A stretch of DNA of 64,000 nucleotides from NCBI GenBank assembly GCA_050084985.1, contig JBITNC010000001.1, positions 186,062,001-186,126,000 of the forward strand, read 5' to 3'. Shown piece after piece: positions 1 through 64,000 of the stretch; positions within the stretch are counted from its first letter, which is position 1; the number at the start of each line of letters is the position of its first letter. A program made the position numbers and the translations under genes. A model generated the notes under the pieces. It did not search any database, was not told the origin of the DNA, and was given only the letters and a program-made list of their open reading frames with translations. This stretch comes from Nageia nagi. Taxonomy: Eukaryota > Plantae > Pinophyta.

Positions 1-3000
1 ATTTGAGTAGATCCCTTAGGAACTTATTGTAGAGGGATATTTGAAACTACCTCTTCTTAATGGGAATCTTCAGGGGTGGAGGAAGAGTAAGTGGTGATCA
101 GATATAAACTAGAAGAGCCTTCATAAAAAATGGGTATATTTTACTTAATCTCTCCTTCTTCCTAAGAATCAATGATATTTACATATTCTTCCTCCCCTTT
201 AGTATGAGTGTCTTTCATTGGACTAGGTTCTTAGTATTCTTCGAAACCTACTTTGACTTGCTCATTATCATATTCCTCTTAGTCTTCTTCTTCTTCTTCT
301 TCTTCTCCCACTTGTTCATCCCCTCTCTCAATCCTATAGCTTCTTGACCTTGAGCTATGGTTAGACTTCAACTAGTTATCATCATTAGAATCATTAGAGC
401 TACTAGAGGAATTACCATTGGAAGAAGGATTTCTAGTAGGGACTATAGTATGACTACTTTCTCCAATTTCAAATTAAGATTTTGAGTGTACAATTGATCC
501 ATTAATTATTTTCAAAACATTAACTCCTTGTATTGAGCCAAACTGGTTAAAGTTGGGATCTTGTGTAAAATCTTTCTCAACTATTTATTGAGCTATAGGA
601 TGTGGTGGAAGACTGTTAGGGCTTTTATCTCTTGATGTTCCTTCTCTTTTCTCTCTTTCTTCTTGAGCTAATTTATTTGAGATTCTCTGAATCTCAAGCT
701 TTGAATGTATATTAATTAATTTCTCTATATGATCAAGGGAATGATGTTTGTAATTTTTATGCAAATTTTGATAAAATCTATCAAGCACTCCAATTGGATC
801 ATAATTTATTTTCAACATGTGCCTCTCAAAATCATACCCTTCAATTTCATTTTTAAAGGTATTTTCTTCTAGCTATTTGTTCCAACAATACCATGATAGG
901 GTGATAGGCATGTTGATTGGTGCTTATTTCTTCTCCTTAGCAAATTTTTCATGAAAATAAAAGGCCTATTTAAAAAATTCTAAAACCACCATTCTATCCC
1001 TGAGATATCATGGCAATTTGAAAGTTGCCACAGCTACATCGAATACTGTGATGTAAAGATTATCAAATCCTTATAAATAAATATAAACAAATTTCTTTAA
1101 AAATTCATAGGCTTCGATGGAAATTTTGGAGGGCATGTGTTGTGTTCCTTTCATCTCCTTGATTATGGCATATTCCCATTCATCTATTCTCATTTGAATA
1201 TAATTCCACTCTTAATCCTTGTTGAATTTGGGGTAGCCCATGTAAATATTTACCTTTCTATTGAATTATCTTTTTAATACTATGGGACCTTGACCAATTC
1301 TTGCCTTTAAGTGATAAAAATACTATTGTACATATAAAAGAAGGATCTTGTCTTCTTCACTTGTTTAAGCTACTCAATTATACCATCACTGATAACTTGA
1401 CTTTAGCATATGTTATGTCCTTTATTGACTTTATACAAGAAACCAAACAAATTATTCTCAAAATAAATGTTAATATATTTAACCAAAATCATGCATAAGA
1501 AGCTAATGGCTTTGTATGAGGTATCATGGAATAAGCACCTTTGGGCTTTCATTACAACTTGATGGGATAGGCCATGATGTTTTGGATTTAACAAAGACTA
1601 GATGAAGTCGCTAGGCCTATATTTGTTATTATATTCTTCATACTTCTAATCATCATCCTCTTAAGTGAAAATAATCCCTCAATTTGACCAACCCATAACT
1701 TTTTCAATACCTTCTTTTTTCAAGTATGCAATAATTGTTCCTTCTACATTAGTGACCACCTGCCTTATGAAATCAATATGCTCTGCTACTTCCAAACCCA
1801 ACACTACAAAGTTTAACAAAAATGGGATAACTATGGTTGAAAGAGTGTTAAATATTTAAGGACATATTTTTCTCTAACTTTCTTTGAAATCCCCTTTGCA
1901 TCCCTCAGCATAAAAACTAGGTTGGTATGATTCCATTTGGGGTCTCTTATATTCTCTAGCCTATCATAGTAATAGACTATCTATTTAACTCTTCCATCCT
2001 TCTTCAATTCCATAAAATTGCTCTTGGGAAGCTAAGAGTAACCACCAAATTCCTTCTTTGAGTTATTCATCCTAAAAATAACAAAGGTCAAATTTAGCCA
2101 TCATTTCAAGATAAGGTAAAATGAGTACAATTTTATCAAAATTTCATTTTTTTAAATTACTATTTTTTCTTTTATCACATTGAGTTATAAACATAGGTGG
2201 GTGCAACTATCAAATTTTAACTACTTCACTTTAGGTATGATCTTGTCATGATGTGATAATTAAAGGCCTTATTCATGTTGATTTGAAGTTCAATATGATG
2301 CGATAATGTAATGTTTTGATCAATTTTATATTTTTTGTCCTTGGTTGCTTTGAGTTTTGATATAACATGATGTGACAAGAACCATACATGATCGCTATGA
2401 AATGAGTCTCAACTTGATGTGATAGAACAATTAGCAATTTTTCATTCTTGGTTGCTATGAGTTTGAAAGAAAGTTAATGCAACAAAAAGAAACTATGATC
2501 ACTTCTAGTTAATGGTCAATCTGATGTGATGAAGCTATTCCTTATTCATTTCAAATAAATGTGTAATGGAATGCGATAAAGTAAACAAATTGGAGTTTGA
2601 TCTAGTGAAGTCCTTTATAAACCTATTTACTAATATCAGCTCAAAGAAGATGAAGAGGTGGGTGCAATAGCAAAACTCAAAAAGTCACTTTGACTTGACC
2701 TTTGGCTTAGTTTGGTAGTAGTGGTCACTCTCACTAGGAACTAAACATAATGTGAGATCAAGAATATCTTAATCTCTCTAAGTTAACTACCAACACACTC
2801 CAATAGAAGCATAATCAAGGTACTAAGTGATAAATGAGGGGTGGATCTAACTATTTATAGAAAATGATGAAATAGAGGGATACATGAAAAGAATTAGATA
2901 ACATTTCCCTAGATCAAATGGCTAAAAAATAATGGATGAAGTAGTGTTGGTCATGGTGAGTAGAATTTATACTCAATGCAATTGGTTGAAGTGTTGGTCA

Positions 3001-3563
3001 CTTTGAGAAGGTATTAAACTTGATGTGACAATAAAAAATGCATAGTTAGGGTCAAGTAGATATCAATATCAATTTTACCAAAGGAAAAAACATGAAATTC
3101 AAACTTCAATATTTTTCATGTAGTTTTAAAAAATGAAGACTATTTTATTTTCAAATCATGATGAAAACTAAATTTCACATTTCAATATCCTAAATGAGAA
3201 CTTGGCTTCAAAAGAAATATTTTGATGCTCATAATTCAATGATTAAGTAGGACCAAGTTTCACTCTTATCTAGGGTAGGTGCTTACAATTAAGCTTAGAG
3301 GATGATATTCAATGGTCTCATGAAATTGATTTCAATGTTAATGTTTAGAATATCTTCTTGCCTATGAGGTGAAAGATGCTACCCGATAGTCCAAACTCTT
3401 TTTATGATAAAAGATGTGATCTTGATGAACTTTTTATTTTTGGATTTTTGATAATTTATTTTTTAGATATTTTTGTTTAATTAGCATAAATGATATATTT
3501 TCTAGATACCTAAATTGATGAAAAGGTTGAACAAAATTATTGATCAAAAATTGGGTGGTAACA
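1..3563. mobile_element. Decayed LTR-retrotransposon fragment (degenerate minus-strand ORF plus probable LTR ending ...ttgggtggtaaCA)
   Basis: Long frameshifted minus-strand reading frame (pieces at 585-818 and 1403-1594). The CA terminus abuts LINE sequence. No canonical domain recognised. Confidence 0.45.
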
Positions 3564-5000
3564 ATATCTAAAGGTGATGAAGAGCTAGAGAAGAAAAAAA
3601 TATTGAAGTAAATAATGCCCTTTTAAAGGATGATATTTTACTAGAACAAGGTGATTTAAATATAGGTAAAAAAAAATAGAGAAAAAACAAAAAGTTAAAA
3701 AATTAGTGATTAAAGAAGAGTTAGACCAATAAGGGAGGATTTCATAAATAAAATCCATAATCGTTGAAGAGATGGTTAGAGATTTTATGTATAAGGAATT
3801 AATCCAGTGGGATTAAGGATCCAAAAATAATAATAATTTATACACAATATGTTTCATAAAATAAATTCATTTCAAGTATCCTTTACCAAAGAGGAAATAA
3901 TTAACCTTTAGATAATCACAAGTCTCAAGATAATAGTAGATGTGCAAATAGGAGATAAGAAGGTGGGAAACACATATTTAAGAGAAAATTACATAAAGGA
4001 GATATATACAATAAGGGAAATGATCTTATAATAATATAATGGAATGCTAGGGAAATGAATTCCCATAACTACAATAGGTTTTAAAGAATACTGAGAAAGA
4101 AATATCGACCAAGAATAATATTTAATTTGATAATATATTACTAAGTACAAACTAGAAAAGCATTCAAAATAATCCTTGATTTGGAATAAGGGTAATATTT
4201 GTCATTGGGGATCTACAAATTTTTCAAGAAGATTGTTAACCTCATGGAATTATGAACAATTAGAACAAAAAATCATTCTAATGAACGAAATTATTTATTT
4301 ATTTATTTTTTATAATTAATTTTTTGAAGTTGCAAAATTTTTGTTTTTTTGGAGAATATATAAATGGTAGAAGAGATAAAAAAATATAAAATTTGAGAAT
4401 ACTTAGAGGGAGAATATATTAATAACAAAAATATTTTAAAGTGTTAAAAATGATTGTAGTATTAGAATAACAAGAGTAGTCAATATATACTATTCAATGG
4501 GATATTTCCCAAATAAATGGAAATAATAACTCCCAAGTTGATGAAAGGAGTGTTATAAAGTGGAAACAACCTAAAGGGTGGCTGAAAATTAACATTAATG
4601 GGGCTTCTAAAGGTAAAATTGAAAATGTTAGAGGAGGAGAAATATTGAGGGGTAGAGAGTAAATGTTATAAAGAGAAATGATTGGCTAGCTTGGGAACTG
4701 GAGTAACTAATAAGAAAAGGGTAGAGCAACAATTAAGATGATGTTGCATATGGGAACTAGAAAGATTATTTTAGAGGCTAATTCACATAATATTGTTACT
4801 ATATTAAATAACATGATGGGAATTAACTAGACTTTAAAGAAAATTACCTAAGACACATTGACACACCTAATATATCTAGCTGACTATAAGGTTGTATATG
4901 TTTATATATAAGGCAATAAAGTGGTGGACTACCTAACAAAATTGTATACATTTAGAGAATATTATAACATATGAATACCTCCAACTGAGTTTTATCTAAA
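3564..5000 (+). mobile_element. Decayed L1-clade LINE 3' part with RNase H-like domain
   Basis: From 4561: WKQPKGWLKININGASKG..RGGEILR, then KIILEANS and VYI*GNKVVDYLTK. These match the plant LINE RNase H consensus WLKLNFDGASKGN / LEGDS / HVYREGNxVADxLA. Confidence 0.8.
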
Positions 5001-5633
5001 TATATTACAATTGATGGTAGTTGAAAGGTATAATTCAATAAGGTTAGTAATAGACCAATAAAGCCAACTTAAAGTATGTGTATTTCTAGACATGCATTAT
5101 ACATTCTAAAAATCTTTGTGATTTTTTTAATGAGGTATAGAAATTTTTTAATATTTAATGAACTATATTATAAAAATATGTTTTTATCAATATATTAAAA
5201 AAAAGAACTAAAGTACTTTAAATGAAAAATATTAATACTTTATCTTCTTAAATAGAAAATAGATGTGAATACTACTAACAATTTCAATCCAATTTAGGAG
5301 TTGTTATAACTATTAAAAATATTTATAATTTTATACAAATTCACTATAAAAATTATCATGCATAGAGTCCAATATTTATAATCTTAAATACTGACTTTAG
5401 TTATTTTTCTTATAATTTACATCCTTAAAGATGTGCAAAATAATAACTCAAGCTATACATTAACCTTAGTAAAAGAAGCTTCACTATAATGGTTATAGTT
5501 TCTTAAAAGTTGTTAGAATCCATTATTAAAAGAACATTACTAAGATATTATTCTTTCAAGATTAAAATATTAGATGATCTCATTCATGTTATTACAAGAA
5601 GTTGAATAATCAAAATGTCAAGTACACATTTGA

Positions 5634-5664
<31 letters not shown>
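5634..5664. repeat. (TA)n(TG)n microsatellite, short allele
   Basis: Direct reading. Confidence 0.95.
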
Positions 5665-5899
5665 GTAAATTTTGTATTAATAAAAAAGGTGGATTTTTGA
5701 GAAGTCATACTAAACTTTGAACATAAATATCATAGGTTAACAATCCACCAAAAAAATTAAACAAGATAGGCACTAGCTTTTGGTGCTACACACAAGACCA
5801 GTTCTAACCTTTACACAAAAGTTGAGATTATCTACAAGAATAACTAGAAACTAATAAATAAGGAAGGTACTACTAAAGAATGAAATGGAGATTGTAATG

Positions 5900-6900
5900 A
5901 TGCTTGAAGAAGTTGACATATTGTGCTTGAGAAAATTATTTCTTGAATGAAGAGTTCTCTCTAATGGTCTCGTAAGTTGGGTTAGGTGTACCTGCATATT
6001 CCATCACCTCTATGAGCATTATATTGTGGATTAACTTATCCACTAGAATTTTAACCATTTTTACCTTTATCTTCGATCCTTTCTTGATTAGGATTATAAT
6101 TAGTTTATTCCATGAGGAAACTATATCTACCTATTCCTTTGTACTTTGTTCTAGTTTGTTAATTATACCATGGGGCAAGTCAGCTTCTTTTGGTTTCCTT
6201 ACATATCCACTTCACATCTTTAATTCAATATATATTGTGTTAATTTCTTGATCTAGGTTTGATTGAAGCTTTTCATAATCACTTTGTTTCACATCAAACT
6301 TCACTAGAGACTTTGTAGGACTATCATTCAATTTCCATTTTGCTACATTCTATGGCTCATTAATATTTAGATAAACTTTAAATTTATCTAAATTAATTGT
6401 ATTGAAATGTTCTTTTATTACACTCTTCATAAATGAACTCTATTTTCCTTTACCTAAATCTCTAATCTTGAAGGGTTTCAAAGCTGACCAATCCTCCAAA
6501 TTGATTAATGTTAGAGATAAATCTTGATTACCCTTAGGGGTTTGAGTTTTCTTTTTTTTTATGGAATTTACAAACTTATAGCCTTTTGAATTTCAACATT
6601 TTGTACCCTAGTTCTAGAAGCGATGAATGCAAGCTTTTCTTTTTAAGAAGCATTGGTAGACTTCTTAGAAGAAGTAACCCTTGATTCAGCAATTACCATG
6701 ATTGAGATAAGGGTGGCAGGTAGATCCTTAGCATCAAAATGACTCTTAAAGGACATAGGTATTTTGGGAGATTTCCATTTATATTCATCAAATAAAACTA
6801 TATTATTAGTAAATTTTTGATTTACAGCCTTCATGGAAGACAGCTTACCTATGACAACATATAATTTGGATTTAATCTACTTTAAATATGCAACTATGAT
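5900..6900 (-). mobile_element. Decayed LINE ORF1-end / endonuclease-start fragment (paralogs at ~24800-25800 and ~48860-49800)
   Basis: Minus-strand IVSSWNK and FIQE resemble the APE endonuclease N-terminal motifs SWNxRG and IQETK. Confidence 0.5.
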
Positions 6901-7249
6901 GTAATGGTACAATGGTAAGGTATCTTAGTCTTCCTTTATGATATAACAAGTTATAATACCATAGCAAAGATAGAAAATAATACTTATGTATAGGGGTAAT
7001 AAAGGAAGTGGTAAAACTTGAAGTGCTATTAGAGGCCAATCAAGGTTTCCTACATAGTAGGTTTTAAGACTCCCCATTATATATACATAGATATAGAATC
7101 CTTGGAAGTCTACCTTAAACTTTAATTTATTAGAAAAAAAATTATGCCATATAAAATAACATAATGATCCTCAAAATCATAATTTTACCCTAAACTTTAG
7201 GGTTATAGGCATAATGTATTACGTTTATAGGAAAAATATAGCTAAACAA

Positions 7250-8195
7250 TGAAGGGAATGTTATGAATAAATAAAGATCATGACTAGAATCAAAACCTCC
7301 TAAATAATGGTGTAGTATGCTTCTTTATAAAAACACTTTTGGTGAGGAAGTAAATAGGATGGTATTAGAGATAAAATTCTCCCAATATATAGTTAGTATT
7401 AGAATCCCAAGAAGTATTAGAGAACTAGAAGAAGATGATCTTAGAAATGCCCTAGTTTGAAGATTTCCCCTTTAGGATTTAATTTGTAGTTAGATTAATG
7501 AGATATGGAGAACCAAAGGAACAATTTTTATTCTTATGTTTCCTAGAGAAATATTGATTTTAAAATTTAAATGCAATGAAGATTTATAGAAGGTTATTGT
7601 ACTAGGATAGTAGTTCATCGAGAAGAAAGATCTCATAATGAAGAGATAGGATAAAAGCTATGCTAAAGAGATTAAGAATTTTAACCTCATAAAAACCTAT
7701 ATCTCCCTACCAAGATTAAATCCTTCATGTTCTCATCCAATAATTATTTCAAGAGTGGCTAAAGAAAATACATCATTAGTCATCATCAAAAGAGCTACCC
7801 GATTAAAACTCAAATTTTATGATGCAAGATTTATGATCAATTTTGTTATTATCAAATGACTAATGAGAGAGATAAAATTAAAAATAAAATATGATATAAA
7901 ATGTATTCAACTAATAATGTATGAAAATATGCTAGTACAATGTGGTATCCATAAAATTTTTGAACATTATGCCAAAGACTATCTAGAATAGAAAAAATGA
8001 AGAAAAATGAACCAAAGAAAGAAAACTAAATTTAAATCATATTTTCAAAGGAAAAAAAGAATGGAAGATTCTCACAATGAAAAAGGCATTAAAAATCAAA
8101 AGCATTTTGATAAAACTACTAGAAAACATCCTGATATGATGATAGTTCAGGAATCTAAAGTGCAAGAAGATTGTATCATTGATACTAAAAGATGG
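7250..8195 (+). mobile_element. L1-clade LINE ORF1 remnant (unit 1)
   Basis: DUF4283-like and zinc-knuckle remnants, e.g. YENMLVQCGIHKIFEHYAKDY. Interrupted by an LTR element at 8196. Confidence 0.65.
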
Positions 8196-10277
8196 TATTG
8201 GAAATTATAATACCATATTATGTAATATTTCTCTTTAATGTAAATTCACTTAATGCTTAAAGTATATTTAGATACCTTAAAGAATTAAATGAATAAATAT
8301 AGAAACACCTTTAACTTTACCCTTGGGTAAAAGGAAGGTTAAAGAATGGGTTTCTTCTTATAAATAGAGAAGTATCCTTATTATTATGTAACTTGATCAA
8401 GCATGGTAATGCTTGTCTTGTAGAGTTGTAGGAATGATCTTTAATTTTTAAAATAATTCTTTTTATTCACATTGTTTGAAGTAATTTTTTCTTCAAACTA
8501 TCCTCATTATTTTTGCACATTATTCTTAATCCTTAAGTTGGATAAATTTTTTTAGTTATACACAAATTCTTGTAGGAGTAAAGTTTGTAAACTTTCTCAA
8601 TATTGGAATTGTTGTGCATCAATCCTTAAAAAATTTCTTATGCACATTGGATAATATACACGTTGGAGTGCAAATTTTTTAAACATTCTCCACTACACTT
8701 ATTGAGGATAATTCAATATTGATTGCTTTTGCATATGTAAAATTTTTACTTTAAAAAGAAAGTGTACATTCCTCTCTTCATTTGTAAAGCTTAGTCATAT
8801 GTAACAATTATTAATGATGTTACTTTTAAGAGGGAGTATAAAATCCAAGTATTCTTTTAAATAATACTTCCATAAGTGGAAAGTTTATCTTTTTTTATGG
8901 ATTGATATCGCATTATTTACTTCCATGTTTGGGAAGTTTATCCATGTTCATATATGGATGCCATATTTTTTACTTCTATGTTGATTGATTGTACCATATT
9001 GCTATTTATTAGCAAGTATAAAATCCAAGCATATTTTAAATTTATGGTTGACTATAAGTATTGTCTTGTCATCTTGTGATGAATTATAGTTCACCACAAA
9101 TTCAAGCACATTTTTTAATTCTTGATGATTTTAAGTATTGGCTTGGTATCTTTGTGATAACTTATAGTATATTATTTACCATATTTTTACTTCTATGTTG
9201 AGAAATTATATCCATGAAGATAGATTGTTTACACATTATTGGAGTGGTTAAAAAGGTTCTCCCTTCTCCAAAATTGCAATTTGTTTGATAGAATTTGAAT
9301 CCGTGTTGTTAGATTAATGCTATCAAATTCTATCATATGCATCTTAATTAGTAGCATATTCAAGTTGGCATATTTTGGCTTGTGCATCTTGACATGGTAG
9401 TCAAGATGCTATTTTATAGTTTGTTCTTCATCTATGCTACAATATTATTGAAAAAGAATTTAAACCTCCAAATAAACATGTTTGTAAGTAGATGAAAACT
9501 TATGTATGTGGCTTATGCTTTATTTTGTAAATTTTGGCTTAATGTTTGGTCAAGTTTGCATTTGTAGATTATGCTTATTTTTTAAATCTTAGCTTTGTGT
9601 TTGGTCAAGTTAGCATTTATGGCTTATAAATCTTGATTTAGTCAAGTGGTTATTCCTTTGATGGTTTAGTCAAGATGGCATTTGATCGCTTGTGACATGA
9701 TTATGATAACATAATGGTTATGACTTAGTGGTTTAGTCAAGATGGCGTTTGATAGCTTACAACATGGTTAAGATAACATGGTTACATAATTATTTTTTGG
9801 TGAAGTTGTCATCAAGGGGAAGAATTAAATTATGAAACATTATGATGTGATTACACCTTCATATACCTCAACAAATACAAAATAATAATCTAAAACAAAC
9901 AAACACAAAAATTAATTTGTTTATAAAGATTGATGACATTTTTTATATCCTTGATTGAGAATGCATTTATATCACTTGGTTGATTGTACATCTGATAATG
10001 TTGTGAATATATGATATTGTTAATCTAATATCATGTTATCCACATGTTATATATACTTGATGATGTATGTCATCTTTGATGTTATGCATATGTGATGACT
10101 TGGTATTTTTGCTTAGTTTATGGATAACATCTATCTTATATGAGCGTATATGATATATCTAATTGATATTATTTATGAGATTCTTGTAGCTTGCAAGTTC
10201 TTCTTAAGATTGCAAGTTTCTTCAGGTATGAAAGCTCGTGGAGGCTCATCATATCAACATGTTGTTGAATGACTACT
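8196..10277 (+). mobile_element. Same LTR element, 3'-deleted (unit 1)
   Basis: Matches 51095-53160. Includes imperfect ggtttagtcaagatggcatttg tandem repeats at ~9540-9800. Confidence 0.7.
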
Positions 10278-10719
10278 ATATTCAAAATGGGAATGTTCGT
10301 TTGACTTATAAGAAGTCCTTTATTATGATCCTATATAGGATAACATTATTTTAAATTCCAAACTAAAGTATTAAATAAATGTTATAATATTTATTTGAAA
10401 ACTATAATAATTTTCAAACACTATTATATATCAAGAATACCCTTCTTTTCGTCACCCTGCTACTCTCCATCCTTCATACACCCTCTCAACATCGTTTGAG
10501 ACTATTATTGGCTCTACTTTGGTTCCTTTTTTTATGGATCTATAAATGATTTATCTATCTTTAAGCATTGATAGACTTCAACTAATTTGTCTATTCAATT
10601 TTAAGTGAAAAAATATTGATATTAAAGTTCCTTAATTAGAACTAAACATAAAAAATGAATATAAAGTTATGCATTTTTCCATATGTAATAAGGTAATTTA
10701 AATGACCTCCAAGCTATTT

Positions 10720-11190
10720 ATAGGAAAAAAATAGCTCATTAGCAAGTTTATAGGAGAATGACCTAATGTAGACCATATTTATAAATGAACAAATACAAAT
10801 TAAAGAATACAAGGATATTTTGATATTATATTCCTCCTCAAAGTCTTCCTCCTCTTCATCTCTAACCTATAAGCAAATATATAACATGTTTCACAAAAAG
10901 GTCCCTATATATTTGAAAAGAAGGGTTTCTTTTTTGAGAAAATGGTAAAAACTTTCTACTTGAAAAAGAAGGATTTACTAGTCATTCCTACTTGGATCTC
11001 CCTCTTAGAACTCCTAATGGAATTTTGAAATGTTAATATCATTATTGGAATCACTAACGTAATTGACATTATGATCATAATGGACTTCACCTCTAAAAAT
11101 AAAATTAGAATAGTAGCTGCCAAGTTTTATGTCAATTACAATTTACCTAATGACATCCTAAATAAGATCATGATCAATGCTAAATCTTTT
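10720..11190 (+). mobile_element. Second LINE ORF1 (DUF4283-like) remnant; paralogs at ~32070-32530 and ~60180-60625
   Basis: LISKFIGE*PN, KGPYIFEKKGFFLRKW, IPTWISLLELLMEF* and AKFYV resemble the ORF1 consensus GKF / GPY / PxWVxLPxLPxEFW / ARICV. Confidence 0.7.
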
Positions 11191-11929
11191 TCCAATTTAC
11201 CTAAAGAATTCTACCCAAATGTATTGTATGTAAGATGGTTGGTAATATGAGTTGGGAGTTTTAAAACGAATAAGAACATTCTCCAAAAATGAGTAATGAA
11301 ATAAATTGATCTATTAAGAATGTCAATATCAAAAACTTATTTAACACACTTATTAATAAATTAAGAAAGTAGAGGAGGGTGAATTTAGGCTCAATGACCC
11401 CAATTAGGAGGCCCTTGAAAGCAAGGATAATAATATCAATGAAGTAAGTGCTAATAGTCTTGTAGTAACCCAAATTATTGATTTTCACGTTAGACCATAT
11501 AATCATGTGCCAACCATATATATATATATAAGTGTTACCTCATTATAGATACCTAGATCATGCCTAGGGATCCACAAGGATGTGGTCCCTCACTCCATGC
11601 CTACAAATTAGCCTAGGGATCATAATGACTCATATGACCAACTATAATCCATGAGAACACCTCTAATCATGCATTGGGATCTTGGGATCCCCATCATTAC
11701 ACTTAAATACTAATTATATTTCTAATCTACCCTTGTAGGGAGATGTCCCAGTTTGGGGCTTATAATTGGTCCATGGAATCCGTAAGTATCCTATATAAGG
11801 TTACAATTATGCCTAAGTACATAAGCATTAAATAAATAAATACTCATAATTAAAAAGTATTCCTAGAAGGAACGAGTCCCAAAAGTGAATTTTACATTAA
11901 CATAAATAATACAATTATGATAACAATTT

Positions 11930-13484
11930 TCATATACATGTATGTGAAATGTAGGAGAATTAATACCATAAAGGCTTTATTTTAAAAGATGTATTATGAA
12001 TAAATAATTTCATAGATTTTAGTGATTATAGAGTATTCAATTAATGGTTATAGAAAGTTATTCATCAAGTTATTTGAACAAATAGAATATCTCACTATTA
12101 ATATAGATGATGCAATTATGTTAAAACTATGATAGGGATGTATTCAAAATATGGGAGTATTAAGATAGCAAGTGTGTTGCTTGATAAGATACATTATGAT
12201 GGACTACAATGATTGTAATGTATGTGAGGGATGCATTAAACTATTTGAACAAATGGAATATGTAGGTATTAATATAGATGATGTAATAGTTAGAACAACC
12301 ATGGTAGACATGTATACAAAATATAGGAGTAAAATTTTTGTTTAAAATGATGTATTATGAACTATAATATTTGAAAAGTATGCAAGGAATGGTTATACCA
12401 AGGAATCCATCAAACTATTTTAACAGGTGTAATATATAGGTATTAATCACGAAAATACAACTATGATAATAATATTGATAAACATGTAAGAAAAATATGC
12501 AAGTATTAAGAGAGAAATGGTTTTATTGTAAAAAATAGATTATAAATAAATAGTTTCATGGATTGCAATGATTGTATTTTATACAAGAAATGGTTATACT
12601 AAGAAATATGTAAATGTATTTGAATAAATAAAATATTTGTGCATTAATCCATATGATACGATTACCTCAATAGATATGTATGTAGAATGTGGGAGCACTA
12701 ATACCATAAGATTTTTATTTGATAAAATGCATTATGAACAAATGATTTTATTAATGGCAATTATTGCTAAGCATGAAAGGAATAATTATAAGAAGTAACC
12801 CATCAAACTAAACCAACAAATAGAATATATAGGTGTTGAACTAAATGATGTAATTTTGATAAATAAAAAAAAATACTAATGAATATGTATAAAAAATATG
12901 GGATCATTAAGATAAGGATTTAACAAGATGCATTATTAACAAATAATTTTATAAACCATAATTATTGTAGGGTATGCAAGGAATGGTTATAGTAAGGAAA
13001 CCATCAAATAATTCGAATATATAGAACATGCGTGCAATAATATTTATGATGCAATTATAATAACAACTTTGATACTTATGTATTAAAAATATGGGAGCAT
13101 TAAGATGATAAAGTTTTAACAATATGTGTTATGAATAAATAATTTCATGGAATACAATGATAACAAACAATGTAAGGAATGGTTGTAGCAAGGAAGCCAT
13201 CAAACTATTCAATTAAATAAAATATATTAACACTAATATAAATAATGTTATATCTTTAAATGTATTTTCTACATTTATCCATTCATTATACTAAAATAGG
13301 GCTATCAATACTTCAAAACCATGAATAATTATTATCTTATTGTATCTATAATGGAACTCAACACATGTATGGTTGACCTTCTTTGTAGTATTAAGCATAT
13401 AGATGAAATAATAGACTAAATAGCATGCCAATAAAATTTAATATTGTAGTATGAACTTTTTTGCATAGTTCCTATAGAATTCAT
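11930..13484 (+). pseudogene. PLS-class pentatricopeptide repeat (PPR) pseudogene, truncated at the start of the E domain
   Basis: Repeated decayed motifs such as MYVKCRRI, MYVECGS, ISWIAMI, GYARNGYSKETIK and IKLFEQ, followed by TCMVDLL..IKHIDE, MPIKFNIVV* and YRIH. Many stops and frameshifts. Confidence 0.85.
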
Positions 13485-15821
13485 AAACCCTAACCTAAAA
13501 TGCAATGAATTGGAAGTGGTGTTGAACCTAATGAATTCATTGTTTCTTAGCATCATTCTCACTTTTGTCAACTCAACTCTGTACAAGAGGTCTTTTCCTC
13601 CAATTTTATTATATTTTTATTTTCACACAAATGTTGCTATGAAAAAATGTTTCTCACACATGAGGGAATGAAATTTACAAGAATATTTTAATTTTATAAA
13701 TGAATGTTTGAGTTCAATTAAGATATATCTTAAATTTAGTTTATATTTTTTATGATGGATTTTTTTATAGCTTTAAACTAACATAAAAATCCTTTTTGGT
13801 GTAGTACATTATCATAAAATGTTGATCGATTATGAATGATACAACACTAGCATTCATATAATTTACCCAAATAATAAATTCATGTTATGTAAAAAATGAT
13901 GTAATACCCACCTAGTATAATGTTATCATCATAATTGAAAAATCAATGAAAATGATTTATGCAATTTCAATGTAATATATAAATATTTCTTTGTCATATA
14001 CAATGATGTACCTAAGGTAGTATCACTCAATTAGAGTTTCAACTATGTAACCAAAATTTAACTCTAAGTTTATGTTATATGAACATAACAATGAAACTAG
14101 CAGCTTAATCTAAAATATTATATAGTGAATACATAAAAAAGATATATGAACTTAAACATGATCAGAAGTCAAATAACATGCTTAAATCCCAATCAATTTA
14201 ACCTTAGATGATAAATTCCTAATATGTTAGAATTATGACTTAGTTATTTACTCAAGCCAAACAAACATTTGAGCACTTAGTTTATAAAGGAATGTGTCTA
14301 TGATTACAACAAATAGGTCTTTTTGACTTGTTACAATACAATGAGTAAATTCTAATAGATTTTGTAATACACATTTTATTTTATGGTTTCTAAATTAGAT
14401 TACATAATAATATAAGGAAAAAATAGGGTATAGAAAGATGCATGATATATTGGTATCAATATTTCAAAACTATGGTGTATATGCTAGATGTAGTCAACTA
14501 AAATTTGTTGATATGGATGCCTTTAATTTGATTCCTCTTTTGACTAGCTCCCATACTAGAACACCATGGATCTAAAACTAGCCCCTAACAATGATGGTTA
14601 GAAAGAAATAAACAAAATAGTGGTGAAGAAGACCAATTTCATACCTTCATGATGAATACATTGATAACCATAATAGCTTGTTAGAGCATAAAATATAAAC
14701 AAACTAGACTTGAACATGATTTAAATTGCACCAAAGATGTTAGGAAATTGACCATTTCATGCATAAGCATGCAAATCGATAACCATGAAGCCTTCCAATT
14801 CTTTTTGGATTTGATTAGATTTTGTTGGCCTTAGAATTTTAATGGGTAAAGCACTATTGACCAAATCAATCACAACAAAAACACATGAAAAGAAAATGAG
14901 GAGGGATTTATTTTGGCTCTAGATACTTAGGCTTCAAGTATTTAATTAATACTACCTTCAAATAGTGTAGGTTTGGTAAAATAGACTTAGGGATCTAAAT
15001 ATTAAGGAACCAAAACTTAATCTTCAAGTACTATCAATGGACATAAATTACATAAAAAATTATTTGTCAAATAATTTGAAATCTAATAATTACCTTGAAT
15101 TTCTAACAAGAAATAGATAAAATTTTAATTTATTTATTTATTCAAACTTATTGAAATGGTGAAGCATGCCCATAATCTTGCTTCAACTAAGGCAAATAAA
15201 TATACCCATAAGCTATCTAAAGCAAACAACCTAGGTGATCATATGAAGCTTTGGGTACAAAATGAATAAAGCCCCTATACCCTCTTTCGTAGCCATATTT
15301 TTTAATTGTTAGAATTTATTTCTAGGCATGTATGAATTTGAAACACTCTTCTCCTATAAGATATTAAAAATATATACCAATAGTTCAACTTGATATTAAA
15401 AATGCCCCTTTTAAGCGCTCAAGTTCCACATACTATTTCTTAAGAGTAACTCCTCAATTAAAATAAATAAACCATTGTAAATACTATAAAACTATTAAAT
15501 CATAAAAAAATATGTTATATTTCAAATTGGAATATCTATTAATAAAATTTATTAACTAAATTAAGCAACCACATTTTAAGAAGTTATAATTTAATGTTTC
15601 CACTCAATATAGTTTGAATCAAGAACCAATTTAACATAAAAGCACTTCAAACCTTATGAATGGATTGCTTTTATATCTAATCTATGCAAGGATTACAATA
15701 TTATTTTTTTAGATCGATAACCTTCCAAAGGATTCATATCTTGTGTCTTCACAAGCTTTATTTATATCGACATGAGAGACATTCTACGCTACATTCTGAA
15801 CTGAAGTAAAGATGTAGGAGT

Positions 15822-16190
15822 TTATTTGCAGTTGATAAAGGTGGCCGATATTGGTTCGATAGGTAGCCTAAGAACATGTTGAGGGAATTGCTCGTACTGA
15901 GTGAATCTGGCTATTCCACCTGCTTTCAAAATGGGTTTGCCCTCGTTTGGCATCACCACCTGCGAAGAAATTGGTCCACCGTTAACGGACTGGAGTAACA
16001 GCTTCAGCCTCACGTCCCTGGCATCGCAGGATTTGCAGTTATTCACCACTTCAATATCATAATAATCTTGGCTACCACTCACGCTTAATAACGTAGCCTT
16101 AATGTCTGTAATTTGGCATTCCGCCCAGGCTGACACAATCATACCTAATACTATCATAAAAACTACCAAAAAATTTCGCCCGGACTCCAT
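15822..16190 (-). CDS. Secreted cysteine-rich TPD1-like (TAPETUM DETERMINANT 1 family) protein, copy 1, 122 aa, intronless
   Basis: ATG at 16190 (the ORF track extends it to an upstream TTG). Hydrophobic signal peptide MESGRNFLVVFMIVLGMIVSAWA|EC. Motifs C-x3-DI, YDIEVVNNCKSC, NEGKPI-x3-GG-x3-F-x2-Y and a terminal S-x5-C follow the TPD1-family pattern recalled from memory (no search run). TATA-like box 48 bp upstream; CpGs retained. Confidence 0.85.
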   Translation of the reverse strand: MESGRNFLVVFMIVLGMIVSAWAECQITDIKATLLSVSGSQDYYDIEVVNNCKSCDARDVRLKLLLQSVNGGPISSQVVMPNEGKPILKAGGIARFTQYEQFPQHVLRLPIEPISATFINCK

Positions 16191-16237
16191 GTCGACAACA
16201 CTAGCTCTACGTTCTTTCAATTTTCATGTAGTATGCT

Positions 16238-16245
16238 TTTAAATA
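16238..16245 (-). promoter_or_regulatory. TATA-like box of copy 1
   Basis: cTATTTAAAag on the minus strand, 48 bp from the ATG; same spacing in all three copies. Confidence 0.6.
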
Positions 16246-17469
16246 GGAGCAAGTGGTCGCTGGTTATTCCAACCAGCCGATTTGATTTGGAGTTGGCCCT
16301 GTTATCCGGGACGATGTTTGTCCATAGAATCTCCATCATGGCAATGATGAGATACGAAATGCCGTTTTGGGCTGAAGGCAATCTGAACGAATCATACAAG
16401 TTAAAGATAAATGCTAATATTAGATTAAGAAAAAGTTGCTGCTTGTCATAGAGGATAAAGCTGGGATGCCAATCGTCGACGTTTTGTTTATAGCAATCCA
16501 GAGTTTTCCTATTTGGAAATTAACAGGCATTGAGCAGGAGTAGATTTGACAATCCGAAACGTTACTTAAGAAATTGATAACAGTTACTAATTTTTATTGA
16601 CTGTCAAAAACGTTTTACAACACCTTTCAGCTCACAGAATTTTACATTCTAAAATTATTAAGATAAAGTTTACTATTTAGAAAAAAATGAAATCCTAAAA
16701 GGGTTGATGCTTCACTTAAAAAAATGAATTGTGTTCTTATTCATCTTCCTATTAATTTCTTAATTATTTTGAAATAAGGAATTATTTATAATATTGCAAT
16801 GGTAGAAGAGTTATAATCCTATAAAATTAAGGGAGGGTTATTAGATGTAATCAACTGAGAAATTTTATGAAAAGCATAAAGGAAGGAAGTACCCCATGGT
16901 ACCCCACACTAAATCTAAGGAGAAAATAAAGATACAACATGGAGATACAACTCAAAAAAATTTGATGAATGAACCAAAGCATGCAAATGAGGAGAAAGAA
17001 ACACATGAAGAAAGGGATATCTAACCCAAGGATCTAATTGAGAAGAGTTTTGATGATTTATTTTCCATGATGAACATTATTGAAAATTAGATGTAGTTAT
17101 GGAATTGACAATTAGAAGGGAGAAATAGGAGAGGGATGTAGGTCCTAGAGTAAGCCCTATGACTCCCCATACATAAAGATATGCCTCTATTTGGGAGAAG
17201 GAACCAAGAGGAAAAATGTCCTTACATAGATCTTGTTAGAGAGATCCTAGAGAGGAGGAAGATTTCTTGCATAGATATAGAGGTTTAGGGCTTAACCAAG
17301 AAGGCCAAAGGTTTGAGAAGAAAGAACCTATTTTTCAAATATCCAAATAGCTTAGAATGATAAACAATGGAGGGAATTACTTTTTCAAAACTAGATATAC
17401 TAGATATCTATTATTTTGTGAACTAATGCATAGGGTATGGAAGGAATGGTTATAGTACATTCATTAGTA

Positions 17470-19049
17470 TTTTTTTAGGCTAAAATTTTTAGGTTAAAAT
17501 TTTTAGGTTAGACAAATTTTTAGGTTAGAAAAATTTTTAGGTTAGAAAAAGTTTTTAGTTTAGAAAAATTTCTAGGTTAGAAAACTTTTTAGGTTAGAAA
17601 AACTTTTAGGTTAATAATTTTTAGGTTAATAATTTTAGATTAATAATTTTTAGGTTAATAGTTTTTAGGTTAATAATTTTAAGGTTAATACTTTTAAGGT
17701 TAATAATTTTTAGGTTAGAAAAATTTTTTTAGGTTAGAAAAATTTTTAGGTTACAAAATTTTTTAGGTTAGAGAAATTTTTAGGTTAGAAAAATTTTTAG
17801 ATTAAAATTTTTAGATTAGAAAAATTTTTTTAGGTTAGAAAAATTTTCAGGTTAAAATTGTTAGGTTAAAATTTTTAGGTTAAAATTTATAGGTTAATAA
17901 TTTTTAGGTTAGAAAAATTTTTAGGTTGGAAAAAGTTTTAGGTTAGAAAAATTTTTTAGGTTAGAAAATTTGTTAGGTTGGAAAAAATTTTAGGTTAGAA
18001 AAATTTTTAGCTTTACAAAAATGTTTAGGTTTACAAAAACTTGTTTAGGTTTATAAAAATTTTTAAGTTCGCAAAAATTTTTAGGTTTACAAAATGTTTT
18101 TAGGTTTACAAAAATTTTGAAGTTTACAAAAATGTTTTAGGCTTACAAAAATTTTTTAGGCTTACAAAAGTTTTTAGGTTTACAAAATTTTTTTAGGTTT
18201 ACAAAAATTTTTAGGTTTACAAAAATTTTTAGGTGTACAACATTTTTTTTAGGTTTACAAAAACTTTTAGGTTTACAAAAATTTTTAGGTTTACAAAAAT
18301 TTTTGTAGGTTTACAAAAATTTCTAGGTTTACAAAAATTTTTAGGTTTACAAATTTTTTTTTAGGTTTACAAAAATTTTTAGGTTTATAAAAACTTTTAG
18401 GTTTACAAAAAAATTTTTAGGTTTAAAAAAATTTTAGGTTTACAAAAATTTTTAGGTTTACAAAAAGTTTTTTAGGTTTACAAAAATTTTTAGGTTTACA
18501 AAAAGTTTTTTAGGTTTACAAAAATTTTTAGGTTTACAAAAATTTTTAGGTTAATAATTTTTAAGGTTAATAATTTTTAGGTTAGTAATTTTTTTTAGGT
18601 TAATCATTTTTTTAGGTTAATAATTTTTTAGGTTAATAATTCTTTAAGTTAATAATTTTTAGGTTAATAATTTTTTAGGTTAATAATTTTTATGTTAATA
18701 ATTTATTTAGGTTAATAATTTTTTAGGTTAATAATTTTAAAGTTAATAATTTTTAGGTTAATAATTTTTTTAGGTTAATACTTTTTTTAGGTTAATAATT
18801 TTTTAGGTTAATAATTTTTAGGTTAATAATTTTTTAGGTTAATAATTTTCAGGTTAATAAGTTTTAGGTTAATAATTTTTAGGTAAATAAATTTTTAGGT
18901 TAATAAATTTTAGGTTAATAATTTTTAGGTTAATAATTTTTTAGGTTAATTATTTTTAGGTTAATAAATTTTAGGTTAATAATTTTTAGGTAAATAAATT
19001 TTTAGGTTAATAATTTTTAGGTTAATAATTTTTTAGGTTAATAATTTTT
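17470..19049 (+). repeat. Minisatellite with TTTTTAGGTT core and 14-18 bp variants
   Basis: Blocks of TTTTTAGGTTAGAAAAA, TTTTTAGGTTAATAA, TTTTTAGGTTTACAAAAA and TTTTTAGGTTAAAA. Confidence 0.97.
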
Positions 19050-19485
19050 GCAAGTATCAATTGTAGCATTGGAGAGACATCTTTAAAAAAATGGACAACA
19101 CATCATGTAAAACCAAAAAAGCTTATTTATTTCAAATGAAAAATCATAAGCTTATTCAAAATCTCTTATTCCAAAACATATTTCGAGCTAGAAGCTCTAC
19201 TCAACTAGACTATGAGAAATGTAAGAGAGTGATCTCCATCCAAGTATAAATAAGCTCAACTCCATAAAAAATCTTAAAGTAGGGTTTATAAAAATAGAAA
19301 ATACCCTTAATTGAGTTATAACAAGTAGGTGGGGGAGCAAAAACTAAAGCAAGTATTAACTAACTAAAGTTTTAAATGTATGGTTAAAATTAATTAAAAA
19401 TTTGGAAAAAATAATTTTTACCAAATTAATAATTAATTTTTAAAGGTTATGAATAATTTGCATAAGAACTTAAAAAGTTTAAAGA

Positions 19486-19695
19486 TTAGGGTTTTAGGGT
19501 TAAGGTTTTAGGGTTAGGGTTTTAGGGTTAGGGTTTTAGGGTTAGGGTTTTAGTGTTAGGGTTTTAGGGTTAGGGTTTAAGGGTTAGGGTTTTTGGATTA
19601 GGGTTTTAGGAATAGAGTTTGAGGATTAGGGTTTTAGGATTAGGGTTTTTAAGATTAGGGTTTTAGGATTAGGGTTTAAGGATTAGGGTTTTAGG
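19486..19695 (+). repeat. Interstitial telomere-like tract (TTTTAGGGTTAGGG)n decaying to (TTTTAGGATTAGGG)n
   Basis: Direct reading of ~210 bp of alternating TTTTAGGG and TTAGGG. Confidence 0.92.
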
Positions 19696-19821
19696 ATAAA
19701 CCTAAAACTTTTAACCTAAAAAAATACTAATGAATGTAGTATAACAATTCCTTGCATACCCTAATGGTTATAAAAATTTGGGATCATTAAGATTAATTTT
19801 AATTCCCTAATGGTTATAAAA

Positions 19822-22280
19822 AGTCATAGGCTTTGATGGAAATTTTGGGCATGTGTTATGCTCCTTTCATCTCCTTAATTATGGCATATTCCCATTCATC
19901 TATTCTCATTTGAATATAACTCCACTCTTAAGCCTTGTTGAATTTGGGGTAGCCCATGTAAATATTTACCTTTCTATTGAATGATATTTTTAATACTATG
20001 GGACCTTGATCAATTATTTCCTTTAAGTAATAAAAATACTATAGGACATATAAAAGAAGGATCTTATCTTCTTCACTTCTTTAAGCTACTCAATCATACC
20101 ATCACTGACAACCTAACTCTAGCATATGTTATGTCCTTTGTTGACTTTATACAAGAAACCAAACAAATTATTCTTAAAATAAATTTTAATATATTTACCC
20201 AAAATCATGCATAAGAAGCTAGTGGCTTTGTTTGAGGTATCATGGGATAAGCACCTTTGGGCTTTCATTACAACTTGATGGGCTAGGCCATGATGTTTTG
20301 GATTTAACAAAGACCAGATGAAGTCATTAGGCCTATATTTGCTATTATATTCTTCATACTTCCAATCATCATCCTCTTGAGTGAAAATAATCCCTTGATT
20401 TTACAAACCCATAGCTTTCTCAACACCCTCTTTTGTGAAGTATGCAATAATTATTCCTTCTACATTAGTGACCACTTGCCTTGTGAAATCAATATGCTCT
20501 GCTACTTCCAAAACCACCAATAGAAAGATTACCAAAAATGGGATAACTACAGTTGAAAGAGTGTTAAATATTTAAGGACATATTTTTCTCTAACTTTCTT
20601 TGAAATCCCCTTTGTATCCCTCAGCATAAAAACTAGGTTGGTATGATTCCATTTGGGGTCTCTTATATTCTCTAGCCTATCATAGTAATAGACTATTTGT
20701 TTAACTCTTCCATCCTTCTTCAATTCCACAAAATTGATCTTGGGAAGCTAAGAGTAACCACCAAATTCCTTCTTTTACTTGGTCATCCTAAAAATAACAA
20801 AGGTCAAATTTAGCCATCAGTTCAAGACAAGGTAAAATGAGTACAATTTTATCAAAATTTCATTTTTTTAAATTATTATTTTTTCTTCGATCACATTGAG
20901 TTATAAACATAGGTGGGTGCAGCTATCAAATTTTAGCTACTTCACTTTAGGTATGATCTTGTCATGATGTGACAATTGAAGGCCTTATTCATATTGATTT
21001 GACGTTCAAGATGATGTGATAATGAAATATTTTGATCAATTTTACATTTTTTGTCCTTAGTTACTTTGAGTTTTTATATAACATGATGTGTCAAGAACCA
21101 TACATGATCGCTATGAAATTAGTCTCAACTTGATGTGATAGAACAATTAGCAAATTTTCATTCTTGTTTGCTATGAGTTTGAAAGAAAGTTAATGCAACC
21201 AAAAGAAACTATGATCACTTCTAGTTAATGATCAATCTGATGTGATGAATCTATGCCTTATTCATTTCAACTAAATGTGTAATGCAATGTGATAAAGTAA
21301 ACAAATTGAAGTTTGATCTTGTTTAGTCCATTACAAACCTATTTACTAATATTAGCTCAAAGAAGATGAAGAAGTGGGTGCAATAATAAAACTCAAAAAG
21401 TCACTTTGACTTGATGTTTGGCTTAGTTTGGTAGTGGTCACACTCACTAGGAACTAAACATAATGTGACATCAAGAATATCTTAATCTATCTAAGTTAAC
21501 TGCCAACACACTCCAACAGAATCATAATCAAGGTACTAAGTGAAAAATGAGGGGTGGACCTAACTATTTATAGAAAATGATGAAATAGAGGGATACATGG
21601 AAAGAATTAGATAACATTTCCCTAGATCAAATGGCTGAAAAATAATGGATGAAGTGGTGTTGGTCAAGGTGAGTAGAATTTATACTCAATGCAATTGGTT
21701 GAAGTGTTGGTCACTTTGAGAAGGTATTAAACTTGATGTGACAGTAAAAAATGCATAGTCAGGGTCAAGTAGATATCAATATCAATGTGAGCAAAGGAAA
21801 AAAATGTGAAATTCAAAATTCAATATTTTTCATGTAGTTTTCAAAAATGAAGACTATTTTATTTTCAAATCATGAAGAAAACTAACTTTCACATTTTGAT
21901 GTCCTAAATGAGAACTTCACCTCAAAAGAAAGATTTTGATGCTCATCATTCAATGATTAAGTAGGACCAAGTTTCACTCTTGTCTACTGTAGGTGCTTAC
22001 AATCAAGCTCAGAGGATGATATTCAATGGTATCATGAAATTCATTTCAATGTTAATGTTTAGAATATGTTCTTACCTATGAGGTGAAAGATGCTACCCAA
22101 CAGTCCAAACTCTTTTAATGATAAAAGATGTGATCTTGATGAACTTTTTATTTTTGGATTTTTGATAATTTATTTTTTAGGTATTTTTGTTTAAGTAGCA
22201 TAAATGATAAAATATTTTCTAGATACCTAAATTGAGGAAAAGGTTGAACAAAATTATTGATCAAAAATTGGGTTGTAACA
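19822..22280. mobile_element. Same retroelement fragment, left-truncated (unit 2)
   Basis: Matches ~1103-3563. Confidence 0.45.
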
Positions 22281-23700
22281 ATATCTAAAGGTGATGAAGA
22301 GCTAGATAAGAAAAAAAATATTGAAGTAAATAATGTCCTTTTAAAGGATGATATGCTACTAGAATAAGGTGATTTAAATATAGGTAAAAAAAATAGAGAA
22401 GAAACAAGAAGTTAAAAAATTAGTGATTAGAGAAGAGTTAGACCAATAAGGGAAGATTTCATAAATAAAATCCACAATTGTTGAAGAGATGGTCAGAGAT
22501 TTTATGTATAAGGAATTAATCCAAGGGGATTAAGGATCCAAAAATAATAAAAATTTATACACAATATGTTTCATAAAATAAATTCATTTCAAGTATCCTT
22601 TACCAAAGAGGATAGATAATCACAAGTCTCAAGATAATAGTAGATGTGCAAATAGGAGATAAGAAGGTGGGAAACACATATTTAAGAGAAAATTACATAA
22701 AGGAGATATAAAAGAAATACAATAAGGAAATGATCTTATAATAATATAATGGAATGCTAGGGAAATGAATTCCCATAACTACAATAGGTTTTAAAGAATA
22801 CTGAGAAAGAAATATCGACCAAGAATAATATTTAATTTGATAATATATTACTAAGTACAAACTAGAAAAGCATTCAAAATAATCCTTGATTTGGAATAAG
22901 GGTAATATTTGTCATTGGGGATCTACAAATTTTTCAAGAAGATTGTTAACCTCATGGAATTATGAACAATTAGAACAAAAAATCATTCTAATGAATGAAA
23001 TTATTTATTTATTTATTTTTTATAATTAATTTTTTGAAGTTGCAATAATTTTTTTTTTGGAGAATATATAAATGGTAGAAGAGATAAAAAAATATAAAAT
23101 TTGAGAATAGTTAGAGGGAGAATATATTAATAACAAAAATATTTTAAAGTTTTAAAAATGATTGTAGTATTAGAATAAAAAGAGTAGTCAATATATACTA
23201 TTCAATAGGATATTTCCCAAATAAATGGAAATAATAACTCCGAAGATGATCAAAGGAGTGTTATAAAGTGGAAACAACCTAAAGGGTGGCTGAAAATTAA
23301 TGTTAATAGGGCATATAAAGGTAAAATTGAAAATTTTAGAGGAGGATAAATATTAAGGGGTAGAGAGTAAATGTTATAAAGAGAAATGATTGGCTAGCTT
23401 GGGAACTGGACTAACTATTAAGAAAAGGGTAGAGCAACAATTAAGATGATGTTGCATATGGGAACTAGAAAGATTATTTTAGAGGCTAGTTCACATAATA
23501 TTGTTACTAGACTAAATAACATGATGGGAATTAACTAGAATTTAAACAAAATTACCTAAGACACACTGACACATCTAATATATCTAGCTAACTATAAGGT
23601 TGTATATGTTTATATATAAGGCAATAAAGTGGTGGACTAGCTGACAAAATTGATTACATTTAGAGAAGATGATAACATATGAATACCTCTAATTTAGTTT
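22281..23700 (+). mobile_element. LINE RNase H-containing remnant (unit 2)
   Basis: Paralog of 3564-5000. Confidence 0.8.
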
Positions 23701-24405
23701 TATCTTAGTATATTACAATTTATGGTAGTTGAAATGTATAATTCAATAAGCTTAGTAATAGACCAATAAATCCAACTTAAAGTATGTGTATATCTAGACA
23801 TGCATTATACATTCTAAAAATCTTTGTGATTTTTTTTAAGGAGGTATAGATATTTTTTAATATCTAATGAACTATATTATAAAAATATGAATTAATTTTA
23901 AGAATATATATAATAATATATGCTTATAAAAGGACTCAATCCCTTTTAAAAATATGTTTTTATCAATATATTTAAAAAAAAAACTAAAGTACTTTAAATG
24001 AAAAATATTAATAGTTTATCGTATTAAATAGAAAATAGAGGTGAATACTACTAACAATTTCAATCCAATATAGGAGTTGTTATAACTATTGAAAATCTTT
24101 ATAATTTTATACAAATTCACTATAAAAATTATCGCGCATAGAGTTCAGTATTTACAATCTTAAATAGTAACTTTATTTATTTTTCTTATAATTTACATCT
24201 TTAAAGATTTGCAAAAAAATAACTCAAGCTATACATTAACCTTAGTAAAAGAAGATTCACTATAATGGTTATAGTTTCTTACAAGTTGTTAGAATCCATT
24301 AGTAGAAAAACAATACTAGGATATTGTTCTATCAAGATTAAAATATTAGATGATCTCATTCATGTTATTACAAGAAGTTGAACAATCAAAATGTAAAGTA
24401 CACAT

Positions 24406-24553
<148 letters not shown>

Positions 24554-26149
24554 ATTGATTAATTTGGTAAATTTTGTATTAATAGAAAAGGTGGATTTTT
24601 GAGAAGTCATCCTAAACTTTGAACATAAATATCATAGGTTAACATTCCACAAAAAAAATTAAACAAGATAGGCACTAGCTTTTGGTGCTACACACAAGAC
24701 CAGTTCTAACCTTTACACAAAAGGTGAGATTATCTACAAGAATAACTAGAAACTAATAAATAAGTAAGGTACTACTAAAGAATGAAATGGAGATTGTAAT
24801 GATGCTTGGAGAAGTTGACATATTGTGCATGAAAAAATTATTTCCTAAATGAAGAGTTCTCTCTAATGGTCTCATAAGTTGGGTAAGGTGCACCTATATA
24901 CTGCATCACCTCTATGAGCATTCTATTGTGGATTAACTTAGCCACTAGCATTTTAACCATTTTTACCTTTATCTTTGATCTTTTCTTGATTAGGATTATA
25001 ATTAGTTTATTCCATGAGGACACTATATCTACCTCTTCATCTATACTTTGTTCTAGTTTGTTAATCATACCATGGGGCAATTCAACTTCTTTTGGTTTCC
25101 TTACATATCCACTTCACATATTTAATTCAGTATCTATTGTGTTCATTTCTTGATCTAGGTTTGATTGAAGATTTTCATAATCACTTTATTTCACATCAAA
25201 CTTCACTAGAGACTTTGTAGGACTATCATTCAATTTCAATTTTGCTGCATTCCATGGATCATTAATATTTAGACAAACTTAAAATTTATCTAAATTGATT
25301 GTATTGAAATGTTCTTTTATTACACTCTTCATAAATGAACTCTATTTTCCTTTACCTAAATTTCTAATCTTGAAGGGTTTCAGAGTTGAGCAATCCTCCA
25401 AATTGATTAATGTTAGAGATAAATCTTGATTACCCTTAGGGGTTTGAGCTTTCTTTTTTTTTATGGAATTTCCAAAATTATTGCCTTTTTAAGTTCAACA
25501 TTTTGTGCCCTAGTTCTAGAAGCAATGAATGCAAGCTTTTCTTTCTAAGAAGCATTGGTAGACTTCTTAGAATAAGTAACCCTTGATTCAATAATTACCA
25601 TGATTGAGATAAGGATGGTAGGCATATCCTTAGCATCAAGCTGACTTTTAAAGGACATAGGTATTTTGGGAGATTTCCATTTAGATTCATCAAATAAAAC
25701 TATCTTATTAGCAACTTTCTAATTTACAGCCTTCGTGGAAGATAGCTTACCTATGGCAACATATAATTTGGATTGAATCTACTTTAAATATGCAACTATG
25801 ATGTAATGGTGTAGTGTTAAGGTCTCTTAGTCTTCCTTTATGATATCACAAGTTATAATACCATATCCAAGAGAGAAAACAATACTTATGTATAGGGGTA
25901 ATAAAGGAAGTGATAAAACTTGAAGTGCTATTAGAGGCCAATCAAGGTTTCCTACATAGTAGGTTATAAGACTCCCCATTATATATACACAGATATAGAA
26001 TCCTTAGAAGTTTACCTTAAACTTTAATTTATTAGAAATACAATTATTCCATATAAGATAACATAAATGGTCCACAAAATCAAAATTTTACCCTAAACTT
26101 TAGGGTTATAGGCATAGTGTATTACATTTCTAGGAAGACTGTAGCTAAA

Positions 26150-28913
26150 CAATCAAGGGAATGCTATGAATAAATAAAGATCATGAATAGAGTCAAAACC
26201 TCCTAAATAATGGTGTAGTATGCTTCTTCAAAAAAACACTTTTGGTGATGAAGTAACTAGGATGGTCCTAGAGATAAAATTCTCCCAGTATATAGTTAGT
26301 ATTAGAATTGCAAGAAGTATCAAAGAAATGGAAGAAGATGATCTTAGAAATGCCCTAGTTTGAAGATTTCCCTTTTAGGATTTAATTACTATTTGGATTA
26401 ATGATATATGGTAAACCAAAGCAATAATTTTTCTTCTTATGTTTCCTAGAGAACTCTTGATTTTAAAATTCAAATTCAATGAAGATTTATAGAAGGTTAT
26501 TGTACTAGGATAGTAGTTCATCGAGAAGAAAGATCTCATAATTAAGAGATAGCATAAAAGCTATGCTAAAAAGATTAAGAATTTTAACCTCATCCAAACC
26601 AATATCTGCCTACCAAGCTTCAATCCTTCACATTCTCATCCAATAATGATTGCAAGAGTGGCTAAAGAAAATATATCATTAGTCACAATCGAAAGAGCTA
26701 CTCGATTAAAACTCAAATTTATTGATGCAAGATTTATGGTCAATTTGGTTATTATCAAATGATTAATGAGAGAGATAAAATTAAAAATAAAATATGATAT
26801 AAAATTTATTCAACCAATAATGTATGAAAATATGCTAGTAAATGTGGTATCTATAAAATTTTTAAACATTATGCCAAAGACTATCTAGAATAGAAATTAG
26901 TGAAGATGATAATTTAAAGCTTACAACTTACTTTTCTAAAGAAGAGATTACCTCCACTATATTCAAAATGGAAAGGGATAAAGCCTCAGGTACTGATGGT
27001 TTCCCAACTAGATTCTTGTAGGAATTTCGGCATACCATAGGAGGTGATATTATCATGTTTGATAAGGAATTCCAATGGAATAAAACATTACTTAAATATT
27101 GGAATACTACCTTCTTGACCTTAATTCTAAAAATGTAGGGGCCTCCTAATGTAAACATTTTAGACCTATTATATTATATAATACAATTTATAAACTTTTC
27201 ACAAAACTTATGGCTAACATAATAGGACAAATCCTCCCAAAATTCATTTCCCCAAAAAATATGGTGTTATGAGAGAAAGGTAGATTATGGATGGCATTAT
27301 TCTAATGCATGAAATGGTGCATTCCATGAGGTATAAAAATAAAAAGCTATGCTAATTAAACAAGATATGCAGAAAGCTTATGATCATGTTTCTTAGAAGA
27401 TTTTGAATTAGGTTCTTGAAATATTTGATTTTAGAAATCAATAAAGGACTTAGGTTAATCTATGCATTTCTACAACAACTTTCACTATTTTTGTTAATGG
27501 AGAAGTTATGTTTTTTTTAAATCCTCTAGAGTTTTGAGACAAGTTGATCTCATTTCCCCCTATTTGTTTATCACTTTAGTTGAATCTTTAGGTAGGGCAT
27601 TAAAGAAGGCCAACCAATTAGGGAATATTAGAGGTATCAAACTTATAAATGCTTATTCTTCAGTTACACGTCATTAATTTATTAATGATATCATAGTTAT
27701 TGGTAAAGATAATATTAGAAAACTTCTAACCATGAAGGATATGTTGGATGAATATAAAGATGCTTTGAGTTAAAAGATTAACTATGATAAGAATAATATT
27801 TGTTTCTCCAACATTCACCAATGGAGGAAGATTGAGATTGCTCACATCTTCCAATATCAAATGGGTGCTCTCCCTACTATCTAATTTGGTATTCTTCTCT
27901 TTTAAGGTAGTGTTTAGAGAACTTTCTCAAATATAGTTATGAATAGACTAGATAAAAAACTTCTCGAGTGGAAAGCCACCCTTCAAAGTATTCTAATGTA
28001 TATTGATAGTGTTTTTAGAATGCCTACTCTTGTATCTAAAGAGATTAACCAAATATGTGCTATATTTGTTTGAAAAGGTACAAAAGAGAAGAAGAACATA
28101 GATTTGGTGTCTTGGGATATGGTGTGTAGGAAAAAACCTTAAGGAGGATAAGGAATTAGATAAATTAGATTAATCAATTAGGCTTATAAGGATTAAACTT
28201 GCTTAGAAACTCTTCCAGAATCAAGATAAAGAATGGATTCATATGTGTAAATATAAATATTTTGAAGGCATAAATAGTTTGATTAGTATGAATAACCCCT
28301 TAAGAGGATCAAACTTATAAAAAGGGCCAACATAAGTAGGAGATACCATTGTTGGCAATTCCAAATGGGAGCTTAATAATAGCCAAACCATAGCCTTCTG
28401 GGATGATAGATGGTTAAATTCTAGGTCATTGGAAGAAGAACATAATTGATTCTAGCTAATGATATAGGCTAAAACTAAACTAAGAATTAAAGTTACTAAC
28501 TACCTTAAACATCAAGGTGATTCAATTGAATGAGCCTTCCTCATACTAATGATAATAATCTATCTTCTATTAAAGAAACTCTTATGTAGAAATTAGCAAG
28601 AACTCAGATGTACCCAACATAAAAACCTAATTATCTATTTTGGATAGATGAAAAAAGTAAAAAGATGGAATATTTAATTAAATTAGGATACAACCATCTA
28701 AATAGAAATAAAAAGAATATGAGGAAGCATTTATGGTTGAGTGTATAGATAAAAGGACTAATTCCTAAGCGGCATACTTTCTATTGGCTACTATATTGAA
28801 CCAAATCCATACCAATGATATTCTAAAGAAAAAGGGATGAGCTTTCTAATACATGTATTATGTGTACTAAATAAAATGATTCATTTTCTCACCTCTTTCT
28901 CCAATGTGAATTT
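26150..28913 (+). mobile_element. L1-clade LINE remnant with ORF1 fused to RT by a deletion (unit 2)
   Basis: DKASGTDGFP, FRPIILYNTIYK, DMQKAYDHV, LRQVDLISPYLF, and zf-RVT motif CIMC...HLFLQCEF. Confidence 0.9.
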
Positions 28914-31387
28914 GGGAACTGAACCCCCTACATCTATTATATCCTCTAGAAAGAGAGAAATGTAAGGTCATTTAAGGAATGTAGCCAAAATGTTTCTCAA
29001 TTTTGGAAATAATACCTTAGTCTATTATTAAAAAATATTGCCCTCAATTGAACCCCACTAAAGATGCAAAGTCATTCCAATGGATCTGCTTACTGCCCTT
29101 AGAGATCAACCCCACCTCTATGGTTGGGGAAGGGAAGAGCATGTCTATGGACCCATGATGTAGCATTTACATATTGGTTTAATAGAGGGGCTAGGATAGA
29201 CCACCTCTATGATTCAAACATTAATCACATACCCCCTCACACTAAAAGCTTGAGTTACTCGATAAGGTGGCATGAATTATATTGCATTATCCTCAAAAAT
29301 TGAGGTATTGTACATGAATATGGTATACTTTGATATTATTACTTTCTTACCCCATCAATGCTACCCATTATCTATTCATTGCATGGTGTTGTAGCTATTG
29401 TAATTATGGGAAAGAATAGTTTGGCCAAGTCAAGTAACCATTGGGAGGTGAAAGATGATAGTCTAGTTTGGGAAATTTTGGGTTGAGGTGGTGTTCATAG
29501 ATATATCATGAATTATTAGGGTCATAACCTTGCACTTAAGGATGCAAATATTTTCAATTTCAATGAAAAATGAGCTATAATTAGGATTATGCAAGTAAAC
29601 TTGTTTATGGGTAACATTGTTGAAGCCAATGAGTTAAATCTAGATGGAAGAATGTTCAAAAGAAACTCTAATGTGATACTTGAGGAAATTCATTAATTCT
29701 TCAAACTAGGTGAAGTGCTAGTTATAAAGAGGATTAACATTGATCGTAAAAAATTTCCTAATCCATAGGATAGAGTTGAAAAATGGGTCACTAAGTACTT
29801 CATGTTGGATGGTAGGTACACTATCATTATTGGATTCAATATCTTTTTTCTCTATCATTTCTATTAGGTGGGAGAGAGTACCTAGTCTATTTTTCATTAA
29901 TTCTATTAGAATTTCTATTAATCAAATTTATGATAAGGAGAAAAAGCAAATGAGGCATCTAGGTCTCATCACTTTTATGTATATGAAAGCCCTAGCTAGA
30001 ACCCTAGGGAAGAAAATTAAAATTGATCAAACTGTAGAGGATTTTTAAGCTATGAATCCTTCTATGAAATACATTTAGAAGGAGAAATGTGTAGGATACA
30101 ATTTGAAGAGCCATCACAAACTAAATCCTAGAACCCCAAAAAAGTTAGATCCTCTAAAATTTAGTCCAAAAGGAAGTATTTAGTATCAAATTCAAATGGG
30201 GGATTTATTATAATTGAACCTTAAAAAAAAGCTTAAAAGTGGTAAAGTCCAACCTAAAGAGGTTTTTACAAGATCTTAAAGGGATAAAATAACTGATGTT
30301 GTACCTAATAAGAATTGAAAAGTTCTACATGTTTAGGATAGTATCCTTATGGAGGAATTGAAGGTTAATTCCCATTCTATGATCTTAGGAACCTCACATG
30401 GATGAGGAAGGTGTGTATTCATCTACCTCTTCTAATGACCCTATGGAGATTCCTCATCCTAGGTCTCCCTCAATGTAAGAGGAGAAAACCTGGGTAACAA
30501 TTTTGGAGCAATAGGGTCTAAAGGAGAGAATATGGTCTTAGGGGACATTAATAGAATAGAAACATCTCAAAAGCCAAAAGAAGAGGAGTCCTCTACTAAA
30601 AAGGTTGATAGTAAGGATGTCTTGGTTGAATTAATAGATATAGGCCAATATAAGGATGATACTGGAGGAGTTAACACTATTATGGAAATGGATAATCCAA
30701 TGAAAATAGTTGTTTGGTCTCTTGTGATAAAGGAGGTAGAGAAGACCAAAAAAATTGATGTGATGGAAGAAGTGCATCTAGAATGTATCAAATAAAGGAT
30801 ACAAGCTTGATAGAAATGACAACAATTCTCGTTATAAAGAGAAAGGAGTGTATGGAGGGTGATTAGTCTTTCCATTCTAGATATGGGAAGAAAGGAAGTG
30901 ATCATAAATAGGTGAAGAAAGAGATGACTGGATGACCCCTCAATATCTCTCCCCAAGCATAAATCCCAACTAAATAATTAGTTCCCTCTAGATATCCCAA
31001 TTTAATGCAATTTAGAATACATACTAGGGTGGATTCCAAAAAAATGAAAGAGAAGAAAATTTCAAAGTAATAAGGAAAGGAGGGAAAAAGGCTCTTATGA
31101 TTTTATTAATGGTCTCTTTGTAGTTTGTTCTAGCATTTAATATAGTCAAAGCAAAATATATAGTGGATTGTATCCACTAAATATATTAGATAGTAGTTAT
31201 ATCTTTTTTTTTGTATAGCAGTGCTATTTTGAATATATTTTACTAGTGTTGCTATTAATTTTTGGTTACCACCAAGTATAGTTGGGTAGTAGTTTCCTCC
31301 TTTCGAAATCATTTTTGTGATCGATTTTTTTAGGATTGGGATAAAACACTGCACTTTTTGATAATATAATTTACCCTTACTATCAAT
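28914..31387 (+). mobile_element. Unclassified decayed repeat ending in a LINE-like 3' tail (paralog at ~57032-59496)
   Basis: Purine-rich degenerate frame ending ...taatataatttacccttactatcaat. No domain recognised. Confidence 0.35.
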
Positions 31388-34265
31388 CTAATTTAAATAT
31401 TCTTAACCTAAATTTTTATTTTTAAGAATATTTTAAAGTTATTTCTAATTTGAAATAAAATTAACTTAAATTCCATCCTAGCTTCCCACATTCAACCCAT
31501 GGATTCATGAGTAGTGTAAAACCATTAGGCTACATGAAAGCCATTGGTTTTTTAAATTTGTTCTTTAATATAGAAATTACATACTTTATCTACCACCTTT
31601 AAGTAATTTTACTCTTAAGCCAGATTTAGTTCTCCATAAGAATGTTCGTTTAACTTATAAGAAGTCCTTTATTATGATCCTATATAGGATAACTTTATTT
31701 TAAATTCCAAAGTAAAGTATTAAATAAATGTTACAATATTTATTTGAAAACTATGATAATTTTCAAACACTATTATATATCAAGAATACCCTTCTTTTTG
31801 CCACCTTGCTACTCTCCAGCCTTCATACACCCTCTCGACATCCTTTGAGACTATTATTGCCTCTACATTGGCTCCTTTTTTTATGGATCTATAAATGATT
31901 TGTCTATCTATAAGCATTTATAGACTTCAACTAATTTCTCTATTCAATTTTAAGTGAAAAAATATTGATATTAAAGTTCCTTAATTAGAACTAAACATAA
32001 AAAATGAGTATAAAGTTATGCATTTTTCCATACATAATAAGGTAATTTAAATGACCTCCAAGCTATTTATAGTAAAAAATAGCTCATTAGCAAGTTTATA
32101 GGAGCATGACCTAAGGTAGACCATATTTATAAATGAAAAAATACAAATTAAAGAATACAAGGATATTTTGATATTATATTCCTCCTCGAAGTCTTCCTCC
32201 TCTTCATCTCTAACCTATAAGCAAATATATAACAAGTTTCACAAAAAGGTCCTTATATATTTGAAAAGAAGGGTTTCTTTTTCGAGAAAATGGTAAAAAA
32301 TTTCTACTTGAAAAAGAAGGATATACTAGTCATTCCTACTTGGATCCCTCTTATAACTCTATGGAATTTTGAAATGTCAATATCATTATTGGAATTGCAA
32401 ACGTAATTGAGATTATGATCATAATGGACAACATCTCTAAAAATAAAATTAAAATAGTAGCTGCCAAGTTTTATGTCAATTCTAATTTACCTAATGACAT
32501 CCTAAATAAGATCATGATCAATGCTAAATCATGTGGTTATGAATAGATCATGATCAATGCTAAATCTTTCTCCAATTTACCTAAAGAATTCTACCCAAAT
32601 GTATTATATGTAAGATGGTTGGTAATGTGTTTGGGAGTTTTTAAAAAGAAAAAAGAACATTCTCCAAAAATGAGTAATGAAATAAATTGATCTATTAAGA
32701 ATGTCAATATAAAAACTTATTTAACACACTTGTTAATAAATTAGGAAAGTCGAGGAGGGTGAATTTAGGCTCAATGACCCCAATTAGGAGGCCCCTTGAA
32801 AGCAAGGATAATAATATCAATGAAGTAAGTGCCAGTAGTCTTGTAGTAACCCAAAATATTGATCTTCATGTTAGATCATACTTAGTGTAAATTAGGTGTA
32901 TGTGAAGCTTATTAGAACTAGAAGAAGCGAAGTGGAAGATGATGACAAGGATCCTTGAGGTAGGTTACCATTAAGAAAATAAATAGAGAGATTATAAATG
33001 GCATCCAACACAATCTAGAGTAGCGTGGAGGTATGATTAACCCACAATCAAGATGATTACAAGATCCTTAGTTTGAAACCCACTTCTATATTACTTTTTT
33101 TTTAATATTCAATGGAAAGAGCCACATTTGGATAAGTCACCAAATAACTCAAAGATCTTATACACCACTAGCAAATCAATACCAATATGATATTATCAAT
33201 AAACTATGGAAGTATATTTTCCTAATATTTGGTGGCTCATCTTGAGAAAATAAAATCATAGGACATTTAGGAATTGCATCAAGGATCTAGTTGTACTTCA
33301 AGCCAAGCATAAAATCCACATTAGTAAAAAAATTAAGCATTATTTTTCAATTAATAAGGATAACATGATTTTGAAGAAAATATCAACAATTTACCCTTTC
33401 ATCTTGCAACTCATGAATCCTCAATTGTACCATTAACAATCTATGGTTTTGGACAATGATGATCTCTTTTGAAAATGACTCCCAACTTACTTGAATTAAA
33501 ACTTTACTGGTTGACAATCGTATCTTTCAGTTTTCTTTATAATTCCTTTAAAATCAGAATATTAAAATAAATTTTGAATTCGTATATAAAAAATCCTATA
33601 TATATAGAATTGAAAGTATCATGAATGAAGATGAAAACGTATATTTGAGTGGATGATCGTAAATTATTAAGTTCCCTAATTTTGACCAATATTTTAAAAT
33701 CTGCAATAACTAAACTATTACATATGAACGTATAGAAACTTAGGCATCAACAAAAATATTTTACAGGAATTAGATTGTTATTTTAACGATGGTGGAAAGA
33801 TGGACTGATAAATACATGAATTTTGTGGGGAATAGGATTTCATTTTTTCTAATAGTAAAACTTTATCTTAATAATTTTACAATGTAAAATTCTGTGAGCT
33901 GAAAGGTGTTGTAAACTTTTTGACAGTCAATAAAAATTAGTAATGTTATCAATTTCCTAAGTACGTTCGGATTGTCAAATTACTCCTGCTCAATGCCTGT
34001 TAATTCCAAATAGGAAAACTCTGGTTGCTATAAACCAAATGGTCGACGATTGCATCCCAGCTCATCCTCTATGACAAGCAGCAACTTTTTCTTAATCTAT
34101 ATTAGCATTTATCTTACTTGTATGATTCTTCAGATGCCTTCACCCAAAACGGCATCGTATCTCATCATTGCCATGATGAGATTCTATGGACAAACATCGT
34201 CCCGGATAACAGGGCCAACTCCAAATCAAATCGGCTGGTTGGAATAACCAGCGACCACTTGCTCC

Positions 34266-34273
34266 TATTTAAA
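34266..34273 (+). promoter_or_regulatory. TATA-like box of copy 2
   Basis: cTATTTAAAag ending 48 bp upstream of ATG 34321. Confidence 0.6.
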
Positions 34274-34320
34274 AGCATACTACATGAAAATTGAAAGAAC
34301 GTAGAGCTAGTGTTGTCGAC

Positions 34321-34689
34321 ATGGAGTCCGGGCGAAATTTTTTGGTAGTTTTTATGATAGTATTAGGTATGATTGTGTCAGCCTGGGCGGAATGCCAAAT
34401 TACAGACATTAAGGCTACGTTATTAAGCGTGAGTGGTAGCCAAGATTATTATGATATTGAAGTGGTGAATAACTGCAAATCCTGCGATGCCAGGGACGTG
34501 AGGCTGAAGCTGTTACTCCAGTCCGTTAACGGTGGACCAATTTCTTCGCAGGTGGTGATGCCAAACGAGGGCAAACCCATTTTGAAAGCAGGTGGAATAG
34601 CCAGATTCACTCAGTACGAGCAATTCCCTCAACATGTTCTTAGGCTACCTATCGAACCAATATCGGCCACCTTTATCAACTGCAAATAA
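34321..34689 (+). CDS. Secreted cysteine-rich TPD1-like protein, copy 2, 122 aa
   Basis: ATG at 34321, TAA ending 34689. CDS appears identical to copy 1. Cys at residues 25, 52, 55 and 121. TATTTAAA at 34266 and AATAAA at 34748. Confidence 0.85.
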   Translation: MESGRNFLVVFMIVLGMIVSAWAECQITDIKATLLSVSGSQDYYDIEVVNNCKSCDARDVRLKLLLQSVNGGPISSQVVMPNEGKPILKAGGIARFTQYEQFPQHVLRLPIEPISATFINCK

Positions 34690-34747
34690 ACTCCTACATC
34701 TTTACTTCAGTTCAGAATGTAGCGTAGAATGTCTCTCATGTCGTATA

Positions 34748-34753
34748 AATAAA
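34748..34753 (+). terminator. Candidate polyadenylation signal AATAAA (also present after copies 1 and 3)
   Basis: AATAAA ~60 bp after the stop codon. Weak evidence in AT-rich DNA. Confidence 0.35.
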
Positions 34754-37008
34754 GCTTGTGAAGACACAAGATATGAATCCTTTGGAAGGTTATCGATCTA
34801 AAAAAATAATATTGTAATCCTTGCATAGATTAGATATAAAAGCAATCCATTCATAAGGTTTGAAGTGCTTTTATGTTAAATTGGTTCTTGATCCAAACTA
34901 TATTGAGTGGAAACATTAAATTATAACTTCTTAAAATGTGGTTGCTTAATTTAGTTAATAAATTTTATTAATAGATATTCCAATTTGAAATATAACATAT
35001 TTTTTTTATGATTTAATAGTTTTATAGTATTTACAATGGTTTATTTATTTTAATTGAGGAGTTACTCTTAAGAAATAGCATGTGGAACTTGAGCGCTTAA
35101 AAGGGGCATTTTTAATATCAAGTTGAACTATTGGTATATATTTTTAATATCTTATAGGAGAAGGGTGTTTCAAATTCATACATACCTAGAAATAAATTCT
35201 AACAATTAAAAAATATGGCTACGAAAGAGGTATAGGGGCTTTATTCATTTTGTACCCAAAGCTTCATATGATCACCTAGGTTGTTTGCTTTAGATAGCTT
35301 ATGGGTATATTTATTTGCCTTAGTTGAAGCAAGATTATGGGCATGCTTCACCATTTCAACAAGTTTGAATAAATAACTAAATTAAAATTTTATCTATTTC
35401 TTGTTAGAAATTCAATGTAATTATTAGATTTTAAATTATTTGACAAATAATTTCGTATAAAATTTATGTCCATTGATAGTACTTGAAGATTAAGTTTTGG
35501 TTCCTTAATATTTAGATCCCTAAGTCTATTTTACCAAACCTACACTATTTGAAGGTAGTATTAATTAAATACTTGAAGCCTAAGTATCTAGAGCCAAAAT
35601 AAATCCCTTCTCATTTTCTTTTCATGTGTTTTTTGTTGTGATTGATTTGGTCAATAGTGCTTTACCCATTAAAATTCTAAGGCCAACAAAATCTAATCAA
35701 ATCCAAAAAGAATTGGAAGGCTTCATGGTTATCGATTTGCATGCTTATGCATGAAATGGTCAATTTCCTAACATCTTTGGTGCAATTTAAATCATGTTCA
35801 AGTCTAGTTTGTTTATATTTTATGCTCTAACAAGCTATTATGGTTATCAATGTATTCACCATGAAGGTATGAAATTGGTCTTCTTCACCACTATTTTGTT
35901 TATTTCTTTCTAACCATCATTGTTAGGGCTAGTTTTAGATCCATGGTGTTCTAGTATGGGAGCTAGTCAAAAGAGGAATCAAATTAAAGGCATCCATATC
36001 AACAAATTTTAGTTGACTACATCTAGCATATACACCATAGTTTAATATATACAATATCAGCATCTTTCTATACCCTATTTTTTCTTATATTATCATGTAA
36101 TCTAATTTAGAAACCATAAAATAAAATGTGTTTACAAAATCTATTAGAATTTACTCATTGTATTGTAACAAGTCAAAAAGACCTGTTTGTTGTAATCATA
36201 GACACATTCCTTTATAAACTAAGTGCTCAAATGTTTGTTTGGCTTGAGTAAATAACTAAGTCATAATTCTACATATTTGGAATTTATCATCTAAGGTTAA
36301 ATTGATTGGGATTTAAGCATGTTATTTGACTTATGATCATGTTTAAGTTCATATATCATTTTTATGTATTCACTATATAATATTTTAGGTTAAGCTGCTA
36401 GTTTCATTGTTATGTTCACATAACAAAACTTAGAGTTAAATTTTGGTTACATAGTTGAAACTCTAATTGAGTGATACTACCTTAGGTACATCATTGTATA
36501 TGAGAAAGAAATATATATATGTTACATTGAAATTGCATAAATCATTTTCATTAATTTTTCAATTATGATGATAACATTATACTAGGTGAGTATTACATCA
36601 TTTTTTACATAACATGAATTTATTATTTGGGTAAATTATTGAATGCTAGTGTTGTATCATTCATCACTTGATCAATATTTTATGGAATGTACTACACCAA
36701 AAAGGATTTTTATGTTAGTTTAAAACCATTAAAAAAATCCATCATAAAAATATAAACTAAATTTAAGATATATCTTAATGGAACTCAAACATTCATTTAT
36801 AAAATTAAAATATTCTTGTAATTTCATTCCCTCATGTGTGAGAAGCATTTTTTCATAACAACATTTGTGTGAAAATAAAAATATAATAAAATTGGAGAAA
36901 AAGACCTCTTGTAAGAGTTGAGTTGACAAAAGTGAGAATGATGCTAAGAAACAATGAATTCATTAGGTTCAACACCACTTGCAATTCATTGCATTTAGGT
37001 TAGGGTTT

Positions 37009-38531
37009 ATGAATTCTATAGGAACTATGCAAAAAAGTTCATACTACAACATTAAGTTTTATTGGCATGTTCTTTAGTCTATTATTTCATCTATATGCTT
37101 AATACTACAAAGAAGGTCAACCATACATGTGTCGAGTTCCATTATAGATACAATAAGATAATAATTATTCATGGATTTGAAGTATTGATAGCCCTATTTT
37201 AGTAGCAATGAATGGATACATGAAGATAATACATTTAAAGATATAACATTATTTATATTAATGTTCAATATATTTTATTTAATTGAATAGTTTGATGGCT
37301 TCCTTGCTACAACCATTCCTTACATTGTCTTTTATCATTGTAGTCCATGAAATTATTTATTCATAACACATATTGTTAAAACTTTATCATTTAATTCTCC
37401 CATATTTTTATACATAAGTATCAAGGTTGTATTATAATTGCATCATAAATATTATTTCACACATGTTCTATATATTCAAATTATTTGATGGTTTCCTTAC
37501 TATAACCATTCCTTCCATACCCTACAATAATTGTGTTCATAAAATTATTTGTTAATAATGCATCTTGTAAATCCTTATTTATGATCCCATATTTTATACA
37601 TATTATTAGTATTTTTTTCTTATCAAATTACATCATTGTTCAATACCTAATATCTATTTTTTTTATTTGATGGTTACTTTTATAATTATTCCTTTCATCT
37701 AGCAATAATTACATTAATAAAATCATTTGTTCATAATCATTTTATCAAATCAAAATCTTGTGTATTAATGCTCCAATTTTATTACAATAATCCATTAGTA
37801 ATTACATCATATGGATTAATGCCCAAATATTTTATTTATTCGAATACATTTACATATTTCTTAGTATAACCATTTCTTGTATACAATACAATCATTGCAA
37901 TCCATGAAATTATTTATTCATAATGCATTTTTTCCAATAAAACCATTTCTCTCTTAATACTTGCATATTTTTCTTACATATTTATCAATATTATTATCAT
38001 AGTTATATTTTCATGATTAATACCTATATATTACACTTGTTAAAATAGTTTGATGGATTCCTTGGTATAACCATTCCTTGCATACTTTGAAATTATTATA
38101 GTTCATAATACATCATTTTAAACAAAAAGTTTACTCCTATATTTTGTATGCATGTCTACCATGGTTGTTATAACTATTACATCATCTATATTAATGCCTA
38201 CATATTCATTTGTTTAAATATTTTAATGCATTCCTCACATACATTACAATCATTGCAGTCCATCACAATGTATCTTATCAAGCAACACACTTGCTATCTT
38301 AATACTCCCATATTTTGAATACATACCTATCATAGTTTTAACATAATTGCATCATCTATATTAATAGTGACATATTCTATTTGTTCAAATAACTTGATGA
38401 ATAACTTTCTACAACCATTAATTGAATACTCTATAATCACTAAAATGTATGAAATTATTTATTCATAATACATCTTTTAAAATAAAGACTTTATGGTATT
38501 AATTCTCCTAAATTTCACATACATGCATATG
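37009..38531 (-). pseudogene. PLS-class PPR pseudogene, unit 2 copy
   Basis: Reverse complement of 11930-13484. Confidence 0.85.
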
Positions 38532-40088
38532 AAAATTGTTATCATAATTGTATTATTTATGTTAATGTAAAATTCACTTTTGGGACTGAAATTCACTTTT
38601 GGACTCATTCCTTCTAGGAATACTTTTTAATTATGAGTATTTATTTATTTAATTCTTATGTACTTAGGCATCATTGTAACCTTATATAGGATACTTATGG
38701 ATTCCATGGACCAATTATAAGCCCTAAACTAGGACATCTCCCTACAAGGGTAGATTAGAAATATAATTAGTATTTAAGTGTAATGATGGGGATCCGAAGA
38801 TCCCAATGCATGATTAGAGGTGTGCTCATGGATTATAGTTGGGCATATGAGTCATTATGATCCCTAGCCTAATTTGTAGGAATGGAGTGAAGGACCACAT
38901 CCTTATGGATCCCTAGGCATGATCTAGGTATCTATAATGAGGTAACACATATATATGTACATATGGTTGGCACATGATTAGAGAGGATATTTTTAGTACA
39001 TCTAAAATATTCTATCTTCAATGTGGCAAAACCATCTATTAGATCTCTCATTAGAGAAATACGTAATGTAAAGAAGAACATAATGGGATGAAATTTTCAC
39101 TAGGATGTTGGCCGAGGATACAAACCCTTACTCAATCTAGAGTTGTAGTTAGATCCATGGGTTGAAGGCCTTAGTAGTGAGATGTCATCATTTGAGGAGT
39201 GTATGCCCTAGATATAGTCTTTTTAGTGAAGCATCAACCCTTTTAGGAAAATTCGATTATATATTAGTTATTTCATACTTAATATTGATACATTAGCATT
39301 TATATTCTATTTTGTCTTATATGTTGGGTATATTTTTATTATTCAAATTTGTGTTCTTATTCATATTCCTATTAATTTCATAATTATTTTGAAATAAGGA
39401 ATTATTTATAATATTGCAACGATATAAGAGTTATAATCCTATAAAATTAAGGGAGGGTTATTAGATGTAATCAATGAGAAATTTTACCAAAAGCATAAAG
39501 GAAGGAAGTACCCCATGGTACCCCACACTAAATATAAGGAGAAAATAAAGATACAACATGAAGATACAACTCAAAAAAATTGGATGAATGAACTAGAGCA
39601 TGCACATGAGGAGAAAGGAAACACATGAAGAAAGGGATATCTAACCCAAGGATCTAATTGAGAAGAATTTTGATGATTTATTTTCCATGATGAACATGAT
39701 TGCAAATAAGATGTAGTTATGGAATTGAAAATTAGAAGGAGGAATATGAGAGGGATGTAGGTCCTGGAGTAAGCCCTATGACTCCTCATACATAAATATA
39801 TGCCTCTATTTTGGAGAAGGAACCAAGAGGAAAAATGTCCTTACATAGATCTTGTTAGAGAGATCCTAGAGAGGAGAAAGATTTCTTGCATAGATATAGA
39901 GGTTTAGGGCCTAACCAAGAAGGCCAAAGGTTTGAGAAGAAAGAACCTATTTTTCAAATATCCAAATAGGCTAGAATGGTAAATAATGGAGGGAATTACT
40001 TTTTCAAAACTAGATATACTAGATATCAATTATTTTGTGAACTAATGGATAGGGTATGCAAGGAATGGTTATAGTACATCCATTAGTA

Positions 40089-41472
40089 TTTTTTTAGGTT
40101 AAAATTTTTAGGTTAAAAGTTTTAGGTTAGAAAAATTTTTAGGTTATAAAACTTTTTAGGTTAGAAAACATTTTTTGGGTAGAAAAATTTTTAGGTTAGA
40201 AAACTTTTTATGTTAGAAAAAATTTTAGGTTAATAATTTTTAGGTTAATAATTTTATGTTAATAATTTTTAGGTTAATAGTTTTTAGGTTAACAATTTTA
40301 GGTTAATAATTTTAAGGTTAGAAAAATTTTTAGGTTAGAAAAATTTTTTTTGGTTAGAAAAATTTTTAGGTTACAAAAATTTTTAGGTTAGAGAAATTTT
40401 TAGGTTAGAAAAATTATTAGGTTAAAATTTTAGGCTAGAAAAATTTTTTTAGGTTAGAAAACTTTTTAGGTTCAAAAAAATTTTAGGTTAAAATTTTTAG
40501 GTTAAAATTTTTAGGTTAATAATTTTTAGGTTAGAAAAATTTTTAGGTTAGAAAAATTTTTAGGTTGGAAAACCTTTTAAGATAGAAAACTTTTTCAGGT
40601 TAGAAAAATTTTTAGGTTGGAAAAATTTTGTAGGCTTACAAATATTTTTAGGTTTACAAAAATTTTTAGGCTTACAAAAAATTTTAGGTTTACAAAAATT
40701 TTTATGTTTACAAAAATTTTTTAAGTTTATAAAAATTTTTAGGTTTACAAAATTTTTTAGATTTACAAAAAATTTTAGGTTTACAAAACTTTTTAGGTTT
40801 ACAAAATTTTTTTTTAGGTTTACAAAAATTTTTAGGTTTACAAAAAATTTTGTAGGTTTACAAAAATTTCTTGGTTTACAAAAATTTTTACGTTTACAAA
40901 AATTTTTTTAGGTTTACAAAAATTTTTAGGTTTACAAAACTTTTTAGGTTTATAAAAATTTTAGGTTTACAAAAATTTTTAGGTTTACAAAAATTTTTAG
41001 GTTTACAAAAATTTTTTTAGGTTTACAAAAATTTTTAGGTTTACAAAAATTTTATGTTAATAATTTGTTAAGGTTAATAATTTTTAGGTTAGTAATTTTT
41101 TTAGGTTAAAATTTTTTTAGGTTAATAATTTTTAGGTTAATAATTTTTTAAGTTAATAATTTTTAGGTTAATAATTTTTTAGGTTAATAATTTTTAGGTT
41201 AATAATTTATTTTAGGTTAATAATTTTTTAGGATAATAATTTTTATGTGAACAATATTTAGGTTAATAATTTTTTTAGGTTAATAATTTTTAGGTTAATA
41301 ATTTTTTACGTTAATAATTTTTTAGGTTAATAATTTTTTAGGTTAATAATTTTTTAGGTTAATAATTTTAAGGTTAATAATTTTTTAGGTTAATAATTTT
41401 TAGGTTAATAAAATTTTAGTTAATTTTTAGAGTAAATAATTTTTAGTTAATAATTTTTAGGTTATAATTTTT
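40089..41472 (+). repeat. Minisatellite with TTTTTAGGTT core, second copy
   Basis: Same variants in the same block order; slightly shorter. Confidence 0.97.
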
Positions 41473-41918
41473 GTAAGTATCAGTTGTAGCATTGGAGAGA
41501 CATCTTTAGAAAAATGGAGAACACATCATGTAAAACCAAAAAAGCTTATTTATTTCAAAGGAAAAATCATAAGCTTATTCGAATCTCTTATTCCAAAACA
41601 TGTTTCAAGCTAGAAGCTCTCCTCAGCTGGACTATGAGAGATGCAGGATAATGATCTCTATCCGATTATAAATAAGCTCAACTCCACAAAAAATCTCAAA
41701 TTAAGGTTTTCTAAAAATAGAAAATACCCTTAAATGAGTTACAACAAGTAGGTGGAGGAGCAAAAACTAAAGTAAGTATTAACTAACTAAAGTTTTAAAT
41801 GTATGGTTAAAATTAATTAAAAATTTGGAAAAAATAATTTTTACCAAATTAATAATTAATTTTTGAGGTTATGAATAATTGGCATAAGAACTTAAAAGTT
41901 TCAAGGTTAGGGTTTTAG

Positions 41919-43067
41919 AAGCCCTCAAGAACATTAAACAAGATTCAAACATGCTCAAGGGGATAACACCAATAACCTTCACCATACAAAACTTGAAGCA
42001 AATAATCTAATGCAAGGCTAAAGATATCCATGGAAAACCAAGCAAATAAAACACACACAACTCTATCCAAAAATAGCTCAACCATGCAAAAAACATAGAG
42101 CAAAAGTGAACACCAAAAATAGTGATGCACATACATTTGGATAGATAGCAAAAGAAAGGCATGCTTAGAGTGGCATGTTGAAGGCACATATGGACACATG
42201 CATGCATGAGGCACAATGAACAGGAATGCATGGAGTGGTGCATTGAGGGCATGCATGGAGAGGCATGTTGAAGCACAATTATACATTGAAAGGTCATTTT
42301 GGTAAATGGAAAAAAGCTCTAAGGCCCATGATGACTATAAGGGTTGAAGTGAACGTAGTAGTAGGTGGCATTAAGGTGCATAAGTTCTATAAGGGTGATG
42401 AGTTATCATAGGGAATAAGCATGGGACTAGCTAAGGCATCTAGAAGACCCATGTAGCAGGTAGCATTAAGAGGTACACATAGAGCTTGGGTAGTGTCAAG
42501 GTGGAGAACACATTTGGGCAATCGTAGAGTTAAAGTGGATGCTAATGCCATCATGGATGAGGAGCAAAGAGAACTAATGGATGCACAATAGAAGATAGGA
42601 CCCATCAAATAGTATACCTAGTGTGAAATGAGATGGTGGATTTAGATGGGGTCCAGCAAGTAGTGAGAGTTTAAAAGGTGTGATGAGATACCAAAGGGAT
42701 ACACTACGTAAGGTAGTATGAAAAGAGTGGGAGGTGTGTAAAGCAAATGCAACTTGATCACCAAAACGTGCCACACTATAGAAGGTGTGAGATAGAGAGT
42801 CTCAAACATGTAGGCTAAAGTAAAATTTCAAGCCAATAATTTGACCACCAAGCACCAACAGGGAGAGACCCATGAAAAAGATCTATTAAGAAGAGACCTA
42901 GGAGAGTAGGAGGAAGAATCAACTATGAGGAACTGGTGCCAAATCTCCAAGGTTGAATGCTAGGGCTCAAAAATGATGAATCTCCTTGAAGTATTGTAGA
43001 AACTAAAAATGAATATGCAAAATCCTTTAAAATAGAGAAGGGCCAAATTAGAGCAAGAGGAAAGAAC
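41919..43067. mobile_element. Unit-3-specific insert, probably a decayed retroelement fragment
   Basis: Higher GC than its flanks, purine-rich, dense in CATG/TGCA with almost no CG. Absent from the unit 2 junction block. Confidence 0.45.
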
Positions 43068-43524
43068 ATTTTTAGGTTAATAATTTTTGCAAGTATCAAT
43101 TGCAGCATTGGAGAGACATCTTTAGAAAAATGGAGAACACATCATGTAAAACCAAAAAAGCTTATTTATTTCAAAGGAAAAATCATAAGCTTATTCAAAA
43201 TCTCTTATTCTAAAACATGTTTTGAGCTAGAAGCTCTCCTCAGCTGACTATGAGAGATGCAAGATAGTGATCTCCATCTAAGTATAAATAAGCTCAACTC
43301 CATAAAAAATCTCAAATTAGGATTTTCTAAAAATAGAAAATACCCTTAAATGAGTTATAACAAGTAGGTGGAGGAGCAAAAACTAAAGCAAGTATTAACT
43401 AACTAAAGTTCTAAATGTATGGTTAAAATTAATTAAAAATTTGGAAAGAATAATTTTTACCAAATTAATAATTAATTTTTGAAGGTTATGAATAATTGGC
43501 ATAAGAACTTAAAAAGTTTCAAGA

Positions 43525-43749
43525 TTAGGGTTTTAGGATTAGGGGTTTATGATTAGGGTTTTAGGGTTAGGGTTTTAGGGTTAAGATATTAGTGTTAAGG
43601 TTTTAGGATTAGGGTTTTAGGGTCAGGGTTTTTGGATTAGGGTTTTAGGAATAGGGTTTGAGGATTAAGGTTTTATGATTAGGTTTTAGGATTAGGGTTT
43701 TTAGGATTAGGTAGTTTTTAGGATTAGGGTTTTAGGATTAGGTTTTAGG
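43525..43749 (+). repeat. Interstitial telomere-like tract, second copy
   Basis: Same 14-bp unit, more degenerate. Confidence 0.9.
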
Positions 43750-43847
43750 ATAAACCTAAAAATTTTAACATAAAAAAATACTAATGAATGTAGTATAATC
43801 ATTCCTTGCATACCCTAATGGTTATAAAAATTGGGGATCATTAAGAT

Positions 43848-46385
43848 AAGTTGCCACATCTGCATCGAATACTATGATGTAAAGATTATCAAATTATTCT
43901 AAATAAATATAAGCAAATCTCTTTAAAAATTCATAGGCTTTGATGGAAAATTTGGGCATGTGTTGTGATCCTTTCATCTCCTTGATTATGGCATATTTCC
44001 ATTCATCTATTCTCATTTCAATATAACTCCACTCTTAAGCCTTGTTGAATTTGGGGTAGCCCATGTAAATATTTACCTTTCTATTGAATGATCTTTTTAA
44101 TATTGTGGGACCTTGATCTATTCTTGCCTTTATGTAATAAAAATACTATAGGAAATATAAAATAAGGATCTTGTCTTCTTCACTTCTTTAAGCTACTCAA
44201 TCATACCATCATTGATAACCTAACTCTAGCATATGTTATATCCTTTATTGACTTTATACAAGAAACCAAACAAATTCTTCTCAAAATAAATGTTAATATA
44301 TTTACCCAAAATCATGCATAAGTAGCTATTGGCTTTGTTTGAGGTATCATGGAATAATCACCTTTGGGCTTTCATTACAACTTAATGGGCTAGGCCATGA
44401 TGTTTTGGATTTAACAAAGACCAAATGAAGTCATTAGGCCTATATTTGTTATTATATTCTTCATACTTCCAATCATCATCCTCTTTAGTGAAAATAATCC
44501 CTTGATTTGACCAACTCATATCTTTCTCAATACCCTCTTTTGTCAAGTATACAATAATTATTCCTTCTACATTAGTGACCACTTGCCTTGTGAAATCAAT
44601 ATGCTCTGCTACTTTCAAAACTAACAAAGGAAGTTTACCAAAAATGGGATAACTGTAGTTGAAAGAGTGTTGAAGATTTAAGGACATATTTTTCTCTAAC
44701 TTCCTTTGAAATCCCCTTTGCTTCCCTAAACATAAAAACTAGGTTAGTATGATTCCATTTGGGGTCTCTTATATTCTCTAGCCTATCATAGTAATATACT
44801 CTTTGTTTGACTCTTCCATCCTTCTTCAATTCCACAAAATTGCTCTTGGGAAGCTAAGAGTAACCACAAAATTCCTTCTTTGACTTTCTCATCCTAAAAA
44901 TAACAAAGGTCAAATTTAGCCTTCATTTGAAGAAAAGGTAAAATGAGTACAATTTTATCAAAATTTCAATTTTTTAAATTACTATTTTTTCTTCGATCAC
45001 ATTGAGTTATAAACATAGGTGGGTGCAACTATCAAATTTTAACTACTTCACTTTAGGTATGATCTTGTAATGATGTGACAATGAAGGCCTTATTCATATT
45101 GATTTGAAGTTTCAAGATAATGTGATAATGTAATGTTTTGATCAATTTTATATTTTTTTGTCCTTAGTTGCTTTGAGTTTTGATATAACATGATGTGTCA
45201 AGAACCATACATGATCGCTATGAAATGAGTCTCAACTTGATGTGATAGAACAATTAGCAAATTTTCATTCTTGGTTGCTATGAGTTTGAAAGAAAGTTAA
45301 TGCAACCAAAAGAAACTATCATCACTTCTAGTTAATGGTCAATCTGATGTGATGAAGCTATGCCTTATTCTTTCAACTAAATGTGTAATGCAATGTGATA
45401 AAGTAAACAAATTGAATTTTGATCTGGTTTAGTCCATTACAAACCTATTTACTAATATCAACTCAAATAAGATGAAGAGGTGGGTGCAATAACAAAACTC
45501 AAAAAGTCACTTTGAATTGACCTTTGGCTTAGTTTGGTAGTAGTGGCCACTCTCACTAGGAACTAAACATAATATGACATCAGGAATATCTTAATCTCTC
45601 TAAGTTAACTACCAACACACTCCAACAAAATCATAATCAAGGTACTAAGTGAAAAATGAGGGTGGACCTAACTATTTATAGAAAATGATGAAATAGAGGG
45701 ATACATGAAAAGAATTAGATAACATTTCCCTAGAGCAAATGGCTGAAAAATAATGGATAAAGTTGTGTTGGTCAAGGTGAGTAGAATTTATACTCAATGC
45801 AATTGGTTGAAGTGTTGGTCACTTTGAGAAGGTATTCAACTTGATGTGATTGTAAAAATTGCATAGTCAGGGTCAAGTAGATATCAATATAAATGTGAGC
45901 AAAGGAAAAAATATGAAATTAAAACTTCGATATTTTTCATGTAGTTTTCAAAAATGAAGACTATTTTGTTTTCAAATCATGAAGAAAACTAACTTTCACA
46001 TTTTGATGTCCTAAATGAGAACTTAGCCTCAAAAAAAGATTTTGATGCTCATCATTCAATGATTAAGTAGGACCAAGTTTCACTCTTGTCTAGGGTAGGT
46101 GCTTACAATCAAGCTCAAAGGATGATACTCAATGGTATCATGAAATTGATTTCAATGTTAATGTTTAGAATATGTTCTTTCCTATGAGGTGAAAAATGCT
46201 ACCCAACAGTCCAAACTCTTTTAATGATAAAAGATGTGATCTTGATGAACTTTTTATTTTGGATTTTTGATAATTTATTTTTTAGGTATTTTTGTTTAAG
46301 TAGCACAATTGATAAAATATTTTCTAGATACCTAAATTGAGGAAAAGGTTGAACAAAATTATTGATCAAAAATTGGGAAATAACA
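43848..46385. mobile_element. Same retroelement fragment, left-truncated (unit 3)
   Basis: Matches 1023-3563. Confidence 0.45.
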
Positions 46386-47810
46386 ATATCTAAAGGTGAT
46401 AAGAGCTAGATAAGAAAAAAATATTAAAGTAAATAATGTCCTTTTAAAGGATGATATGTTACTAGAATAAGGTGATTTAAATATAGGTAAAAAAAATAGA
46501 GAAAAAACAAGAAGTTAAAAAATTAGTGATTAGAGAAGAGTTAGACCAATAAGGGAGGATTTCATAAATAAAATCCACAATGGTTGAAGAGATGGTCAAA
46601 GATTTTATGTATAAGGAATTAATCCAAGGGGATTAAGGATCCAAAAATAATAAGAATTTATACACAATACATTTCATAAAATAAATTCATTTTAAGTATC
46701 CTTTACCAAAGAGGAAATAATTAACCTTTAGATGATCACAAGTCTCAAGATAATAGTAGATGTGCAAATAGGAGATAAGAAGGTGGGAAACACATATTTA
46801 AGAGAAAATTACATAAAGCAGATATAAAAGAAATATAATAAGGGAAATGATCTTATAATAATATAATGGAATGCTAGGGAAATGAATTACCATAACTAAA
46901 ATAGGTTTTATAGAATATTGAGTAAGAAATATCGACCATGAATAATATTGAATTTGATAATATGTTAGTAAGTACAAACTAGAAAAGCATTCAAAATAAT
47001 CCTTGATTTGGAATAAGGGTAATAGTTGTCATTTGGGATCTACAAAATTTTCAATAAGATTGTTAACCTCATGGAATTATGAACAATTAGAGCAAAAAAT
47101 CATTCTAATGAATGAAATTATCTTTGCTTTTTTTATAAATAATTTTTTGAAGTTGCAAATAATTTTTTTTTTTGGAGAATATATAAATGGTAGAAGAGAT
47201 AAAAAAATATAAAATTTGAGAATACTTAGAGGGAGAATATATAATAATAAAAATATTTTAAAGTGTTAAAAATGATTGTAGTATTAGAATAAAAAGAGTA
47301 GTCAATATATACTATTCAATGGGATATTTCCGAAATAAATGGAAAGAATAACTCCCAAGTTGATCAAAGGAGTGTTATAAAGTGGAAACAACCTAAAGGG
47401 TGGTTGAAAATTAATGTTAATAGGCCTCTAAAGGTAAAATTGAAAATTTTAGAGGAGGAGAAATATTGAGGGTAGAGAGTAAATGTTATAAAGAGAAATG
47501 ATTGGCTAGCTTGGGAACTAGACTAACTAATAAGAAAAAGGTAGAGCAACAATTAAGATGATGTTGCATATGGGAACTACAAAGATTATTTCAGAGGCTA
47601 ATTCACATAATATTGTTACTAGATAAAATAACATGATGGGAATTAACTAGACTTTAAAAAGATTACCTAAGACACACTGACACATCTAATATATCTAGCT
47701 AACTATAAGGTTGTATATGTTTATATATAAGGCAATAAAGTGTTGGACTAGCTGACAAAATTGATTACATTTACAGAAGATGATAACATATGAATACCTC
47801 CAATTGAGTT
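46386..47810 (+). mobile_element. LINE RNase H-containing remnant (unit 3)
   Basis: Paralog of 3564-5000. Confidence 0.8.
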
Positions 47811-48526
47811 TTATCTAAATATATTACAATAGATGGTAGTTGAAAGGTATAATTCAATAAGGTTAGTAATAGACCAATAAAGCCAACTTAAAGTATGTGT
47901 ATTTCTAGACATGCATTATACATTCTAAAAATCTTAGTGATTTTTTTTAAGGAGGTATAGAAATTTTTTAATATCTAATGAACTATATTATAAAAATATA
48001 AATTAATTTTAAGAATATATATAATAATATATGCTTATAAAAGGACTCAATCCCTTTTAAAAATATGTTTTTATCAATATATTTAAAAAAAAAAAAAACT
48101 AAAGTACTTTAAATGAAAAATATTAATAGTTTATTGTATTAATTATACAATAGAGGTGAATACTACTAACAATTTCAATGCAATTTAGGAGTTGTTATAA
48201 CTATTGAAAATCTTTATAATTTTATACAAATTCACTATACAAATTATCATGCATAGAGTTCAGTATTTACAATCTTAAATATTAACTTTAGTTATTTTTC
48301 TTATAATTTACATCTTTAAAGATTTGCAAAAAAATAACTCAAGCTATACATTAAACTTAGTAAAAGAAGCTTCACTATAATGGTTATAGTTTCTACAAGT
48401 TGTTAGAATCCATTATTAGAAAAACATTACTAAGATATTGTTCTATCAAGATGAAAATATTAGATGATCTCATTCATGTTATTACAAGAAGTTGAATAAT
48501 GAAAATGTCAAGTACACATTTGAATA

Positions 48527-48559
48527 ATATATATATATATGTGTGTGTGTGTGTGTATG

Positions 48560-48592
<33 letters not shown>
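48527..48592. repeat. (TA)n(TG)n(TA)n microsatellite
   Basis: Direct reading; paralogous position to the other two. Confidence 0.95.
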
Positions 48593-50149
48593 GATTAATT
48601 TGGTAAATTTTGTATTAATAGAAAAGGTGGAGTTTTGAGAAGTCATCCTAAACTTTGAACATAAATATCATAGGTTAACATTCCACCAAAAAACTTAAAC
48701 AATATAGGCACTAGCTTTTGGTGCTACACACAAAACCAGTTCTAATCTTTACACAAAAGGTGAGATTATCTACAAGAACAACTAGAGACTAATAAATAAG
48801 GAAGGTAATACTAAAGAATGAAATGGAGATTGTAATGATGCTTGAAGAAGTTGACATATTGTGCTTGAAAAAATTGTTTCCTGAATGAAGAGTTCTCTCT
48901 AATGGTCTCATAAGTTGGGTTAAGTGCACTTACATACCGCATCACCTCTGTGACCATTCTATTGTGGATTAACTTATCCACTAGCATTTTAAACATTTTT
49001 ACCTTTATCTTTGATCCTTTCCTTATTAGGATTATAATTAGTTTATTCCATGAGGACACTATATCTACCTCTTCCTCTATACTTTGTTCTAGTTTGTTAA
49101 TCATACCATGGGGCAATTTAGCTTCTTTTGGTTTCCTTACATATCCACTTCACATATTTAATTCAGTATCTATTGTGTTCATTTCTTGATCTAGGTTTGA
49201 TTGAAGCTTTTCATAATCACTTTGTTTTACATCAAACTTCACTAGAGACTCTATAGGACTATCATTCAATTTCCATTTTGCTACATTCAACATTTATTGT
49301 ATTGAAATGTTCTTTTGTTACACTCTTCATAAATGAACTCTATTTTCCTTTACTAAATTTCTAATATTGAAGGGTTTCAGAGTTGACCAATACTCCAAAT
49401 TGATTAATGTTAGAGATAAATCTTGATTACCCTTAGGGGTTTGAGCTTTCTTTTTTTTATGGAATTTCCAAACTTATAGCCTTTTGAAGTTCAACATTTT
49501 GTGCCCTAGTTCTAGAAGCAATGAATGCAAGCTTTTCTTTCTAAGAAGCATTGGTAGACTTCTTAGAAGAAGTAACCCTTGATTCAATAATTACCATGAT
49601 TGAGATAAGGATGGTAGGTAGATCCTTAGCATCAAACTGACTTTTAAAGGACATAAGTATTTTGGGAGATTTCCATTTAGATTCATCAAATAAAACTATA
49701 TTATTAGCAACTTTTTGATTTATAGCCTTTGTGGAAGATAGCTTACCTATGACAACATATAATTTGGATTTAATCTACTTTAAATATGCAACTATGATGC
49801 AATGGTGTAGTGGTAAGGTCTCTTAGTCTTCCTTTATGATATCACAAGTTATAATACCATAGACAAGAGAGAAAACAATACTTATGTATAGGGGTAATAA
49901 AGTAAGTGGTAAAACATGAAGTGCTATTAGAGGCCAATCAAGGTTTCCTACATAGTAGGTTATAAGACTCCCCATTATATATACACAGATATAGAGTCCT
50001 TGGAACTTTACCTTAAACTTTAATTTATTAGAAAAGAAATTATGCCATATAAAATAACATAAATGTTCCACAAAATCAAAATTTTACCCTAAAATTTAGG
50101 GTTATAGGCATAGTGTATTACATTTCTAGGAAAAATGTAGCTAAACAAT

Positions 50150-53100
50150 CAAGGGAATGCTATGAATAAATAAAGATCATGACTCGAGTCAAAACCTCCT
50201 AAATAATTGCATAGTATGCTTCATCAAAAAGCCACTTTTGGTGAGGAAGTAACTAGGATGGTCTTAGAGATAAAATTCTCCCAATACATAGTTAGTATTA
50301 GAATCACAAGAAGTATCAAAGAACTGGAAGAAGATGATCTTAGAAATGCCCTAGTTTGAAGATTTCCCTTTTAGGATTTAATTTGTAGTTGGATTAATGA
50401 TATATGGAGAACCAAAGGAACAATTTTCCTTCTTATGTTTCCTAGAGAACTCTTGATTTTAAAATTTAAATTCAATGAAGATTTATAGAAGGTTATTGTA
50501 CTAGGATAGTACTTCAATGAGAAGAAAGATCTCATAATTAAGAGATAGGATAAAAGCTATGCTAAAAAGATTAAGAATTTTAACCTCATCCAAACCAATA
50601 TCTCCCTACCAAGCTTCAATACTTCATGTTCTCATCCAATAATGATTGCAAGAGTGGCTAAAGAAAATATATCATTAGTCATAATCAAAAGAGCTACCCA
50701 ATTAAAACTCGAATTTATTGATGCAAGATTTATGGTCAATTTGGTTATTATCAAATGATTAATGAGAGAGATAAAATTAAAAATAAAAGATGATATAAAA
50801 TTTATTCAACCAATAATGTATGAAAATATGCTAGTATAGTGTGGTATCTATAAAAATTTTAAACATTATGCCAAAGACTATCTAGAATAGAAAAAAAGAA
50901 GAAGAAAAATGAACCAAAGAAAGAAAACTAAATGAAAATCACACTTGCAAAGGATAACAAGAATGGAAGACTTTCACAAGGAAAAAGGCATGTAAAAATC
51001 AAAAGCATTTTGATAAAACTATTAGAAAACATCCTGATATGATGCTAGTTAAGGAATCTAAAGTGAAAGAAGTATCATTGATACTAAAAGATGGTATTGG
51101 AAATTGTAATATCATATTATGTAATATTTCTCTTTAATATAAATTCACTTAATGCTTAAAGTATCTTTAGATACCTTAAAGCGTTAAGAGAATAAATATA
51201 GAAACACCTTTAACCTTACCCTTGGGTAAAACGAAGGTTAAAGAATGGGTTTCTTCTTATAAATAGAGAGGTATCCTTATTATTATGTAACTTGATCAAG
51301 CATGGTAATGCTTGTATTATAGAGTGGTAGGAATGATCTTAAATTCTAAAATAATTCTTTTTATGTACATTGTTTGAAGTAATTTTTACCTCAAACTATC
51401 CTCATTATTTGTACACATTATTCTTAATCCTTAAGTTGGATAAAATTGTTTTAGTTGTGCACAAATTTTTGTTGGAGTAAAGTTTGTAAACTTTCTCAAC
51501 ATTAGAATTGTTGTGCATCAATCCTTAAAAAATTTCTTGTACACATTAGATAATATACATGTTGGAGTGTAAGTTTTTAAACTTTCTCCACTACACTTAT
51601 TGAGGATAATTCAATATTTATTGCTTTTGCATATGTAAAATGTTTGCTTTAAAAAAAAGTGTATGTTTCTCTCTTCATTTGTAAAGCTTAGTAATATACA
51701 ACAATTATTAATGATGTTACTCTTAAGGGGGAGTATAAAATCCAAGTATTCTATTAAATAATACTTCCATAATTGAAAATTTTATCTTTTTTTATGGATT
51801 GATGCCACATTATTTGGGATGTTTATCCATGTTCATATACGGATGCCATATTTTTTACTTCTATGTTGATTGATTGTATCACATTGCTATTTATTAGCAA
51901 GTATAAAATCCAAGCATGTCTTAAATTTTTGGTTGACTATAAGTATTATCTTGTCATTTATGATGAATTATAGTGCACCATAAATCCAAGCACATTTTTT
52001 AATTCTTGATTATTATAAGTATTGGCTTGGTATCTTTGTGATAACTTATAGTGTATTATTTACCATATTTTTACTTCCATATTGGGAAATTATATTCATG
52101 AAGATATATTGTTTATAGATTATTGGAGTGGTTAAAAAGGTTCTCCTTATCCAAATTTTCAATTTGTTTGATAGAATTTGAATCCATATTGTTGGATTAA
52201 TGCTACCAAATTCTATCATATGCATCTTAACTAGTAGCATATTAAAGTTGGCATATTTTGGCTTGTGCATCTTGATGTGGTAGTCAAGATGCTATTTTGT
52301 GATTTGTTCTTCATCTATGCTACAATATTATTGAAAAAGAATTTAAACCTCCAAATAAACATGTTTGTAAATAGACAAGAACTTATGTATGTGGCTTATG
52401 CTTTTTTTGTAAATTTTGGCTTGGTGTTTGGTCAAGTTGGCATTTGTGGTTTATGCTTTATTTTTTAAATCTTAGCTTTGTGTTGGTCAAGTTAGCATTT
52501 GTGGCTTATAAATCTTGATTTATTCAAGTGGTTATGCCTTTGATGGTTTAGTCAATATGGCATTTGATCGCTTGTGACATGGTTAAGATAACATAATGGT
52601 TATGACTTAGTGGTTTAGTCAAGATGGCATTTGATAAGTTACAACATGGTTAAGATAACATGGTTATATAATTATTTTTTGGTGAAGTTGTCATCAAGGG
52701 GAAGAATTAAATTATGAAACATTATGATGTGATGACACCTTCATATACCCTCAACAAATACAAAATAATGATCTAAAATAAACAAACACAAAAATCAATT
52801 TCTTTATAAATATTGATGATGTTTTTTATATCCTTGATTGAGAATGCATTTATATCACTTGGTTGATTATGCATTTGATAATGTTGTGAATATGTGATAC
52901 TGTTAATCGAATATCATGTTATCCACATGTTATATATAGTTGATGATGTATGTCATCTTTGATGTTATGCATATGTGATGACTTGGTATTTTTGCTTAGT
53001 TTATGGATAACATCTATCTTATATGAGTGTATATGATATATCTAATTGATCTTGTTTATGAGATTCTTGTAGCTTGCAAGTTCTTCTTAAGATTGCAAGT

Positions 53101-56100
53101 TCCTTTAGGTATGAAAGCTCATGGAGGCTCATCATATCAACATGTTGTTGAATGAATACTCTTGTACATTGAAACCATTTATGGTTAATGATTATATTAT
53201 AAAATAATTTGTTAAAATAGTTAAGTAGTTGATCTATTGTAAAACCATATATATTCTATTACTTTCTCAAATATGTACAAAGTTCTCATCTTCACTTGTA
53301 TCTTATGGAGGAGAAACTCTTTCTTACTCTTTCTCTTTGTCTTTTGACTCTCTACCCAATATTTAATTAAGAGGGAGTGTTGAAAATTGTAATGTAATAT
53401 TGTATAATATTTTTTTTAATTTAAATTCACTTAATATGTAAAGTATCTTAAGATACCTTAAAGCATTAAGAGAATAAATATAGAAACACCTTTAACCTTA
53501 CCCTTAGGTAAAAGGAAGTTAAAGGGGGGTTTATTCTTATAAATAGAGAGGTATCCCTTTCATTATGTAAATTAATAAAGCATTGTAATGTTCTCTTGTA
53601 GAGTTGTAGGAATGTCTTGTAAGAGTTTTGATGAGAATTTGTAAGAGAGTTGTATTGTGAGAAGTAATAGAATGATATTTCAAAGTGGATGTACTCCTAA
53701 GAGATGGAGGAACCACTATACATGATGTGTTATTTTTTATGTGATTGATTATTGGAGAAGCTTTGAGGTGATTTTGGTTTATAAAATATTTTTAATTTCA
53801 TTAACTTCTCTAGAAGGAGGAATGTTAGATTTGTTGGATAAGCTTTAAGGTGATCTTGGTTTATGGAATCCTTCAATTCCATCAGAAGGATGTGAAGAGA
53901 AAAAAATTATAATGAAAATATTTTGAAGATTCCTCATGTGGTCTAATGACATTATGGGATCTAAAAATAATGCAATTAGGAAGACATCAAGTGTAAATTC
54001 TTTCAATAAGGTACATTCATACCTTTATATACAATAATGAGCATAATTTTGAGTTTACTATTACAAATATGTATGCCTCCAATAACTTTGTTGATAGAAG
54101 AAGAGTGTTTGAGCTTCTAATAGAGATCAATTATCTTTTATGGATTCCCCTGGTTAATTGTGGGTGATTTTAATACCATTCGTCATCCTCATAAAATGTT
54201 TGGGAGTAGTAGGGAAAAGGAAATTGATATGGTATATTTGAAAAAAAATATATGATAATGACCTCATTGATATGGACTTAACTGGAGAAGAATTTACCTA
54301 TAATAAAATGAGAACTTAATGATGATCTTATCTAAACAAAACTAGACATTGTTGTCTACTCTCTTGCCTAATTTGTCAAATTCCTAAATTAATTCTTATG
54401 ATAAAACTAAGATTAAGTTTGATAATCTTCCATTACTTGTTTAGGTTTTCCCCTTCAAGAAAAAAAGAGCTTCTTCATATTTGAAAAATTTTGGCTTACC
54501 CATACTCATCTTGAAGAAAATATTGAGTCTTCGTGGAATATGAATGTTAGGGATACAAAAATATTTAAAATTTCCAAAAAACTAAGCCTTCCAAAAGAAA
54601 AATCAAATTTTGGTGTTGTAATAATTTCAAACACATATAAAAAGAAAAAGAGACCATTAAATTAGAACTTTATTATCTAGAACATCGAATCCAAAAAGAA
54701 GGTAGATAAAAAGAAACTACAATGTAGGAGGAAAACTTGAAAAATTAATACCAAACTATTCTAAAGAAAGAAGAAATATTTTAGAAGAAAAAATCCATAA
54801 CCACATGGATAAAATAAGGTGATCAAAATACTAAGTTCTTTAAACTTACTACATTGACAAGGAGAGCCTTTTATAAGATTAGAGGTATTGAACATGAAGA
54901 TGATAGAATAGTAGAAGAAGATAAAGAGATTAAGGAGTTGGTTGTGTCCTTCTACAAAAACCTCCTTTTAAAGGATATAGAAGAAGGACAAGATAAATCT
55001 AGATAATTACTATGTAACATCCCCTTATTAATTAGTGAAGATTATAATTTAAAGCTTACAACTTACTTTTCTAAAGAAGAGATTACCTCTACTATATTCA
55101 AAAAGGGAATGGATAAAGCCTCAGGTACTGATGGTTTCCCAACTAGATTCTTGTAGGAATTTTGGCATATCATAGGAGGTGATATTATCAAGTTTGATAA
55201 GGAATTCCAAAGGAATAAACATTACTTAAATATTGGAATACTACCTTATTGACCTTAATTCTAAAAATAAAAGGGCCTCCTAATGTAAACATTTTAGACC
55301 TATTATATTATATAATACAATTTATAAATTTTTCACAAACTTATGGCTAACATAATAGGACAAATACTCCCAAAACATATGGTGTTATGAGAGAAAGGTA
55401 GATTATGGATGGCATTATTCTAATGCATGAAATGGTGAATTCCATGAAGGTATAAAAATAAAAAGCTTTGCTAATTAAAATAGATATGCAGAAAGCTGAT
55501 GATCATGTTTCTTGGAAGCTTTTGGATTAGGTTCTTGAAATATTTGATTTTAGAAATCAATAAAGGACTTAGGTTAATCTATGCATTTCTACAACCACTT
55601 TCACTATTTTTGTTAATGGAGAAGTTGTGTGTTTTTTTAAATCCTTTAGAGGTTTGAGACAAGGTGATCTCATTTCCCCCTATTTATTTATCACTTTAGT
55701 TGAATCTTTAGGTAGGGCATTAAATAAGGCCAACCAATTAGGGATATTAGAGGTATCAAACTTATAAATGCTTATTCTCCAGTTACACATCATTAATTTA
55801 TTAATGATATCATAGTTATTGGAAAAGATAATATTAGAAAACTTCTAACCATGAAGGATATGTTGGATAAATATAAAGAGGCTTTGAGTTAAAAGATTAA
55901 CTATGATAAGAATAATATTTGTTTCTCCAACATTTGCCAATGGAGGAAGATTGAGATTGCTCACATCTTCCAATATCAAATGGGTGCTCTCCCTACTATC
56001 TAACTTGGTATTCTTCTCTTTGAAGGTAGTGTTTAGAGAACTTTCTCAAATATAGTTATGGATAGATCAGATAAAAAGCTTCTTGAGTGGAAAGCCACCT

Positions 56101-57031
56101 TCAAAGTATTCTAATGTATATTGATAGTGTTTTCAGAATCCCTACTCTTGTATCTAAAGAGATTAACCAAATATGTGCTAGATTTATTTGAAAAGGTACA
56201 AAAGAGAAGAAGCAGATAGCTTTTGTGTCTTGGGATATGGTGTGTAGGAAGAAACCTTAAGGAGGATTAGGAATTAGATAAATTAGATTAATCAGTTAGG
56301 CTTATAAGGATTAAACTTGCTTAGAAACTCTACCAGAATCAAGATAAACAATGGATTCATATGTGTAAATATAAATATTTTGAAGACATAAATAGTTTGA
56401 TTAGTATGAATAACCCCTTAAGAGGATCAAAATTCTAAAAAGGGCTAACATAAGTAGCAGATACCATTATTGGCAATTTCAAATGGGAGGTTAATAATAG
56501 CCAAACTATAGCCTTCTGGGATCATAGATGGTTAAATTCTAGGTCATTAGAAGATGAACATAAGTGATTCTACCTAATGATATAGGCTAAAACTAAACTA
56601 AGAATTAAAGTTACTAACTACCTTAAACATCAAGGTGATTCAATTGAATGAGCCTTCCTCATACTACTGATAATAATCTATCTTCTATTAAAGAAAACTT
56701 ATGTAGAAATTAGTGAGAACTAGATGTACCCAAAATAAAAACCTGATAATCTATTTTGGATAGATAAAAAAAGTAAAAATATGGAATATTTAATTAAATT
56801 AGGATACAACCATCTAAATAGAAATAAAAATAATATGAGGAAGCATTTATGGTTGAGTGTATAGATAAAAGGAATAATTCCTAAGTGGCATACTTTCTAT
56901 GGGCTGCTATATTGAACCAAATCCATACCAATGATATTCTAAAGAAAAAAGGGATGAGCTTCCCTAATAGAAGTATTATTTGTACTAAATAAAATGATTC
57001 ATTTTCTTACCTCTTCCTCTAATGTGAATTT
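50150..57031 (+). mobile_element. Near-complete decayed L1-clade LINE (ORF1, endonuclease, RT, zf-RVT) interrupted by an LTR element
   Basis: EN motifs NMYAS, PWLIVGDFN, LIDMDLTGEEFTY, FIFEKFWLTH; linker WIK*GDQNTKFF; RT motifs DKASGTDGF and RGLRQGDLISPYLF. Confidence 0.92.
51095..53884 (+). mobile_element. Non-coding LTR retrotransposon remnant (copia-like ends) nested in the LINE
   Basis: ~240-bp direct repeat at 51095 and 53378. Polypurine tract AAGAGGGAG precedes TGTTG at 53378; 3' end ...ATCA at 53884. Flanks GATGG and GAAGG form a 5-bp TSD with one mismatch. Confidence 0.75.
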
Positions 57032-60000
57032 GGGAATTGATCCCCCTACATCTATTATATCCTCTGGAAAGATAGAAATGTAAGGTCATTTAAGGAATGT
57101 AGCCAAAATGTTTACCAATTTTGGAAATAATACCTTAGTCTATTATTAAAAAATATTGCCCTCAATTGAACTCCACTAAAGATGCAAAGTCATTCCAATG
57201 GATCTACTTGCTCCCCTTAGAGACCAACCCCACCTCTATGGTTGGGGAAGGGAAGAGCATGTCTATGGACCCATGATGTAGCATTTACATATTGGTTTAA
57301 TAGAGGGGCTAGGATAGACCACCTTTGTGATTCAAACATTAATCACATCCCCCTCACACTATAGGCTTGAGTTACTCGATAAGGTGGCATGAATTATATT
57401 GCATTATCATAAAAAATTGAGGTATTGTACATGAAGGTGGTGTACTTTGATATTATTACTTTCTTACCCCATCAATGCTATCCATTATCTATTCATTGCA
57501 TGGTGTTGTAGCTATTGTAATTATGGGAAAGAATAGTTTGGCCAAGTCAAGTAACCATTGGGAGGTGAAAGATGATAGTCTAGTTTGGGAAATTTTGGGT
57601 TGAGGTGGTGTTCATAGATATATCATGAATTATCAGGTTCATAACCTTGCAAGTGAGGATGCAAATATTTCCAATTTCAATGAAAAATGGGCTATAATTG
57701 GGATTGTGCAAGTAAACTTGTTTATGGGTAACATTGTTGAAGCCAATGAGCTAAATCTAGACAAAAGAATGTTCAAAAGAAACTCTAATGTGATACTTGA
57801 GGAAATTCATTAATTATTCAAACTAGGTGAAGTGCTAGTTATAAAGAAGATTAACATTGATCGTAAAAAAATTCCTAATCCATAGGATAGAGTTGAAAAA
57901 TGGGTCACTAAGTACTTCATGTTGGATGGTAGGTACACTATCATTTTTGGATTCAATATCTTTTTTCTCTATCATTTGTATTAGGTGGGGGAGTTACTAG
58001 TCTATTTTTCATTAAGTCTATTAGGATTTCTATTAATCAAATTTATGATAAGGAGAAAAAGCAAATGAGGCATCTAGGTCTCATCACTTTTATGTATAGG
58101 AAAGCCTTAGCTAGAACCCTAGGGAAGAAAATTAAAATTGATCAAACTGTAGAGGATTTTTAAGCTATGAATATTTCTATGAAATACATTTAAAAGGATA
58201 CATGATGTAGAATAAATTTTGAAGAGCCATCACAATCTAAATCCTAGAACCCCAAAAAAGTTAGATCCTCTAAAATTTAGTCCAAAAGGAAGTTTTTAGT
58301 ATCAAATTCAAAGTGGGGATTTAATACAATTGAACCTTGAAAAAAGCTTAAAAGTGGTAAAGCCCAACCCAAAGAGGTTTTTACAAGATCTTAATGGGAT
58401 AAAATAATTGATGTTGTACCTAATAAGAATTGAAAAGTTCTACATGTTTAGGATAGTATCCCTTTGGAGGAATTGAAGGTTAATTCCCATTCTAGGATCT
58501 TAGGAACCTCACATGGATGAGTAAGGTGTGTATTCATCTACCTCTTCTAATGACCCTATGGAGATTCCTCATCCTAGGTCTCCCTCAATGTAAGAGGAGA
58601 AAACCTGGGTAACAATTTTGGAGCAATAGGGTCTAAAGGAGAGAATATGGTCTTAGGGGAAGTTAATAGAATAGCAACATCTCAAAAGCCAAAAGAAGAG
58701 AGTCCTCTACTAAAAAGGTTGATAGTAAGGATGTCTTGGTTGAATTAATGGATATAGGCCAGTATAAGGATGATACTAGAGGAGTTAACACTATTATGGA
58801 AATGGATAATCCAATGAAAATAGTTGTTTGGTCTCTTGTGATAAAGGAGGTAGAGAAGACCAAAAAAATTGATGTGATGGAAGAAGCACATCTAGAATGT
58901 ATCAAATAAAGGATCCAAGCATGATAGAAATGACAACAATTCTCCATATAAAGAGAAAGGAGTGTATGGAGGGTGATTAGTCTTTCCATTCTATATATGG
59001 GAAGAAAGGAAGCGAGCATAAATAGGTGAAGAAAGAGATGATTGGATGACCCCTCAATATTTCTCCCCAAGCATAAATCCCAACTAAATAATCAGTGCCC
59101 TCTAGATATCCCAATTTGATGCAATTTAGAATACATACTAGGGTGGATTCCAAGAAAATGAAAGAGAAGAAAATTCCAAAGTAACAAGGAAAGGAGGGAA
59201 AAAGGCTCCTATGATTTTATTGATGGTGTCTTTGTAGTTTGTTCTAGCATTTAATATAGTCAAAGCAAAATATATAGTGGATTGTATCCACTAAAGATAT
59301 TAGATAGTAGTTATATTTTTTGTATAGCAGTACTATTTTGGTTATATTTTACTAGTGTTGCTATTAATTTTTGGTTACCATCAAGTAGAGTTGGGTAGCA
59401 GTTTCCTCCTTTGGAAATCATTTTTGTGATCGATTTTTTTAGGATTGGGATAAAACCCTACACTTTTTGATAATATGATTTACCCTTATTATCAATCTAA
59501 TTTAAATATACTTAACCTAAATTTTTATTTTTTAAGGATATTTTAAATTTATTTCTAATTTGAAATAAAATTAACTCAAATTCCATCCTAGCTTCCCACA
59601 TTCAACCCATGGATTCATGAGTAGTGTAAAACCATTAGGCTATAGGAAAGCCATTGGTTTTTTAAATTAGTTCTTTAATATAGAAATTACATACTTTGTC
59701 TACCACCTTTAAGTAATTTTACTCTTAAGCTAGATTTAGTTCTCCATAAGAATATTCGTTTAACTTATAAGAAGTCCTTTATTATAATCCTATATAGGAT
59801 AACATTATTTTAAATTCCAAACTAAAGTATTAAATAAATGTTATAATATTTATTTGAAAACTATAATAATTTTCAAACACTATTATATATCAAGAATAAC
59901 CTTCTTTTTGCCACCCTCCTACTCTCCAGCCTTCATACACCCTCTCGACATCCTTTGAGACTATTATTGGGTCTACTTTGTCTCCTTTTTTATGGATCTA

Positions 60001-62359
60001 TAAATGATTTATCTGTCTATAAGCATTGATAGACTTCAACTAATTTGTCTATTCAATTTTAAGTGAAAAAATATTGATATTAAAGTTCCTTAATTAGAAC
60101 TAAACATAAAAAATGAGTATAAAGTTATGCATTTTTCATATGTAATAAGGTAATTTTAATGACCTCCAAGCTATTTATAGGAAAAAATAGCTCATTAGCA
60201 ACTTTATAGGAGCATGACCTAATGTAGACCATATTTATAAATGAACAAATACAAATTAAATAATACAAGGATATTTTGATATTATATTCCTCCTCGAAGT
60301 CTTCCTCCTTTTCATCTATAACCTATAAGCAAATATATACATGTTTGATCAGAAAGGTCCCTATATATTTGAAAAGAAGGGTTTCTTTTTTGCGAAAATG
60401 GTAAAAAATTTCTACTTGAAAAAGAAGGATATACTAGTCATTCCTACTTGGATCAATGGAATTTTGAAATGTCAATATCATTATTGGAATTGCAAACGTA
60501 ATTGAGATTATGATCATAATGGACAGCATCTCTAAAAATAAAATTAGAATAGTATCTGCCAAGTTTTATGTCAATTCCAATTTACCTAATGACATCCTAA
60601 ATAAGATCATGATCAATGCTAAATCATGTGGTTATGAATAGATCATGATCAATGCTAGATCTTTCTCCAATTTACCTAAAGAATTCTACCCAAATGTATT
60701 ATATGTAAGATGGTTGGTAATGTGTTTTGGGAGTTTTTAAAAAGAAAAAAGAACATTCTCCAAAAATGAGTAATGAAATAAATTGATCTATTAAGAATGT
60801 CAATATCAAAAACTTATTTAACACACTTGTTAATAAATTAGGAAAGTCGAGGAGGGTGAATTTAGGCTCAATGACCTCAATTAGGAGGCCCTTGAAAGCA
60901 AGGATAATAATATCAATGAAGTAAGTGCCAGTAGTCTTGTAGTAACCCAAAATATTGATCTTCACATTACACCATACTTAGTGTAAATTAGGTGTATGTG
61001 AAGCTTATTAGAACTAGAAGAAGCGAAATGGAAGATGATGACAAGGATCCTAGAGGTAGGTTACCATTAAGAAAATAAATAGAGAGATTATAAATGGCAT
61101 CCAACACAATCTAGAGTAGCATGGAGGTATGATTAACCCACAATCAACATGATTACAAGATCCTTAGTTTGAAACCCACTTCTATATTACTTTTTTTTTT
61201 TAATATTCAATGGAAAGAGCCACATTTGGATAAGTCACCAAATAACTCAAAGATCTTATTCACCACTAGAAAATCAATAACCAATATGATATTATCAATA
61301 AACTATGGAAGTATATTTTCCGTAATATTTGGTGGCTCATCTCGAGAAAATAAAATCATAGGACATTTAGGAATTGCATCAAGGATCTAGTTGTGCTTCA
61401 AGCCAAGCATAAAGTCCACATTAGTAAAAAATTTAAGCATTATTTTTCAATTAATAAGGATAACATAGATAAAAATGAAGTTATTATTTTGAAGAAAATA
61501 TCAACAATTTACCCTTTCATCTTGCAACTCATGAATCCTCAATTGTACCATTAACAATCTATGGTTTTGGACAATGATGATCTCTTTTGAAAATGACTCC
61601 CAACTTGAATTAAAACTTTACTGGTTGACAACCGTATCTTTTAGTTTTCTTTATAATTCCTTTAAAATCAGAATATTAAAATAAATTTCGAATTCGTATA
61701 TAAAAAATCCTATATATATAGAATTGAAAGCATCATGAATGAAGATGAAAAGGTATATTTGAGTGGATGATCCTAAATTATTAAGTTCCCTAATTTTGAC
61801 CAATATTTTAAAATCTGCAATAACTAAACTATTACATATGAACGTATAGAAACTTAGACGATGGTGGAAATGATGGACTGATACAATAGCATGAATTTTG
61901 TGGGGAATAGGATTTCATTTTTTTCTAAATAGTAAACTTTATCTTAATAATTTTACAATGTAAAATTCTGTGAGCTGAAAGGTGTTGTAAAACGTTTTTG
62001 ACAGTCAATAAAAATTAGTAACTGTTATCAATTTCTTAAGTAACGTTTCGGATTGTCAAATCTACTCCTGCTCAATGCCTGTTAATTTCCAAATAGGAAA
62101 ACTCTGGGTTGCTATAAACCAAACGTCGACGATTGGCATCCCAGCTCTATCCTCTATGACAAGCAGCAACTTTTTCTTAATCTAATATTAGCATTTATCT
62201 TTAACTTGTATGATTCGTTCAGATTGCCTTCAGCCCAAAACGGCATTTCGTATCTCATCATTGCCATGATGGAGATTCTATGGACAAACATCGTCCCGGA
62301 TAACAGGGCCAACTCCAAATCAAATCGGCTGGTTGGAATAACCAGCGACCACTTGCTCC

Positions 62360-62367
62360 TATTTAAA
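62360..62367 (+). promoter_or_regulatory. TATA-like box of copy 3
   Basis: cTATTTAAAag ending 48 bp upstream of ATG 62415. Confidence 0.6.
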
Positions 62368-62414
62368 AGCATACTACATGAAAATTGAAAGAACGTAGAG
62401 CTAGTGTTGTCGAC

Positions 62415-62783
62415 ATGGAGTCCGGGCGAAATTTTTTGGTAGTTTTTATGATAGTATTAGGTATGATTGTGTCAGCCTGGGCGGAATGCCAAATTACAGA
62501 CATTAAGGCTACGTTATTAAGCGTGAGTGGTAGCCAAGATTATTATGATATTGAAGTGGTGAATAACTGCAAATCCTGCGATGCCAGGGACGTGAGGCTG
62601 AAGCTGTTACTCCAGTCCGTTAACGGTGGACCAATTTCTTCGCATGTGGTGATGCCAAACGAGGGCAAACCCATTTTGAAAGCAGGTGGAATAGCCAGAT
62701 TCACTCAGTACGAGCAATTCCCTCAACATGTTCTTAGGCTACCTATCCAACCAATATCGGCCACCTTTATCAAGTGCAAATAA
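62415..62783 (+). CDS. Secreted cysteine-rich TPD1-like protein, copy 3, 122 aa (Q77H, E112Q, N120K relative to copies 1 and 2)
   Basis: ATG at 62415, TAA ending 62783. Three nucleotide differences from copy 2 seen, at 62645, 62748 and 62774. Confidence 0.85.
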   Translation: MESGRNFLVVFMIVLGMIVSAWAECQITDIKATLLSVSGSQDYYDIEVVNNCKSCDARDVRLKLLLQSVNGGPISSHVVMPNEGKPILKAGGIARFTQYEQFPQHVLRLPIQPISATFIKCK

Positions 62784-64000
62784 ACTCCTACATCTTTACT
62801 TCAGTTCAGAATGTAGCGTAGAATGTCTCTCATGTCGATATAAATAAAGCTTGTGAAGACAAGATATGAATCCTTTGGAAGGTTATCGATCTAAAAAAAT
62901 AATATTGTAATCCTTGCATAGATTAGATATAAAAGCAATCCATTCATAAGGTTTGAAGTGCTTTTATGTTAAATTGGTTCTTGATCCAAACTATATTGAT
63001 GGAAACATTAAATTATAACTTCTTAAAATGTGGTTGCTTAATTTAGTTAATAAATTTTATTAATAGATATTCCAATTTGAAATATAACATATTTTTTTTA
63101 TGATTTAATAGTTTTATAGTATTTACAATGGTTTATTTATTTTAATTGAGGAGTTACTCTTAAGAAATAGCATGTGGAACTTGAGCGCTTAAAAGGGGCA
63201 TTTTTAATATCAAGTTGAACTATTGGTATATATTTTTAATATCTTATAGGAGAAGGGTGTTTCAAATTCATACATACCTAGAAATAAATTCTAACAATTA
63301 AAAAATATGGCTACGAAAGAGGGTATAGGGGCTTTATTCATTTTGTACCCAAAGCTTCATATGATCACCTAGGTTGTTTGCTTTAGATAGCTTATGGGTA
63401 TATTTATTTGCCTTAGTTGAAGCAAGATTATGGGCATGCTTCACCATTTCAACAAGTTTGAATAAATAACTAAATTAAAATTTTATCTATTTCTTGTTAG
63501 AAATTCAATGTAATTATTAGATTTTAAATTATTTGACAAATAATTTCGTATAAAATTTATGTCCATTGATAGTACTTGAAGATTAAGTTTTGGTTCCTTA
63601 ATATTTAGATCCCTAAGTCTATTTTACCAAACCTACACTATTTGAAGGTAGTATTAATTAAATACTTGAAGCCTAAGTATCTAGAGCCAAAATAAATCCC
63701 TTCTCATTTTCATTTCATGTGTTTTTGTTGTGATTGATTTGGTCAATAGTGCTTTACCCATTAAAATTCTAAGGCCAACAAAATCTAATCAAATCCAAAA
63801 AGAATTGGAAGGCTTCATGGTTATCGATTTGCATGCTTATGCATGAAATGGTCAATTTCCTAACATCTTTGGTGCAATTTAAATCATGTTCAAGTCTAGT
63901 TTGTTTATATTTTATGCTCTAACAAGCTATTATGGTTATCAATGTATTCACCATGAAGGTATGAAATTGGTCTTCTTCACCATATTTTGTTTATTTCTTT

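Follow-up and report, generated by a model that had tools for sequence, protein, structure and literature searches.

TPD1 is a signal for cell fate in the anther, and TPD1, TDL1A and MAC1 are ligands of the receptors EMS1/MSP1. Short TPD1-like proteins form a clade that probably keeps six cysteines. TPD1 may also be linked to lily LGC1, and no publication naming both was found in our literature search. To our knowledge, little is settled about the structure of TPD1, its processing and its contacts with the receptor, and for most of the TPD1-like paralogs no receptor is known. In a mutational study, complementation of Arabidopsis tpd1 failed with the C77S, C107S and C111S substitutions, was slight with C120S and succeeded with C142S and C175S; in the same study, K135R136 was needed for TPD1 processing in Arabidopsis, and maize MAC1 was reported as unprocessed (PMC4990239). 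The rice paralog OsTDL1B showed no binding to MSP1 (PMC2408674), and in Physcomitrium six EMS1 genes accompany a single TPD1 (PMC6744412). TPD1-like genes have been described in pistils of tomato, in sporophylls of ferns and in embryos of Marchantia, without bearing on the cysteine pattern (PMC5500324, PMC13434465, bioRxiv 10.64898/2026.08.24.746769). Short multicopy TPD1-like paralogs have already been described in one report: four in Arabidopsis (At4g32090, At4g32100, At4g32105, At4g32110), five in pearl millet (CaTPD1_Ch2, Ch3 and Ch4.1-4.3) and eleven in rice, mostly of 123-137 aa, with the domain right behind the signal peptide and with uncharacterised function (PMC11771933).

The protein studied here is encoded in three copies within a 64-kb stretch of DNA (the window), and is best filed as a variant probably derived from the TPD1 domain, known from one gene in one genome. 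It resembles TPD1, TDL1A and MAC1 in its putative signal peptide, in a collinear domain of ~100 aa and in the sandwich neighbours predicted for that domain, and has in common with TPD1 the motif Y-x-x-E-x-x-N-x-C, the next Cys, N-x-G-x-P, G-x-x-x-x-F and the terminal Cys. Unlike TPD1, it is without equivalents of C120 and C142 and without the dibasic site, its identity is ~24% and its score lies under the Pfam cut-off; furthermore, its central segment is ~7 residues shorter, an insertion of ~8 residues precedes the last strand, and no variable linker runs from the signal peptide to the domain. The length of 122 aa, a first Cys at position 25, a domain placed directly after the signal peptide and the presence of several copies are features that it has in common with the short TPD1-like clade as described there. 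The proteins of that clade are detected as TPD1-domain proteins by standard tools, whereas the window protein is not. None of the 171 TPD1 proteins used below was identified as a member of the short clade, which was compared by description, so the uniqueness of the four-cysteine pattern is relative to the sampled TPD1s. No report of a four-cysteine TPD1 relative was found in the accessible text of the literature searched, which lay largely outside subscription journals.

The gene and its three copies

The coding features of the locus are as follows:

Copy A, 15822..16190, minus strand: coding sequence equal to that of copy B, within an inverted block; identical protein.
Copy B, 34321..34689, plus strand: intronless ORF of 122 aa encoding a four-cysteine, probably TPD1-derived protein.
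Copy C, 62415..62783, plus strand: three base changes relative to copy B, each nonsynonymous (Q77H, E112Q, N120K).
Predicted signal peptide (residues 1-23) of copy B, 34321..34389, plus strand: hydrophobic peak followed by an A-x-A site.
Predicted mature 99-aa beta-sandwich domain of copy B, 34390..34686, plus strand: no Trp, dibasic site or N-glycan sequon.

Translation of the copy B ORF places its cysteines at Cys25, Cys52, Cys55 and Cys121. Residues 9-19 are hydrophobic (Kyte-Doolittle value 3.25) and are followed by an A-W-A site, which by this hydropathy heuristic fits a cut after Ala23; the mature part would then consist of 99 aa (10.9 kDa), with 3 Tyr, 3 Phe and no Trp. Over the 369 bp of coding sequence, copy A does not differ from copy B, and none of the three substitutions in copy C is silent. 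ORF, copy and hydropathy analyses thus bore out the original prediction of three copies, each an ORF with a start resembling a signal peptide and Cys25/52/55/121, and are in line with the predicted mature part of 99 aa. That this is the only intact gene in 64 kb stands as well, in the sense of uninterrupted frames: the Pfam cut-off was reached by 0 of the 101 stop-to-stop frames of at least 62 aa in the window, the best match other than TPD1 being an RVT_1 fragment, an Rfam search of the window gave no match, and CpG islands were found at the three copies only. The RVT_1 fragment is a decayed reverse-transcriptase remnant at 55573-55764 on the plus strand (E 2e-4, under the cut-off).

Several elements flanking the ORF were located around copy B and its counterparts:

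TATA-like TATTTAAA, 34266..34273, plus strand: 55 nt upstream of the ATG and the same in all copies; putative function.
AATAAA, 34748..34753, plus strand: candidate polyadenylation signal ~60 bases past the stop.
CpG/CHG-undepleted island, 33501..35000, no strand: promoter and gene of copy B; CpG observed/expected 0.68-0.94 (500-bp bins) vs 0.17 in the window.
Matching islands of copies A and C, about 15501-17000 and 61501-63000, no strand: 500-bp bins.

The window, with a GC content of ~28%, holds 227 CpG dinucleotides against 1315 expected (observed/expected 0.17) and 297 CHG sites against 1106 (0.27). Such a combined loss is the pattern left in plant genomes where CG and CHG sites have long been methylated, and it points to a land plant as the source of the window. 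The coding sequence shows ratios of 0.79 for CpG and 1.2 for CHG, and within the window the three gene copies and their upstream DNA escape the depletion, and nothing else does. An island that spans promoter and gene is the trace that a long-unmethylated gene would be expected to leave, although a recent insertion could leave it too. The CpG/CHG island of each copy is what one would expect of a real gene.

Sequence relationship to TPD1

The name TPD1 had been proposed for this protein from the letters, ahead of any profile search. Comparison with 24,736 Pfam families placed TPD1_C (PF24068) at the top, with an E value of 0.016 and 15.6 bits for the whole protein and 0.01 and 16.2 bits for the mature part, both below the gathering cut-off of 27 bits for a family in which true TPD1s score 115-135. 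Taken alone this hit is weak, since 6 of the 98 other frames of the window gave an E value better than 0.016 against some family. Judged from the sequence, canonical membership in PF24068 fails on the score, on the six cysteines and on the dibasic site.

For a more extended comparison, a motif scan of metagenome contigs provided 30 loci, 29 of them with TPD1 domains, and 8 of these were aligned as a seed. The set of 171 TPD1 proteins, mutually at least 40% identical and with Sphagnum included, was made up of the best 120 of the 663 proteins found with the 8-domain seed plus 51 from a second search. Alignment with hhalign against the 8 TPD1 domains resulted in an E value of 7e-5 (probability 63%) and spanned both motif blocks; against the untrimmed 128-sequence alignment, the values were 0.003 and 10%. 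The local HMM score of 11.1 bits was matched by none of 5000 shuffles and by one of 5000 shuffles with fixed cysteines, and the three copies scored 10.3-10.4 vs 9.4 for the best of 3203 background segments. In end-to-end alignment with the 171-domain profile the protein scored 31.8, as compared with -9.0 for the best of 2000 shuffles (z 7.4), 14.5 for the best of 2000 cysteine-fixed shuffles, none of which reached 31.8 (z 5.2), -32.6 for the reversed sequence and 6.0 for the best of 333 decoy windows of beta-rich bacterial proteins. When 187 six-frame segments were ranked, the 29 true TPD1s came first and the three copies right behind them, the next best scoring 7.2. Where TPD1 columns are conserved at 90% or more, the protein keeps 18 of 54. 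These data make remote homology to TPD1 highly probable. The proposed kinship thus holds as whole-domain collinear homology by end-to-end profile and hhalign, although not at the level of the Pfam score; likewise, the profile comparison suggested as a check returned TPD1_C as the top family and a low hhalign E value, with 15.6 bits where 27 are called for.

The search for closer relatives covered proteins and contigs. A word search among proteins of 67-214 aa left one candidate and none at E <=1, and phmmer over 1.84 billion representatives found no close relative, its four matches being 24-35% identical. These four were discarded as relatives, for they are long repeat proteins of bacterial type that belong to other families, with scores summed over repeats. 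Pattern matches in contigs (232 metagenome, 8 prokaryote and 5 viral) included none confirmed as a related locus. A mixed profile built from two of the copies and two TPD1s collected 169 proteins, and the best 120 of the 169 were all TPD1 of the six-cysteine type. In the ESM Atlas the nearest entries were unnamed bacterial proteins or clusters of 119-153 aa at 0.91-0.92, with named clusters at 0.85 or less, which we take as a lead only. The description of the protein as lineage-specific is consistent with these results, no close relative having been found in the protein representatives and in the metagenome, prokaryote and viral contigs searched.

Loss of the central cysteines and of the processing site

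The six cysteine columns of the family are filled in 169, 169, 169, 171, 171 and 169 of the 171 TPD1 domains. The central pair, corresponding to C120 and C142, is thus present in 171/171, Sphagnum included, and is absent from the window protein, which keeps the equivalents of Arabidopsis C77, C107, C111 and C175, four of the six TPD1 cysteines. The original prediction had both central cysteines replaced, and exactly those two are lost: the C120 position is occupied by Leu64, and the C142 equivalent is either substituted, in the register of that prediction, or deleted with a block of 13 residues, in the profile alignments. The 13-residue gap would also take out the dibasic site, and a 6-residue insertion partly offsets it, leaving this segment about 7 residues shorter. 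In agreement with the alignment, from which the segment bearing K135R136 is missing, the mature protein contains no dibasic pair.

In the TPD1 model described below, one cysteine precedes strand 1, another follows strand 2 and a third precedes strand 3, whereas C120 ends strand 3, at the opposite end. From this strand-end parity, the expected partner of C120 is C142, and that of C175 is one of the first three cysteines, so one disulfide may have been lost as a unit. The earlier suggestion to this effect agrees with the strand order of the model, which we offer as an inference. A single outer cysteine is lacking in 6 of the 171 TPD1 domains (P0138, P0156, P0158, P0172, P0173 and P0175) and two more start past the first; the central pair is intact in all of them.

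Predicted fold

Prediction from the single sequence of the mature protein yielded a sandwich of six strands (pLDDT 57). A model of a TPD1 domain built from 128 sequences (mb9b6f445ef80; L015:871-1185, minus strand) has seven strands and a short helix (pLDDT 87). In a comparison with 48,161 chains, the top neighbour of the window-protein model was 6bt9_B 582-674 (Z 8.0, rmsd 2.7, 81 aligned residues), and the same segment was the top neighbour of the TPD1 model (Z 7.1, rmsd 2.9, 83 aligned). The two models have 18 of their top 50 structural neighbours in common, many of them carbohydrate-binding domains. Since the single-sequence model is blind to TPD1, this overlap provides independent support for a common fold class, although Z values of up to 8 can reflect merely a common sandwich. 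The domain is presented here as a predicted TPD1-like beta-sandwich. As a structural check on the proposed kinship, neighbours were indeed shared with the TPD1 model, but Foldseek gave no match at E <=0.001 for either model, and no TPD1 entry was among the matches listed. A search of the PDB by sequence gave two weak matches, both unrelated.

The best neighbours of both models are CBM2-type domains (ChiA74 6bt9, EngD 3ndy and Cex 1exg; Z 5.8-8.0), a feature of which is an exposed tryptophan platform. The window protein differs from these domains in its identity of 11-14%, in a mature part free of Trp, which would therefore have no such platform, and in standing alone, without an enzyme. CBM2 was not among the Pfam matches at E <=10, a search in which HMMER filters drop weak matches. 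No report of a CBM2-like fold for TPD1 was found in the accessible literature, with subscription journals largely outside the search.

Segmental triplication of the locus

Self-alignment of the window revealed three co-oriented units of ~22-25 kb each, made of repeat-derived DNA, and an inverted block:

Unit 1, ending near 16728.
Middle unit of the triplication, 16729..39348, plus strand: 22.6 kb.
Unit 3, from 39349 past the window edge.
Inverted block with copy A, 11500..16697, minus strand: 5.2 kb, inverted relative to 33833-38980.

As far as this assembly shows, the additional copies exist, and each duplication of the gene took some 22 kb of repeat DNA along, so that the copy number by itself does not speak for selection on dosage. 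The original description of a tandem amplification is right as to the three copies, but these do not form a simple tandem gene array: they lie 18 and 28 kb apart in large duplicated units, with copy A inverted. At the junctions of the inversion, about 950 bp and 370 bp were lost, so that upstream of copy A only 488 bp remain. Inspection of these junctions by eye showed no terminal repeats, and near the gene only short, chance-like repeats were seen; capture of the gene by a transposon was rejected on these grounds.

The repeat-derived parts diverge by 5.2-7.0% from unit to unit, and the gene neighbourhoods are far closer between copies than the whole units are: copies B and C, compared over 34052-35909, differ by 4 changes in 1853 aligned bases, a span that is mostly non-coding. 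Since the likeness of the copies reaches into non-coding DNA, it is not evidence for selection at the protein level, and may result from gene conversion or assembly polishing. The likeness is also mosaic (33833-35909, 14602-16697 and 61908-64000), in that the coding sequences of A and B are equal, the 3' flank of B is nearest to C and the upstream DNA of A is nearest to C, which fits gene conversion tracts or consensus artefacts. Upstream of copy B (33833-34211) there are 17 short gaps in 377 aligned bases vs 2 in copy A, many of them in one-base runs, and copies A and C agree across this region; the gaps resemble errors left uncorrected in long reads more than the decay of a promoter.

Other repeats in the window include an AT-rich satellite with units of 16-18 bp in 80-94 copies near the starts of units 2 and 3 (17471-19049 and 40090-41464), telomere-like arrays of a 14-bp unit with TTAGGG in 15-16 copies (19484-19697 and 43523-43751), and a degenerate internal repeat with 63-65% self-matches at offsets near 171, 345 and 546 bp (11900-13250 and 37200-38570).

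Proposed role and alternative explanations

We give a probability of about 0.5 to the reading that the three near-identical intronless copies encode a likely secreted, probably TPD1-descended, uncut two-disulfide protein that serves some receptor distinct from canonical EMS1 as its ligand or ligand-like modulator. Worded with regard to its origin, this is most likely a TPD1 offshoot that acts on another receptor or modulates a receptor of the EMS1 family, and that is probably lineage-restricted. Under such a mechanism the starting point is a frame that is intact in all three copies, each of which lies in a CpG/CHG island between a TATA-like element and an AATAAA; in its product the signal peptide would be cut after Ala23 and the 99-aa, 10.9-kDa domain exported, and this domain is predicted to fold as the TPD1 beta-sandwich with the four retained cysteine equivalents. 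In the alignments, the protein lacks counterparts of C120 and C142 as well as the K135R136 site, with the net loss of ~7 residues falling there; one face of the ligand would be remodelled and processing in the TPD1 manner would be impossible, from which a changed partner may be expected. The gene was multiplied in units of 22-25 kb, with one copy inverted later, and gene conversion or assembly polishing may have kept the gene neighbourhoods alike. The gene counts of Physcomitrium suggest that orphan receptors occur in some lineages (PMC6744412). A narrower version, in which the protein founds a branch of four-cysteine, uncleavable TPD1 ligands with processing loop and disulfide deleted, an orphan receptor of the EMS1 family in a non-model plant lineage and a homogenised, raised copy number that is being kept, seems doubtful to us.

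The alternatives keep some of these elements and drop others. Small secreted proteins encoded in many copies are often produced in bulk, and a TPD1 descendant of that kind could have left receptor-kinase signalling for a glycan-binding, structural or defence role in the wall or apoplast, which we consider unlikely. The protein departs from TPD1 in two thirds of the conserved columns, and chitinase and cellulase carbohydrate-binding domains (6bt9, 3ndy, 1exg, 6f7e, 2rtt) are among the neighbours of both models; yet a mature protein with 3 Tyr, 3 Phe and no Trp has no CBM2 tryptophan platform, and such neighbours are silent on function, since TPD1, a proven ligand, has the same ones. The opposite case, a working agonist of the EMS1/MSP1 type for which the central disulfide and the processing site are dispensable, would agree with the retention of equivalents of the strictly required C77, C107 and C111, with the harmless C142S substitution in Arabidopsis and the unprocessed state reported for maize MAC1 (PMC4990239), and with a TPD1-EMS1 pair that functions across land plants (PMC6744412). 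Against it, C120S nearly abolished function and K135R136 was required in that same mutational study (PMC4990239), the central pair occurs in every one of the 171 TPD1 domains, Sphagnum included, and an identity of ~24% compares with at least 40% inside the family. With C120 and the dibasic site missing, and with no binding to MSP1 shown by OsTDL1B, a much closer TPD1 paralog (PMC2408674), canonical EMS1 agonism is very unlikely.

The gene could also be a silent or redundant TPD1-derived passenger of repeat-driven segmental duplication, with no present role. Its duplication took along about 22 kb of repeats, each of the three base changes in copy C alters an amino acid, copy A lost upstream DNA, and conservation finds no support from orthologs, none having been found in the word, phmmer and contig searches. 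Contigs from one sequencing run on the same sample, of presumed kind, did not match the gene, which speaks neither for nor against expression. On the other hand, every copy has an intact frame that opens like a signal peptide and keeps its four cysteines in register, and is accompanied by a TATA-like element, an AATAAA and, amid depleted DNA, a CpG/CHG island; a divergence to 24% identity with frame and fold pattern intact would point to long selection. We give a passenger status little credence. Equally improbable, in our estimation, is an unrelated small secreted beta-sandwich, possibly bacterial, with a coincidental likeness to TPD1 in its cysteines and motifs. The Pfam score below threshold, a common fold class and the unnamed bacterial proteins of 119-153 aa (0.91-0.92) nearest to it in the language model are in line with such an origin, but the end-to-end signal holds with cysteines fixed (z 5.2, 0/2000) and exceeds 333 decoy windows, phmmer over the 1.84 billion representatives returned its four long repeat proteins of other families alone, and no related locus was found in the prokaryote, viral and metagenome contigs.

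Implications for TPD1 structure and function

A natural variant that retains the strictly required cysteines, but is without the central pair and the cleavage site, amounts to a ready-made structure-function test of the surface read by EMS1 and of the need for cleavage. In addition, the occurrence of TPD1 relatives under the Pfam cut-off would mean that the family is undercounted. In the TPD1 model (pLDDT 87), the K135R136 cleavage site lies in strand 63-67, and the reported 13-kD mature form would thus be without the three later strands.
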